Part shown: piece after piece, positions 1 through 64,000 of the stretch | Numbering within the stretch: position 1 is the first letter of the stretch | Layout of the letters: each line of letters opens with the position of its first letter | DNA from: Ignavibacteriota bacterium | GTDB lineage: Bacteria; Bacteroidota; Ignavibacteria; UBA10030; CAVZMI01 | DNA length: 64,000 bases | Assembly: GCA_963776275.1 (NCBI GenBank) | Contig: CAVZMI010000021.1 | Span: forward strand, 96,001-160,000 | Reading direction: 5' to 3' | Translations under genes and position numbers: made by a program | Notes under the pieces: generated by a model | The model's input: the letters and a program-made list of their open reading frames with translations, nothing else | Told to the model about the DNA's origin: nothing | Database searches by the model: none

Positions 1-3000
1 TATCTGAACACACTCCGTGGTGGATGGAACGGCGAAATCACTAATCGAAGACAGGATGAATCGGAGTATGTCATTTCGCTCTCGACATCTCCCGTTGTCA
101 ACCAACATGATGAAATCATTTCTCTTGTCGGCATTGCCCGCGATATCACCAATACAAAAAAGAGTGAACAGGCGCTCCAGGAAAGCAATCTGTTCATGGC
201 CGCAGTACTATCGGGATCATTGCAGTACTCAATCATTGCCACCGATCTCGACGGCATCATCACCATATTTAATAAAGGTGCTCAGGAACTTCTCGGCTAT
301 TCCCCTGATGAAGTCATAGGAAAACAAACACCAGAGATGTTCCATATCGAGGAGGAAATTCAGAACAGGGGTAAGGAAATATCACGTGAATTCAGGAAAC
401 TGATCATCGGCTTCGATGTGCTGAGTGCATATGCTTCGCATGGCCGAATTGACGAACGCGAATGGACCTATGTACGAAAAGACGGAAAACACATTCCCGT
501 CCTTCTAAGCGTTACTTCCCTCCGCAATACAGCCGGAGCCGTAATCGGATATCTCGCGGTCGCCCGTAGCCTTGAGGCCCAGAAACAGGCTGAGCGAGAA
601 CTATCTGAAAGAGAAAAATATCTGCGCGGTATACTCGACACCATGGGGGATGCACTTGTCACGCTGGACACACGGTGGCTGATCCAGAGCGCGAATAGAG
701 CCGCCCGGCATCTGACCGATATTTCTCCCGTTGATCTTTTTGAAAAGCCATTTAGCAATCTATTTGCTCCGGAATATCTGCCGGATGACGCCAACATCCG
801 GGCCTCTCTTGAGAATTCCGATACTGTTAGTCTTGAGAGCATGTGGATACGGGAGAATGAAACGCGGTTCTGGGTTTCTCTCACTGTCTCCACTCTCCGG
901 AACGATAAAGGCGATCGCATCGGTTACGTTGCCAATGCAAAAGACGTCAGCGAGCTTAAGCAAACCGAAGAACAGCGTTCGGTTCTTCTCGAGATTTCCC
1001 ATATCATCAACTCGGCCGAAACCATCGACGACCTCTGTGAACAGTCGGTTAATGCCATTTCGCAGCTTCTTGATATGTCCGCCGGGAACATCATGATATA
1101 TGATGAAACAACACGCACTCTCCGGCTGGCGTATCAATTGGGGTTTCCGGACAACGTCATTGAACAGTTCCAGACTCTGACAGTCGGTCCGGATGAAAAA
1201 AACGTTGCCGCACACACCGCCCATTATCAAGAAACGATCATCATCGACGATCTTGCGAATTCATCTCTTCGTCATTATGCGGAGGATATGGTCGGACGGG
1301 ATAATCTCAAGACAATGATCAGTACACCGCTTTTCACGGCTCGCGAATTAGTTGGAGTGCTTCAATTACTCTCCACGCGTCCACGGGAATTTCTCGACAA
1401 TGAATTTCAAATCGTTAAAATCCTGGCCTACGAACTTGCGAACGGCATCATCCGTAGACGACTGGAAGAACAGGCGCGTGCACAAGCCGAGCGCCTGAGC
1501 GCTGCAAACAATCGTCTGCAAACGCTCAACACAATCACTACTGTCCTCAGCAGTACGCTTGATCTGGCCGAACTGCTTGAAAGCAGTCTGCAGGCAATTC
1601 TTAAATACGTCGGTTTCATGGTTGGCCGTGTCTATCTCCGTAAAGAAGATTATCTGGAACTTGCGGTGACATACCCGGGTGTCGAAAAAGTCGGAGAACG
1701 GCTTCTGACGATCGATCTCCATGATACGATTCACGGCAAGGCTGCGCTGGGGGTGCCCGTGATTATTAACGACACCCATGCGCCTGAATCATTGCAGCTT
1801 GATCCGTGGTTTTCACGATTCCCACGCTACACTTTCGGCGCATTTCCGATTATCCATCATAACAGCGTCGTCGGTGTTCTCAACGTTACCCGTGCAACCT
1901 ATGAGCCGTTCTCACAAGATGTAATAGAGCTATTGATAGAAATTTGCCAGCAGCTCGGTGTAGCAATAGAAAACGCACGGCTGTACTCCGAAGAACAACG
2001 CCGCGCCGGGATCCAGGAGACATTGAACCGCATTTCTCAATTGACCGCGTCGGCCCTGGATATAAATACCGTGCTTGATACATCAATGAAGGAGTTTTGT
2101 AAGATTCTCAAAGCCGACCGCGGCAGCCTGTTCTTCTACAACGAAAGCAGCAATTCTATCGAGGGTCAGGTAGGACTCGGTTACAAGCGGGAAGAGATCG
2201 AAAAAGCACGGTTTGCAGTTACATCATTGCCTCTTGTTCAACAAGTGTTTCTCACACGCAGGCCGATCTTCGTCGAGAATGTTAAAGAACAGGAACCGGC
2301 GAGCAAGGCAGTTGATATAGAACAGACACCATGGTCGATTCTTTCGGCACCTCTGACAACAGAGGATAAAGTTACCGGATTACTCTTTGCAGTTTACAAT
2401 TCACATCGCCGGCTTACCAGTGATGAAATCGATCTTGCACAAAACATCGCCCATCAAATCGCAGGCGTAATTGCACGTGTCAGATTATTCCGGCAATTAA
2501 CGACAACAAATGAAGAGCTCGAGCGTGCCAATAAGGTGAAAGCCGCCTTCCTGGCAAATATGTCACACGAGCTGCGAACACCGTTGAACTCAATTATAGG
2601 ATTTTCCGATCTGCTCATGAAGAGTAAAAAGGAGCCGCTTAGTCCGCGGCAGCAGGACTCGCTCGGAAAGGTTCTGCGGAATGCCCGTCACCTGCTGCAG
2701 ATGATAAATGATGTGCTTGATATCTCGAAGATTGAAGCCGGACGAATGGAGATTGTGCTCGAAACCTGCTCACTCAACGATATTATTAACGCAAGCATAA
2801 CAACAATAGAACCTATCATTGGCGATAAACCGGTTACACTGCGCGAAGAAGTCCATGAAACGTTTCCATTGATCCGGGCCGATTCGACAAAGTTACGACA
2901 AGTGCTTCTCAATCTCCTCAGTAATGCGGCAAAATTTACTCAACAGGGCGAGGTTGTCCTGCGTGGATTCCGGAATGACGGTACCATCGTTATCCAGGTC

Positions 3001-3276
3001 CAGGACAGTGGTATTGGAATCGAGGAGAAGAATATTGAAAAAATATTCATAGAATTTGAGCAGGCTGACAGCAGTACAACTCGAAAATACGGGGGAACAG
3101 GACTTGGTCTGGCAATTTCTCGGAAATTTGCCCGGATGATGGGGGGCGACATCACCGTCGAGAGTGTTATTGGACACGGATCGACGTTCACGTTCACATT
3201 CCCGCTCATCCCGGTCGAGAAGGCCCATTCCTCATTCGAGCAATCAACACAGCCAGAAACAGCAGAAAAAAAATAG
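1..3276 (+). CDS. Multi-sensor histidine kinase (PAS/PAC x>=3, GAF x3, HisKA, HATPase_c); 5'-truncated by window edge
   Basis: Frame is open from base 1 (…ISLSTSPVVNQHDEIISLVGIARDIT, a PAC motif) into the 196..3276 ORF. H-box FLANMSHELRTPL, N-box LLNLLSNAAKFT, G-boxes DSGIGI and GGTGLGL. Confidence 0.93.
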   Translation, partial: YLNTLRGGWNGEITNRRQDESEYVISLSTSPVVNQHDEIISLVGIARDITNTKKSEQALQESNLFMAAVLSGSLQYSIIATDLDGIITIFNKGAQELLGYSPDEVIGKQTPEMFHIEEEIQNRGKEISREFRKLIIGFDVLSAYASHGRIDEREWTYVRKDGKHIPVLLSVTSLRNTAGAVIGYLAVARSLEAQKQAERELSEREKYLRGILDTMGDALVTLDTRWLIQSANRAARHLTDISPVDLFEKPFSNLFAPEYLPDDANIRASLENSDTVSLESMWIRENETRFWVSLTVSTLRNDKGDRIGYVANAKDVSELKQTEEQRSVLLEISHIINSAETIDDLCEQSVNAISQLLDMSAGNIMIYDETTRTLRLAYQLGFPDNVIEQFQTLTVGPDEKNVAAHTAHYQETIIIDDLANSSLRHYAEDMVGRDNLKTMISTPLFTARELVGVLQLLSTRPREFLDNEFQIVKILAYELANGIIRRRLEEQARAQAERLSAANNRLQTLNTITTVLSSTLDLAELLESSLQAILKYVGFMVGRVYLRKEDYLELAVTYPGVEKVGERLLTIDLHDTIHGKAALGVPVIINDTHAPESLQLDPWFSRFPRYTFGAFPIIHHNSVVGVLNVTRATYEPFSQDVIELLIEICQQLGVAIENARLYSEEQRRAGIQETLNRISQLTASALDINTVLDTSMKEFCKILKADRGSLFFYNESSNSIEGQVGLGYKREEIEKARFAVTSLPLVQQVFLTRRPIFVENVKEQEPASKAVDIEQTPWSILSAPLTTEDKVTGLLFAVYNSHRRLTSDEIDLAQNIAHQIAGVIARVRLFRQLTTTNEELERANKVKAAFLANMSHELRTPLNSIIGFSDLLMKSKKEPLSPRQQDSLGKVLRNARHLLQMINDVLDISKIEAGRMEIVLETCSLNDIINASITTIEPIIGDKPVTLREEVHETFPLIRADSTKLRQVLLNLLSNAAKFTQQGEVVLRGFRNDGTIVIQVQDSGIGIEEKNIEKIFIEFEQADSSTTRKYGGTGLGLAISRKFARMMGGDITVESVIGHGSTFTFTFPLIPVEKAHSSFEQSTQPETAEKK

Positions 3277-3371
3277 AACATGAATGGTATTTTCTCAAAA
3301 TCAGAAAAGAGCACATTTGAACAAGAATAATTTTGACGTGAACAAAAGAACCATCCGGGATTACGACACAT

Positions 3372-4481
3372 ATGCCTGACATACTACAAATGATTTTGGT
3401 TGTTGACGACACGCCGGATAATGTTGATCTTCTGGAAGCATTTCTTTCGGATTACGATTATATCGTAGTCACAGCCGGGAGCGGTAAAGAATGTCTGGTA
3501 AAAGCCGTCTCCGATCACCCAAACCTGATCATTCTTGATATCCGCATGCCGGAAATGGACGGATATGAAACGTTAACACGATTAAAAGCGCTTCCGCAAA
3601 CAAAACAGATACCTGTGATCTTACTGACCGCAGAACGCCGTGATCCGGGCGATATCGAAAAAGGATTCCAGCTGGGAGCCGAGGAATATCTCACAAAACC
3701 AATCAACATGGAAGAACTGCTCGTCCGAGTCAAAGCGATCCTTCAGAGCAAAGAGGCGGAGCAGCAGCTCGAAAGATATAAAGCTGATTTTACTTCCATG
3801 CTGGTGCATGATCTTCGGGGACCTCTTGGAGCAATGAAGGGCCTTATCGAATACGCCCTCAGTGAGGATAATTTATCTACGGCACAAGATGAAGTACTTA
3901 ATCTGGCCATTGATGCAAGTAATAAAATGCTCGATCTGGTAAACGATTTGCTGGATCTGTCACGGTTTGAATCCGGAAACATTCAATTGACAAAAGAACC
4001 GTCCGAAATGTATACGCTACTACAAACTGCCTGCCAGCGCATGCAACCGCTGGCACGAAAAAAAAACATCACGCTCGAATGTATTCCGGATAAATCCCTT
4101 CCCAAGATTACAATGGATGCCCGCCGGATCGATCAAGTGCTTATGAACCTCCTGACCAATGCCGTTAAATTTACAAAAGAAGGAGGCAGGATTACAGTAC
4201 GCTCGCAGAAGACCGAAATTGTCGACGATCTCCCGCAACAACTTCGTGCTGTGAGTGTTTCTGTGGCCGACACCGGGGAAGGAATCGGCCCGGAAGAGCT
4301 GCATCTTGTATTCGACAAATACAAACAAACAAAAACCGGCCGCCTTTCGCAACACAAAGGAACCGGACTTGGACTGGCAATCTGCAAGAGTATTGTTGAA
4401 GCGCACGAAGGGAAAATCTGGGTCGAATCTGTTGTCGGTCAGGGAACCACATTTACATTTGCTATTCCAATCGGGGATTAA
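3372..4481 (+). CDS. Hybrid response regulator-histidine kinase (REC-HisKA-HATPase)
   Basis: N-terminal receiver (VVDD…LDIRMP…KP), H-box VHDLRGPL, NLLTNAVKFT, GTGLGL. Confidence 0.92.
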   Translation: MPDILQMILVVDDTPDNVDLLEAFLSDYDYIVVTAGSGKECLVKAVSDHPNLIILDIRMPEMDGYETLTRLKALPQTKQIPVILLTAERRDPGDIEKGFQLGAEEYLTKPINMEELLVRVKAILQSKEAEQQLERYKADFTSMLVHDLRGPLGAMKGLIEYALSEDNLSTAQDEVLNLAIDASNKMLDLVNDLLDLSRFESGNIQLTKEPSEMYTLLQTACQRMQPLARKKNITLECIPDKSLPKITMDARRIDQVLMNLLTNAVKFTKEGGRITVRSQKTEIVDDLPQQLRAVSVSVADTGEGIGPEELHLVFDKYKQTKTGRLSQHKGTGLGLAICKSIVEAHEGKIWVESVVGQGTTFTFAIPIGD

Positions 4482-4484
4482 ACT

Positions 4485-5844
4485 ATGGACCATTCACAGT
4501 GTCGTGTTCTTGCTGTTGATGACGAAGAGGCGTTCCGGGAAGTCATCATGTCGCTCCTTTCCGAAGAAGGATATCCTGTCACAACAGCGATAGATGGCGT
4601 CGAAGCTATCAATCTACTCCAGCAGAACCTTTTTGATGTAATACTCCTTGATATTCGTATGCCAAAAGTGGACGGTGTAGAGGTCATCAAATATCTCCGG
4701 GAACACATGCCGGACGCTCAGGTGATTATGCTCACCGGCGTGACGGAGTTGAAACTGGCGGTCGAATGTATGAAACTCGGCGCATATGATTTCATTGCAA
4801 AACCGCATTCGACGCCGGAGTTATTGACAACCGTCGAACGTGCATACGAGAAAAAACAGCTTCTGATCGAAAATAGAACGATGAAAGAGGAGTTAAGCAG
4901 AGTTGTGGGGCCGAGCGACATCATCGGGAAAAGCAATGCGCTCAAGGAAGTCATACGCATCGCGGGCCGTGTTGCTCCGACAGAATCAACCGTTCTGATT
5001 CAAGGTGGAAGCGGAACGGGGAAAGAACTCCTTGCCCATTTTGTCTTCAAAAACAGCAATAGAAAAGAGAAACAATTTGTAATCGTGAACTGCGCATCGA
5101 TTCCCGATACTCTAATCGAGAGCGAACTCTTCGGGCACGAAAAAGGAGCATTCACCGATGCCCATCAGCAAAAACAAGGGCTCGTTGAACTTGCCAATGG
5201 AGGAACGCTTTTCCTTGACGAAGTGGGCGATGTCAGTCCGATCATCCAGCCAAAACTGCTGCGGTTTATTCAATCGGGCGAATTCCGCCGTGTCGGCGGC
5301 AATACGGCATTACGAGCCGATGTACGAATCATTTCGGCAACAAATAAAGATCTCCGTGAAGAAGTGAAACTTGGACGATTTCGCGAGGATCTTCTGTACC
5401 GCTTGAATGTCATTACCATTACTATCCCGCCGCTTTGCGAGCGTAAAGAGGACATTCCCGATATCGCTCAGTTTTTCCTGCAGTCAAAATTGCGCTCGAA
5501 AACAAAGAAAACAATCAACCCGGCAGCAATGGATCTACTTATGCGTTATGATTGGCCCGGGAATATTCGTGAACTTGAAAATGTGATCGAGCGGGCAGCA
5601 ATTCTTTCACGGGGGACCGTCATTGATCCTGCCGATCTTTCACTCGGCACCTTCATCTCCGGTGGAAAAAGAGCAGAGCGAAATTGTCGGCACCTCGGTG
5701 TCGCTAGAGCATATCCAGCGTCTCCATATTGAAAAAGTTCTGAAAACACAGAATTGGAACAAGACATCCGCCGCCAAGATTCTTGAGATCAGCTTGAAAA
5801 CTCTTTACACAAAAATTCAACAATATGGATTAAAGCAGGAATAG
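4485..5844 (+). CDS. Sigma54-dependent NtrC-family response regulator (REC-AAA+-Fis HTH); one frameshift near 5648, probably a sequencing error
   Basis: GGSGTGKE Walker [32 protein letters not shown]. The Fis-type HTH ([22 protein letters not shown]) lies in the adjacent frame (5623..5844 ORF). Confidence 0.9.
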
Positions 5845-6236
5845 CTCCTTCGATATCACAATAAAAACTCCAAAAACCGCACCCCGCGCAATACGACTCA
5901 ATTGCAGGGGAATATTCTACGGCGGTGGAGGAAAAACAGCCCTCGACTGGAAATGCTACCGTGCATTCGAAAAGAGTATGAGACATTTGCGGCGTGCGCG
6001 AAAAAACATTTCAAAGGCAACCTTGCAGGAAAATTTTTATGTCATGTCAATGCGGGATATCGACAGTCAAATGAAAATGCTCGAAGATGGAATATTCATA
6101 TACCAATATTGAACAGATAAGAGGCAACATAGATTAATCCACATCCCCAGAAAAAGCAACATTTCTTTCTCATTGCACGTACATAGGGTAGATATAGGAA
6201 TGTTAATCGAAATATACAACAACGATACTATCTGTC

Positions 6237-7445
6237 ATGATTGACCCTGTTAAATTCAAAAAAATCATCTTTCTCGCACTCAAGATTATCATTGTCATCG
6301 AGCTTATTTCGGCATTTGGAGAGGGAATTCACGGTAATTGGACTCGTTTTGCGGGCGACCTGATCATCGCCGTCTTTCTTTATCTTACATGGGATAGATT
6401 GAAGTATGCCATTGCACAACGAAAGCAAATTTCGCGTCAGAAAATCGAACTCTCTACTGAACATATCCGGCTCTGGGATGCTCTGGCATTCTCGCTTTTA
6501 TGGAGCGATGAAATCTACACCGACATTCCGGAAGACCGGAAACGGCTTGTTGTGATTTCATATACGCTTATTGCGCTGGGAGTAATCGCCGCATTTTTCC
6601 ACATCGGCAGCGGACTGATGATGGTGGTAATCGTTGGCGGATTGATACTTGGTGCGGTCAATCTTCTCGCCTGGGTGGTCTCTCTCGAACGCGAGGCGAA
6701 AGAATCTCTTCAGACCGAACTCGCACTCGCCCACGATGTTCAAATTTCACTGATGCCAAAAACGGAGCCATCGTTACCGGGATACGATATTGCAGGCATG
6801 TCGCTTCCTGCCCAGGAGGTGGGTGGCGATTATTACGATTACACGTTTGTCGGCGGGGGAAATGAAAGATTTGGAATATCAATCGTCGATGTCTCGGGAA
6901 AAGGAATGCAGGCGGCAATGTCGGTCGTATTTACCAGCGGCGCATATGCAAGCGAAGCGAAACAATCGGGATCACCTGCAGAAATCCTCACACGACTGAA
7001 CCGCTCCATTTATACCCATACAAAGCGGGGACATTTCGTTTCGTTTCTTCTTACCGTTCTCAACCTCTCTGGTCAAACACTATGTTTTGCAAATGCGGGG
7101 CAAACAAAACCGATGCTGTATTCGTCAAAGCGCGCCGAACATCTGAATTCTGTTGGAATCACATTTCCACTCGGAATGAAAGAAGACAGCACCTATGAGG
7201 AACGAAGTATCCAGCTGCAAAGCGGTGATATTGTTTTTCTCCTGACCGACGGGATAACAGAAGCGATGAATGAACAGAAGGAATTGTTTGGTAACGAACG
7301 ACTTGAACAATGTATTAAACAGACCGATCTCTCGGGTATGAACGCCCGACAAATTATGAACCGCATTTCCGAGTGTGTCAGGCAGTTCAGCAATGGATCG
7401 GCGCAGCATGACGACATGACACTGGTCGTCGTCAAAGTCCTTTAA
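6237..7445 (+). CDS. Membrane-anchored PP2C-family (SpoIIE/RsbU-like) Ser/Thr phosphatase
   Basis: Several N-terminal TM segments; motifs EVGGDYYD, DVSGKG, NAGQ, LTDGITEA, DDMT. Confidence 0.88.
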   Translation: MIDPVKFKKIIFLALKIIIVIELISAFGEGIHGNWTRFAGDLIIAVFLYLTWDRLKYAIAQRKQISRQKIELSTEHIRLWDALAFSLLWSDEIYTDIPEDRKRLVVISYTLIALGVIAAFFHIGSGLMMVVIVGGLILGAVNLLAWVVSLEREAKESLQTELALAHDVQISLMPKTEPSLPGYDIAGMSLPAQEVGGDYYDYTFVGGGNERFGISIVDVSGKGMQAAMSVVFTSGAYASEAKQSGSPAEILTRLNRSIYTHTKRGHFVSFLLTVLNLSGQTLCFANAGQTKPMLYSSKRAEHLNSVGITFPLGMKEDSTYEERSIQLQSGDIVFLLTDGITEAMNEQKELFGNERLEQCIKQTDLSGMNARQIMNRISECVRQFSNGSAQHDDMTLVVVKVL

Positions 7446-7533
7446 AAAACTTCGCGGCGCAAAACATGCCGCCGCACAAATTACCTCTTCTCTACAAATC
7501 CTCCTTCGTCTGTGTCGAATAAAAACCAATACT

Positions 7534-8604
7534 TCAGAATTTAATTTGAAGTCCCAACAATAACAGGTCGTTATCCACTGATGGAGTCGGTGAAGTCTCT
7601 GTACGTGCAAAATAATTTAGTTGCAGTTTGGCAATTTCTTTTTCTTCCTTCATAAAGAAATATGTTCCGCCGAGGACAAGTGTCTGATGCTCCCCTGTAA
7701 CCGAACCTCCGGTTTTTACTTCCATCCATTCATATCGGAGAACGCCTTGAATCTGCGGATTAAATTTATAATCGAACAGGATATAATATCCTTTGAAACT
7801 GCTTTCCTTTGCCGGATTATCCTTATTATTCCCGCCGGCATATTCAGCCCGAATCATCATCCCGGATGCATCGCTCACATTGACTACGGCTGAAAATGTC
7901 TGACGATCCAATTTTTTACTGCTCAAACCAGAACTTGTACTGTCTATGCTTTCTTGTTTATTTCTTGCATAATGGCCACCGACGATAATATTTTTCAACG
8001 GCTCGATATCGATGCGTCCTCCGATTAGTCCATCACCGAATTTTCTTGAGATGATGCCGGTTCTGCTGGCGTAATTAAACCGCCCTCTTCCGTTTCCAAA
8101 ATATGCACCATATTTAACCATATCAATATTCCCCGAGGCCATGAGTCCTACATCTCGGTATGAATCTAGATTCATCGTTGTGTAAATCGTGGAAGCTATA
8201 TCGGAGATTTCAAGACATTCAGTGTTGGCGCTCGAAATTGTCGATGTCTCGTACATCTGTGTCGGTGCAATGAATTGTCCAACGGTGATATTGAATGCAG
8301 GATCAATTTTCACCGTCGATGCAAAATCTAAAAGGATATTTTGAGAACCGGCAAATTCTAAGAGAACGTTGTAGTTGAACATTTCAGAGATATCGCCCTT
8401 AAAACCCAATCGTGCGCGTCGAATTCGAAATCCCGATGTATAGGGTGCAGGCGCGTTGGCTATCCCCTTTGTTCCTTCCCTCAAAATCAGCCAGTTCTGG
8501 ACATACCCTCCGATTTTCATCGTCGGTGTTTGTGCATTAACCACGGTCGATGAAAAGAAAAGAACAATCATTGTTACGATAAGATACACAACGGAGTTTT
8601 TCAT
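7534..8604 (-). CDS. Outer-membrane porin, phosphate-selective porin O/P-like
   Basis: Signal peptide, GFRIRRARLG motif, alternating beta-strands, C-terminal QIKF. Confidence 0.72.
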   Translation of the reverse strand: MKNSVVYLIVTMIVLFFSSTVVNAQTPTMKIGGYVQNWLILREGTKGIANAPAPYTSGFRIRRARLGFKGDISEMFNYNVLLEFAGSQNILLDFASTVKIDPAFNITVGQFIAPTQMYETSTISSANTECLEISDIASTIYTTMNLDSYRDVGLMASGNIDMVKYGAYFGNGRGRFNYASRTGIISRKFGDGLIGGRIDIEPLKNIIVGGHYARNKQESIDSTSSGLSSKKLDRQTFSAVVNVSDASGMMIRAEYAGGNNKDNPAKESSFKGYYILFDYKFNPQIQGVLRYEWMEVKTGGSVTGEHQTLVLGGTYFFMKEEKEIAKLQLNYFARTETSPTPSVDNDLLLLGLQIKF

Positions 8605-8720
8605 AAGAGATCCCTTTATGATGTGAGAATATTACAAACGAGAGATGTAAGTGTCGATAGTGCAATAATATAATAAATGATATAGAGAAGCAAGCTTTTC
8701 CATTCCTATATCACATTATC

Positions 8721-8749
8721 TTGCAGATGCTATATCTCTTTTGTATCTT
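8721..8749 (+). promoter_or_regulatory. Sigma70-type promoter for hutI-ftcd operon
   Basis: TTGCAG-17 nt-TATCTT, about 50 nt upstream of the hutI ATG. Confidence 0.5.
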
Positions 8750-8799
8750 ACTTTTACTATGTTTAGCAATATCTTATTTTTACGCTATCCAGCAACAAC

Positions 8800-10047
8800 A
8801 TGATGAATTTGCTTATTACAAATATCGGGCAACTTGTTACCGTTGCATCCAATGGAGCTGCTGTGAAAACAGGTGCCGACATGCAGGATATCGGTGTGAT
8901 CGAGAATGCCGCGGTACGCATTATTAACGGAAATATCGAACGTATCGGTTCATCAGGTGTACTTTGCGGAGAAACAGACAACACTATTGATACACTCGAT
9001 GCAGACGGACGAATAGCTGTTCCCGGCTTTGTCGATGCTCATACCCACGCCTGTTTTGTCGGCGGCCGCCACCATGAATTTGCACTTCGGAGCCGGGGAG
9101 CTTCAGACCAGCAAATCGACGATCAAGAAGGAGGGGTTTTAAGTATGGTGAAATCGGTACGGCTCGCCACCCGAAGGGATCTAAAACGGGCTACCGATCG
9201 TCATCTCGACGCGATGTTACGCCATGGAACGACAACAGTTGAAATCAAAACGGGGTACGGTCTGAACATGGAAAGTGAAATCACGATGCTCGAAGCAATT
9301 CAAGATGTGCAAAAAGAACACTACGTCGATGTTGTTCCGACATTCCTACCAGCTCATGCTGTTCCTCCGGAATATCGAGAAGACAGAGCAGGTTATATCC
9401 GGTCAATCACTGAAAAAATGATCCCATACGTCGGGAAGAGAAAATTGGCCCGTTATTGCGATGTTATCTGTGAGCGCGGATATTTCTCGGTAGAAGAAAC
9501 CCGTGAAATTCTTACGGTTGTAAAGAACCATGGAATGCAGGCGAAAATCCACGCCGAGAAATTGACGAACACCGGCGGGACAGAACTTGGCGTAGAGTTA
9601 AATGCTGTTTCGGTCGATCATCTCGTACATGTTTCCGAAAGAGGAATCAAAGCATTGCAATCATCACGGACGATCGCAGTACTCCTGCCTGGCGTATCTT
9701 TTTTTCTCAACCATTCATATGCGCCTGCGCGAGCACTCATCGATGCCGGAATCCCTGTTGCTCTTGCCAGCGATTTTAATCCGGGCTCCTGTATGTCGTT
9801 TTCAATGCCCCTCATGATGACGATTGCCTGCACTCATATGCGAATGACGCCGGAGGAAGCCATAACCGCATCTACACTGAATGCAGCAGCTGCGATTGGG
9901 GTCTCGGACCGCCTCGGAAGTATTGAGGTTGGCAAAAAAGCTGATATAATAATTCTTGACATTCCTCACTACCTGTACGTTCCATATTTTTTTGGTGTCA
10001 ATCATGTGTGGCGAATAATTAAGAACGGCACTATCCTTGAATTCTGA
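8800..10047 (+). CDS. hutI: Imidazolonepropionase
   Basis: PGFVDAHTH, GTTTVEIKTGYGL, SVDHL, ASDFNPGS, GSIEVGKKAD; translationally coupled (TGATG) to ftcd. Confidence 0.88.
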   Translation: MMNLLITNIGQLVTVASNGAAVKTGADMQDIGVIENAAVRIINGNIERIGSSGVLCGETDNTIDTLDADGRIAVPGFVDAHTHACFVGGRHHEFALRSRGASDQQIDDQEGGVLSMVKSVRLATRRDLKRATDRHLDAMLRHGTTTVEIKTGYGLNMESEITMLEAIQDVQKEHYVDVVPTFLPAHAVPPEYREDRAGYIRSITEKMIPYVGKRKLARYCDVICERGYFSVEETREILTVVKNHGMQAKIHAEKLTNTGGTELGVELNAVSVDHLVHVSERGIKALQSSRTIAVLLPGVSFFLNHSYAPARALIDAGIPVALASDFNPGSCMSFSMPLMMTIACTHMRMTPEEAITASTLNAAAAIGVSDRLGSIEVGKKADIIILDIPHYLYVPYFFGVNHVWRIIKNGTILEF

Positions 10048-11075
10048 TGGCTACAAAACAAATTGTCGAATGCGTCCCTAATTTTAGTGAAGGACAGAAT
10101 GCCGATACCATCAACGCAATCGCTGATGCAATCCGCCGTGTCCCCGGCGTCAAGTTACTCAATCTCGAACCGAATGCCGATTATAACCGGACAGTCGTGA
10201 CTTTCATCGGCGACCCTGAAGGTATTGTCGAGGCGGCATTTCAGGCTACAAAAGTTGCTGCAGAGCGGATCGATATGAGGGCACATAAAGGTGAACATCC
10301 ACGGCTGGGAGCCGCCGACGTCGTGCCATTTATTCCTATCATCGGTTTAACGATGCGCGATTGTGTAGAACTTGCAAACAGCTATGGTGAACGTGTGGCA
10401 AAGAAATTGAATATTCCGGTGTATCTATATGAGGAAGCCGCCCGGATTCCCGAACGGAAAAACCTCGCAACCGTACGCAAGGGAGAATATGAAGGACTTC
10501 CCGAAAAACTCCGCGACCCGAATTGGAAACCGGATTTTGGTGAGGCACAATTCAATCCGAAATCGGGAGCGACTGTGACCGGTGCCCGTACTTTTTTAAT
10601 TGCATACAACGTCAATCTCAACACAAACAACCAGAGCTATGCCCATGAGATTGCACTGAGGATTCGCGAAAGCGGCCGTCCGTTGAAGGATGAGCATGGA
10701 CAAATTGTGAAAGATGCTCATGGAAATACCGTCAATATTCCGGGATCATTAAAATCGGTAAAAGCAATCGGAGTCTTTCTCGAAAAATATAGCATTGCCC
10801 AGGTATCGATTAATCTTACAAATTATGAAATCACTCCTCCTCATGTCGCCTTCGAAGAAGTCTCAAAGCATGCACAAAAGCTGGGTATACAGACCAATGG
10901 AAGTGAAATCGTTGGATTAACACCAAAGGCTGCCCTGATACTCGCCGGACAGTTTTATTCACAGGGCAATCTGTTTCAGGAGGACCAATTAATCGATTTA
11001 GCAATCAAACGACTTGGATTGAGCCAGCTTGAACCGTTTGATCCACATAAAAAAATCATCGAATTTTTATTATAA
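10047..11075 (+). CDS. ftcd: Glutamate formimidoyltransferase
   Basis: VECVPNFSEG, HKGEHPRLGAADVVPF, GARTFLIAYNVNL, QVSINL. Confidence 0.92.
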   Translation: MATKQIVECVPNFSEGQNADTINAIADAIRRVPGVKLLNLEPNADYNRTVVTFIGDPEGIVEAAFQATKVAAERIDMRAHKGEHPRLGAADVVPFIPIIGLTMRDCVELANSYGERVAKKLNIPVYLYEEAARIPERKNLATVRKGEYEGLPEKLRDPNWKPDFGEAQFNPKSGATVTGARTFLIAYNVNLNTNNQSYAHEIALRIRESGRPLKDEHGQIVKDAHGNTVNIPGSLKSVKAIGVFLEKYSIAQVSINLTNYEITPPHVAFEEVSKHAQKLGIQTNGSEIVGLTPKAALILAGQFYSQGNLFQEDQLIDLAIKRLGLSQLEPFDPHKKIIEFLL

Positions 11076-11113
11076 AGATAATCCCACATCCACTATTAAA
11101 GACACATTAGACT

Positions 11114-11743
11114 ATGCTGACAGAACAACGAATTACCCAATTTCTCGATGAACTCTCATCGAATTCAGCTGCCCCGGGCGGCGGAAGTGTTGCTGCGCTC
11201 GCCGGCGCACTTGGTGCAGCCCTCACCTCAATGGTCTGCTCATTGACGATCGGAAAGAAAAAGTACGAAGCTGTCGATGCAGAAATGCAAAAAGTTCTTG
11301 ACCAGGCCGAAATTCTGCGGGCAAAATTTACAGAGCTCTTAGATAAAGATTCGGATGCTTTCACGAAAGTCATGGAAGCAATGAATCTGCCGAAAGAGAA
11401 TGACCAGCAGAAGGCTCTCCATTCAGCGGCGGTTCAGGCCGCAACGAAAGAGGCTGCTTTTCTTCCATTAACCATAATGCGGCATTGTATCGACGCACTG
11501 GCACTAACAAAAATTGTAGCAACCAAAGGAACTACAAGTGCCGTCGGAGATGCCGGTGTTTCAGCACTTATGCTCCAGGCAGCATGTGACGGTGCAGCGT
11601 TGAATGTCCGCCTCAATCTGGGTATGATCAAAGATGTGGAGTTTGTCGGTTGGACATCGAAAGAAGTGGAATCGCTCCAGCGGACATGCGAGAAAATGAG
11701 CCAGGAAATCCTCGCACACGTTGGTAAAGTGTTCATGCAATAA
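11114..11743 (+). CDS. Formiminotetrahydrofolate cyclodeaminase/cyclohydrolase family protein (FTCD_C)
   Basis: FLDELSS..APGGGSVAAL, AALNVRLNL; follows ftcd. Confidence 0.9.
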   Translation: MLTEQRITQFLDELSSNSAAPGGGSVAALAGALGAALTSMVCSLTIGKKKYEAVDAEMQKVLDQAEILRAKFTELLDKDSDAFTKVMEAMNLPKENDQQKALHSAAVQAATKEAAFLPLTIMRHCIDALALTKIVATKGTTSAVGDAGVSALMLQAACDGAALNVRLNLGMIKDVEFVGWTSKEVESLQRTCEKMSQEILAHVGKVFMQ

Positions 11744-11838
11744 AAATTATGCCATTGTAATTCTATTTCCTTACAGGTCGGCGACCTCTACGCTTGATAG
11801 CCATTTTCACAGTCTCTGTATCTCTAACGTTGGGATTC

Positions 11839-12558
11839 TCAGTGGGTTGATGAAAGAATCAGGCTTGCCGCTACAACCGCTGCTGTTTCACTACGCAACC
11901 GCCGCTGACCGAGCGACACGGGAACAAATCCCGCCGCCATCGCCTGCCGGACTTCTTCTTCGGTAAATCCTCCTTCCGGTCCGATACAAACAATCGCAGA
12001 TGAGGCACCGGCGTTTTTATTCATGACGGAAAGAATATTCGTCGAATTTTCGACGGCTTCGTAAGCGATAAGTTTCACTCCGAAATGAGAGGATGCCGCG
12101 AGCATTGTTTCGAACTGTTGTATTAATGAAACGGAAGGAAGGATTGTGCGGCACGATTGTTTCATAGCGGCAAGAACGATATTGTTCCACCTGTTGATTT
12201 TCACTTTATGGGAGATGACTCGTGATGTATGAAGGGGAATGAATGTCTCAACTCCAATCTCGGTACACTTCTCAACGGCTAATTCCATCCGTGACGGATT
12301 CTTCAGCAAGCCGATCGCCAGAGTTAAACGGAGTGATGACTCATGATAATTTTTCTGAACATCAACGATGCGGGCAACTGCAAAATCGTTTTCAATTTGG
12401 GCGATGGTTGTCCTGTACAAATTCCCTGCTCCATCCGTCACCATTACTTCGTCGCCGATTCGTTTTCGCAACACACGGGTACAATGATGAAATTCATCAG
12501 CCCGAAGGATAACCGTTGTGATTGAGCAATCTGCCGGGGCCGTATAAAAGAGATCCAT
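11839..12558 (-). CDS. rsmE: 16S rRNA m3U1498 methyltransferase
   Basis: HHCTRVLR, EKCTEIGV, IGPEGGF, LGQRRLRSETAA. Start placed at ATG 12558, just after the upstream stop. Confidence 0.92.
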   Translation of the reverse strand: MDLFYTAPADCSITTVILRADEFHHCTRVLRKRIGDEVMVTDGAGNLYRTTIAQIENDFAVARIVDVQKNYHESSLRLTLAIGLLKNPSRMELAVEKCTEIGVETFIPLHTSRVISHKVKINRWNNIVLAAMKQSCRTILPSVSLIQQFETMLAASSHFGVKLIAYEAVENSTNILSVMNKNAGASSAIVCIGPEGGFTEEEVRQAMAAGFVPVSLGQRRLRSETAAVVAASLILSSTH

Positions 12559-12559
12559 G

Positions 12560-13906
12560 TTACAAAGCTGCTCCAAGGTCGAAGATAAATTGTGATTGTC
12601 CGTGTTCATCGAATCCGATTTCCGACCTGAAAATTATGCTGTAGGGAAGGAGCAGGTGAATCCCACCGCCGTATCCCCTCGTAAATCGTGGAAGGGCTAT
12701 AGACGATCCATGATACCAGACCTGTCCTGCATCCGCGAACACCGCTGCGACAATACCAAACCGCCACGTGGCAAATTGCGCGATCGGGACGTTCGAAACT
12801 TTGAAAAATATCGGATTCAATATTGGTACATGGATTTCGGCCGTTCCTCCGAGGATCGATTCGCCTTCCATAATATTTTTGAAATGTCCGCGGATTCGTT
12901 CTGCATACCCGAAATACTTATGATCATACAGAGGAACCGTACCGCCGGTTGCAATATTGATGAATCCCCTCAATCCCAACGATGCAAATGGTCCCGATTC
13001 ATCAAGGTAAATCGGGAAAAACCTGCGTACATCTGCATTCATCCGCCAATAATCAATCACTGACCCGAGTCCTTTTTTAATAATGTCAACCTCAAGATAT
13101 GATCCCATCCGTGGATATTCTGTGAGATCTCGTGTATCGTAGAAACCACCGACCTGAATAGCAAAATATCTATCTGTCCCATCGGGTGAAATCGTTCGTC
13201 CCTCGCCCGGGGCCGAAACGTTTACCGTCGCATATGACAGTTGGAACCATAACGCCGATGAATTACCAAATCGCCTTCCTATCTGGCATTCGGCGACATA
13301 TTGTCGCTCATCATATTCCTGTCCAAGTAGCTGCGCCTGCACACTTTTATTTCTCACCTGTGCGATAGCAGCCTGGACTGTGAGAAAAACGTTTCCGTCA
13401 GAGTCGAACCGGGGATTTTTATACGTCACCTGAGCAAAGGGATCGTATCCCAACACGAATGCTCCGTACAATTTCTGATTTTCACCCAGAAAATTATCAT
13501 GAAGAACAGCCAGTCCGTAGTACAATCTCGACCACTCTCTATCCTTGATTCCCAAGATGGGAATCGGAAAAATATACCACCGTTCATCGACATCGATATG
13601 GAGGAGAACAGCGTTGCTGTCGATCGGAACAGGTTCAATATCAACGCGATTAAAAAGCCGGAGACTGAAAATTCGATTCTTATCATATTCAAGCGCTTCG
13701 AATGTGACAGTGTCTCCGATATGGAGCGCCATCTCACGGGTAATGATATAGTCTTTTGTCTTCTTATTCCCCGTTATTATAATTCCCCGGATGATCGAAT
13801 TGGGCGGATACTTGGCAACAGCAAGAGTGTCATCGCATGCTGCGATTGCACCAAGAGGAATACACAAAAAAAATATGATGCTGAGAAATTTCACTAATGT
13901 CTCCAC
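12560..13906 (-). CDS. Omp85 (BamA/TamA-family) outer-membrane protein with a single POTRA domain
   Basis: Signal peptide, POTRA (IIITGNKKTKDYIITREM…VDERW), barrel with IRGH and VFADAGQVW motifs. Confidence 0.8.
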   Translation of the reverse strand: METLVKFLSIIFFLCIPLGAIAACDDTLAVAKYPPNSIIRGIIITGNKKTKDYIITREMALHIGDTVTFEALEYDKNRIFSLRLFNRVDIEPVPIDSNAVLLHIDVDERWYIFPIPILGIKDREWSRLYYGLAVLHDNFLGENQKLYGAFVLGYDPFAQVTYKNPRFDSDGNVFLTVQAAIAQVRNKSVQAQLLGQEYDERQYVAECQIGRRFGNSSALWFQLSYATVNVSAPGEGRTISPDGTDRYFAIQVGGFYDTRDLTEYPRMGSYLEVDIIKKGLGSVIDYWRMNADVRRFFPIYLDESGPFASLGLRGFINIATGGTVPLYDHKYFGYAERIRGHFKNIMEGESILGGTAEIHVPILNPIFFKVSNVPIAQFATWRFGIVAAVFADAGQVWYHGSSIALPRFTRGYGGGIHLLLPYSIIFRSEIGFDEHGQSQFIFDLGAAL

Positions 13907-13960
13907 ACTACAATTTTTCCAAAGCTACCTACCGGTGTTAGCGTTTAATGCAGAATATCG

Positions 13961-14371
13961 TCAACGCACTAGCCGGCGGTATTCAATAGCAATACAGTGA
14001 TCCATAACGACATCCATCCCTGCGTTTACTGCACGTTCTGCGGCTTCTTCATTTACCACTCCCAGCTGACACCAGAGAACACGCGCCCGGATTGCAATTG
14101 CATCGTCCACAATTGGTAATAATACATCAGGACGACGAAAGACATCAACAACGTCAATCGATACAGGAAGGTGTTGCAATGTGGGATAGCAGCGTTGATT
14201 GTCGATTTCTGTATAGGATGGATTAACCGGAAAAACCGTATATCCCTGTTCACGGAGGAAACGCGCAATATTTCCACTATCACGCCATGGTTTCGGCGAC
14301 GCGCCGACAACAGCAATGGATCTGGCTGTTTTCAATATCTCACGAATTTTTTCATCGTCATCCACCCGCAT
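13961..14371 (-). CDS. CoA-binding protein (YccU-like)
   Basis: IAVVGASPKPWRDS, FPVNP, DVVDVFRRP, WCQLGV. Confidence 0.9.
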   Translation of the reverse strand: MRVDDDEKIREILKTARSIAVVGASPKPWRDSGNIARFLREQGYTVFPVNPSYTEIDNQRCYPTLQHLPVSIDVVDVFRRPDVLLPIVDDAIAIRARVLWCQLGVVNEEAAERAVNAGMDVVMDHCIAIEYRRLVR

Positions 14372-14386
14372 GTCTTACCCCGCCAC

Positions 14387-15832
14387 CTATTCCTTATAAC
14401 GTACATTTACCTGTCGTGCAGCAAGTGCATCATCAAGTTTCCCGACAGGTGTGCTGTGAGGTGCTGAAACCACCACATCCGGGTGCTCTGTAATCTCCTC
14501 ATCGATTTTTATCAGGGCGTCGGCAAATGCATCCAGTGTTTCTTTCGTCTCGGTTTCCGTCGGTTCGATCATAAGCGCTTCATGAACAATCAGGGGAAAA
14601 TACGTCGTAGGCGCATGAAAACCGTAATCGAGGAGTCGTTTCGCAATATGCATCGCGTTTGCCCCTCTCTCTTTTTGCCGATCGGCAGAGAGAACGAACT
14701 CGTGCATTGTCGGTTCACGATATGGAACCTCGAACACATTATTTAATTTACTTAGAAGGTAATTTGCATTAATAATCGCATTCTCGGAGTTGGCACGGAG
14801 TCCTTCAGCACCATGCATCCGAATATAGGTGTACGCCCGGACCATCATGCCGAAGTTACCCGTGAATGAATGTATTTTTCCTATGGAATCGGGGCGATCC
14901 CAGTTCATCCCGAAAAATATTTCTTTCTTTTCGACGATCGGCACGGGAAAGAACGGAGCAAGGCGATCGTTAACCGCAACGGGACCGGAACCGGGGCCCC
15001 CTCCACCGTGGGGCGTCGAAAAAGTCTTATGCAGGTTGAGATGCATGCAATCAAAACCGATATCACCCGGGCGAACAATGCCGATGAGCGCATTCAGATT
15101 TGCACCATCCATGTACAGTAATGCTCCGACATCATGAACGAGCGTACTGATCCGGAAGATGTCTTTTTCAAAGATTCCCAGAGTGTTCGGATTGGTGAGC
15201 ATCAAGGCGGCGACATCATCATCCAGATTTCTTTTCAGATCTTCGATGTCCACCGTGCCGTGGGCATTTGATTTCACACTGACCGTTTTGTATCCTGCAA
15301 TTGCTGCACTCGCGGGATTCGTACCATGGGCCGAATCGGGTGCAAGAATTTTTGTTCTGCGTCGTCCCTGTTTCATATGATATGCACGAATCAGGAGAAT
15401 TCCCGTCAATTCCCCGTGAGCGCCGGCCGCCGGTTGCAGCGTAATGGCGCTCATCCCACAAATTTCTTTGAGATATTCACCGAGATTGTACATCAATTCA
15501 AGAGCTCCCTGCACAGTTCTTTCAGGCTGCAGCGGATGAAGATCGCGAAATGAGGTCATTCCTGCGGCAACTTCATTCACCTTCGGATTATACTTCATTG
15601 TGCAGGACCCGAGCGGATAGAACCCCTTGTCAATATGATAATTCATTGTTGAGAGTCGTACAAAGTGTCTGACGACTTCACTCTCACTGATCTCAGGAAG
15701 CGCGGCCGCTTGTCTCCGTAGAAATTCTTGAGGGATCAGGACATCCAATGGCTGCTCTTTTATATCGAGTTTCGGAAGTGTATACCCTTTTCGTCCGGGT
15801 TTACTCTTCTCAAACAGAAGTTGTTCTGGCAT
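14387..15832 (-). CDS. gcvPB: Glycine dehydrogenase (decarboxylating) subunit 2
   Basis: [49 protein letters not shown]. Confidence 0.95.
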
Positions 15833-15878
15833 AGAAATCGAAAAAAATCAATGGTTGTTGGATTTAACCGATGACGGA

Positions 15879-16664
15879 TTATTCGCCGCGAAGTATATGT
15901 TCAAGTCCTTGTTCGGCTGCCTGTTGTTCTGCTTCCTTTTTACTTCGCCCGGAACCGCGGCCGATGCATTCTTCTGCGAGCGTCACCTCAACGGTGAAAA
16001 TTCTATCATGATCCGGACCTTCTTCTTTCACTATTCCATATCGGGGAATTCCATACCCGTGACCCTGGGCATATTCAAGCAGCATGCTTTTATAATTGTC
16101 ATCCGAGGTACTGAGAATGCCCTTTTTAACAGCGGCAAGCACCTGTCTCTCAACAAACTTCCGGGCTTCTTCGAAAGAGCTGTCGAGATAAATTGCAGCA
16201 ATAATTGCCTCATAGGCATTGGCCAGAATGGAATCGTTTCCCTTCTTGACAGCCTGTTCGGCACTCGTGCTCATAAACATATACTTATTCAATTCCAGTT
16301 CCCGGGCATACACTACGAGTGCTTTTCTATTGACGAGGCGTGATCGAATTTTGGTCAGTTCCCCTTCCTCGGCATTCTGATATCGGTCGAATAAATATTT
16401 CCCGACGATAAGATCAAGGATCGAGTCGCCGAGAAACTCAAGTCGCTCATTTGATACCCGCTGATGGGGTTTACTCTGGTATTGAAGAAACGAACGATGA
16501 AGGAGTGCTTCGAGGAACAGTTTTTCATTCCGAATCCTGTAGCCGATGATTTTCTGGAAGTTTTCGAAATCGAACGCCTTAAAGCGTTCATCATCAAATA
16601 ATGGATTTGCACCACCTGGTTCGGGAGTTTTCAACCATGCGATGATTTTTTGCAGCAAATTCAT
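15879..16664 (-). CDS. rnc: Ribonuclease III
   Basis: SNERLEFLGDS signature plus C-terminal dsRBD (GPDHDRIF…GRSKKEAEQQAA). Start set at ATG 16664. Confidence 0.95.
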   Translation of the reverse strand: MNLLQKIIAWLKTPEPGGANPLFDDERFKAFDFENFQKIIGYRIRNEKLFLEALLHRSFLQYQSKPHQRVSNERLEFLGDSILDLIVGKYLFDRYQNAEEGELTKIRSRLVNRKALVVYARELELNKYMFMSTSAEQAVKKGNDSILANAYEAIIAAIYLDSSFEEARKFVERQVLAAVKKGILSTSDDNYKSMLLEYAQGHGYGIPRYGIVKEEGPDHDRIFTVEVTLAEECIGRGSGRSKKEAEQQAAEQGLEHILRGE

Positions 16665-16671
16665 AAAGAAT

Positions 16672-17917
16672 TTATTCCCGATATTTCTTGAACAGGAGTG
16701 TTGCATTATGTCCGCCAAATCCAAACGTATTGCTCAAGGCGACATTCACAGTGCGTTTTACAGGAACATTGGGAGTATAGTTCAGATCACATTCCGGATC
16801 GGGAAATTCATAATTTATTGTCGGTGGGACTTCGTCATTGACAACCGCAAGAATAGATGCTATTGCTTCCACGGCTCCTGCTGCGCCAAGGAGATGGCCG
16901 GTCATCGATTTTGTCGAGCTTACATTGAGTGCCCGTGCGTATTCACCGAAGGCGGTCTTAATAGCGGCGGTCTCACTAATATCGCCCGGTGGTGTAGAAG
17001 TACCATGAACGTTGATATAATCGACGGCGGATGGTTCGATTCCGGCATCACGAAGTGACGCGCACATGGATCGTACCGCCCCTTCGCCCCCGGGAGCAGG
17101 AGCAGTCACGTGATGCGCATCGGCAGTAAATCCAATCCCAGCCAATTCGGCATAAATCCGTGCACCGCGCGCTCTGGCATGACCTAGTTCTTCAAGAATT
17201 ATTGTGCCGGCACCCTCTCCCATGACGAACCCATCGCGTTTTTTATCAAACGGACGGCTTGCTTTTTCAGGAGCATCATTCCGTGTTGAAAGAGCTTTCA
17301 TCTGATTAAAACCGCCGAGTCCCATCGGCGTAATGGAAGCTTCCGCACCTCCGCACACGATAATATCGGCATCTCCATATTGGATTGTGCGGAGTGCATC
17401 ACCGATTGCATGCGATGACGTCGCGCATGCTGAGACTGTTGCATAGTTACGGACCTTTCAATCCATATTTGATCGAAATAACCCCGCACGCGATGTCAGG
17501 AATCAACATCGGGATAAAAAACGGACTGATACGGCTGGGGCCGCCTGCTATGAAATTTCTGAATTGAGCATCGAAGGTAATCATTCCACCGATACCCGAT
17601 CCATATATGACTCCGATACGATCACGATCGAGCGTGTCGAGCTTGAGACCGGCATCAGCAATTGCCATGTCGGTTGCGATCACTGCATACTGGGTAAAAG
17701 GATCCATTCGTTGCACGGATTTGCGATCGAGGTAATCCGATGCTTTAAATCCTTTCAGTTCGCATGCAAAGTGCGTATCGAAGATTGAGGGATCAAAATA
17801 CGTAATGGGGGCGGCACCACTGACTCCTGCAAGAAGGTTCTTCCAGAACTCTCGAACATTGAGTCCTATGGGTGTTAATGTACCCATTCCTGTAACAACA
17901 ACCTGGCGTTTGTTCAT
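16672..17917 (-). CDS. fabF: Beta-ketoacyl-ACP synthase II; +1 frameshift at ~17449, probably a sequencing error
   Basis: VVVTGMG…GLKGP | [13 protein letters not shown]…[10 protein letters not shown]…HGTST…TGHLLGAAG…FGFGGHN. Removing one base rejoins the ORF. Confidence 0.93.
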
Positions 17918-17987
17918 TTGAAAGTCCCCATTATGTTGTAGTACCGCACCCTCACTCTATGAAAAAAGGAAAAAACCACAAAGGAAA

Positions 17988-18224
17988 TTATGCAACTTTC
18001 CCTTTTAGGTAATTGACAGCATCACCGACAGTAGCGATTTTTTCTGCATCTTCGTCGGGTATCTGCAGATTGAATGATTTCTCGAATTCCATGACCAGTT
18101 CAACTGTATCCAGCGAATCCGCCCCCAGATCATTCGTAAACGAAGCCTGCAATGTTACCTGAGCTTCATCAACACCAAGCTTGTTAACTATAATTTCCTT
18201 CACTTTTGCTTCAACATCGGCCAT
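17988..18224 (-). CDS. acpP: Acyl carrier protein
   Basis: [14 protein letters not shown]. Confidence 0.97.
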
Positions 18225-18297
18225 TGGAAAATCTCCTTCGAGGTGATTGATAGTTGTTTAACATGATCTATAATAATTAGTGGCGGTCTGAAGTACT

Positions 18298-19044
18298 TTA
18301 CATTACCAGACCGCCATCGACACAAACCAATTGTCCTGTAATATAACTCGCCGCCGGTGAAGCAAGAAAGAGCACGACGCTGGCGACTTCTTCAGGCTGG
18401 GCCATTCGTTTCATCGGAACCGGAGTGAGAAGTGTCTCACGTTGTTGCGGCGTTAATTTTCTCGTCATATCGGTCTCAATGACACCGGGCGCGACTGCAT
18501 TGACCTGAATATTCCGCGACGCCAGCTCTTTTGCCAGTGTTTTTGTGATACCGATGACACCGGCTTTCGAAGCCGAATAATTCACCTGTCCTGCATTTCC
18601 GACAACGCCGGCAATTGAAGAAATGTTGATGATCTTACCTTCACGTTGTCCGATCATCTGCCGGGCAACAGCTTTGCAGTAGTTAAATACTCCCTTCAGG
18701 TTTGTTCCGATCACCGCATCCCAATCGTCCTCCGACATACGAACCAGCAAATTATCGCGTGTGATGCCGGCATTGTTTATTAAAACATCGATCCGTTGAA
18801 ATTCTTTTACCACAATGTCGACTGCCTGTTGCGTTGATGCATAATCCCTTACATCCGATTGAAGCGCAAGGGCTTTAACTTCTTTTGAGCGGATTTCCTG
18901 CAACGTTATATCTGCGGCATCGCCGAGCACGATATCTGTAAATGCAATATGTGCGCCTTCGGCTGCAAATGCCAATGAGATCGCTTTCCCGATGCCGCGA
19001 GCGCCACCCGTAACGAGTACAATTTTATTCTGAAATACTCCCAT
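18298..19044 (-). CDS. fabG: 3-oxoacyl-ACP reductase
   Basis: [25 protein letters not shown]; fab operon context. Confidence 0.95.
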
Positions 19045-19222
19045 ATTCTAATCCCACTCTTCTCTTGTTATCTAAGATATCAAGTGACCTATAATCCGAC
19101 CTGCCAGTCTTGTATCTTTGAATATTAAGATATGCAAGTTCTTTTGCAAGTCTTTTTTATTACTCCGATAATATCTACTCATAATTTCCCACATAACCGA
19201 GAATAACTGCTGAAAAAGCTGT

Positions 19223-20139
19223 CTATCCTTTCGCTGCTTGATACTCTTGAAATGTATCAATTCCTGATATTTCGACAGCCGGGCTGATTCGTTTTACCAA
19301 TCCTTGAAGCACTTTTCCAGGTCCGACCTCGATGAATCGCGTTGCTCCGTTTTCCACCATTAAACGAATCGATTCTTCCCACCGCACCGGATTAAGTAAT
19401 TGACGGTAGAGAAGATCGCGGATTTCTTCCGCCGCTTTCACCGGCTGTGCTGTAACATTTGCATAGACAGGAATTTCAATATCAAAAATTTTTATCGTCG
19501 CGAGCGCTTTTCGTAATCCGTCACCTGCGCTCTGCATCAGCTGTGAATGAAATGCACCGCTGACAACCAGCTCTTTCGCCATTTTCGCACCGCGCCCCTT
19601 TGCCAGTTCCATCGATTTTCGTACACCAGGTATTGACCCTGAAACGACAACCTGTTCCGGTGAATTAAAATTTGCAGGTTGTACAATTCCTGCCACGCTT
19701 GCTTCCCGGCATATATCTTCGATTACATATCCTTCGAGTCCGATAATCGCAGCCATTGTTCCCGGGTGTTCCTCGCCGGCACGTTGCATCAACTCGCCTC
19801 GCAAACGGACAAGCCTCAGACCATCTTCGAATGACATCGCCCCGGAGCACACCAGTGCTGAATACTCACCAAGCGAATGTCCCGCCACCATCGCAGGACG
19901 GTACTGCTGAAGAAGCTTTGTCAGAACAACGCTGTGTAAAAAGATCGCCGGTTGTGTATTTTTCGTCCGTCGTAACTCTTCTTCCGTCCGTTAAAACAAA
20001 TTGAGCTTAATGAAATACCGAGTATATCATCGGCTTTTTGAAAAAGTTCTTTTGCGAGCGGGTGTTGCTCATAGAGATCTTTTCCCATTCCTACGTACTG
20101 GGAGCCCTGCCCCGGATACACAAATGCTGCGACACCCAT
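19223..20139 (-). CDS. fabD: Malonyl-CoA:ACP transacylase; one-base deletion at ~19986, probably a sequencing error
   Basis: PGQGSQ…FNG[P]EEELRRTKNTQPAI…AGHSLGEYSA…SGAFHS…EVGPG. Confidence 0.93.
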
Positions 20140-20149
20140 TAATTGTACC

Positions 20150-21154
20150 TTATTGTTTCAGGTCAAGAGACCAACGGAGAAGAGCGGCACCCCAAGTCCA
20201 CCCTGCACCGAAACTTGAGATAATTATTCGCTGTCCTTTCCGCAATTTCCCATTTTGCCACCATTCTGACAGACAGAGAGGAATTGTGGCGGCGGTGGTA
20301 TTTCCGTAACGGTCGATATTGACCATTACTTTTGACATTTCGAGTCCCATCCGCTCGGCCGTTGCCGTTAGAATCCGCATATTAGCCTGATGGGGAACCA
20401 GCCAGTCAATATCGGCGCTGGTGAGTCTGTTTCGCTTAAGGATTTCTACTGAGACGTCGGCCATTCCGACCACTGCAATTTTAAACACCGATTTTCCATC
20501 CTGATAGAGGTAGTGCCATCCCTTGTCGACGGTCTCGTGAGTTGCCGGATACAAGCTCCCTCCCCCTTTCAGATAGAGAAAGGGTGCTCCGGATCCGTCC
20601 GAGTAGAACTTATGGTCAATTAATCCGTATTGAAGATCTTCACTCGGCTCAAGAAGCACTGCTGCTGCTGCATCGCCGAATAAAATGCATGTGTTTCTAT
20701 CTGTATAGTCGGTCATGGAGCTCATTTTATCGGCGCCAACAACAACAACTTTTTTATATCTTCCATTTTCGATGAATTGCGCACCGACTACCAGTGCATA
20801 GATAAAACCGCAGCAGGCGGCTGACAGGTCGATACAAAATGCCTTCGACGCCCCGATTTTATTTTGAATTAAGCAGGATGTCGATGGAAACATCATGTCA
20901 GGAGAAATGGTCGCGACAATAAGAACTTCGATTTCCGATGGATCAAGGTTGCTGTTCTCCATCAACGATTGAAGAGCCTTTGCACCCATATCCGAGGTAC
21001 CGCCGTGTTCAAGGATATGCCGCTCCCGAATACCGGTGCGCGTTCGTATCCATTCATCGGAGGTATCAACCATTTTTTCAAGATCAAAATTTGTAAGAAT
21101 TTTATCGGGTACATAGTGTCCGATACCCGTAATTGTTGCACGAATGTTTCCCAT
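20150..21154 (-). CDS. fabH: Beta-ketoacyl-ACP synthase III
   Basis: DTSDEWIRTRTGIRER, AACCGF, LFGD, PHQAN, GNT, FGAG. Confidence 0.95.
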   Translation of the reverse strand: MGNIRATITGIGHYVPDKILTNFDLEKMVDTSDEWIRTRTGIRERHILEHGGTSDMGAKALQSLMENSNLDPSEIEVLIVATISPDMMFPSTSCLIQNKIGASKAFCIDLSAACCGFIYALVVGAQFIENGRYKKVVVVGADKMSSMTDYTDRNTCILFGDAAAAVLLEPSEDLQYGLIDHKFYSDGSGAPFLYLKGGGSLYPATHETVDKGWHYLYQDGKSVFKIAVVGMADVSVEILKRNRLTSADIDWLVPHQANMRILTATAERMGLEMSKVMVNIDRYGNTTAATIPLCLSEWWQNGKLRKGQRIIISSFGAGWTWGAALLRWSLDLKQ

Positions 21155-21170
21155 GAAAATCCTTCTATTA

Positions 21171-22181
21171 TTACGTAGCGAGTGCGTGTTGAATCTTTAT
21201 GTTTACCTGTTTAAGAACCATTTCTTCGGCTTTTAATATCATGTTTTTTATTGCCTTGGCGCTCGATTTCCCATGGCCGATAATGGTTACTCCATTGACA
21301 CCAAGAAGTGGAACGCCGCCATATTCCTGATAATCGAATTCCTTCAATACTTTTTTCAGAGTACCATAGGCAAAGGCAATACGTATTTTATTCCAGAGTG
21401 ATCCTTCTGCAAACATCTTCAGTTTTGCACGTAAGAGTTCGACCATCCCTTCAGCAAATTTTAAAACAACATTACCGACAAAACCGTCGCAGACCACAAC
21501 CTGGACATTACCTTTTAGGATGTCACGCCCTTCGATATTCCCGATAAAATTTAAACCGCTCTGTTCCAGCAGTTTGTATGCTTCAAGAGTGAGTTCATTT
21601 CCTTTATTTTTTTCTTCACCAAAACTTAAGAGTCCGATTCTTGGGTTTGGATAATGCAGAATTTCTTCCGCAAAAATACTTGCCATGATGCCAAATTCAC
21701 GGAGATGCTGAGGCCGGCAATCGACATTTGTCCCGGCATCTGTCAATAAACAATATCCTTTTTCTGACGGCAGCGTGGCGGCGATTGTTGGCCGCCCGAC
21801 TCCTTCGATACGTCCGAGGAGCAGTGTCGAAGCCGACATCACGGCACCAGTATGTCCTGCACTCACAAACGCATCGGCCTCGCCTGATTTATGCAATTGA
21901 AGTCCAACGGCAATCGATGATTGTTTTTTCGTACGTACGGGAGCAAGCGCATCGTCATCGAAATTTACCACTTCCGCAGCATGTTCGATCCGGATCGACT
22001 GCGACGGTCCGGGGTATTTCTGTAATTCGGTTGTTATTGCATTTTTATCACCGACAAGAATAACTTCGAACCGGTTTGCGGTTTGTCTAAGCGCATCGAG
22101 AGCTCCTTCTACAACGACATAAGGAGCGTGATCGCCTCCCATTGCATCAACAGCAATTCGTATTATACGACTTTTATTCAA
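21171..22181 (-). CDS. plsX: Phosphate acyltransferase
   Basis: IAVDAMGGDHAP, SAGHTGA, DAGTN, CDGFVGN, IGHGKS. Confidence 0.95.
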   Translation of the reverse strand: MNKSRIIRIAVDAMGGDHAPYVVVEGALDALRQTANRFEVILVGDKNAITTELQKYPGPSQSIRIEHAAEVVNFDDDALAPVRTKKQSSIAVGLQLHKSGEADAFVSAGHTGAVMSASTLLLGRIEGVGRPTIAATLPSEKGYCLLTDAGTNVDCRPQHLREFGIMASIFAEEILHYPNPRIGLLSFGEEKNKGNELTLEAYKLLEQSGLNFIGNIEGRDILKGNVQVVVCDGFVGNVVLKFAEGMVELLRAKLKMFAEGSLWNKIRIAFAYGTLKKVLKEFDYQEYGGVPLLGVNGVTIIGHGKSSAKAIKNMILKAEEMVLKQVNIKIQHALAT

Positions 22182-22271
22182 CGTCTGCCTAACCGGGTTA
22201 TTGGGGGTTGCATAAGATCATTCACGTTATTGATCCGTTCGTGTGATCACATGCGTCAAAGGAAATACATT

Positions 22272-22454
22272 TTAGGATTCTTTTGGGCTCACAATGGAAC
22301 GTCCATTGTAATAGCCGCAGTTTGGGCATGCACGATGGTGAAGTTTTGGCTCGTGGCAATTTGGGCATTCACCATACGAGGGGACTGTAGCTTTATAATG
22401 AGTTCAACGTCTGCGTCCACGTGCTTTTGAATGGCGTCGTTTTGGATTTGGCAT
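22272..22454 (-). CDS. rpmF: 50S ribosomal protein L32 (zinc-ribbon type) with in-frame TGA at codon 17
   Basis: Hand translation: [59 protein letters not shown]. Canonical yceD-rpmF-plsX order. Missed by the ORF track because of the TGA at 22404-22406. Confidence 0.92.
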
Positions 22455-22546
22455 ACTAACCTCCTATCAACATATATTTGACTTTCACCGAGACACCCGC
22501 ATCTCCTGAAGAAAAACACTGGAAATGGAACACGGTTTATCAGGCT

Positions 22547-23047
22547 TTAATTATCACGTAAACGTGCCAGCGCTTCCCACCGTGAATCCGTAGGTGCCGG
22601 TGCACAATCGCATTGTCCGGTATTTAAATTCTTTCCACAACGTGAGCATAAACCGGCACAATCTTCTCTGCAGAGAAGTTTCAAGGGGATTGCCAGTAAA
22701 ATTTCATCACGTACATCATTGGACAGATCAATGATGTTCATATCAGGGGAAATAATCTCGATTTCGTCCCCATTGAAAGCAACAGCATCAATTTCCCGGC
22801 TGACATACACTTTCCGGTAACTGCACGTAATAATCCTGCTGAACTCCTCAACACATCGGTCACATAGAAAATGACCTTCTACTCCAGGAATCCAGACTTC
22901 CAATAAAATCTGGCGGACACTCTTATCGAGCGTGACTTCGGCCTTGATAACCGAAGTAAAGTGCTGCTGGATCTCAAGATCTGCAGGTGCTGCTTCAAGA
23001 GAATAGGTGTGAATGCCCTGCGCCAGATTTGAGATATTTATTTGCAT
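22547..23047 (-). CDS. yceD: YceD/DUF177 family protein
   Basis: CDRC…LAIPLKLLCREDCAGLCSRCGKNLNTGQCDC…DSRWEAL; upstream of rpmF. Confidence 0.9.
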   Translation of the reverse strand: MQINISNLAQGIHTYSLEAAPADLEIQQHFTSVIKAEVTLDKSVRQILLEVWIPGVEGHFLCDRCVEEFSRIITCSYRKVYVSREIDAVAFNGDEIEIISPDMNIIDLSNDVRDEILLAIPLKLLCREDCAGLCSRCGKNLNTGQCDCAPAPTDSRWEALARLRDN

Positions 23048-23141
23048 AATCTGACCGAATTCCCAATAAATATGCAGTTCTGTTGGATAAAACCACACCT
23101 TGAATCATGTTTGAAAGAACAGTCCTGCAAAAAAACGTTAA

Positions 23142-23170
23142 AATATAGAGAAAAAACCCAATAGAGTCAA
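23142..23170 (-). promoter_or_regulatory. Sigma70-type promoter for yceD-rpmF-plsX-fab operon
   Basis: Minus strand TTGACT-17 nt-TATATT. Confidence 0.6.
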
Positions 23171-23202
23171 GAAAAAAGGGGAACGGATTTATCCGAAATA
23201 CA

Positions 23203-23225
23203 TCGGGCGCCGTAAGGGCGCCCGA
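23203..23225 (-). terminator. GC-rich hairpin downstream of the DUF3276 gene (probable intrinsic terminator)
   Basis: tcgggcgcc-gtaag-ggcgcccga, 9-bp perfect stem, followed on the minus strand by tgtattt. Confidence 0.55.
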
Positions 23226-23254
23226 ATAGTTCGTCAGCGACAATGTGTCATAAA

Positions 23255-23551
23255 TCAAGTCTCTTCGACAGGGGTCGCCTGCTTTTCGGTTAATTCAGAC
23301 TGAACGAAATCGATAGCTTCCGAGAGAGCCTCAATAAATTTATCGAAGTCTTCTTTATAGAGAAAGATTTTATGTTTTTCGTACTCCTCTTCCCCCACTC
23401 GTTTACTCTCGGTGATGGTAACGTAATAGTCTTTTTCTGATCTTGTGGACTTCACATCGAAGAAGTATGTCCGTTTTCCAGCCCGGACCCTCCTGGTAAA
23501 GACCTCTTCCTTGTACACCTTGTCTTTCGGATTCGTGTTCTCCAACGTCAT
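23255..23551 (-). CDS. DUF3276 / PUR-family nucleic-acid-binding protein
   Basis: VRAGKRTYFFDVKSTR…ITESKR…KHKIFLYKEDF. Confidence 0.88.
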   Translation of the reverse strand: MTLENTNPKDKVYKEEVFTRRVRAGKRTYFFDVKSTRSEKDYYVTITESKRVGEEEYEKHKIFLYKEDFDKFIEALSEAIDFVQSELTEKQATPVEET

Positions 23552-23654
23552 CTCCTCCTAGCAATGAAAAGTAGCAACGGTTTTCCTTGATTGATAATTT
23601 GTAGTGACGGATGTATGTTCGAAAATCCTTCTTCGCTCATGTTCTTCACTGTGG

Positions 23655-25916
23655 TCACCTTCTTACCACTGCCACTTTCCCCGTGGCGACTTGATCTCCC
23701 TGTTGGGTATATGCAACGACAAGATAAATTCCACTGGCCACCGGCGCACCTTGCTGGTCGGTTCCATCCCAGAAGGCAATTCTGCCACCCGGAAGAGAAT
23801 TTTTATCTGACAGCTCGCGGACAAGTCTTCCATCATTCGAGAGTATTTTCACCGATGAATTTTGTACCAGGCCGTCAATAGTTAACGTTTTCCCAGTTGA
23901 AATAATAAACGGATTTGGGAAAAAGAAAAGATCTTGGAACGACGGCTGTGGTGCAATAAAGGAAGTTTTAATGCTTGCCAGACCTTTTTCCGTCCCGAGA
24001 TATGCAATACCTCGATTACCATCGAAAGCAATTGCCCGCACATCGTTGTCGGGTAGTTTTCCATTCGTGGAGTTCACCGTATATGATGCAACAACTGACG
24101 CCCTGTCCGAGAGCACAAAAATCCCTTCTTTTGTTCCGATCCATTTATTATTCAGAGGATCAACGGCAATGGCATTTACACTAATACCTGCAAGGGGGAT
24201 CACAATACTTTTATCTAATGAGGCCTCTGGATTTGACGGATTCAGAATAACATTCGCGCCACTGGTAGTGCCTACCCAGATTGATCCATCATTATCGACA
24301 GCCACTGTTGTGATATTATTGCTCACTAATCCCGATGAGGTTGTTAATAGTGTCCATGTGTCGTCTGACGGATCATCCAATGTCCCTTTTGAATCGACGA
24401 AAAACAAACCCGGCGAAAGAACTGTCGCCAATCGCTGATAAAGCCATTTATTCCCATTTTGGTCAATCGAAATGCCACTGAGAAACGAGTACGTTTTATT
24501 ATACCCTATCGGATATCCCTCCCAAGTCGAATCCGGATGAAGTACCCAGAGAAGTTTTTCGTCGGCGGGATCCCAATCGATAAACCATGTATTGCCTTTC
24601 CAATCATAAGCGACATCACAGATTAAGATGTATTTTGGATCCTTTTTAATACCCAAGAATGGTGCATTTTGAGAACTATATCGATAGAGAGTATTATCAT
24701 CGCGGACCATCATCATCCCGTCACCCCATGAACAAATCCATTTGGTATTATTTACTCCGATTGCAACGCGGTGATAGTCATCCGATTTGATCAGCGTATC
24801 GGTACTTGTTGTATAATTTGTCCATGTTTTTCCATCAAAGCTATAGAAACCTTTACCCTGAAGATTATATCCTGATGCAGCCCAGAGAATTCCCTTTTGA
24901 TCTATTGCAAGACTGACGAACTGATTCGATGCACGACCGTTCGGAATTGTATACCGGATACCCGTATCCTCGATAAATCCGATTCCTCGCGTACCCGAGC
25001 CAAGGATGATTTTTCCATTCTCCAGGGTGATATCTGTAAGGATATCCGCCGGAACATCGACAATTTTTTGAAATTGTGTCGGTGATTGAATTAAATAGAT
25101 TGCGTCTTTTGTGATTGCATATGCACCATTCGTTCCTACGACAGCATGTTGAATCGACAATGGGCCGAGTGCATCCATAATTGTCCATGTCGTCCCATTG
25201 AAATATGCGACACCGCGTCCGTTCCGACATAAACAAGATTATCGAGTGAAAAAATCGTTTTTACACTATCTGACGGTAGGCCATTAGACGATGTATATGT
25301 CCGCCATGCCGTCGGAGAAATCAGATTTGAGGAGCTGAGAGAGGCTGTGGCAGCACCGATTGCCGTCGCTATCCAGATGTTATCTCCCAGGATCATCAAT
25401 CCATTGACTTTATTCAATGCAGAAAAATTTCCAAACCGTACATAGCTATCGCGAAATTCAAACGTACGTTTATGAAAGAGCGATACGCCATAGTCTCCTG
25501 CAATGAACAATGAATCGCCGTAGAGAAGAAATGCATTTATTTGTTTTTTTAGAAAACTGGAGTTTGTGATGTCGAGATTCACCTGCCATTGAGCGTTTCC
25601 CGGATTGTAGTGGGCAATGCCTCCAGTTGCGTCTCCGGTCTGATACTCCGCCATCATCATCCGCAATTACACATGTAACATCGTTGGTCGGGAGTCCTTC
25701 GGAATTTGTGAACTGTTGGCAGGTTGAATCAGCGATGTGATAACAGAATACTCCGCCTTGCGTTGCAGCCCAAACATTACCTTTTATCGCACTGATACTT
25801 CGGACATTATTCTGTGCAGTATAATTTTTCCATTCGCCCGATCCCTGTGTCCATATCGGAACCCGCGCAATCATCATGCCCACCAGGAGAAGCAAAAGTC
25901 TACACATAGAGCGCAT
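23655..25916 (-). CDS. PorZ-like T9SS beta-propeller protein with C-terminal type-A CTD; two frameshifts (~25640 and ~25216)
   Basis: Three overlapping ORFs join into one protein: signal peptide, GEWKNY, Reg_prop repeats (GLPTNDV, GSIWVGT, NNKWIGT), and CTD FPNPF…FWDG…VASGIYLV…GKVAVVR. Confidence 0.8.
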
Positions 25917-26386
25917 TATTTCGTTGTCTCAAGTTGCTTTCTTACATCAATCATTTCGATAACGCTGAGTGCTGCATCCCATCCTTTGTTGCCTGATTTC
26001 CCTCCAGCACGATCAATCGCCTGTTCCATGGTATCGGTGGTGAGGATCCCGAAGCCGATAGGAATGTTACATGCGAGCGACGTTTGTGCAATTCCTTTTG
26101 TTACCTCTCCGGCGATGTAATCGAAATGAGGTGTTTCACCACGAACGAGACATCCGATACAGATGATTGCATCATAACGTTTTTTCTGTGCCAGTGTCTG
26201 CGCCATAAGAGGAATTTCAAATGAACCCGGGCAGTACACCGTATCGATTAACGATGAATCGGCTTCATGCCGTAAAAGGCAATCCATTGCCCCTTCCAGT
26301 AATCGGTGTGTGACAATATCGTTAAATCGACTAACGATAATGCCAATCCGTATTTTTTTTGCAGTGAGTTGACCTTGATACATCAT
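25916..26386 (-). CDS. ribH: 6,7-dimethyl-8-ribityllumazine synthase
   Basis: [30 protein letters not shown]. Confidence 0.95.
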
Positions 26387-26438
26387 ATTATTCTCTCTTC
26401 TTATCAATACTTCAATAAAAAAACCACCACGTTTATTG

Positions 26439-27263
26439 TCATGCAAAGAGTCTGCGTTTCATCGCATCAACGAGCGATTCTGATACCGTCACCGTACCGA
26501 GCGCCCAATCATCATTCTTTTTCCCTCCATGAAAATCCGAACCTCCACTTTCCAGAAGATAGTAATGGCTCGCGACATTTCTATAATATTCCTGAAGTTC
26601 AGGGGAATGTGAGGGATGCACCACCTCAATGCCATCAACTCCCCCTTTGATAAGCTGCATGAGCACAGCTTCGCTTGTATATTTCCCGGGGTGGGCTAAG
26701 AACGATATGCCGCCGGCCGAGGCAATAATATTTACCGCCTCTTCCGGTGATAACTGAAATTTTTTTTCATATGCCGGACATCCATACCCGATGTATTTCT
26801 CGAATGCCTCGAGGTAGGTATCCGTCAAACCCGTATCTAGAAGAGCGTTGGCTATATGAGGCCGTCCCACCGAACCGACACCTGCTTGATCGAGTACAGC
26901 ATCCATTGAGAGTGGAACGCGGAGATGATGAAGTTTCTCAACGATCCGCTCGGCACGTTTCAGACGTTCCTTTCGAAAAAGAGCAAGGTAATCGAGCAAT
27001 GTCGGGTTTTGGTAATCAAAAAAATACCCGAGGATATGGATATCACGATCACCGACTGCCGCACTGAGTTCAACACCTGCAACAACTTCGATCCCCTCTT
27101 GGACACCAAGGGTCATCGATTCTTCAAGTGCAGTAACATTATCATGATCGGTAATACCGAGGATTTCTATTCCCGCTTCTTTTGCTTTTATCACCAGCTC
27201 GTAAGGCGTCAACGCACCATCTGAATAGGTGGTGTGTGTATGAAGATCTACCTTACCCGCCAT
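26439..27263 (-). CDS. PHP-domain metal-dependent phosphoesterase (TrpH/YciV-like)
   Basis: [33 protein letters not shown]. Confidence 0.9.
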
Positions 27264-27317
27264 GCGCTCCGTATCAGTCTATATGTTTGAAATGAATGGA
27301 TTTACCCGTAGAAAACC

Positions 27318-28001
27318 TCACTTGAGTAGACTCTTAAATTTTTCATAATCATTAATAATTAATGCATTCCCCTGCATCTGGAGATATCCTTTCGTTATGA
27401 ATTGGTGGATCATGCGTGAAATTGTCTCACGGGATGTCCCAGCCATGTTTGCCAGATCCTGCTGCAACGGAAGGTCTTCAATCTCAACACGTCCGTTACG
27501 GATCCGCCCGATATCGTCAGCCAGCTGTACAATCACGTTTGCAACCCGACCCGCCGCATCACGTAACGAAAGACTCTTAATCTGAGCATCCGCCTTCCGA
27601 AGACGTCCAGTAAGTTCATTCAATAATACGACAGCAATGACGGGGTAATCGTGTAAGAGCTGCAGAAAATCTCGGCGGTGGATAATAAAAAGCTCGGATT
27701 TGGTTATCGAGACAACACTCGCAGATCGAGCGAGTCCATCAAGAAGAGCCATCTCTCCAAAAAACTCATCATTTCCAAGAATCGAAAGAATTACCTCGCG
27801 TCCGTCATCGTCCGTTCGGACGATTTTCACTTTTCCATTAATGATGGTGAACAGAGCCGATCCTGTTTCTTCTTCCAGAAGGATGATGCTTCCCTTTTTA
27901 TATTTCTTACGAACGCCAAGCGCAGCAATCTTTGCCAGATCTTTGTCGTCTAAATCGGCAAAAATTGGGACATTGCGTAAGAAACTCTTTTCATCTTGCA
28001 T
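27318..28001 (-). CDS. Crp/Fnr-family transcriptional regulator
   Basis: cNMP pocket FGEMALL…RSAS; HTH QQDLANMAGTSRETISR. Confidence 0.92.
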   Translation of the reverse strand: MQDEKSFLRNVPIFADLDDKDLAKIAALGVRKKYKKGSIILLEEETGSALFTIINGKVKIVRTDDDGREVILSILGNDEFFGEMALLDGLARSASVVSITKSELFIIHRRDFLQLLHDYPVIAVVLLNELTGRLRKADAQIKSLSLRDAAGRVANVIVQLADDIGRIRNGRVEIEDLPLQQDLANMAGTSRETISRMIHQFITKGYLQMQGNALIINDYEKFKSLLK

Positions 28002-28120
28002 ATTCTACCCTACGGTAGTGTGTGTATGGATGTGATCGTTCCCCACTGTGTATCATCCAACTTCCGGGCTCCGGTAGGAGGAGATTAATGCCCAGAATAC
28101 CCAGTATCTCTACTATAAAA

Positions 28121-28149
28121 AATATAGCTCACTGAAATATGAAAGTCAA
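28121..28149 (-). promoter_or_regulatory. Sigma70-type promoter for the Crp-PHP-ribH-porZ run
   Basis: Minus strand TTGACT-17 nt-TATATT. Confidence 0.6.
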
Positions 28150-28190
28150 GCTCCATTGCGTATCCCCGTAAAAAAATTCATTAGAATATA

Positions 28191-28802
28191 CTATTCAGAA
28201 AGTAGACAGTAAGTAACCATGGCAAGTCCAATTTGACTTAAGGCCAATGTTACTCCGGCCATTGTATCAAACCGATGTGTCTCTCGTAAAGATTCGCGGT
28301 CTCCTGTCAGAAGATAATCATTATAACGGGCATCCGCCTTAATCTTGAAATATGCCGTCGCAATACCACATACAATACCCACGCTACCACCGATTGTTAT
28401 CAGAGAATGAAATTCAACTTTTCGCGGTTGAACCAGAATATCCTTTTGCACAGAACCTCTAAACCTAAGATTCGCAGCAGAGTCGGAAGGAAAATTACAG
28501 TAGTGTACCACCTGTGATCCTGCCGGAACTTCGATACACTGTTCTTTCCTCCGCGCATTCCACTGAAATGGGGTTCCATCAATAACCATGATGGTATGCT
28601 TTCCGGTAGAAAGGGCTATATTTAACAGTGGAGTAACCCCAAGAAATACCGAGTCACAAAATACATTCGCTCCAATTACATTGGAGGTGATTGTAACAAC
28701 TCCATCCTGATAAATTCCGGACTGCGCCTGCATCATATACGGCCATAGAATGACCCAGAAGGCAGCAACAACAAATATGTGAACCGACCGCTTTTTAATC
28801 AT
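28191..28802 (-). CDS. PEGA-domain membrane protein
   Basis: Signal peptide, ITSNVIGANVF…GVTPL…LSTGKHTI (PEGA-like), two C-terminal hydrophobic helices. Confidence 0.65.
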   Translation of the reverse strand: MIKKRSVHIFVVAAFWVILWPYMMQAQSGIYQDGVVTITSNVIGANVFCDSVFLGVTPLLNIALSTGKHTIMVIDGTPFQWNARRKEQCIEVPAGSQVVHYCNFPSDSAANLRFRGSVQKDILVQPRKVEFHSLITIGGSVGIVCGIATAYFKIKADARYNDYLLTGDRESLRETHRFDTMAGVTLALSQIGLAMVTYCLLSE

Positions 28803-29965
28803 CGATTTTCATTGTTCGATACGTATGCATAAATATATTTATCCTCAACCGGAACAAAGATCATGCCGTTCCAGCTGATGGGGGGACTCTTGATTCTCCC
28901 TTCCAGTGTGTCGCTCCAGAACACTTTTCCACTCTGTATATCAAAAGCGTACAGGATATGATCAAGTGTACCGATGTATACAATGTCGCCACACACAACG
29001 CCCGGGGCACTAACGACGCTCGATGCTCTGTATTCCCAGACTCTATTCCCGGTTATGACAGATAGCGCTCGAATACATCCATTAGCTGCACCGATGACTA
29101 CAGTGCTCTCAGCAATTGCGGGTGAAGAATACAGGATACCGCCAAAATCGGATTTCCAGCATACCGATCCATCGGCAATGTTCAATGCATAAAGAACATG
29201 ATCCGTTGAACCTATGATGACGCGGTCGGCACTGATTGCCGGCGAACCAAGGATGCTCCTTCCTGTTTGTACCTTCCAGCGTAGCTTACCTGTTCTTGCA
29301 TTAAGTGCATAGAACACTCCATCATCACATCCGAATACGAGAACATTTCCATCGGTCGCAGGTGATGAATGAATATTCTTTTGCCCTTTTAAATTTGGAA
29401 TTGAATATTTCCATATTTCTTTCCCCGTGGCTTTTTCAATACAATAGACATGACCATCCATCGTTGTCACATAGAGATAAAGATTATGTTGAATCGGAGA
29501 AGTCTCTATGGGACCAAGCTTTTTTCCCCACAACATATCTCCATTTGTCACATCAACCGCCTGGAAGGTATTCTCTCCAGATGCGAGAGCAATATATATA
29601 ATAGAGTCATCTAGCACTGGAGTCCCATGAATTACCCCCTCAAGCGAAATCCTTCCGATCCGTTCACCATCGTTAATACTGATCGCGTGCAGCTCACCTC
29701 TGTATGTTCCCACAAAAAGGATGCTATTTGCTACCACAGGCGATCCGGTCGCCGATGATGCATCGTAGCTCCAGAGAAGTTTCAGTGGAGGGTGAACAGA
29801 CCTACCAGCATTCCATGTACGCCGGGCATCGTGTCCGCTCATGTTCCAACCTTTTTCTTGCATCAAATTGAGTTGCTGAATATTCCACCCGCTGCATCCG
29901 AAAAACATCAGCAACATCAACGACCAACTTCTTAGTACTACACTTTGGATCAATGATCTTATCAT
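28799..29965 (-). CDS. PQQ-like beta-propeller lipoprotein (BamB-like)
   Basis: Lipobox-like FFGC; repeated SP…V.G..D..LYAL….G…W units. Start set at ATG 29965. Confidence 0.8.
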   Translation of the reverse strand: MIRSLIQSVVLRSWSLMLLMFFGCSGWNIQQLNLMQEKGWNMSGHDARRTWNAGRSVHPPLKLLWSYDASSATGSPVVANSILFVGTYRGELHAISINDGERIGRISLEGVIHGTPVLDDSIIYIALASGENTFQAVDVTNGDMLWGKKLGPIETSPIQHNLYLYVTTMDGHVYCIEKATGKEIWKYSIPNLKGQKNIHSSPATDGNVLVFGCDDGVFYALNARTGKLRWKVQTGRSILGSPAISADRVIIGSTDHVLYALNIADGSVCWKSDFGGILYSSPAIAESTVVIGAANGCIRALSVITGNRVWEYRASSVVSAPGVVCGDIVYIGTLDHILYAFDIQSGKVFWSDTLEGRIKSPPISWNGMIFVPVEDKYIYAYVSNNENR

Positions 29966-29984
29966 AAATCGGTTGTAATAATGA

Positions 29985-32811
29985 CTAAAAATCCCACCCA
30001 AAGAAAAATTGATAGAACAACCCCTCTTGAAGAGTCTTAAAATTATTCTCGATCTTCTTTCCAATATCATACCGCAACACCAGTACTCCTCCGATATTCC
30101 AGCGGACACCGCCTCCTATACTCCCAAGAGTTTCATGATATGCATCATCCCATGCATTACCTGCATCGAAGAATAATGCCCCACGGAATGATCCGAAATT
30201 GATTATACCGAACGGAAAGCGGACGGCCAGTTCATCGATGAAGGGAAAACGGAGCTCGTGACTGGTCAGCCACAATTTCTTTCCGCGAATTGACCATCGG
30301 TCAAATCCCCTTAAATCCCAGCTTCCGCCCATAAAATATCTTCGAGCCTCTTTCCCCTCATTATAATAAACGTTCAGACGAGCTGCATATGCCATTCGTT
30401 TGCTCAATCGAAAATAATATCGATAATCTGCAAGAACCGAATAGTACGTTACATTTGAATATTGAATATCGGTTGTATATGCAAGGGTGAGGAAGAAACG
30501 GCTGCCATCGAGCGGACCGCTGGGGCCCCACAACGAGTTATCATGGATAAACGAGATAGAGTTGGAAAGCAGTAATGCTTTGCGTGATGAACCAAGCTCA
30601 AAACGTTCTTTGTCCGATCGATTAATACTTGTACTCAATTCGATTCGCTTGAACTTAGAGAGAGGATAACTGAGCGCAACATAGCCGCCGAAAGAACACT
30701 CATAGAAATAGAGATCCGGATCGGTGAGATCATATCGGCGTCCTGCAAAATTAAAAATTCCATATTCGACATTGGTCCTCCGGCTCAAAGACAAACGCGA
30801 AATGGCGATATTGAAACTTGAGAGAAATTCGCTCTGAGCTTGAGCGGTGTTATAGATTAAGAAATAATACTGTTCATTACCTAGAACATCACTTACGGCT
30901 AAAGCAGCTCCGCCGCGCGTTCCAAACACCGGATCGGTCATGATCTGAGTTTGTGCAATATCCAGTGTATAGTCCGGGGTATATCGAAGTGCATTCACCT
31001 CATCTTTGCCGGGAATGCGGTTCGTCGTCCATAATTCGGTCGCTGAAGGGATACCGACGTATTTTTTTACGCTTGTCGTATCGAATCGCTTCTCTATCGA
31101 ATCAATCTGCATTATTCGGAAACTGTAATTCTCAAAAGCCGAAATCAGTATCCGGCCGTCGTCGGCTCACGCAGGGTCAAAAGCTGCCGTGCTCAGATTT
31201 GTGATCCGACAAATTTCACCGCCGTAAAGTGTCCGAAGTTTGCGTTTATTCATCGCCATAACCCACAGATTCGGGACTCCATCCGCATCACAAATGAACG
31301 CCAGCTTCGATCCATCGGGTGACCACGCCGGAGAGCTGTAGTCTTCCTCCCCGAGTGTGAGATGGTCTATAGTTCCGGAGTCGAGGGAATACAGAAATAG
31401 GTTGTAATGACCATTGACTCCATAGGTTGTCCGATCCGATCGAAATGCAATGGTACTGCCATCGGGAGACCAAGCCGGATCTCGATCATCGTAGAAGTCG
31501 TTTGTCAATCGTTCTAACGTTTGATGAACGCGGTCAAAAATGTAGAGATCACCGTAGCCCGATTTGTCTATTGCGGAGAATGCGATGCGGTTTCCATCAG
31601 GTGACCATGTCGGTGAACCGAGCGAAACAATGTCTTTAAAATAATAGTTAGCGATGCTTGAATCGCACTTTAGATCATACAGATGCAGTGCATCGTTTTC
31701 ACCGCTTTTTGTGATAAAGGCGAGCAGGCCGGCGTGCGATATATCCATCCCCGCCGAAAAGAAATGAAATGATTCGAATTCATCCGTTCGTTCTCCTTCG
31801 ATTATTAATCGCATCGGAGATTGTGGATCATTCAGATTCTTTCGATATACGCTGGTATATCCCGTATTATTACCTATAAAAAGTACTTCCCTTGTAGTAT
31901 CATTTTTATAAAATACCGGTTTGACATTGAACCCTTCCTTGACAATCTGCCGGGTAACGGAACTTGGCTGATCATAATGCGTCAGGAGAGGGTAATACCT
32001 TTTTTTCATCGCGTAGGTCCGATTCTTCATCAAATTGCTCGTAGTCTTTCCCGATTGTGAATTTCCATACGTCCTGAAATGTTGAAGAGCGCCAGAAGTT
32101 ATCGATAAGGAGAGATATTTTTTCCTCACCATATGTTTCTGCCACATATTGCAGAAGCAGCTGAGCCTCTTTATACATAAGAAATGAACCGGAGATTGAA
32201 TAGATTTGTGAAAGCGGAACAAAGTAACCGTTCAGAATAACGTCGCGCATAAGCCATTCAGCCTGCGTATCCCATGTCGTCGACCAGAACTCTGCCAGCC
32301 CTTCCGTGAACCAGAGTGGCGGTTCCCGATCTGTTAACTGTCTGTGATCAACAAGTACACGATTTATTTTTGCATGCATGAATACATGGACAAGCTCATG
32401 CCGTATCACACGACGGAACTGACTCAGCGACCCATCGGCGGGAATCACCACACGTCCTTTCAGAAACTCGAAAAAACCGGCAACTCCCTCGGGTATGAAT
32501 CCTGGAGTGGTATTGGTTTGTTGAAAGTGAAGCGGCGAACTGTAAAATACAAGCGGTATGTGATGTACAATCGTAAAGTTAAACCGCTCTTCAAGCTCTT
32601 TAAACGTTTCTTCCGCAAATGCTGCCCCGCGTTCGGCAAGTTCTTTCATTTCCGGATAGTAATAGATATCGAAATGGTCGGTTTTCAGAACATGCCAGTC
32701 GAAGTCGGTATATTGTACCTTGTTCCGGCCAAAATAATAGAATTGAGCATTGAGTGTTACGTGCGTGATGACCAGTCCAATCACAACCAATATGAGGTGG
32801 ATCAATTTCAT
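29985..32811 (-). CDS. Zinc-peptidase (MA clan)-PD40 propeller-Omp85 barrel fusion; frameshift at ~32021 and in-frame TGA at 31167-31169
   Basis: FGRNKVQY, HELVH…WFTEGLAE, PD40 repeats (PTWSPDG, PAWSPDG), barrel with DLRGF, FFDAGNAW and terminal WDF. The 31167 and 29985 ORFs are in the same frame. Confidence 0.82.
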
Positions 32812-32849
32812 TGTTCTTCTCTGCAACCAAAATAGAAGCTTTATGCTCA

Positions 32850-32925
32850 AGTATATAATTTTGTCATACGAGAATCAAGATGCACGGGTTTCTTCGTTGC
32901 ATCTGATTTGAACCTAACGTATATT
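32850..32925. promoter_or_regulatory. Back-to-back divergent sigma70-type promoters
   Basis: Minus strand TTGATT-17-TATACT (32878-32850); plus strand TTGCAT-17-TATATT (32897-32925). Confidence 0.55.
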
Positions 32926-32961
32926 TTTATTGTTGTATATTAGAACCACGATTGAGTAATT

Positions 32962-33276
32962 ATGCCGACTTACGAATACCGGTGTGCCGCATGCGGTTAC
33001 GATTTTGAGGAATTCCAATCGATTACTGCCGAGTCGCTGGTGAATTGTCCACAATGCGGTCAATCAACCTTGAAACGACTTCTAGGTGGCGGCGGGGGAA
33101 TGATTTTCAAAGGAAGCGGTTTTTACCTCACCGATTATAAAAGTACCGGCAAAAAAGAAAAAACCGATTCTCCCCCATCAACAAAGAAAGACGAAAAGGA
33201 GAGCCCGAAAGATACTGCATCTCCGAAAGCATCGTCAACACAAGAAACCGGTTCGAAATCAAATCCGACATCATAA
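32962..33276 (+). CDS. FmdB-family zinc-ribbon protein
   Basis: MPTYEYRCAACG…CPQCG…FKGSGFYLTDY plus a low-complexity tail. Confidence 0.9.
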   Translation: MPTYEYRCAACGYDFEEFQSITAESLVNCPQCGQSTLKRLLGGGGGMIFKGSGFYLTDYKSTGKKEKTDSPPSTKKDEKESPKDTASPKASSTQETGSKSNPTS

Positions 33277-33342
33277 TTGATTCTCGGGAGAATCTTCAGT
33301 ACCTTTATTCCATATTACCTTGACATCACTGACCGAGTAGTT

Positions 33343-34317
33343 ATGAAAGCAATAATTCCTGTCGCTGGCGTAGGAAGCAGGCTTCGACCGCATACTTATA
33401 CACTCCCCAAAGTATTGTTGAATGTTGCGGGCAAACCGATTATCGGCCATATAATAGACAAACTAATCGAAACCGGTATTGATAACGCCACCGTGATAGT
33501 CGGCTACATGGGAGATAAAATTCGAGAATACATCACGAACCATTACGATATTCATGTCGATTTCGTGGAACAGGAAGAACGGTTTGGCCTTGGCCATTCG
33601 ATTTACATTGCGCGTGAAACTCTTCCCGGTGAACCCGTCCTGATTATTTTGGGCGACACAATTTTTGATGTTGATCTTGTTCCGATTATCAAACAGAACG
33701 AATCGGCACTGGGTGTGAAATGGGTCGAAGATCCACGGCGTTTTGGAATTGCCGAAGTCGACCACGGCTATATCAAAAATCTCATTGAAAAACCTGAACA
33801 CCCGACGAGTAATCTTGCACTTGTCGGGTTATACTACATTACGAATACTCGACTCCTCATCGAATCGGTAACCCAGCTTGTAAAAGAGAATATCCGGACA
33901 AAAAATGAATATCAGCTCACCGATGCATTACAATTGATGATCAGCAAAGGAGAGCGAATAAAAACATTTCATGTCGAGGGCTGGTACGATTGTGGAAAGC
34001 CCGAAACACTTCTCGAGACAAACAGACACCTTCTCGATAAATATCCATCGAAACCGTCACATGATGGCATCGTGGTAATCCCGCCGGTTTTTATATCGAA
34101 GAAATGTACAATCAGTCATTCGGTTGTCGGTCCCTATGCAACGATCGCTGATGGTGCTGTTGTCCGTGATGCAATCATACGCAATTCGATAATCAGCGAA
34201 GATGCACAGGTCCAGGGAGCTCTCCTTGAGAACTCGATTGTGGGGAATAATGCAACGGTACGTGGAGTGTGGAAACGGATTAATATCGGGGATTCGTCCG
34301 AGATTGATTTCTTCTAA
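33343..34317 (+). CDS. Sugar-phosphate nucleotidyltransferase with C-terminal left-handed beta-helix
   Basis: MKAIIPVAGVGSRLRP…PK, EKP, EYQLTDAL, WYDCGK, hexapeptide tail. Confidence 0.88.
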   Translation: MKAIIPVAGVGSRLRPHTYTLPKVLLNVAGKPIIGHIIDKLIETGIDNATVIVGYMGDKIREYITNHYDIHVDFVEQEERFGLGHSIYIARETLPGEPVLIILGDTIFDVDLVPIIKQNESALGVKWVEDPRRFGIAEVDHGYIKNLIEKPEHPTSNLALVGLYYITNTRLLIESVTQLVKENIRTKNEYQLTDALQLMISKGERIKTFHVEGWYDCGKPETLLETNRHLLDKYPSKPSHDGIVVIPPVFISKKCTISHSVVGPYATIADGAVVRDAIIRNSIISEDAQVQGALLENSIVGNNATVRGVWKRINIGDSSEIDFF

Positions 34318-34359
34318 AAGAATAATTCACTGTTCTATAATTAAGGAGCTAGTAGTTTC

Positions 34360-35502
34360 ATGTCACAAATGTTTACTTCTGAGTCTGTTTCCGAAGGACA
34401 TCCGGATAAAATCTGCGATCAAATCTCCGATGCTGTGCTTGATGCTCTGATCACGCAGGATCCTCATTCACGTGTCGCCTGCGAAACATTTGTTACTACC
34501 GGACTCGTTGTCGTCGGCGGTGAAATCACTACCAAGGGATACATTGAGATCCAATCACTCGTGCGCAACGTCATACACGACATTGGATATACAAAAGCCG
34601 AGTACCGATTCGATGACAAATCCTGCGGTATTCTCTCGGCCATTCACCAGCAATCTCCTGATATTGCTTTGGGGGTAGATAAAGGAGGCGCCGGTGATCA
34701 AGGGATGATGTTCGGCTATGCAAACGATGAAACTACGGAATATATGCCGATGCCCATTACATTTGCCCACCAGCTTGTATATCGCCTCTCCGAGCTCCGG
34801 AAGAAATCGCCGCAGGTTATGCCGTATCTCCGGCCAGATGCAAAATCGCAGGTTACTGTCGAGTACGAGGGACGCAAACCGGTACACGTCCACACTGTCG
34901 TCATTTCGACACAACACGATTCCGGAGTATCTCAAAAGAAAATTAAGGAAGATGTCATTGAGCACGTCGTGAAGAAAGTGATTCCGGAACAATATCTTGA
35001 TAAAAAGACAATCTATCATGTCAACCCAACAGGACGTTTTGAAATTGGCGGACCGCATGGCGATACCGGGCTCACTGGCCGAAAAATCATCGTCGACACC
35101 TATGGGGGGCGCGCACCTCACGGCGGCGGTGCCTTCAGCGGAAAAGACCCGTCGAAAGTCGATCGCAGCGCAGCCTATGCGGCACGACATCTGGCCAAGA
35201 ATGTTGTTGCAGCAGGACTCGCTAATGAATGCTTGATCCAGATTGCCTACGCAATTGGCGTGGCAGAACCCGTCTCGATTTATGCAAATACGTATAACAC
35301 AGGACGAATTCCGGACATTCAACTGGCAAAGATCATCAGGAAAAACATTGACCTCACACCGCGTGGAATCATCCGTCGCTTAAAACTCCTCCGCCCGATT
35401 TATCGGAAAACTGCAGCGTACGGTCATTTTGGAAGAAACGACAAAGACTTCACCTGGGAAAAACTCGATCTCGTTCCAATGTTGAAAAAATTAGCCGTGT
35501 AA
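34360..35502 (+). CDS. metK: S-adenosylmethionine synthetase
   Basis: [28 protein letters not shown]. Confidence 0.97.
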
Positions 35503-35530
35503 TTAAAATTTTCATAACGATAAGAATATT

Positions 35531-36808
35531 ATGGATGAAAAAAAAGGTCTGTACAAAGTACAAAGTTTAAAACTCGCCCCTGAAGGGCATAGGCTCATTG
35601 AATGGGCCGAGTCGCGTATGCCCGTGTTGATGGCACTGCGCGAAAAGTATCGAAAAACAAAACCATTAAAAGGGTACCGCATTGCCGGCTGTCTGCACGT
35701 TACGAAAGAAACCGCCGTTCTCGTCCGTACATTCATTGAAGCAGGAGCGCAGGTAAGCTGGAGCGGATGCAATCCTCTTTCGACCAACGATATGGTTGCG
35801 GCAGCACTTGCATCTGACGGTATATCGATCTTTGCATGGCACGGTATGAACGTAAAAGAATTCTACTGGTGTATTGAAGAGACGTTGAAGTTCCACCCCA
35901 ACCTCACACTCGATGACGGCGCCGATTTAATTTTTACCATCCATAATAAACATCAGGAATTGGTTCCCGAAATTATCGGAGGGACGGAAGAAACAACCAC
36001 CGGTGTTCACCGCCTTCGTGCAATGGCCAAAGACGGTGCTTTGAGGTATCCGGTTATTGAGGTGAATGATGCCGAAACGAAATGGGATTTCGATAATGTG
36101 TACGGGACCGGACAATCGACCATCGACGGTATTATCAGGGCGACCAGCGTTCTCATAGCCGGGAAAAACTTTGTTATTGCCGGATATGGCCACTGCGGGA
36201 AGGGTGTCGCAACGCGCGGTAAAGGTCTTGGAGCGAACGTCATAGTGACCGAAGTAAAACCTACTGCTGCTTTGAAAGCAACACTCGACGGTATGCGAGT
36301 CATGAAAATGGATGACGCTGTTAAAATCGGTGATATTTTTGTTACCGCAACAGGCGTTAAAGATGTCATCATAGATCGTCATTTTAAAAAAATGAAAGAT
36401 GGAGCAATCGTCTGCAATGCCGGTCACTACGATTGCGAAGTTAACCTCGGACATTTAAAAAAACAGGCAAAGAGTATACGCGAAATTCGTCCGAATAATG
36501 AAGAGTACCTGTTGAAAGATGGACGCCGCATTTTTGTTCTTGCACAGGGGCGCCTGGTAAACCTAGCAGCTGCTGAAGGACATCCATCCGAGGTCATGGA
36601 TATGTCGTTCGCAAATCAGTTCATGTCGCAACTCCGCCTTGCAGAACTCCATAAACGGGGCGTCAAGCTCGATACTGTTGTCCACGACATCACACCCGAG
36701 CAGGATCAGGAAATTGGGCGAGTGAAACTCGCAACACAGGGGATCACCATCGATATACTTACAACTGAACAGCGGGCATACATGGAAGATTATTCCTCAG
36801 GAACCTGA
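35531..36808 (+). CDS. ahcY: Adenosylhomocysteinase
   Basis: GCLHVT, CNPLST, LDDGAD, EETTTGVHRL, FDNVYGT, GHPSEVMDMSF. Confidence 0.96.
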   Translation: MDEKKGLYKVQSLKLAPEGHRLIEWAESRMPVLMALREKYRKTKPLKGYRIAGCLHVTKETAVLVRTFIEAGAQVSWSGCNPLSTNDMVAAALASDGISIFAWHGMNVKEFYWCIEETLKFHPNLTLDDGADLIFTIHNKHQELVPEIIGGTEETTTGVHRLRAMAKDGALRYPVIEVNDAETKWDFDNVYGTGQSTIDGIIRATSVLIAGKNFVIAGYGHCGKGVATRGKGLGANVIVTEVKPTAALKATLDGMRVMKMDDAVKIGDIFVTATGVKDVIIDRHFKKMKDGAIVCNAGHYDCEVNLGHLKKQAKSIREIRPNNEEYLLKDGRRIFVLAQGRLVNLAAAEGHPSEVMDMSFANQFMSQLRLAELHKRGVKLDTVVHDITPEQDQEIGRVKLATQGITIDILTTEQRAYMEDYSSGT

Positions 36809-36836
36809 CCACATACATCACACGTCGTCACTCACG

Positions 36837-37969
36837 ATGGCGCGGTACTATCACGATACCACGTTGGAAAAAACATACTCAGGATTGCTTGAAGTCGAAG
36901 AAAGAGGGTTCGGTTTTGTCCGCACCCTTTCATTAACATTACGCCACCTTCCGACCGATCCCTATATCGCACCTCACCTCATCACACAATATCGCTTGCG
37001 CCCCGGCGTTTTGATTGAAGGAACGATCAGTATTGCCGGGAACGGCAAGTCCCAGGTCGATACTATAGAACGAATTAATAAGGTGAAGCCGGAACGATGG
37101 ATGCGCGTCGTCGAATTTTCACAGCGCACCGTCGTCAACCCGAACGAGCTCTTGAAGCTCGAGGGCTCTCACAACGACCCGGCGATGAGAATTGTGGATC
37201 TTATTTCTCCGATCGGGAAGGGACAGCGAGGTTTGATCGTCGCACCTCCCCGCTCGGGCAAAACAATGCTCCTCCAGCAGATGGCCCATGCCATAAGCAC
37301 CAATTATCCGAAATTGGATTTAATCGTTTTACTTGTTGATGAACGACCCGAAGAGATAACCGACATTCGCCGCGCCGTAAAGGGATTGGTATTTGCAAGC
37401 TCGCACGATGATCACCGGCTAAGCCACACACGTCTCGCGCAGCTTGTGCTTGATTATGCAAAACGACGAGCGGAGCTCGGTCGGGATGTCGTAATGCTGC
37501 TCGATTCTCTCACAAAACTCGGGCGTGCGTTCAATCTGACACAACGCAGCAGCGGCCGGACCTCTCCGGTGGAGTCGACGCCCGTGCACTCGAGATTCCT
37601 GAAAAAATATTCGGCGCAGCCCGCGCACTCGAGAATCATGGTACATTGACAATAATTGCCACCGCTCTTATCGAGACGAATTCGAGAATGGACGAACTGA
37701 TTTTCGAGGAGTTTAAGGGAACAGGAAATATGGAGCTCGTGCTCAGCCGCGAGCTTTCAAACCTGCGAATCTTTCCGGCAATCAATATTCTCCAATCCGG
37801 GACACGCCGTGAAGAACTATTATTCGGAGAAAATACTTACGTATACCAGACACTCCGCCGCGCTCTGGAACGAAAAAAACCTGTGGAGGCCATGAAATTA
37901 CTTCTTCAAGCTATTCAAAAGACAAAAACTAATGAACATCTCTTGGCCGATATAAAGAAGTATCTATAG
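36837..37969 (+). CDS. rho: Transcription termination factor Rho, short form (~377 aa); one-base deletion at ~37562
   Basis: GFGFVR, GKGQRGLIVAPPRSGKT, DERPEE, SGRT|LSGGVD, IFEEFKGTGNMEL, SGTRREELL. The two ORFs rejoin by adding one C. Confidence 0.9.
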
Positions 37970-38366
37970 ACGCAGAACGGTTTATTCATCCTTCCCCGAA
38001 AAAAATCCGGTGACTCTTTTATTTCTTTTATATTAGTCAAAGAGGGCTTCTCATTACCCTTATTATTCCTCCCCTCAGAAAGCATTAAAATGAATTCATC
38101 GGCTGCCATGATCCGGCATGCATGCGATTTCCCGTAATGTGCAATTTCTGCGTTGTTTGAAATAATAGGGGTGGCTTACACTATATCTGTACCCGCACAG
38201 GGAACTTCCAATAAAAAAATTTGTTGTAAAAAGTAGGAAGGTAGTATCTTACACAGCACGCTTGTCTTAACGGTGGGGAGATCGGATGAGGGGAGGAGTC
38301 AGGCGTGCTGTTCTTATTGTGTTATGGTCGAAACCGCACGGAGAAGTCGGTTTCTTCACAAACGCG

Positions 38367-38396
38367 CACCGGCGAAACAATGACGCTTCGCCGGTG
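38367..38396. terminator. Strong hairpin 11 nt downstream of the typA stop (probably bidirectional terminator)
   Basis: caccggcgaa / ttcgccggtg, 10-bp perfect stem; T-rich sequence follows on the plus strand. Confidence 0.65.
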
Positions 38397-38407
38397 TAGT
38401 TTATATT

Positions 38408-40264
38408 CTACAATTCAACTTCTTCTGCTTTCTTACGGCTCATTCTATTCCGCTCGTTATGATCCAGATATCGTTTTCGTAATCGAATACTCTTCGGTGT
38501 AATTTCGACGTATTCATCGTCGGCAATCCATTCGATTGCCTGTTCGAGTGTGAGCAGGCGAGGTGGTTCTAGACGGATCGCTTCATCGGCTCCACTTGCA
38601 CGCATATTGGTCAGTTGTTTCGTCTTGCAAACATTGACGACCATATCTCCTTCGCGCGCGTTCTCCCCCACAATCATACCTTTATAGACACGTATTCCCG
38701 GTTCAACAAAGAACGTAATCCTTTCCTGAAGTTTCCACATTGCATATGAAACCGCTTCGCCATCTTCCAATGAAATTACCGCTCCTTTATTCCGGATCGG
38801 AAGGTCTCCCCTATACGGTTCATAGCCCTGGAAATTGTGATGTAATAAGCCGGTTCCCTTCGTCTCGGTCATGAACTCATTTCGGAATCCGATCAAACCA
38901 CGTGCAGGCACGACGAATTCGAGTCGCGTATTCCCATTGTTGGAGATCATGTTCCGTAATTCTCCCTTACGTTTACCGAGGTTCTCGATCACTACACCCA
39001 CAAATTCGTCGGGAACGTCGATGATCACGTGCTCAATCGGCTCGCTGAGAACATCGAGCACGCGCTTGAAGATGACCTCCGGTCGTGAGACTTGAAGTTC
39101 ATATCCTTCACGCCGCATAGTCTCGATAAGTATTGCCAGATGCAATTCACCGCGCCCGCTGACCTTGAACACATCGGGCGAATCGGTAAGCTCGACACGC
39201 AGACTGACATTACTCCGCAGTTCTCTGGCCAGTCGTTCACCAAGATGACGCGTTGTCACGTACTTTCCGTCAAGACCGGCAAATGGCGAATTGTTCACTA
39301 TGAAGTTCATCGAGATCGTCGGCTCTTCAATCGATACGAACGGGAGTGGGAAAGCATCGGCAGGATCGGCAATAGTTTCGCCGATATCGACATCTTCCAT
39401 CCCGGCAATGGCGATGATTTCGCCTGCACTCGCTTCGTTCACCTCGATGCGTTTCAAGCCGTGAAACGTGTAAATCTTTGTGATCTTAGCGTCTTCAACA
39501 ATGCCGTCGCGATGGATGATTTTCATCGGAGCACCTACACGGATTGTTCCGCGAAATATCCGTCCGATCCCGAGCCGCCCCAGATAGTCATTGTAATCGA
39601 TCGTCGTCACCAGCATCTGAAAGGACGATTCTGTGTCACCCGGCGGAGGAGGAACATAATTGACGATGGCTTCGAAAAGAGGAACGAGATTGCTCCCCTG
39701 ATCTTCCAATTCTTTTTTTGCAATTCCCTGCTTTGCGATCGAGTACACCACGGGAAAATCAAGCTGCTCGTTCGTTGCCCCGAGTGAAAGAAAAAGATCG
39801 AAAACCTCATCAAGTACTTCATGCGGCCTGGCGTCTTTCCGATCAATTTTATTAATAACGACGATCGGCTTCAGGTTCAGCTCGAGTGACTTTTTAAGAA
39901 CAAATTTAGTTTGCGGAAGCGGACCTTCAGCGGCATCGACCAGCAGAAGAACGCCATTGACCATCATTAATGTCCGCTCTACTTCACCGCCGAAGTCCGC
40001 GTGACCCGGCGTATCGACAATATTTATTTTGATGGGTGTATTTTTTCCAGCCGGAATATAATTTACGGCAGTATTTTTTGCCAGGATTGTAATTCCTTTT
40101 TCACGTTCCAGGTCGTATGAATCCATGATACGTTTTTCAACTACCTGGTTCTCGCGGAACGTGCCTGTCTGGCGAAGCATATAGTCCACCAGTGTTGTCT
40201 TTCCATGATCAACGTGTGAAATAATTGCAATATTTCTTATGTCTTCTCTTAGAAGATCCGACAC
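38408..40264 (-). CDS. typA: Translational GTPase TypA/BipA
   Basis: [49 protein letters not shown] start at 40264 preceded by GGAGA. Confidence 0.96.
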
Positions 40265-40417
40265 GGACAGGTTCTCTCCCAACACAAACAATAAAAATGC
40301 CCCAAGCATGCCTTTGGCGGGCTCGAGGCAAATATGCTATTCATATTTTGAAAGATACGGAAAAAACAATAAAATTCCAAGAACTTCACCAATATTCCCG
40401 GAATTACCGGACAAAGA

Positions 40418-40446
40418 TTGAATGTTTTGCGAGTTCTTCATACACT
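40418..40446 (+). promoter_or_regulatory. Sigma70-type promoter for ADH-AKR pair
   Basis: TTGAAT-17 nt-TACACT. Confidence 0.5.
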
Positions 40447-40479
40447 TAAGAGAGCCGAAACGCCGAAAGAATACTACAG

Positions 40480-41523
40480 ATGAAAGCATTCGTTCTCAAT
40501 AGCACCTGCGACCTAAATAAAAACAAAAATCCTCTTTCTCTGGTTGACATTTCCGATCCGTCGCCACGTGAGAATGAAATTCTTGTACGCATTTCAGTAT
40601 GCGGTGTATGTCATACCGAGCTTGATGAAATTGAAGGCCGCACTCCCCCTCCACATTTCCCAGTAATTCCCGGACATCAGATTATCGGACGGGTTGAAAG
40701 CTGTGGAAAAAATGTAAAAAATTTTTCAATTGGTGATCGCGTCGGTATTGCATGGATTCATTCAGCGTGCGGTAAATGCGAGTACTGCCGCCGGGGCGAC
40801 GAGAACCTCTGTCCTGAATTTGTTGCAACGGGAAGAGACGTAGATGGCGGATATGCAGAACTCGTGACGGTCCCTGAGGATTTTGCTTTTAATATCCCCG
40901 AGGAATTTTCCGACACTCAGGCGGCTCCGCTCCTCTGTGCAGGCGCCATCGGGTACCGCTCATTACGGCTCACCGGCTTGAACGACGGGCAGAATCTCGG
41001 ACTCACAGGATTCGGTGCTTCAGCACATCTCGTCCTGAAAATGGCGCGTCATCTTTTCCCGCATTCAAAATTCTTTATTTTCGCACGGAGTGAAAACGAG
41101 CGGGCTTTTGCCGGTGAAATCGGTGCGGCGTGGACAGGCGATGTAACCGACAAATCACCCTTGAAACTCCACGCGATCATCGATACAACACCGGTATGGA
41201 AACCTGTTGTCGAAGCAATGAATAACCTGGTTCCCGGCGGGCGTCTCGTTATCAATGCAATTCGAAAAGAACATCTGGACAAAGAATATTTACTCAATCT
41301 GGATTATACACATCATCTCTGGATGGAAAAGGAAATTAAAAGCGTCGCTAATGTCGCCCGCCGCGACGTATTGGAATTTCTTGCTCTTGCCGCTCAAATT
41401 CCACTGGCTCCGGTGGTTGAGATGTTCCCATTTGAGAAGGTAAATTTGGCACTTTTTGAATTGAAGGAAGGGATAATCCGCGGTGCAAAAGTGCTGCAAA
41501 TTGGAGGAGAAAAACATGGCTGA
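40480..41523 (+). CDS. Zinc-dependent alcohol dehydrogenase family protein
   Basis: CGVCHTE, GHQ, CGKCEYC…ENLC, APLLCAG. Confidence 0.9.
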   Translation: MKAFVLNSTCDLNKNKNPLSLVDISDPSPRENEILVRISVCGVCHTELDEIEGRTPPPHFPVIPGHQIIGRVESCGKNVKNFSIGDRVGIAWIHSACGKCEYCRRGDENLCPEFVATGRDVDGGYAELVTVPEDFAFNIPEEFSDTQAAPLLCAGAIGYRSLRLTGLNDGQNLGLTGFGASAHLVLKMARHLFPHSKFFIFARSENERAFAGEIGAAWTGDVTDKSPLKLHAIIDTTPVWKPVVEAMNNLVPGGRLVINAIRKEHLDKEYLLNLDYTHHLWMEKEIKSVANVARRDVLEFLALAAQIPLAPVVEMFPFEKVNLALFELKEGIIRGAKVLQIGGEKHG

Positions 41524-42334
41524 AGATTTTACCCACACGACATTAGGGAGGACAGGTATCACAGTACATCGGCTCGGACTCTCAGCGACATATTGGCCCG
41601 GCAAAAAAACCGTGTACAAAGCTCTTGATGAAGGGGTGAACTATTTTTTTGGGTTTGGGACCGATGGACAATTAATACGCGCGATACGGAGCGTCGTTGG
41701 GCAGAAGAGAAAAGATATTGTCATCGCAACAGGGGCGTATAATTTGTTGATCGGATATCCAAACCTTCGGCGAACGCTTGAGAAACGGCTTCGTCAATTC
41801 GGGACTGATTATATCGATGTATTTCTTTTTCTTGGAGTGACAAAAGAAAAAGATTTTCCGGCCGAGGCCCGTGAAGAGCTTGCCCGATTCAAAGAGGAGG
41901 GGAAGGTCGGCGCAATCGGCTTATCGTCACACGACCGCAAATTTGCCGGCAAGCTGGCTGCTGAGGGATCAATGGACGTGCTGATGATCCGCTATAATGC
42001 GGCACATCGTGGTGCAGAGCAGGATATTTTTCCTTTTGTGAAAGATCACAATCCCGGCATTACGAGCTATACGGCCACACGATGGACCTACTTGATCCGA
42101 AGATCGAAAAAATGGCCGACAGACAGGCCGATACCGACGCCCGGTCAATGCTACCGATTTGTTCTATCAAATCCGAATGTGCATCTCTGTCTGACAGCTC
42201 CAAGAAACATCAGACAATTCGAAGAGAATATAAAATCTCTTTCAGATGGACTTCTAAGCGAAGATGAAATGAAATTGATGCAGGAATATGGCGATGCAGT
42301 GCATCACACAAAAAAATGGTTTATGGGAGGATGA
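41516..42334 (+). CDS. Aldo/keto reductase
   Basis: LGRTGITV..LGL, LRQFGTDYIDVF, GKVGAIGLS; overlaps the ADH stop. Confidence 0.85.
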   Translation: MAEDFTHTTLGRTGITVHRLGLSATYWPGKKTVYKALDEGVNYFFGFGTDGQLIRAIRSVVGQKRKDIVIATGAYNLLIGYPNLRRTLEKRLRQFGTDYIDVFLFLGVTKEKDFPAEAREELARFKEEGKVGAIGLSSHDRKFAGKLAAEGSMDVLMIRYNAAHRGAEQDIFPFVKDHNPGITSYTATRWTYLIRRSKKWPTDRPIPTPGQCYRFVLSNPNVHLCLTAPRNIRQFEENIKSLSDGLLSEDEMKLMQEYGDAVHHTKKWFMGG

Positions 42335-42395
42335 TAAATGCATAGAAGATCTCCGTCATCCAGGGAAATGCCGGAGAATGGAAACCTTTTACTAT

Positions 42396-43028
42396 TTAAC
42401 GCAGCATTACCATCTTCTTCACAGAGTTCCACTTCGGCGTCGAGATTCGATAGAAATAAACGCCCGAAGAAACCGTTGTCCCGGTTTCACTTCTGCCATC
42501 CCAGGTTAATTCGATGTATCCCGAAGGGTATTCGTCGTCCGTGAGAGTCCGCACTTCGCGGCCGAGTGCATCGTAAATAACAAGCTTAACCTTCGATGCC
42601 ACCGGTAATTCAAATGCGATCTTTGTCGTCGGATTAAATGGGTTTGGGAAATTATCGTACAAATGAAATTCCTTCGGCGGACTGATTGTAAATGATATTT
42701 CCTTCATCCAACTCTGTCCATTGGCTGTTTTTATCAATGCTTTGATCTTCTGCTCTTTGCCGATTGGTGCAGACCGTTCAACTGAAAACAGAAACTCAGC
42801 ATCTTTTGATTGCTTCGCAAGGATATCTTTCAGCATGATTTTCGATGATTCAAGTTTCAACCATGACTGTGGATTCTGGATCTCAACGGTGACATTTTTT
42901 GCAGCGACCGCCGCCGTGTTTTCAACGGTCAGTGCGAACGAGTTGCCCTTTGAGTTATAAGGGATTTCGTATCCTTGAGCCAGGAGAATTAACGGCATCA
43001 ATATTGATATAATGAATATTGTTTTCAT
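42396..43028 (-). CDS. Small secreted protein: Ig-like (CARDB/NEW3-like) domain plus T9SS type-A CTD
   Basis: Signal peptide; LYDNFPNPFNPTTKIAFELP…IYDALGREVRTL…WDG…VSSGVYFYRI…KKMVMLR. Confidence 0.85.
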   Translation of the reverse strand: MKTIFIISILMPLILLAQGYEIPYNSKGNSFALTVENTAAVAAKNVTVEIQNPQSWLKLESSKIMLKDILAKQSKDAEFLFSVERSAPIGKEQKIKALIKTANGQSWMKEISFTISPPKEFHLYDNFPNPFNPTTKIAFELPVASKVKLVIYDALGREVRTLTDDEYPSGYIELTWDGRSETGTTVSSGVYFYRISTPKWNSVKKMVMLR

Positions 43029-43051
43029 AAAGCCCTTTCACAATTTAAAAG

Positions 43052-43143
43052 ATAACCACAAAGGTCACAGAGTTATAAATGAGTACACGGAGTATCGACC
43101 TCTGTGAACTCATCTTTCCAACCTCCGTGTACTCTGTGGTTAT
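43052..43143. repeat. Interleaved inverted-repeat (REP-like) element
   Basis: ataaccacaaag/ctctgtggttat (1 mismatch), tcacagag/ctctgtga, gagtacacggag/ctccgtgtactc. Confidence 0.8.
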
Positions 43144-43151
43144 ATTTTTAT

Positions 43152-46100
43152 CTACGGCAAACTAAACTCCACCACATTATTCGTCGATAAGTTCTGTGCC
43201 TTATCCTGTTGAACTGTTCCCAACTTAACCCTGAATGTTAAATTCACCGGCAGTAACTCCTTGGTCACTTCGCCATTCACAGTGTTTCCAATCTGTCTCC
43301 ACGCACCTGAATAATAACTTGCCTGTGCATTATCAACCGGCTGGTTCTGTGCGTTTCTCACTCTCACAGTACATAATACTGTGGAAAAACTCACTGTATT
43401 ATTTGTTGAAATATCCTGTGACTTATCCATGGATATATATTCATGGGTCATTCTGAATGAATAATTATTGGGTAGCAGCTCTTTATTTGCTGTTCCACCA
43501 CTTGTTGTACCGAAACTCCTCCAGGCGCCCGAGTAATACTGTACCGTTCCCTGATCTATTAAACTGGCTTGACTGTTTTTCAACTGGACTATTGCATTGA
43601 CCGTCTGGAATACTACCGTAGGATTTGTACCGATATCCTGCTGTTTATCCTTGCTCGCATATGAATATGTCATTCTAAACGAATAGTTATTCGGTAACAG
43701 CTCTTTTGCTGCTGTTCCGTTTGTTGTAGTCCCGAAGTCTCTCCATGCTCCTGAGTAGTATTGCACAGTTCCCTGATCCATCAAACTACCCTGGCTGTTC
43801 TTCAATTGTACTGCTGCATTGACGGTTTGAAAAACTACTGTACTATTTGTTCCTATATCTTGCTGTTTGTCTTTGCTTGCAAATGCGTATATCATTCTAA
43901 ATGAATAATTATTTGGCAGCAGCTCTTTATTAGCGACACCATTTGCTGTTGTTCCGAAACTTCTCCAGGCACCTGAGTAATACTGGACTGTTCCTTGATC
44001 CATCAAACTACCCTGACTGTTCTGCAATTGTACTGCCGCATTGACTGTCTGGAAGACTACTATTGGATTTGTTCCTATCTCTTGTTGTTTGTCTTTGCTC
44101 GCATATGCATAGATCATTCTGAATGAATAATTATTTGGCAATAATTCCTTGTTTGCTACACCATTAGCAGTAGTACCGAATTCTCTCCATGCACCGGAGT
44201 AATATTGTACTGTTCCTTGATCCATTAAACTGCTTTGACTGTTCTGTAATTGGACTGCAGCGTTGACAGTTTGGAAAATTACTGTTGGATTTGTACCTAT
44301 ATCTTGTTGTTTATCCTTGCTTGTATAAGCATAGGTCATTCTAAATGAATAGGTATTTGGCAGCAGCTCTTTGGCTGCAATACCGTTTGTCGTTGTTCCG
44401 AAGTTTCGCCATGCACCGGCATAATATTGCACTGTGCCCGTATCTATCAATGCACCGCTACTGTTTTGCAATTGAATTTGCGTATTGACGGTTTGAAATA
44501 CTACAGTATCAATGCCGACCGGCACATTTGATTTTGTTTGTGTGCCGTACTCGTATGTCATTCGCAGACTTAAGGTTTTTTGGTTTGTAGTAATGGTGAA
44601 TGTACCGTCGTTGTTATTTATTGCATCTTTCCAGGCGCCTTCGTAGTACTGAAGTGTGCCACTGGTGAGAATCATACCACTGCTGTTTACAAATTTTATA
44701 ACGCATCCTGTTACTTGCGGCTGCGGCTTGATGTAGAAATGGATGCCGTTTGATTCTGCCGATCCATCGGGATTCTTTACAGTAACTACCGGAGAATCGA
44801 CGGCAGCGAGATCCGAAACGATTATAGATGCTTGTAGTAGTGTGTCTTTTATAAATGTCGTCGACTTTGCTGTTCCATTCCAAAACACCGTTGAGCCACT
44901 GACAAAGTTTTTGCCAGTGACACTTAGTGTAACGGTGCCACCCCCGACATAAGCAATGGCGGGACTTAGTGATATGATATTTATTAATTTAGAAAGATCG
45001 ATGTTGACGGAACGCTCTTCTTTAGGCAAATAGTAATAAAGCATGTTGGGATAATTGTCGAAGACCAAGACCTTTCCATCGGGCGGTAAGTTAAGATTTT
45101 GCAAAATGGTTCCTGTTTTGCCATCAAAAACAGAAATTCTCCCGGGATGTAAGTCTTTATAATTGGAGTGCCTGGAGGTTTTCTCAATGATCCAGGGTGT
45201 TTCTTCAATAATGACATACTTCCCGTTGCTAGATAAATAACTATGTTCAGCTAATGGAAAAGGAATTAGACCATAGACAGTATCTTTATCAATATTATAG
45301 ACAGCAAATTTTTTATCTTCCATTTGTTGTCTTGGATATAAAAAACATAAAAGATAATTTCCCTTTTTACTATCTGCGACATCGTATCCACCGGGAACAT
45401 ATATGTCGGACAATTTTCGATTAATAATAAGCTGCTGTGTAAATAATGAGTACTTGCCAATTGCTCTGCATTTCTGATTGTCCCTATTTTCTGAGTATAG
45501 GTAATTCCCATCAGCCGAGACAGAGCTTATCGAAGTAATCCAAGCTGGAGGAACTGGCAAGGTATCAAGAACTTTAAATGTGGAAGCATCATAAACAGCA
45601 GTCTTCTGGAAAATAAACAGGCTATCCCAAAGCCCTGAATAATCTGATCTGAGAAAATCAGTTGTCCACGTCACATAGAATACATTCTTGACGGGATTGT
45701 ACACTATTCCATCGAGTATGCTTCTGCCATCTCTTGATAGGTTATAAAACCTTGTGAATGATTGTACTTTCCCAACTGGTTGAGAAGGATCGTCAAATAA
45801 CCTATGACGTTCAAAATGTACCCTGCCAATTTTTTGCGTTGTATCTTGTTCAGGGAAACGATGATTAACCCCAATATTGTTTGTGTTAATGACATCCGCA
45901 ACGAACACCGGATACTCACGTCCTCCTGCATCTCCATATGTAAAGACCCAACTTTGTGTCGGATCCCATGATTCTAATTTAGCGCAGCAAACGGTATCGG
46001 TATAGAACAACTCATTTATATTAGTCTGTAGATTGAATCGCCAAAACTTTTCCGCTTCTTTGGCATCGCTGTAATAATAATATGGTTGCGCAAATACTTG

Positions 46101-46157
46101 ATATGTCAGGCATATCATTAGCGACAACGTCATCCACAAGCATTTTTTCATTTTCAT
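43152..46157 (-). CDS. 1001-aa secreted protein: predicted beta-propeller-like N-terminus, IPT/TIG-like domain, seven 74-aa tandem repeats
   Basis: Signal peptide ending VFA-Q; ISLSP…VTLSVTGKNFVSGSTVFWNG…VTVKNPDG (IPT/TIG-like); repeat core QYYSGAWR.FGTT.NG…KELLP..YSFRM. Confidence 0.8.
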   Translation of the reverse strand: MKMKKCLWMTLSLMICLTYQVFAQPYYYYSDAKEAEKFWRFNLQTNINELFYTDTVCCAKLESWDPTQSWVFTYGDAGGREYPVFVADVINTNNIGVNHRFPEQDTTQKIGRVHFERHRLFDDPSQPVGKVQSFTRFYNLSRDGRSILDGIVYNPVKNVFYVTWTTDFLRSDYSGLWDSLFIFQKTAVYDASTFKVLDTLPVPPAWITSISSVSADGNYLYSENRDNQKCRAIGKYSLFTQQLIINRKLSDIYVPGGYDVADSKKGNYLLCFLYPRQQMEDKKFAVYNIDKDTVYGLIPFPLAEHSYLSSNGKYVIIEETPWIIEKTSRHSNYKDLHPGRISVFDGKTGTILQNLNLPPDGKVLVFDNYPNMLYYYLPKEERSVNIDLSKLINIISLSPAIAYVGGGTVTLSVTGKNFVSGSTVFWNGTAKSTTFIKDTLLQASIIVSDLAAVDSPVVTVKNPDGSAESNGIHFYIKPQPQVTGCVIKFVNSSGMILTSGTLQYYEGAWKDAINNNDGTFTITTNQKTLSLRMTYEYGTQTKSNVPVGIDTVVFQTVNTQIQLQNSSGALIDTGTVQYYAGAWRNFGTTTNGIAAKELLPNTYSFRMTYAYTSKDKQQDIGTNPTVIFQTVNAAVQLQNSQSSLMDQGTVQYYSGAWREFGTTANGVANKELLPNNYSFRMIYAYASKDKQQEIGTNPIVVFQTVNAAVQLQNSQGSLMDQGTVQYYSGAWRSFGTTANGVANKELLPNNYSFRMIYAFASKDKQQDIGTNSTVVFQTVNAAVQLKNSQGSLMDQGTVQYYSGAWRDFGTTTNGTAAKELLPNNYSFRMTYSYASKDKQQDIGTNPTVVFQTVNAIVQLKNSQASLIDQGTVQYYSGAWRSFGTTSGGTANKELLPNNYSFRMTHEYISMDKSQDISTNNTVSFSTVLCTVRVRNAQNQPVDNAQASYYSGAWRQIGNTVNGEVTKELLPVNLTFRVKLGTVQQDKAQNLSTNNVVEFSLP
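43155..44710 (-). repeat. Intragenic tandem repeat, 7 x 222 bp
   Basis: Equivalent cattc(t) positions at 43449, 43671, 43893, 44115, 44337 and 44559 are exactly 222 bp apart; a seventh degenerate unit lies at the C-terminus. Confidence 0.92.
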
Positions 46158-46178
46158 ATTGACCTCATTGTTTTAACT

Positions 46179-48590
46179 TTAACGCCACGGGTGATTAATG
46201 CGAAGACTATCGACGTCATCAGCATAATCTCTTGCCGTAATATTCTTACCTGTTCCTTCCGTACTTCTTGCCCAATAACCGGGTTTATTTTCCATTACAT
46301 CCGGTGGCTTCCAATCCCAATACCATGCTCCGATTCCACCATTATACTCGCAATACGCTTCGCAGTACCTCTCTTCTTCATCCAAAGGTGTATTTTTCGC
46401 TGTTTCGGTTGGGTCACGATAATCAAGATGGTAATTCGTCGCATCGTTGTCATAACAATATCTAAAATACAATTTTCCTTGCTGCACGTTAGTAACCCAA
46501 TTCCAAATAATATCATCACAGTCATAGTCATTATTATTATAGTACCAATTATTGGGATAATACCATGGTGAATTGATCTGCATCATTCCAAAATCCTGGT
46601 GGTCACCCCCTTGAAGGGGGAAATCGGGAGTCGTGTTATATTCTGTTTTGAAAGTAGACAACTTGGCGAATTGATTGAAGTGACTTTCATAGGATGCTAT
46701 GGCAGCATATTCATCTCCCTTGAGTTCCGCAAGGACAGTCGCCTTAGATGGATTCTGTCCTTTGATTATGAATGGATTCGATACGTCAGTCGTGTATTTT
46801 TTCTCATCCTTCTTTGTCGTAGCCTCTACATGAAGTGTTATCTGGTTGCCTCCGCGCATGTTGGCTTCACCATAAAGGTATTCACCTATTTCCAAATCCG
46901 TTGTATCCGAATTTGCACCTGATGCATCGCCTTTATAAGACTCAGTTGTATCATTCGGTGTCACATATCTATCTCTGTCTGATTTCCATTTTATCTTTAG
47001 TTCCCAATTAAAATCTACATCACCGCCATCGTAATTTTTTAAATATGCTTTAATCAAAGGCTTTGGCATTTTGGGTAGATTAGTCCCTTCGATTTTCTGT
47101 ATTTTCTGATCATCAGGAAGTGTATCCACCACTAACTCCGGCTTGCTCTTGATCGTCACATCAGCCACGGGTATCCTGCATGATTCTCCCCCTTCTATCG
47201 CGGTCGCCTCTATTTGTGCTAGTTTTGCACGTGATTCCGGCGAATTACTGGCATCTTTCATCACTCTGTTCAAGTTTGCTAAACGGGTTTCCACATATCC
47301 TATAATTCTATCAAATTGGGATTTGTTTTTGGCTATCTCTCTCCTATCAAACAGTCTCTTCTTTAACTTTTCAGCCGAACGGATCGAAGATCTTACCTTG
47401 CTCGTAGTATCTATTGAATATGTACCTTTTTTTTCACTGTTACTCGCCTGTTGGTTCTCGTGCGAACTATTCCGCATCTTCACCATCAATCCCGCAGGCA
47501 ATCGGTGTGTATCGATCGGTTCATTTTTTATCGATCCAGCACCCCCGCCACCACCTGCTCCCTCCGGATAAGCCTCTATCTCTGCCACAACGGAATCAGC
47601 ATCAATACTGTCAGCAGCCACAAATTCGAACGGTTGCTGACCATAGAGGTAAGAACCTTCATCGCCAGTTATCAATGAGCGCAAAAAACCATAGCTCTCG
47701 TCGCTATTCATCCAAATACTGAAATTGGTTTCTGGAGGGTACTCGATAAGAGCACCATCTGATTGAAGGCCCATAATGTTTATAGCGTCTGTATCACCGG
47801 GATTGATCTCTGCTTTTGATACATTTACAACCGTACAGAGTTCCGGCATGTCCGGGACTTCGACAGAAAGCCAGCGCAAATCACTATAGCCATAATAGGG
47901 GCCCCAAAATGCTGGATCGCTTACCACTCCATCACATGAAGCAGTCGTATATGGGTGATCTATTCGATAACAAAGATCTGCCGCACTATTAGTATACGAT
48001 AGTGTTACATTCCGAGCCCGATAAGTAAGGCCTTCGCAATCAGGAACTCCAATTGTAATGGTCACTGAGTCTCCGGCATGGAAATATCCAAGATCAACAT
48101 ACCAATCCTTGTTCCAGAAGGGATCATCATAACTTAGTGTCCAGTAAGTACCGGCACCGCAAAAAAAGGTTGAATCCATCGTTCTTTGATAAAATGCATC
48201 CTTCGCATTATATGAAAATCCAGGCTCGATGCCTTCGGTTCTGATAATCGGACCAAAGGTGACAATGCTACAATAACTACAATCAGCGTCAGTATAGTTA
48301 AAATAAGGTCCAAACCACCAACAGGCCATGTAGCCAATTCTATTAAAGTTCTGCCTCAGTCGAAGAGTACCGGGAGCTGTAAAGTAGATCCTACCATTGT
48401 ATTCATTATCGGGTAGTTCACTCGCATTTTGCAGAATCGTAGCCGGTGTAATTTTTACCCGCTCTCTAATTTTAACCTGGCTATTGGCAGTAGTTGAAAT
48501 TAAACCGGTGATAATCACAACGATTAGAAACTTCAACAATCGTAAGTTTCTAGAATCCTTTCGAGTGAGAAAATAAATTCGAGATGTCAT
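46179..48590 (-). CDS. 803-aa secreted protein with C-terminal lysozyme-like / lytic-transglycosylase-like domain
   Basis: Signal peptide (…ANS-QVKIRERV); C-terminal AAIASYESHFNQF…FGMMQIN…NVQQGKLY…YNGG…YADDV matches SLT motifs ES / GxMQ / N…G / YNxG. Confidence 0.68.
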   Translation of the reverse strand: MTSRIYFLTRKDSRNLRLLKFLIVVIITGLISTTANSQVKIRERVKITPATILQNASELPDNEYNGRIYFTAPGTLRLRQNFNRIGYMACWWFGPYFNYTDADCSYCSIVTFGPIIRTEGIEPGFSYNAKDAFYQRTMDSTFFCGAGTYWTLSYDDPFWNKDWYVDLGYFHAGDSVTITIGVPDCEGLTYRARNVTLSYTNSAADLCYRIDHPYTTASCDGVVSDPAFWGPYYGYSDLRWLSVEVPDMPELCTVVNVSKAEINPGDTDAINIMGLQSDGALIEYPPETNFSIWMNSDESYGFLRSLITGDEGSYLYGQQPFEFVAADSIDADSVVAEIEAYPEGAGGGGGAGSIKNEPIDTHRLPAGLMVKMRNSSHENQQASNSEKKGTYSIDTTSKVRSSIRSAEKLKKRLFDRREIAKNKSQFDRIIGYVETRLANLNRVMKDASNSPESRAKLAQIEATAIEGGESCRIPVADVTIKSKPELVVDTLPDDQKIQKIEGTNLPKMPKPLIKAYLKNYDGGDVDFNWELKIKWKSDRDRYVTPNDTTESYKGDASGANSDTTDLEIGEYLYGEANMRGGNQITLHVEATTKKDEKKYTTDVSNPFIIKGQNPSKATVLAELKGDEYAAIASYESHFNQFAKLSTFKTEYNTTPDFPLQGGDHQDFGMMQINSPWYYPNNWYYNNNDYDCDDIIWNWVTNVQQGKLYFRYCYDNDATNYHLDYRDPTETAKNTPLDEEERYCEAYCEYNGGIGAWYWDWKPPDVMENKPGYWARSTEGTGKNITARDYADDVDSLRINHPWR

Positions 48591-48810
48591 TGCTTAAATT
48601 CTCTCTTTTCGGGATACTCTTCCCCACGAGAGATAATCCATCCAGCACAAGTACGTTTATGATTACGCTATTAACAAGGAAGCTTCCATTATAATACCGC
48701 AGTGAGTTACTATTTTGTGACAATTCAACCAGAAGCTGATGAAGCCTGGGGTAAAACTGGAATATTTTGCGTCTCTAACTCGTAGAGCCTATAATCAAAG
48801 GATGAAATTG

Positions 48811-48831
48811 ATCCTGAATTAAATTCAGGAT
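48811..48831. promoter_or_regulatory. Perfect 10-1-10 palindrome just downstream of the cassette promoter (operator or REP-like hairpin)
   Basis: atcctgaatt-a-aattcaggat. Confidence 0.6.
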
Positions 48832-48844
48832 AGAATACAACTGT

Positions 48845-48873
48845 AACTTAATGCTCGGGAATTGAAATGTCAA
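48845..48873 (-). promoter_or_regulatory. Strong sigma70-type promoter for the 48590-42396 cassette
   Basis: Minus strand TTGACA-17 nt-TAAGTT, ~250 nt upstream of the 803-aa gene. Confidence 0.65.
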
Positions 48874-49022
48874 GAACTTTATTGGAAAAAAGTGTAAAAA
48901 TTACGATAACCGGAAATATTAGAAGGCGCCGAAATTCGGCAATCATCAATCATAAATCGGCATTCTCTCGGCCATTTCCAAATTGACCCTCAGTAATCTC
49001 GTGCCTCCTCTGGAGCTTTGAA

Positions 49023-50519
49023 TCAGGGAGACAAATCAGAAGATGGTATTTCTGATACCGGAGATTTCCGCTGTAGAAGAGCTTTCAGAATGCCAATCTC
49101 CGCAGGATCGAAGAAGCGCATGAGAGCCATAAGCCCGATGAATCCAATCAGAAGTCCGATTTTGACAAGCATATGAGCATGGAGAGTGCCTCCGACCACG
49201 ACAAAGATACAGAAAATTATTCCTGTCGATACGGCAATTACGCCCATTCTTCTGAATTCGTATCTGACCGGGTAATATCGTTGAACAATAAAATAGAGCG
49301 ATAGCGCCATTACAATGTAACCGCCGAGAGTCGACCAGGCCGCGCCTACAAACCCGAGCAAAGGAATCAGCAACAGATTCATCCCGATATTCGTCACGGC
49401 ACCCAGTCCTGACGTCAGTGGAAGAAATTGAGTTTTTTTCTCGATATAAATACCCGGTATCAGGAGAACATAAACTCCTGTAAAGACATAGGCGAGGAGC
49501 ACAATGGGAACGATGCCGAGTCCCGGCCAGTATGCAGGATGAATTAACCGGTGGTGTAAAATTTCAATACCGACAAGGTCGCCGATAAAGAATGAGATCA
49601 CCAGAAAACCAAACATTAAAAGAAGGAAAAAGTACGTGGCGATGCGCGCAAACATTTTTTTCGCATCCGGCTCTTTTGCATTCGAAAGGAAGAAAGGACG
49701 CCAGGCATAATCGAACATCGACACAATCAGCATGATAAAAATTCCCAGCCTATAGTTTGCCTGATAGATGCCGACCGATGCATCATCGGTGAGCGCCCGG
49801 AGAATCGGCCTGTCGATAACCTGAAGCGCAATGCCGGCGAGTCCTGCCGGGACGTATGGCAGACCGAATTTCAATAATGCCGAAAAGAGCTTTGAATTTT
49901 TCGGCCATGCGATATGACGGATAATTGTGGGGAAAAGACAGAGTGCCGTAAAAAGAGATGAAATGATCCCGCTTACGAATATTCCCGCCACGCCCATCCT
50001 GAATTTTGCAAGAAGAATGGCATTTAATACAACATTTAGAATGATGCCCGCAACCCGGATTCCCGCAAACTGCCACGGCCTTTTCTGTAATCGTAATGCC
50101 GCAAACGGTATCAATGAAACTGCATCGAAGAAAAGAATCCCGACGGCGTAAATCACGATATATCGTTCCTGTTCACCACGTGCTACCAGATATGAAAGCG
50201 GAGTTGCATTCCAGAGAATAAGAAGAGAAAAAAGAACAGAGCCGATAGTCACGGTCAGCCACGAGAGTCCGAAGACTTCTTTTTCATCGCCAAGCTCTCG
50301 AGTGGATGAATATTTAAAAAAAGCCGACTCCATGCCGAGGCCGTATACAACATTGAGAAATGCTATATAGGAATAGACATTTGCAACAACGCCGTAATCA
50401 CTTTTCGGAAGGATATTCGTATAAAGGGGAAGAAGAAGGAAACTCAGAAATCGCCCGAGAATGGTACTGATACCATAGATGGCTGTTTCTGCGCCGAGTC
50501 GTTTGATTTTATCGAACAT
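49023..50519 (-). CDS. Oligosaccharide flippase (Wzx/RfbX family)
   Basis: Polytopic membrane protein; TAIYGIS..LGRFLSFLLLPLYT, DR.IL, VGIY. Confidence 0.85.
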   Translation of the reverse strand: MFDKIKRLGAETAIYGISTILGRFLSFLLLPLYTNILPKSDYGVVANVYSYIAFLNVVYGLGMESAFFKYSSTRELGDEKEVFGLSWLTVTIGSVLFSLLILWNATPLSYLVARGEQERYIVIYAVGILFFDAVSLIPFAALRLQKRPWQFAGIRVAGIILNVVLNAILLAKFRMGVAGIFVSGIISSLFTALCLFPTIIRHIAWPKNSKLFSALLKFGLPYVPAGLAGIALQVIDRPILRALTDDASVGIYQANYRLGIFIMLIVSMFDYAWRPFFLSNAKEPDAKKMFARIATYFFLLLMFGFLVISFFIGDLVGIEILHHRLIHPAYWPGLGIVPIVLLAYVFTGVYVLLIPGIYIEKKTQFLPLTSGLGAVTNIGMNLLLIPLLGFVGAAWSTLGGYIVMALSLYFIVQRYYPVRYEFRRMGVIAVSTGIIFCIFVVVGGTLHAHMLVKIGLLIGFIGLMALMRFFDPAEIGILKALLQRKSPVSEIPSSDLSP

Positions 50520-50520
50520 G

Positions 50521-51402
50521 TCACCGACGGAGTGTCAGTTCCAGAGAAATATCGAGTGCCTGTACCGAATGCGTCAGGGCACCGACCGAAATCAAGTCGA
50601 CGCCGGTCTTAGCGACGGTACGGACATTCTGAAGCGTCATTTCGCCCGATGCCTCCACCTCCACACGTTTTGCTATGAGTTTGACAGCTTCGTGCATTGC
50701 ATCAGGTTGAAAATTATCGAGCATGATTCTGTTGAAAAACTTGCCCGCTTCAAAACAGGCCATAGCTTTACGAACGTCATCCATTGATCGCGTTTCAACT
50801 TCGATCGGAATATTAAGTTCTTTTTTTTGCAGGTATGCAAAACAGCGCTCGATTGCGGGTTGAATCCCGCCTGCAGCAACAATATGGTTATCCTTGACCA
50901 TTATCATATCGTCAAGCCCGAAACGATGATTCACTCCGCCGCCGATCGTCACGGCAAGTTTATCGAGCACACGGAGTCCTGGAACAGTCTTTCGCGTATC
51001 GGTGATCCGGACACCTGTTCCCTTGACGGCGTCGACAAATTGCCGCGTAAGGGTTGCGATGCCGCTCATTCGCTGAAGGAAATTCAGCGCGACGCGTTCT
51101 CCTTTAAGGATTGATTTCGCCGGTCCGTTGATCGTTCCGATAAAATCCCCCGGTCGAACATGATCACCATCGTGAACGGCCGGTAACATACCGAGGCTTT
51201 CGTCGAGGTACCGGAACACGATTGCAGCCACCCCGAGACCGGCGACGATTCCAGGTGCTTTTGCAAGAAAAACCGCTTCTCCCGACATTTCTTCGGGCAC
51301 GGATGCATCGCTGGTGACATCGCCCAGGCCGATATCTTCGAAGAGCGCCTGTTCAATGATGCGGCTGACACGGCTATCGTGCAGAGTGTTACTGTTCATC
51401 AT
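50521..51402 (-). CDS. nadC: Quinolinate phosphoribosyltransferase
   Basis: EDIGLGDVTS, ERVALNFLQRMSGIAT, DTRKT, NHRFGL, KDNH, MLDNF, EASG. Confidence 0.95.
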   Translation of the reverse strand: MMNSNTLHDSRVSRIIEQALFEDIGLGDVTSDASVPEEMSGEAVFLAKAPGIVAGLGVAAIVFRYLDESLGMLPAVHDGDHVRPGDFIGTINGPAKSILKGERVALNFLQRMSGIATLTRQFVDAVKGTGVRITDTRKTVPGLRVLDKLAVTIGGGVNHRFGLDDMIMVKDNHIVAAGGIQPAIERCFAYLQKKELNIPIEVETRSMDDVRKAMACFEAGKFFNRIMLDNFQPDAMHEAVKLIAKRVEVEASGEMTLQNVRTVAKTGVDLISVGALTHSVQALDISLELTLRR

Positions 51403-51547
51403 CCACCAGGAGAATGGGAATATCATCCTTCACGGCATACACCTTTGCACATTTCTTGCATGTGAGGGAGTTTCCAGCTGCATCATAGAGAAGATCTCCT
51501 TTGCACTTTGGACAACAAAGAATGTCGAGAAGTTCCTGACTTAACAT
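51389..51547 (-). CDS. Trm112/YcaR-family protein (52 aa)
   Basis: Hand translation MLSQELLDILCCPKCKGDLLYDAAGNSLTCKKCAKVYAVKDDIPILLVDDEQ; below the ORF-track size cutoff. Confidence 0.9.
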   Translation of the reverse strand: MLSQELLDILCCPKCKGDLLYDAAGNSLTCKKCAKVYAVKDDIPILLVDDEQ

Positions 51548-51558
51548 AATGGCTCTCT

Positions 51559-51978
51559 CTATTCGAATTTTGATTGCAGGAGTTCAATAAACGAAGCCGG
51601 TGCACGCGTTGGACGGCCAGTATCAGATTTCACAAAGCTGTGGACGGTATATCCTTCAATCAGAAGATCCGTTTTGCCTGCGCGTCGGATTTCATAGTCA
51701 ATGCGGATTCGTGCTGCTGGAATCTCGCGTACTATCGTCTTCACTTCTATCAAATCGTCATACCGGGCAGAAGAAATATATCTTGCGTGTGATTCCACAA
51801 CAGGGAGAAAATAGCCGAGCGCTTCGATTTCAGAATACGGCATGCCGATTTCCCTCAGGAGGTCGGAACGTCCTTGCTCAAAATACTCATAGTACTTTGC
51901 GTAATACACTGATTTCATCTGATCCGTATCGGCATATCGCACACGGATCTGCGATGTTGTAAAGAGAGTACGCGCCAT
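51559..51978 (-). CDS. Acyl-CoA thioesterase (YbgC/4HBT family)
   Basis: RVRYADTDQM..VYYAKYYEYFEQGR; hot-dog fold. Confidence 0.88.
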   Translation of the reverse strand: MARTLFTTSQIRVRYADTDQMKSVYYAKYYEYFEQGRSDLLREIGMPYSEIEALGYFLPVVESHARYISSARYDDLIEVKTIVREIPAARIRIDYEIRRAGKTDLLIEGYTVHSFVKSDTGRPTRAPASFIELLQSKFE

Positions 51979-52928
51979 TATTCGTCGAATGATCCCATTG
52001 CACCGAATTTTTCGATACGGTGTTCGAGAAGCTTTTCAACTTTAATTTTTTTCACCAGTTTTAATTCTTCGATCAGCACGTCTTTTAACATTATTGCAGC
52101 CAGTTGTGGATTACGGTGGGCTCCGCCGAGTGGTTCAGGCACAATTCGATCAATCACGCCCTGCACCAGCAAGTCGGGTGCTGTCAGTCTCAGCGCTTCG
52201 GCTGCCTGTTCTTTAAAATCCCAGCTCCGCCAGAGAATGCTCGAGCATGATTCCGGGGCAATAACATTATACCATGTATTTTCGAGCATCAACACTCTAT
52301 CGCCGATTCCTATCCCCAACGCTCCGCCCGATGCGCCTTCACCGATAATGACGGCGATAATGGGTGTTCGCAGCCGGGACATTTCGAGCAGATTTCGCGC
52401 AATTGCCTCGGCCTGCCCGCGTTCTTCCGCTTCCAAACCGGGATATGCACCGGGAGTATCGAGGAGTGTAATGACCGGCCTTGAGAATTTCTCGGCAAGC
52501 TTCATCAACCGTAGAGCTTTTCGATAGCCTTCGGGATTCATCATACCAAAATTCCGGTAGAGATTCGTCTTGGTATCCCTTCCTTTTTGATGGCCAATCA
52601 CCATAATGGTCTCGGTACCCAGACGTGCAAAACCACCGACCACAGCGTGATCATCGCGGTATGACCGATCGCCGTGAAGCTCGATGAAATCGGTCATCAT
52701 GAAGCTTATATAATCAAGCATATAGGGGCGTTCCGGGTGACGGGCGAGCTGTACTTTTTGCCATCGGGTCAATCCTGTGAACACATTCTGGCGAAGTTGA
52801 TCGACTTTCTTTTCCAGCGTTTTAATTTCTTCCGAAATATCGAGGTTATCGGCATATTTTCTCATCTCATCGATTTTTTGCTCAAGCTCAAGAATCGGCT
52901 TTTCGAATTCGAGGACCACTTTTGCCAT
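51978..52928 (-). CDS. accA: Acetyl-CoA carboxylase carboxyltransferase alpha subunit
   Basis: [42 protein letters not shown]. Confidence 0.96.
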
Positions 52929-52932
52929 CCTT

Positions 52933-54930
52933 TTACTCCTTCGTCCGATGTAAAAGCGACTTTACAAGAATTTCAATATCGAGCGTCAACGACTGGTTTT
53001 TTGCATAATACAGATTGTACCGTTCTATTTCTTCACGCGTTGTTATACTTCGGGAATTGATCTGCACCATTCCGGTCAGTCCGGCTTTTCCAAGATAGAA
53101 TTCTTTCTTGTCGGTGTGTAAATTTTCGATTCCAATTGTTATTGGGCGACCGACAAAACTGTACGTTCCGCGCAGGACGAGAGGTACATTGCAGATTGCA
53201 GTTGCAAAGGCCGATAAATCTTTCGATCCAAGCAACTTCTTTAAATATACAAAAGGGTAAATCGAAATCAAAAGAAAAATTGAGAAAAGAAGGTCGAAAG
53301 TCCTTTTTGTAATGCGGTTGATGGGTTTATCAATATTATAGTCGATTTCTACCAGCGGAATATCGTCAAGTTGGTCGATATGTGTTTTGCCGATAATTAC
53401 TTCGAGGTTATTGGGTACGAGCCGGAAATTCACCGAGCGCTCTCGACTACGTCCAATCACCGAGAGGATGTCGCCATAGGAAAGTGCGTCGGTTGAGAAA
53501 ATTACATCGGTCACTTTCGCTTCACGAATGACTTTGCCTATATTGTCGATACTCCCGGTGATCTCAACACCCGATACCTTTTCACCCAGCCTCTGACGAT
53601 TGATATCGATGAATCCGACGACATCGTATTCATCATCCGCATGAAGACGGATTTTTCGAAGTACTTCCTGCGCCGAAGAGCTTGTCCCCACAATCAGTGT
53701 GCGCCGGCCAAAGAACAATCTTTCACCGCTTCGACTGAGCAATCGGAGTAACAACCGCCATCCAGGCAAGAATAGAAGATTTTCAATAAATGAGATCCCT
53801 GTCACGGCTCTACTGAATCCGAAACCTTTGAAGAAAAAAACCAAGGCCGAGATGATGGTAAATCCGATCACCACAGCGCCCAATGTCCGCGAAATGGCAT
53901 GCCGCCGTTCGGTATATACACCAAGAAAATACATCGCCAGGACAAGAATCATCGGTGGGACGATATAGATGATTGGATAGGCATAATTTGGAAATGTCCA
54001 TAGCCGTCCCATCCAGATGAGTTCCCCGATTATTTGTGAAATATCGATCAGGATGATGTCACACAGGGGGATAATGCTGTTGCGAAATGCTTTCCATAGA
54101 AAAGCAAAGAGCGTGCGAATCACAATGCCACTTCTGAGAAGGGAAAGGCTGAACCAGGAATTGCTGAGATGTTTCCTGACAAATAAATGCATTGCCTGAT
54201 AAAATATCCTGATTTCATCAAGGTCGCTCCGTTTTGTGCTCTCGCCTTTATAATGTACTATTTGCGTCGAATGAACGTAAAATATTTTCCATCCTGCTTT
54301 TTGAATCCGATAGCACCAATCCAGATCTTCTCCATACATGAAGAATTCCTCATCGAGACCGCCGACCGTTTCAAAGATCCGACGCCGCAGCATCATAAAA
54401 GAACCGCTGATCGCATCAACCTCGTATGTTTCTTCAGGATTAAGATATGTGAGATTATATCGACCTAACAACCGGGAATTGGGAAAGAGCGAAGACAGAC
54501 CGATTATCTTTGTGAATGCAATTAATGGCGTTGGGAAACTCCTCCTGCATGCGATCTGGAGTGTTCCGTTAGGATTCAGAATCTTGCAGCCGGCCATGCC
54601 GACATCGGGATTCTTCTCAAAAAAGTCGACCATTACCTGGAATGTATTTTCCTGAACGATTGTATCGGGATTAATCAGTAATAGATATCTCCCTACCGCC
54701 CGCTGAAGGGCAATATTATTCGCCCGGGCAAAACCGATATTAATCTCGTTCAAAATGAGCTTCACCCCTGGAAACTTCGACCTGATAAGCTCAACACTTC
54801 CATCGTCCGATGCATTATCGACGACAAAGATTTCATGACGAAGATTTTCGGCGGCTTTCGAAATCGAGACAAGCGCGTTATCGAGGAACTCGCGGACGTT
54901 ATAGTTCACTATAATAATCGAGAGATCCAT
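52933..54930 (-). CDS. GT2 glycosyltransferase fused to membrane, Rossmann-like and degenerate sugar-transferase domains
   Basis: [33 protein letters not shown]; C-terminus KRTFD…GLTGMVQIN…SLTLDIEIL. Confidence 0.85.
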
Positions 54931-55650
54931 TTATGAAAGTCTTCCAATCAGACTATGCCACTTCAGTTTCCAGACCATGAAAATAGCCTCGTACACAATT
55001 TTCTTCGACATCTTTGAAACACCGACCCGACGATCTTCAAAAATAATTGGAATTTCGATCATCCTGAATCCTTTTTTCCATGTTTTGAAATTCATCTCGA
55101 TTTGGAAGGCATAACCGTTCGAGTGGATCGCATCGAGGTCAATATTCTCGAGAACTTTTCGACGGAAACATTTGAAACCGCCTGTTGCATCTTTAATTGG
55201 CATTCCGGTAATGATCCGCGTATAAAGATTCGCCCCATAACTGAGTATTAATCGTTTAAGCGGCCAATTGACAACAGTGACACCGGTAAGATATCTTGAG
55301 CCAATGACGAGATCATAATTCCGGATCTTTTGAAGAAAATTCGGGATTTCACGCGGATCGTGGGAAAAATCAGCATCCATCTCAAATACACAGTCGTAAC
55401 CATTAGTAAGGGCATATCTGAATCCGGCAACGTATGCCGTCCCGAGCCCTTTTTTCCCCTCACGTTCAATCAGGCTGATCCGGTTGTTCGCCGTCATCAT
55501 TTGCTTGACGATCGAGCCTGTCCCGTCCGGTGATGAATCATCGACAACAAGCACATGGAGCGACGATTCGACGGAGAGAACATCATCAATAATCTTCTGG
55601 ATATTATCCGCCTCATTAAATGTGGGTATGACTACAAGTGCTTTTTCCAT
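54931..55650 (-). CDS. Polyprenol monophosphomannose synthase (DPM1-like GT2)
   Basis: IPTFNE, VDDSSPDGT, GLGTAY, EMDADFSH, DATGGF, RRVGVSKM. Confidence 0.9.
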   Translation of the reverse strand: MEKALVVIPTFNEADNIQKIIDDVLSVESSLHVLVVDDSSPDGTGSIVKQMMTANNRISLIEREGKKGLGTAYVAGFRYALTNGYDCVFEMDADFSHDPREIPNFLQKIRNYDLVIGSRYLTGVTVVNWPLKRLILSYGANLYTRIITGMPIKDATGGFKCFRRKVLENIDLDAIHSNGYAFQIEMNFKTWKKGFRMIEIPIIFEDRRVGVSKMSKKIVYEAIFMVWKLKWHSLIGRLS

Positions 55651-55661
55651 TTTTCTCACTA

Positions 55662-56789
55662 TCAATTGTAATTGTCAGGAGTACGACGCATGCCAGAAAA
55701 TTCCTTGATAGCATCCGTTACATATACCAGTTGTTCATCAGTAAGTTCCGGATGAATTGGAAGAGATATCACCTCTGCCGCAATCTTTTCAGCCACGGGG
55801 CAGGCTCCCTTCCCGTATTTGAGATGAGCAAATGCCGGCTGCAAATGAAGAGGAATCGGATAATGGACTGCCCATGGAATTCCCTTTGTCTTCAAAAACT
55901 CTCCCAGGCCATCACGATTCTGAACTCGCAGTGTATATTGATGATAGATATGTCGGTTATATGGTTCCACATATGGCGTAATGACCTGTGCTCCACGAAG
56001 AAGGTTATTATACTTCCCAACGATTTTCCGCCGGCCTTCATTCCATTCATCAAGATATTTCAATTTCACGTTGAGAATTACCGCCTGGATTGTGTCGAGT
56101 CGGCTGTTGACACCCAGTATTTCATGTTGATATCTCACCCGCGATCCATGGTTGCAGATCATCCGCATTTTCTGACACCAAGTTTCATTATTCGTTACCA
56201 TCATACCCGCATCGCCGAATGCACCAAGATTTTTACTTGGAAAGAAGCTGATTGTTCCAATATCGCCAATTCCCCCGGCTTTTCTTCCTTTATATGTTGC
56301 TCCGACCCCCTGAGCATTATCTTCGATAACAGCAATTTTGTGCTTTCGGGCGATTTCCATTATCGTATCCATTTCCGCCGCCTGTCCGTATAGATGCACG
56401 GGAATGATTGCTTTTGTTTTCGGAGTAATTGCAGCCTCAATTTTAGACGCATCAATGTTATATGTTCGTTCGTCAATATCGACATACACCGGCGTTGCCC
56501 CGAGCAGTACAACCGTTTCCGCCGTCGCTACAAATGTAAACGGCGTTGTGACGACCTCGTCTCCGGATTTGATATTTAATGCCATCATCGCGACCTGTAG
56601 CGCATCAGTACCCGAAGCACATGCCACTGCATATTTGACGTCGAGATAGCTTGCAATGGCATTTTCAAGTTCTGCGACCTCTTTCCCGAGGATAAAATAG
56701 CCGGAATCAAGCACCCGCTGAATAGCCGAATCGAATTCAGATTTATGTTTTTTATACTGAAGTTGAATATCTGTCATTGGTACGATCAT
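55662..56789 (-). CDS. DegT/DnrJ/EryC1/StrS aminotransferase
   Basis: SGTDAL, VHLYGQ, EDNAQ, SFFPSKNLGAFGDAG, NSRLD. Confidence 0.93.
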   Translation of the reverse strand: MIVPMTDIQLQYKKHKSEFDSAIQRVLDSGYFILGKEVAELENAIASYLDVKYAVACASGTDALQVAMMALNIKSGDEVVTTPFTFVATAETVVLLGATPVYVDIDERTYNIDASKIEAAITPKTKAIIPVHLYGQAAEMDTIMEIARKHKIAVIEDNAQGVGATYKGRKAGGIGDIGTISFFPSKNLGAFGDAGMMVTNNETWCQKMRMICNHGSRVRYQHEILGVNSRLDTIQAVILNVKLKYLDEWNEGRRKIVGKYNNLLRGAQVITPYVEPYNRHIYHQYTLRVQNRDGLGEFLKTKGIPWAVHYPIPLHLQPAFAHLKYGKGACPVAEKIAAEVISLPIHPELTDEQLVYVTDAIKEFSGMRRTPDNYN

Positions 56790-56841
56790 CGGTCTTCCCT
56801 TGTGTGATAAATATCAGTTAATAAGTGATATGTCTTTCCCA

Positions 56842-57311
56842 AAGGAAAAATTAAAAATTATAAAGGAAAAAGTATTACATGACAAACACAAATTATTATT
56901 TCTTTGGTGAAATATTTCTCGAAATCTTCGACGTTATTGATCCTAATATCAACATTAACTCTTTTGCCTCACCTTGGATTTCTTTGATATCATCATTATG
57001 TTTGTTTTCAATCGCGGCTATAATTTTTATCCAATAGTTTGCTTCTCTAATTTCCTTCAAAGCGATATTGAGTTTATTCTTAAAATCTGCTCGCGATGAC
57101 GCAGCTTGAGCTTCCTCATAATTCGCTCCTACTGATGTTATAGCTTTGATCAGTTGATGCTTTATATCCCGTAATTCGACATCATTTGGTAATTTCCGGA
57201 GAAAAAGAATTACTCTGATTGTGAAATCAAATATCCTTTTATCTAGGTCTATGTTCATACATACATTGTAAACTTTTATAATTTTTAATTTTTACTTTTT
57301 AATTTTTCCTT
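56842..57311. repeat. AT-rich inverted repeats bracketing the four-helix-bundle gene
   Basis: aaggaaaaattaaaaa (56842-57) / tttttaatttttcctt (57296-311), 16 bp perfect; aaaaattaaaaattataaa (56846-64) / 57275-93, 19 bp perfect. Confidence 0.8.
56896..57258 (-). CDS. Four helix bundle protein (23S rRNA IVS protein-like family)
   Basis: QLIKAITSVGANYEEAQAASSRADFKNKLNIALKEIREANYW. Confidence 0.9.
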   Translation of the reverse strand: MNIDLDKRIFDFTIRVILFLRKLPNDVELRDIKHQLIKAITSVGANYEEAQAASSRADFKNKLNIALKEIREANYWIKIIAAIENKHNDDIKEIQGEAKELMLILGSITSKISRNISPKK

Positions 57312-57315
57312 GCTT

Positions 57316-58713
57316 TTACGCATGCCCTCTCCCCATCAACATGACATAGATCGTATTCAGAATGATTTTAATATCCATTCGAAGCGACATATTTTCGATA
57401 TAGAACAGATCGTACTGCAATTTTATTTTTACATCCTCGAGCGATTCATCATATTTATGCTTTACCTGAGCCCAGCCCGTAATTCCCGGACGGACCTTAA
57501 GTCTTCGCGGGTAGAGCGGAATTTCTTTCGATAATTTTTCGACAAAAAATGAACGTTCCGGCCGGGGACCGACGAGGCTCATATCACCCTGAAAGACATT
57601 AATGAACTGTGGGATCTCATCGAGATGTGCTTTTCTTAAAAACCACCCGAATGTCGTTACACGTGGATCTTTCTTTCCGGCCCACTGCGGGCCATATTTT
57701 TCTGCATCGCCCCGCATCGATCGGAATTTATAAATAATGAATTCCTTTCCATCTTTTCCAACACGTGCTTGTTTGTACAATACCGGACCCCGTGAATCGA
57801 TCTTGATGATCAGAGCTATGATCAGCCAGACCGGGAATCCGATGACAAGAACGCAGGATGAAAAACCGATATCGATGAGTCTTTTGAGGCTTTGTTCCCA
57901 AGGTGGCATGATTTCCGGCATAATTTCGATCAGCGGAAATCCATATATCTGATTCGTCCTTGCCTGACCGCTGATGATATCGTACATATCGGGCATTATT
58001 TTAATGCCGACATACTGCTCATCGCTATATCGGATTACTTCAAGCAGCTTCTCATGCTCGGTTGATTCAAGAGCTACGATTAATTCTTGAATGCGAAATT
58101 TCTTGATCAAGACAGGAAGGTTCTGCAGCACTCCGACAATACGTATATTTTTGTACGACATAATTTGTTTTCGTTTATCTGTGCGGACAAAACCGACGAT
58201 TGTATACCCGAGTGCAGGGTGCTGCTCGATCATATCGTACATATTTTTTGCCTTTTGAGACCAACCGATGATTAATGAACGGCGTAACCCAATACCCGCC
58301 CGAAGCAGGCGACGTTGAACACTCCGAATAGCGAGCCGACCGCCTCCGACAAAGAGCAGCATGATACCCCAGTAGAGCAGGATTAGCAGTCGCGAGATAG
58401 CCGGAGAGTTATTTGAAGTATCATCGATAAAGATGAGGAAAAAAAGGATTACGATTCCGATTGTGATGGTCTTGAATAAAAGCGCAAACTCGTCGAAGCG
58501 CGACTTTGCATACCAGGGACGGTAGAGTCCGACAAATGTGAAGAGGATCAGCCAGTAGCAATAGATGACGATCATCGGTACCCAGAGTTCCGGTTCCACA
58601 ACGTAGGCGATCCAATTCGATTCGATTCGTATGAGGTAATAGGCCACCCATGCGATGTTGATGGTCAGGAAGTCGATGAAAAAAAGCTGCAATTTATCCC
58701 GGAGTATTGTCAT
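57316..58713 (-). CDS. Undecaprenyl-phosphate sugar phosphotransferase (WcaJ/WbaP-like priming transferase)
   Basis: N-terminal TMs; KRLID, YKFRSM, DPRVT, DEIPQ, SLVGPRPE, PGITGWAQV. Confidence 0.92.
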   Translation of the reverse strand: MTILRDKLQLFFIDFLTINIAWVAYYLIRIESNWIAYVVEPELWVPMIVIYCYWLILFTFVGLYRPWYAKSRFDEFALLFKTITIGIVILFFLIFIDDTSNNSPAISRLLILLYWGIMLLFVGGGRLAIRSVQRRLLRAGIGLRRSLIIGWSQKAKNMYDMIEQHPALGYTIVGFVRTDKRKQIMSYKNIRIVGVLQNLPVLIKKFRIQELIVALESTEHEKLLEVIRYSDEQYVGIKIMPDMYDIISGQARTNQIYGFPLIEIMPEIMPPWEQSLKRLIDIGFSSCVLVIGFPVWLIIALIIKIDSRGPVLYKQARVGKDGKEFIIYKFRSMRGDAEKYGPQWAGKKDPRVTTFGWFLRKAHLDEIPQFINVFQGDMSLVGPRPERSFFVEKLSKEIPLYPRRLKVRPGITGWAQVKHKYDESLEDVKIKLQYDLFYIENMSLRMDIKIILNTIYVMLMGRGHA

Positions 58714-59273
58714 TTCAGTGTAATATAACAAGATTTTTTTAAGGAATCGAGACAATATGCTTACGATGAGGCTTTAGCATATACCTACCCCGTAAAGGGA
58801 CGAGAGAATCAAAGCAAGATGGTAGGAACACCAAATCCTCGCCTATGTCAGAGAAAAAAACGTTCGAGTATGACGTGAAACCATAACCCTTTATCGTTCT
58901 ACTTAGTATCGACAAAACCGTTCAAACGATTCCTTTTACGAAGGATTGATTCCGTAATTCACGGATAAATCTGTGTGTTTGTGCAATCCTATTACTTTCA
59001 ATAGTGGTGAAAAATAAACAGGGGCAACAGATATATTGTATTGCACAAACCCATAACTTCAGTCATGGGTTAAAAATCTTAGCAATGAGATTCAGTTAAA
59101 CCGTCTCTAATTTATCGACATGTGCTACTATTTGTGAAAAAATATTTGTACCCTTATATTATCTATGTTGCCCCGGTTTGTGGGTTTTCTCTTTCCGCTT
59201 GCTTTTTAACGCTGCCACGTTCCGGAGTTCATTACACGAGTAATAGCCAATTCAATTCGGTTGAAGGAATACC

Positions 59274-60968
59274 ATGAAAACGATTTACCAATTAACGATA
59301 CTTACTTCGGCATTGTTTTTTTTGCACGGATATGGGATTGCACAACAGGATCTTATTCCGAGCTCCCATCCCGTCTACCGCTATCTATTCAGGCAAGAGA
59401 TTCACAATACCATCGAGGGATTCAATTGGGGTATGCTTCCTTTAAGCCGTCACGAAATTTTATCATATCTCGATTCGCTTCGCGATAGAAATGCACAAGG
59501 AAAAATCCATCTGACGTCCACTGATCAACAATTACTCAAAGAATATAGATCAAATTTTCTGATGCAAGGACCAGAATTCGACTCGACAACAACATCATTT
59601 CTCTCCAATCCGGATTTTTCAACACTATTTGAAGACAACCAGCAAAAATACCTTTACAGGTATTCCGATTCGACGGTATCGCTGACTGCCGACGGCTTTG
59701 GGTTTCTGACACGCCGAATGGGCAGGGGCGATTCTATCGGAAATCGGTTTGCGTCACTCGGTGAACTCGGCTTTCGTCTTCGAGGAACGTTTCATAACAC
59801 CCTTGGATTTTATCTGCAAGCATCGAATGGAGCCCTATTGAATGGTTCGCGCGACTTTGCTACTCAGTTCGATAACCATCTGGCCACAAATCGCAAATTC
59901 CTTTCGTCCGAAGCCAGGTATTTCGATTATACGATCGGGTATTTACGATATGCGAACAATTGGCTTTCATTGACTGCTGGCCGTGATCAGATTTTATGGG
60001 GAATGGGGTATGGAGACCGTGCCGTGTTCTCGGATAATACGGTGCCGTTTGATTTCTACAAAATAGACATCACCCATGGATCCTTCCATTACTCTTTTTT
60101 GCACGGGAGTCTTGTTGGAGCAAATACGAGCGGTTATACGTTGTCGTCGAAATATATCGCTACTCATCGCGTGGAGTTTTCTTTGGGATCCCGCGTCCGA
60201 CTTGGTTTCAGCGAGATAGTACTCTATTCCAATCAGCCGATGAATTTCGCCATGATGAATCCATTCATTTTTCTGACGAGCGCCGAACTATCGTCCGAAC
60301 TGCCGCAAAAAGACGACAACAGTCACAATACATTGATTTTTATTGATGCTGAAGTGCATCCCTTCAGGGACCTACGCTGGTTTGGATCAATGTTAATTGA
60401 TGATATGAGTTTTTCCTACGTCGGAAAATCAGATATCAAAGCGAATACAAACAAATTCGGATGGCATACAGGAATCTCTATCTATAATCCCCTTTCAATT
60501 TCTGGTACAACATTTATCCTCGAATACACCCGTATCAATCCATTCGTCATGACACATTGGACCAACGTGAATTCTTATACAAATTGGAATTTATCTCTCG
60601 GAAGCTCGGTCCAACCGAATTCCGACGAGTGGTTGTTCGGTGTTGATTGCGATATCACAGCACGACTCTTCTTGACGAGCAGAATCAAAATCCAACGAGC
60701 GGGTGAAAATATTTATGATAGTCAGGAGAACGTCATTTTCGATGCAGGGAGCGATCTCTTGCACGGTTCCGGTCATCTTGATCATCCTAATAGCTTTCTT
60801 GAAGGTGCTAGAGTGAACCGGTCGATCGTATCGCTCGGGATTTCCTGGCAGGTGGTCAGACAATATTACATCGAAATGAATTATTTCCAACGCTTCATTC
60901 ATTATACGGCGAATGATCGACGGATGAGCGATTCAATTCTATGGCTCACCATGCGTCTCGATTACTAG
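59274..60968 (+). CDS. Capsule assembly Wzi-family outer-membrane protein
   Basis: Signal peptide; GRDQILWG.G…FSDN, HRVEF, FSEIVLY, EYTRINPF; polysaccharide locus context. Confidence 0.72.
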   Translation: MKTIYQLTILTSALFFLHGYGIAQQDLIPSSHPVYRYLFRQEIHNTIEGFNWGMLPLSRHEILSYLDSLRDRNAQGKIHLTSTDQQLLKEYRSNFLMQGPEFDSTTTSFLSNPDFSTLFEDNQQKYLYRYSDSTVSLTADGFGFLTRRMGRGDSIGNRFASLGELGFRLRGTFHNTLGFYLQASNGALLNGSRDFATQFDNHLATNRKFLSSEARYFDYTIGYLRYANNWLSLTAGRDQILWGMGYGDRAVFSDNTVPFDFYKIDITHGSFHYSFLHGSLVGANTSGYTLSSKYIATHRVEFSLGSRVRLGFSEIVLYSNQPMNFAMMNPFIFLTSAELSSELPQKDDNSHNTLIFIDAEVHPFRDLRWFGSMLIDDMSFSYVGKSDIKANTNKFGWHTGISIYNPLSISGTTFILEYTRINPFVMTHWTNVNSYTNWNLSLGSSVQPNSDEWLFGVDCDITARLFLTSRIKIQRAGENIYDSQENVIFDAGSDLLHGSGHLDHPNSFLEGARVNRSIVSLGISWQVVRQYYIEMNYFQRFIHYTANDRRMSDSILWLTMRLDY

Positions 60969-61073
60969 TAATGATGCAATTCAATGATTGAAAGGTACCA
61001 GCATTCTAGAACTTTCTCATTCATTAACTTTTTACCTTATTGAGAATGGGTCAATCTTGATGGGAACTACGGG

Positions 61074-62063
61074 TCAATTTTCTACGGAATTTACAATGGA
61101 ATGATCTCTTTGTTCTAAGTACCAATTGACAAATTTGGAAATACCCTCTTCCATGGTATAGGGAGGTCGAAATCCCAAAGAGAATATTAATTGTGCCCGA
61201 TGACATGTCGACGTATTAAATTTCCGTATTCGTGCTGTCGTAATTGGAATATCTTTATGAGTCAAGTAACCAATTATATCAAAAATACTTGCACATCCTA
61301 TCGCTGCCCAGGTGGGAATCTTCAGAGTTGGCATTTTCACACTTGCTTTTTTTGCTATCAATTCAACTAATTCTCTTGTTGTTCTTTGCGGCTCATCGGA
61401 ATAGTTATAAGTACTGACTCCTGGTTTCATCAATGAAAGTAAAAATATTGTTGCTTGAACGAGATTTTCAACATAGGCTATGGATTTGATATTTAAACCA
61501 TCTCCAATCCAATAAAAACGTCGATCGCATACTTGTTTTACAAGGCGGAAAATATTTGCTTGATTGTGGGGACCAAAGACAACGGCAGGTCTGATAATAG
61601 AAACCTTTCGGTCATTATTTTCTTGAGCCCATGCGTGAATCAATTTTTCAGCTTCCCATTTAGAAATACCGTAATGATTGTTGGGAGAAGGTACGGTCTC
61701 ATCGGAAGATGGTTGATGAGTACCGTACACTGCAACTGAACTATAAAAAATGAATTTTTTGATGTCCTGCTCTGCTGCAATATCGAGCAGCACATGTGTT
61801 CCTTCAACATTTACTTTATAATATTGGTCTTGTGTAATTCCAAAATCTTTATGTTCTGCTGCGAGATGGACGATGCAATCAACTCCGGAAGTAACTTTTC
61901 GAACGACATCTTTATCTAAAATATTACCTTCAACCTGTACAAAGTTCTTTAGAATATCCGTACGCGGTCTTATATCAAGTCCCCGAATACTATATTCTTT
62001 CTCGATAAGAGCGCTTGTCAGATACCGCCCAATAAATCCAGCATTACCGGTTATAAGTATCAT
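61074..62063 (-). CDS. NAD-dependent epimerase/dehydratase
   Basis: ITGNAGFIG, HLAA, NVEGT, SSVAVYG, YGISK. Confidence 0.9.
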   Translation of the reverse strand: MILITGNAGFIGRYLTSALIEKEYSIRGLDIRPRTDILKNFVQVEGNILDKDVVRKVTSGVDCIVHLAAEHKDFGITQDQYYKVNVEGTHVLLDIAAEQDIKKFIFYSSVAVYGTHQPSSDETVPSPNNHYGISKWEAEKLIHAWAQENNDRKVSIIRPAVVFGPHNQANIFRLVKQVCDRRFYWIGDGLNIKSIAYVENLVQATIFLLSLMKPGVSTYNYSDEPQRTTRELVELIAKKASVKMPTLKIPTWAAIGCASIFDIIGYLTHKDIPITTARIRKFNTSTCHRAQLIFSLGFRPPYTMEEGISKFVNWYLEQRDHSIVNSVEN

Positions 62064-62120
62064 CTAACCCTTTCAAAGATTTTGTCGACCGAGCGAATCA
62101 TCGTAATTTGGAAAAAAGGA

Positions 62121-63293
62121 TTAAGAAAACTTCATTTCCCTTGAAAATATTTCTCCTATTATCGACCATGTATGGTGATCCTGTACCCATTGTCTGGCTT
62201 TTTCTCCGACGGCCTGCCTTTTTTTCTCATCATCAAACAATTGAACGACAGTTTCCGCATAATTATCAATATTTTTTGCAACAAGATAGTGTTCCCCGGT
62301 AATAGCCCTTATACCATCGGCTGCTATGGGTGTCGTTACGACCGTCTTACCAAGAGCCATGGCCTCAAGGATTTTATTTTGCATGCCTGCTCCAATTCTC
62401 ATCGGGGCTACAACAACTTTTGATTTTCCCAGTATCGCATAAGGATCCTCAACCCATCCCGTGACTTCAACCCCCGGTAACGCCGAAAGGTCTCGAACTC
62501 GCCGTGTTGGCGCTGCACCCACAATAAGGAAACGTGCATTGGATCGTTCTCGGCGTATCAATGGAAAAATATCTCTCGCAAAATAGCAAGCGGCATCCAC
62601 ATTTGCTACCGTATCCATTTTCCCGATAAAACAAATTGTATCCGTCTTATCCTCCTCATATTTTTTTTCGAGGAGTGCATTCGATACTGCGACAGGAGCT
62701 ACAATAATTTTATTCGGATCGCATCCCTGATGAACGAGAAACTCTTTATCACGGCCGGAAACAATAAATGCTTTCTGATATTGCTGTGTCGCTTTTCGTT
62801 CACAATTCTGTACGCGTGACTTCTCATATTGATAAATGAGTTTCCAAAAGCCTATAGATTTAGTTAAGGCTTCCGAATAGTTAAAAGAGATAGCATCATG
62901 AAGGTCTATCCATTTGGGAATAACTCGATTTTCAATATATGGCGACATCCGAATATGATTGACAATAATACCATCGTATTCGCTGAGATGCTGATCAAGC
63001 CATGAGTTTACTGCAGCGAACTTGTAATATGCGACTTGAAGTGCCTCTCCTTGTAACAATCCGCGGATTGCATTCAAGGAATATCTTAATCTAGGGTAAG
63101 GAAATACGATGACGTGACGAAAGACTTTTTGCACCTGTTCAATCATATCCGGATCAAGAGCACCTTCGTGGAGCGCAAGCAGATCAAGATTGTGATAACG
63201 GGAGAGATATTTACCAAAATTAAAAATTCTTATCCGATCTCCACCCACGAGTGGGTACGGCAGTCTTGAGCTTATGACAAGAATATTGTTCAT
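62121..63293 (-). CDS. GT4-family glycosyltransferase
   Basis: PYPLVGGDRIR, APMRIGAGMQNKILEAMALG. Confidence 0.88.
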   Translation of the reverse strand: MNNILVISSRLPYPLVGGDRIRIFNFGKYLSRYHNLDLLALHEGALDPDMIEQVQKVFRHVIVFPYPRLRYSLNAIRGLLQGEALQVAYYKFAAVNSWLDQHLSEYDGIIVNHIRMSPYIENRVIPKWIDLHDAISFNYSEALTKSIGFWKLIYQYEKSRVQNCERKATQQYQKAFIVSGRDKEFLVHQGCDPNKIIVAPVAVSNALLEKKYEEDKTDTICFIGKMDTVANVDAACYFARDIFPLIRRERSNARFLIVGAAPTRRVRDLSALPGVEVTGWVEDPYAILGKSKVVVAPMRIGAGMQNKILEAMALGKTVVTTPIAADGIRAITGEHYLVAKNIDNYAETVVQLFDDEKKRQAVGEKARQWVQDHHTWSIIGEIFSREMKFS

Positions 63294-63548
63294 AAAAGAA
63301 TGGGCTTTAAGAGTATCAACTATATCTCACCAGTAAATCAAATATTCCACATTTTTCTTTCATCGATATTTTCTGTTGAAAAAAAACAGCCCCATCTCGG
63401 TTCATCCGCTTAGTCTTTGGGAAGGTACGGCACATTTCATTTTTATTTGATATTGCATAGTCTTGTAATCACTAATATAATAATGTTAGTTTACATTCTA
63501 ATAACCAAACCAACAATACAAACTTCATCCTAAGATATTCAAGACTAT

Positions 63549-64000
63549 TCAGCGTAAGAACGATAGTAATTTTTTACCACAAAGAGAAAGACCAATTCGA
63601 TAGCGAAGCGATCGACGTAATAATACACGGAATATTGTGCTGTGAGAAGAAATCATGTCGGCATATTTTAATTCGCTCTCGAGTGTTAATGCGGCTACCG
63701 ATCTATAATTATAAAAAACATTAATCGACTTCGAATGATTATGAGTGATCTGGTTTTTTGCGTCATAATAAACACGATATCCGGCTTGACGAAATTTGTA
63801 AGCGATCATTAACTCTTCACCGAAAAGAAATGTAGTTTCATCTAAATCCCCGACATTTGCTAATTTATCAATATCAAATACCCAAAACGACCCGTTGACA
63901 GTATATGCAAAGTGCGATTTCTTTGATCGGAAATAGAGCACTAATTCTTTAATATAATAACTTAGTGGCGAGAACAAATTGAAAAACAGATACACCCGGG
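63549..64000 (-). CDS. GT2-family glycosyltransferase, C-terminal part (5' end beyond window)
   Basis: VNGSFW…LDETTFLFGEEL…ITHNHSKS; frame is open to the window edge. Confidence 0.75.
   Translation of the reverse strand, partial: RVYLFFNLFSPLSYYIKELVLYFRSKKSHFAYTVNGSFWVFDIDKLANVGDLDETTFLFGEELMIAYKFRQAGYRVYYDAKNQITHNHSKSINVFYNYRSVAALTLESELKYADMISSHSTIFRVLLRRSLRYRIGLSLCGKKLLSFLR

Follow-up and report, generated by a model that had tools for sequence, protein, structure and literature searches.

A three-gene cassette of Ignavibacteriota in which the C-terminal head of one secreted protein and the N-terminal half of the next are exchanged together

A 64-kb stretch of DNA from an Ignavibacteriota bacterium (hereafter, the window) carries a cassette of three intact, co-oriented genes on the minus strand, and the question it raises is whether these genes form a polymorphic, wall-attacking effector system tied to the T9SS. 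The ORF listing places gene A (803 aa), encoding a modular, secreted protein whose C-terminal head is exchangeable, at positions 46179..48590; gene B (1001 aa), whose ORF starts 21 nt downstream of A, at 43152..46157; and gene C (210 aa), encoding an Ig-like domain plus a T9SS type-A CTD, at 42396..43028. This gene set and its domain layout had been proposed from the letters alone (the sequence-only reading), and were essentially borne out by ORFs, profiles and motifs. The reading of A-B-C as a polymorphic module of effector and partner, with a constant accessory that bears the T9SS tag, occurring in Ignavibacteriota/Bacteroidota, is given roughly even odds (about 0.5).

The promoter-like site said to lie upstream of A is present (48845..48873, minus strand) as a predicted promoter only, with TTGACA at 48873-48868, a 17-nt spacer and TAAGTT at 48850-48845. 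The -35 hexamer is perfect, while the -10 agrees with TATAAT at 3 of 6 positions, which is why the site was not listed by a consensus scan; that scan rendered 19 sites when 19.5 were expected. TTGACA lies no more than 440 nt upstream of A in six of the eight loci compared. The leader of ~250 nt also contains a perfect 21-nt palindrome, ATCCTGAAT-TTA-ATTCAGGAT (48811..48831, no strand assigned), a possible operator with no counterpart in the other loci compared. An Rfam scan of positions 41000-50000 for a leader RNA gave 0 matches, and a terminator scan found none between the cassette genes or directly after C. The GC content was 0.422 for A, 0.401 for B and 0.436 for C, compared with 0.461 ± 0.028 (minimum 0.374) for 45 other ORFs; the suggestion that all three genes are AT-richer thus holds moderately, and not uniquely, for A and B, but not for C. 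Likewise, the cassette does sit among housekeeping genes, but to call it inserted was an overstatement given the modest GC dip and the lack of flanking mobility genes. No integrase or transposase was found among the Pfam-scanned flanking genes (up to three per side, six loci) or by an NCBIfam scan of the window, and a genomic-island origin was rejected on these grounds. There was no sign of phage origin either, since PHROGs searches left A and C without a match and linked the repeats of B to unnamed families only.

Protein A begins with a signal-like stretch, and the 208 residues of its N-region include 7 Cys and 38 aromatics. Residues 38-49 (QVKIRERVKITP; 48444..48479, minus strand) make up a motif, found family-wide, at what is predicted to be the mature N-terminus. 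Of 134 family members that start with Met, 28 have this motif immediately after the signal-like stretch, its carriers including proteins with SLT and with non-SLT heads; elsewhere, the relaxed pattern occurred only 6 times in 87,462 aa. Residues 246-345 (47556..47855, minus strand) form a constant core, termed CEN, recognised by a dedicated HMM in 118 of 160 family sequences (often in 2-4 copies per protein) and found in all seven related loci at 42-51% identity. CEN is probably Ig-like, as judged from weak intimin/FdeC and Invasin_D3 matches on relatives. It is followed by a GGGGG linker (at residue 346), a charged helical stretch (residues 352-470) and the junction motif CRIPVADVTI (residues 471-480; 47151..47180, minus strand), which ends the constant part and in which alignment A1 shows no variation at C471, A476, V478, T479 and I480 (pattern C-x4-A-x-V-T-I). 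The next segment, MID (residues 481-610; 46761..47150, minus strand), is a predicted beta-sandwich (model pLDDT 87) that travels with the head; Foldseek matched it to beta-sandwiches only (best E 1.3e-3). Relaxed Pfam searches with the N, CEN and MID parts gave nothing credible. A matched 0 NCBIfam families at E ≤ 0.1 and, in its N-terminal part, only the Pfam family DUF7947 at chance level (E 0.084, below cut-off); phmmer searches of the PDB with whole A and whole B rendered an insect lysozyme (E 0.066) and otherwise noise.

The profiles and motifs of the head itself (residues 611-803; 46182..46760, minus strand) support its assignment as a divergent GH23 (goose-lysozyme/SLT) domain, in agreement with the lysozyme/SLT-like domain that the sequence-only reading had placed at the C-terminus. 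Its landmarks are ES at residue 635, GMMQ at 668 and YNGG at 749. In an alignment of 31 sequences (A2), the putative catalytic Glu635 (46686-46688, minus strand; E165 in A2 numbering) is invariant and S636 (S166) nearly so, and conservation is complete or at least 90% at positions G198, Q201, Y279, N280 and G282. The ES pair lies at the end of helix 156-166 (A2 numbering) of the predicted model, in which the head is alpha-rich, and aligns with its ES counterparts in cod g-lysozyme and Slt70. When the A2 profile was compared with the PDB, the only head matches were goose-type lysozymes (E 0.0025-0.008). With hhalign, a 90-sequence head profile matched E. coli Slt70/MltC/MltD/MltE (E 4.6e-5, probability 68.5%; reversed control E 0.38), with ES, GxMQ and YNxG in the same register in all four lytic transglycosylases. 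A2 against the single Slt70 sequence also gave the right register at a non-significant score (E 0.052, probability 1%), which improved with deeper profiles. Pfam SLT scored 13.3, 16.5 and 15.0 bits on A, below the gathering cut-off of 21.3, and was the sole Pfam family matched among head relatives (6 of 31 at E ≤ 0.05, best 6.3e-4). The HHpred/Foldseek check suggested for this domain therefore came out only in part: profiles reached goose-type lysozymes and SLTs, but Foldseek searches with the two-domain model (residues 471-803) rendered only beta-sandwiches in the PDB, and one phage SLT-domain match in BFVD (rank 31, E 0.021). The structure search is uninformative on the head because the beta-sandwich dominates the matches of this model. 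The head thus shares with GH23 enzymes the order and register of ES, GxMQ and YNxG, but is very divergent, with WNW and YW-W motifs peculiar to the family and a large insert at residues 672-692 of A, and it is fused to a beta-sandwich as well as a long constant stalk. Its putative activity is the cleavage of peptidoglycan glycan strands, whether as a hydrolase or as a transglycosylase. A secreted lysozyme alone cannot reach the wall of a Gram-negative target, a point that weighs against an effector role.

A search at E ≤ 1e-3 collected 386 cluster representatives of the A family; the four relatives whose source names were seen were all called 'hypothetical'. An SLT-type head occurs in 97 of 160 family sequences, and another 59 possess the core but no such head. 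The last 200 aa of 49 non-SLT tails fell into 8 groups and 8 singletons, and the family has at least nine head groups, counting the SLT type. Scanning 42 non-SLT tails identified 7 as Peptidase_C39_2 and 1 as Peptidase_M74; two non-SLT groups carry an invariant HExxH, and PDB profile searches with two other types (A4 and A5) gave no head matches. The heads therefore include GH23-like, M74/LAS-like and C39-like domains, two HExxH types, and others. All those with a recognisable family or catalytic motif are extracellular-hydrolase types (glycosidases or peptidases); no nuclease or deaminase of the sort usual in polymorphic toxins was present among the recognised heads. How abruptly the head changes is best seen by comparing A of locus L003 with family member P0002: the two agree at 96% of positions over 436 aa and are unrelated beyond the junction motif, identity falling from 29-30 to 3-8 residues per 30-column window directly after C-N-S-T-A-x-V-T-I-E. 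The variable C-termini expected behind a constant front were thus seen across the family, this pair included, and of the traits of polymorphic toxins the family shows a constant N-terminal region, unrelated C-terminal domains and a sharp, motif-marked junction. On a tree of the core domain, the head type changes 31 times, compared with 33.15 ± 0.86 in shuffles, a near-shuffle score that for a 90-column domain may mean poor resolution as much as frequent swapping; the tree was set aside as a count of head swaps.

The cassette was compared between the window and seven related MAG loci, four of which extend past C. A is followed by B in 7/7 of the related loci, and C comes next in 4/4 of those reaching that far, while the flanking housekeeping genes are unrelated between loci, none being common to the window. 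The neighbours are thus linked, as had been anticipated, and the cassette is conserved as a unit. These data bear on the idea that A is a housekeeping peptidoglycan-remodelling enzyme encoded with a regulator, for instance for an envelope machine, C being an unrelated neighbour. Many envelope machines come with dedicated lytic transglycosylases, and the head has SLT motifs; relatives, however, swap this head for peptidase-type domains, no machine genes adjoin the cassette, its context differs at every locus, and C is linked wherever the locus is informative. This idea was considered to have very little probability.

The head of A and the propeller of B are concordant in 7/7 loci and uncoupled in 0/7. 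The window-type head and B N-terminal half are both present in L001, L002, L004 and L005, and both absent from L003, L006 and L007; A of L006 and A of L007 share one head type, and their B proteins one N-domain. The repeats of B, and C, stay constant while the propeller is replaced along with the head: the C proteins of L002, L003 and L004 are 76-84% identical, yet L003 differs in its head and B N-domain. At the DNA level, L003 and L004 show 77-80% similarity on both sides of a match-free stretch that spans the A/B boundary. In the window, the exchangeable module of ~2.4 kb (44727..47150, minus strand) comprises MID and the head of A, the 21-nt gap, and the signal peptide, propeller and Ig-like domain of B. 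Co-variation of the downstream gene with the head while C remains constant had been set beforehand as a test, and was the outcome, the co-variation holding in all seven loci for the N-terminal half of B only. Neither the window nor the four loci extending past C contained orphan toxin-tip or immunity modules; their absence, together with the restriction of recognised heads to extracellular hydrolases, weighs against the effector reading.

Protein B (43152..46157, minus strand) has a signal-like N-terminus, a beta-propeller (residues 24-393), an Ig-like/IPT domain (394-477), and seven repeats (478-1001) spaced exactly 74 aa apart (DNA period 222 nt). Residues 394-475 match CoaZ_rpt (2.5e-22), and the predicted model, a beta-propeller plus an Ig-like domain, has as its best structural match 1l0q (E 6.6e-13), the propeller-PKD tandem of a surface-layer protein. 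ESM Atlas searches provided leads only, for residues 24-395 (best score 0.86) and for the repeats, with CarboxypepD_reg-like arrays (0.90). Relaxed Pfam searches with the repeats and the last 82 aa gave nothing credible, with no CTD even at E ≤ 5. Neither Pfam nor NCBIfam gave a match of protein A or B to a T9SS CTD model, whether type A or type B, in keeping with the earlier description of both as having Sec-like signals but no recognisable CTD. At 1001 aa and with a constant half, B is unlike known immunity proteins, a feature that speaks against the effector/partner reading.

Prediction of a complex between the head of A and the propeller of B rendered a score of 0.55 (runs of 0.58, 0.55 and 0.37), compared with 0.00-0.01 in the controls; at least 42% of contacts are common to the runs, and partner pLDDT never falls below 82. 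Of 80 solved complexes, 58 attain the mark used, as do 2 of 110 mismatched pairs, but scores up to 0.60 account for only 7 of the 80 solved complexes and for both mismatches that passed, and the tool rates predictions around 0.55 as more often wrong than right unless there is a good prior. The A:B complex put forward for modelling thus stands out from its best control (0.01), but lies in an error-prone band, and the model weakly suggests that the head binds the propeller. Joint exchange could reflect linkage alone, because head and propeller adjoin on the DNA. B might then not bind the head at all and act independently, for example as an adhesin; the contiguity of the variable parts, the presence of only three head/partner combinations among eight loci, and the weak computed support for binding all fit this explanation. 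If the N-domain of B were functionally independent, however, recombination in the 21-nt gap or at the gene ends should uncouple the two, and uncoupled loci were not seen among the seven; the difference between the head-propeller score and its controls also speaks against this explanation. Mere adjacency was judged quite improbable.

Protein C (42396..43028, minus strand) consists of a signal-like N-terminus, an Ig-like domain (residues 18-125) and a T9SS type-A CTD (126-210). The CTD, as previously read, scores above the curated cut-off (TIGR04183, 36.8 bits against 23; PF18962, 29.4 against 27); among the matches of C are Por_Secre_tail and FlgD_ig, and, weakly, NPCBM_assoc (residues 30-96). 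The only T9SS component seen in the window is a PorZ-like ORF. The gene reported at 23.6-25.9 kb corresponds to the ORF at 23655..25178 (minus strand), which does match NF052228 (E 4e-70; model positions 243-757), but at 237 bits, below the 260 cut-off, and which appears split from its N-terminal part. A more specific proposal is that of a new kind of antibacterial system of the FCB group, contact-independent or surface-borne, in which the exchangeable unit spans two genes, pairing the enzyme head of A with an inhibitor domain of B, each on a constant scaffold, and in which C, as a dedicated 210-aa CTD protein, pilots CTD-less partners through the T9SS in trans; this was considered unlikely. 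Under such a scheme, the conserved mature N-terminus QVKIKERVEIxP may be the handle for T9SS piggy-backing.

Under the effector/partner reading, A would be exported by Sec, its constant front carrying the exchangeable head, which, as a beta-sandwich plus GH23-like domain, would cut peptidoglycan glycan strands via Glu635. B would also be exported by Sec, and its propeller plus Ig-like half, specific to the head type, would bind the head and hold it inactive in the periplasm of the producer, like an immunity protein or inhibitor, while the seven repeats would serve as a constant scaffold. C, with its constant Ig-like domain and CTD, would give the system its link to the T9SS and to the cell surface, and the whole would be used against other bacteria. 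Head and propeller, contiguous between constant sequences, are swapped together as one module. The same architecture could belong to a surface-displayed or released enzyme complex feeding on cell-wall debris rather than a weapon, with the head of A setting bond specificity, B providing a head-matched substrate-binding or regulatory scaffold, and C anchoring the complex via its CTD. Such a role would suit the hydrolase nature of every recognisable head (GH23-like, C39-like, M74/LAS-like and HExxH), the surface-layer origin of the best match of B, and the largely Ig-like or repeat make-up of B and C, typical of surface proteins; the absence of small immunity genes and orphan modules, and the position among housekeeping genes without mobility genes, point the same way. 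However, a 96%-identical front with an unrelated head, and a partner domain replaced at the same time as the head, form a pattern that belongs to conflict systems and is seldom seen in ordinary catabolic enzymes; neither A nor B has its own CTD. A feeding role was regarded as possible, though well short of an even chance.

Well-known polymorphic toxin systems exist for the T5, T6 and T7 secretion routes. In CDI (CdiA-CT/CdiI) and Rhs systems, short conserved junction motifs precede the variable C-terminal domains. The A-B-C cassette resembles them in its conserved body, junction motif, unrelated C-terminal domain and co-changing downstream coding sequence, and in having an exchangeable unit flanked by constant sequence; it differs in secretion route and body, in placing the 'immunity-like' part within a long secreted protein, as its N-terminal half, in lacking orphan modules, and in having heads predicted to act outside the cytoplasm. 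A second comparison is with the T6SS pair Tse1/Tsi1, in which, according to PMC3391265, the periplasmic immunity protein Tsi1 blocks a peptidoglycan hydrolase by means of a partial beta-propeller. Here too the gene for a (putative) wall-degrading enzyme lies beside that of a Sec-exported partner with a propeller fold, but there is no T6SS, A has its own Sec signal, and B has a full multi-bladed propeller and further domains.

The closest likeness is to the TANFOR toxins of Bacteroidetes, described in PMC7073777 as having a Sec signal, no CTD of their own, a constant N-part and variable C-terminal domains, with CTD-bearing T9SS substrates encoded nearby and T9SS export proposed but not demonstrated. 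A shares the Sec signal, the absent CTD, the constant front with variable C-termini, and the nearby gene for a CTD protein. It has, however, no NCBIfam/Pfam N-terminal family match (the presence of a TANFOR model in the library being assumed). The TANFOR heads listed there are nucleases, deaminases and similar, while the recognisable heads here are cell-wall/peptidase types; the partner here is large and has a constant repeat half, in place of a small immunity protein; and the CTD protein here is a fixed operon member of 210 aa.

Literature word searches, which cannot find a family by sequence, rendered no description of the A family or of piggy-back export by the T9SS, and T9SS-linked polymorphic toxins have, to the extent covered by the sources consulted, been only hypothesised so far, for the TANFOR toxins. 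The cassette provides a compact, testable case, with a junction motif, a two-gene module, a partner domain and a small CTD protein, and it gives a name to a large unannotated family whose heads may include new types of peptidoglycan hydrolase or peptidase. If the antibacterial T9SS reading were true, neither piggy-back T9SS export nor T9SS-dependent, peptidoglycan-targeting antagonism would have had a worked example before this one, and the beta-propeller would join the known folds of goose-type lysozyme inhibitors. If the feeding reading were true instead, the cassette would specify a modular surface complex for wall degradation, belonging to a widespread group of bacteria that live in sediment and soil.

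All three co-oriented genes called by the sequence-only reading proved to be real, intact ORFs on the minus strand, of full length when set against relatives: A (803 aa, 46179-48590), B (1001 aa, 43152-46157), which starts 21 nt past A, and C (210 aa, 42396-43028), which starts 123 nt past B. When one genome per species was scanned for the cassette, seven related loci (L001-L007) were found, all in Ignavibacteriota or Bacteroidota MAGs. The linkage of A to its neighbours held throughout: a B homologue lay directly next to the A homologue in 7/7 loci, and a C homologue followed B in the four with a long enough contig (L002, L003, L004 and L007), the others ending inside B and being uninformative for C. 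In L007 (8708-11358) the A homologue is in two ORFs of 694 aa and 179 aa, overlapping the B start; the smaller matches the C-terminal end of the L006 homologue (42% identity), and a frameshift or a stop accounts for the split. In the window the cassette stands, as proposed, among housekeeping or polysaccharide genes (TypA, alcohol dehydrogenase, aldo-keto reductase, a Polysacc_synt-type membrane protein, NadC and AccA), none of which recurs at the other loci; those are flanked by unrelated housekeeping genes, and no integrase or transposase was seen in the flanks of the loci. Elsewhere in the window, a polysaccharide-synthesis cluster (52933-63293) encodes two polyprenyl glycosylphosphotransferases, glycosyltransferases, one of them of the PEP-CTERM/XrtA type (TIGR03087), an aminotransferase and an epimerase, while the left end (1-5732; 8800-11743) carries a hybrid histidine kinase, a second kinase and a sigma-54-dependent response regulator, then hutI, ftcD and fchA for histidine degradation.

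The claim that the three genes are AT-richer held moderately for A and B (GC 0.422 and 0.401; C, 0.436) against 0.461 ± 0.028 in 45 other ORFs, values that are unexceptional given an ORF minimum of 0.374. GC reaches its lowest value in the window, 0.36-0.37 at 61-64 kb, within the polysaccharide-synthesis cluster. Both elements of the suggested promoter are present on the minus strand (-35 TTGACA, 48873-48868; -10 TAAGTT, 48850-48845; 17-nt spacer). A consensus promoter scan of 42000-49200, which found 19 sites where 19.5 were expected, did not include this one because its -10 matches the consensus at 3/6 positions only. In six of eight loci TTGACA is found in the 440 nt that precede gene A, and in L003, L006 and L007 a TAxxxT box follows it after a 17-nt spacer. 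The leader of ~250 nt holds, shortly past the promoter-like site, a perfect 21-nt palindrome (ATCCTGAAT-TTA-ATTCAGGAT, 48811-48831) that may be an operator; the other loci do not conserve it, and neither it nor the leader had an Rfam match.

A word-index search found four relatives of A, and an exhaustive profile search 386 cluster representatives at E ≤ 1e-3 (195 at ≤ 1e-10, 69 at ≤ 1e-30). HMMs of A segments were run on a sample of 160 sequences, consisting of 153 proteins among the matches listed (A included) and seven encoded by the loci, one of which, A of L003, is duplicated by database relative P0003. Of these, 118 had the core domain (A residues 246-345), often in 2-4 copies, 94 had the beta-sandwich (481-610) and 97 the SLT-type head, which was C-terminal in every case. 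In P0004, P0039, L001 and L004, among others, a piece resembling A 168-222 lies between the sandwich and this head. A further 59/160 had the core domain without an SLT-type head. When 42 of these were scanned against Pfam (five had been scanned before and 12 had tails <200 aa), seven ended in Peptidase_C39_2 and one in Peptidase_M74, with no enzymatic match in the others. The 49 tails no shorter than 120 aa, clustered on their last 200 aa, fell into groups of 7, 7, 6, 6, 5, 4, 4 and 2 plus eight singletons. One group of seven was the C39 set; the group of the L006 and L007 homologues includes the M74 match and conserves GGHxH, HxxHRxGxSVD and another His, motifs that we take to be LAS-like; and HExxH is invariant in each of two groups, that of L003/P0003 and that of P0005. 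Heads of both SLT and non-SLT type share a front: 28 of 134 Met-starting members have Q-[VI]-K-I-K-E-R-V-E-I-x-P directly after a signal-like stretch, and a relaxed form of this pattern turned up only six times among the remaining 87,462 residues. The change from front to tail can be abrupt. The L003 homologue and P0002 share 96% identity across 436 aa, and immediately after C-N-S-T-A-x-V-T-I-E identity drops from 29-30 to 3-8 per 30-column window; C471, A476, V478, T479 and I480 of A are invariant within this motif in alignment A1. The variable C-termini anticipated for A homologues were thus found, with at least eight tail groups beside the SLT type. On a tree of 89 core domains, head type changed 31 times against 33.15 ± 0.86 in 500 label shuffles (22 of which needed 31 changes or fewer), and therefore has almost no signal there; this is compatible with frequent exchange and also with poor resolution of a 90-column domain (SH-aLRT ≥80 on 49 of 87 branches).

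Searched by itself, A matched no family above threshold. When its residues 471-803 were aligned with 30 relatives, the invariant columns included G141, N143, P144, E165, F171, G198, W226, W228, N231 and Y279, and the nearly invariant ones S166, Q170, Q201, N280 and G282; together the conserved columns spell ES...QF, GxMQ, WNW..N...G and YNGG, with E165 corresponding to Glu635 of A. The profile of these 31 sequences matched only goose-type lysozymes in the PDB at E<0.01 (1gbs, 0.0025; 153l, 0.0052; 3gxk, 0.0079), with the ES and GLMQVD motifs aligned, and SLT was the sole Pfam family hit by its members (6/31, best E 6.3e-4, all below the gathering score). Aligned by hhalign to the catalytic domains of E. 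coli Slt70, MltC, MltD and MltE, a head profile of 90 sequences gave E 4.6e-5 (probability 68.5%) over 109 aligned columns, and its ES, GxMQ and YNxG motifs fell in register with theirs; with a reversed template as control, E was 0.38. The structure model of A 471-803 (pLDDT 87.2) has a beta-sandwich (model residues 15-141) and an alpha-rich head in which the ES motif ends helix 156-166. Matches to the sandwich swamped the structure searches run with this two-domain model, which therefore speak to the sandwich rather than the head: no lysozyme appeared among the best 50 in the PDB, and in BFVD a single SLT-domain protein, from a phage, ranked 31st (E 0.021). The profile matches and motifs bear out the lysozyme/SLT-like domain proposed for the C-terminus of A, and the head (A 611-803) is probably a GH23-type lysozyme or lytic-transglycosylase domain. 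That the cassette serves housekeeping wall remodelling appears highly improbable.

For B, no Pfam family was matched. An NCBIfam 'choice-of-anchor Z' Ig-like repeat was found at residues 394-475 (E 2.5e-22), and a model of residues 24-480, built from 30 sequences (pLDDT 84.7, pTM 0.81), showed a multi-bladed beta-propeller followed by an Ig-like domain. Its closest PDB structure was 1l0q, the YVTN propeller-PKD tandem of an archaeal surface-layer protein (E 6.6e-13), followed by Lp49 and YncE. Residues 478-1001 are seven repeats spaced at exactly 74 aa (222 nt in the DNA), with no family match and some resemblance to CarboxypepD_reg-like arrays (an Atlas lead, score 0.90). The propeller, Ig-like domain and seven repeats described from the sequence were all recovered.

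Comparison of the seven loci showed that the A head and the N-terminal half of B change together. The sandwich plus SLT head of the window was covered to 84-100% in L001, L002, L004 and L005 and to 8-55% in L003, L006 and L007; for the B propeller the figures were 99-100% and 4-16% in the same two sets, so that the two were concordant in 7/7 loci and uncoupled in none. The constant parts behaved otherwise, the A core (89-96% coverage) and the B repeats being present in 7/7 loci and C in 4/4 informative ones, as expected if C stays conserved while C-termini and downstream genes co-vary. In L003 HEAT repeats take the place of the propeller, and L006 and L007 have a common B N-domain (51% identity) and a common head type. 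The pattern is not simply clade structure, since C of L002, L003 and L004 is 76-84% identical, yet L002 and L004 part from L003 in both head and B N-domain. At the DNA level, L003 and L004 match at 77-80% along the repeat part of B and along C, and one patch of the A core matches at 81%, with no alignment from the rest of A through the N-terminal half of B. The exchangeable unit thus straddles the A/B boundary (44727-47150), with constant sequence on both sides. Because the head and the B N-terminal half are contiguous on the DNA, linkage alone, with no interaction between them, could produce joint change, a reading that we regard as improbable.

A single complex prediction, in which A 471-803 and B 24-480 were given separate alignments, scored a median of 0.55 (runs 0.58, 0.55 and 0.37) against 0.01 for the best of three controls, with at least 42% of contacts in common between runs and partner pLDDT of at least 82. 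The score mark used was passed by 58/80 solved complexes and 2/110 mismatched pairs, and scores of 0.60 or under comprise seven of the 80 solved complexes and both mismatches that passed. The A:B association suggested earlier thus clears its controls and is weakly supported, with a score in the band that is home to both mismatches; by the tool's own statement, passes of this kind are wrong more often than right if binding had not seemed likely beforehand. Given some prior from joint exchange, the prediction raises the odds modestly, and binding of the A head to the B N-domain is slightly favoured.

C was confirmed as a protein with a type-A sorting domain (CTD) above the curated cut-offs (TIGR04183, 36.8 bits vs 23; PF18962, 29.4 vs 27); it also matches FlgD_ig, and the Ig-like match at residues 30-96 (NPCBM_assoc/NEW3) is weak. 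No CTD was matched in A or B, including the last 82 aa of B at E≤5, in agreement with the earlier description. The N-domain of C has 27 relatives, seven of them (P0207-P0213) at 88-94% identity, compared with 34-41% for the closest A relative and 64% for the closest B N-domain. Judged by these identities, near relatives seem to keep C without this A and B, which would fit rapid turnover of the variable module. The PorZ-like gene taken as a sign of a T9SS was present as an ORF at 23655-25178 (E 4e-70; model positions 243-757), scoring 237 bits against a cut-off of 260 and apparently separated from its N-terminal part. Several housekeeping genes, PorZ among them, look split or truncated: fabF (16672-17917) is divided between two ORFs (model positions 1-153 and 184-407), fabD (19223-19891) starts at model position 86, rho (36837-37969) covers positions 50-281 of 415 and is followed by a short ORF, and PorZ (23655-25666) is without its first 242 positions, which suggests frameshift errors in the assembly. 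In L002, a T9SS plug first domain protein (PF17116, E 3.5e-12; 17052-18344) lies 2 kb downstream of the cassette; none was seen beside other cassettes. A, B and C each have a signal-like N-terminus with Gln directly after the predicted cleavage site (48477-48479, 46086-46088 and 42975-42977, respectively), as do the 28 A-family members bearing QVKIKERVEI. According to one study, Gln after the signal peptide is the 'Q-rule' of Bacteroidetes and does not extend to the whole FCB group (PMC5837995); here the pattern is met in Ignavibacteria-type genomes.

The closest published analogue of A-B-C is the TANFOR class of polymorphic toxins of Bacteroidetes, which have a signal peptide, no CTD and CTD substrates as neighbours, with T9SS export proposed and not shown (PMC7073777). 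A appears to lack the TANFOR domain and differs in its head repertoire and partner. The junction motif and adjacent partner also recall CDI and Rhs modules, and Tsi1, an immunity protein with a partial propeller, is a precedent for a propeller as inhibitor (PMC3391265). Word searches of a paper library turned up no account of the A family, nor of proteins being carried in trans through the T9SS. The main rival is a non-antagonistic surface complex degrading wall debris: hydrolase-type heads, folds like those of surface proteins and the absence of orphan modules would all suit it, but it accounts less well for the sharp, recent exchange of heads, and we consider it possible but rather unlikely. 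The preferred reading, to which we assign a probability of about 0.5, is that A-B-C form a polymorphic secreted hydrolase system. In such a system the A head, here GH23-like, would attack peptidoglycan, the head-specific propeller of B would bind it and restrain it in the periplasm of the producer, the constant repeats of B may act as a scaffold, and the CTD of C would tie the three proteins to the T9SS and the cell surface.
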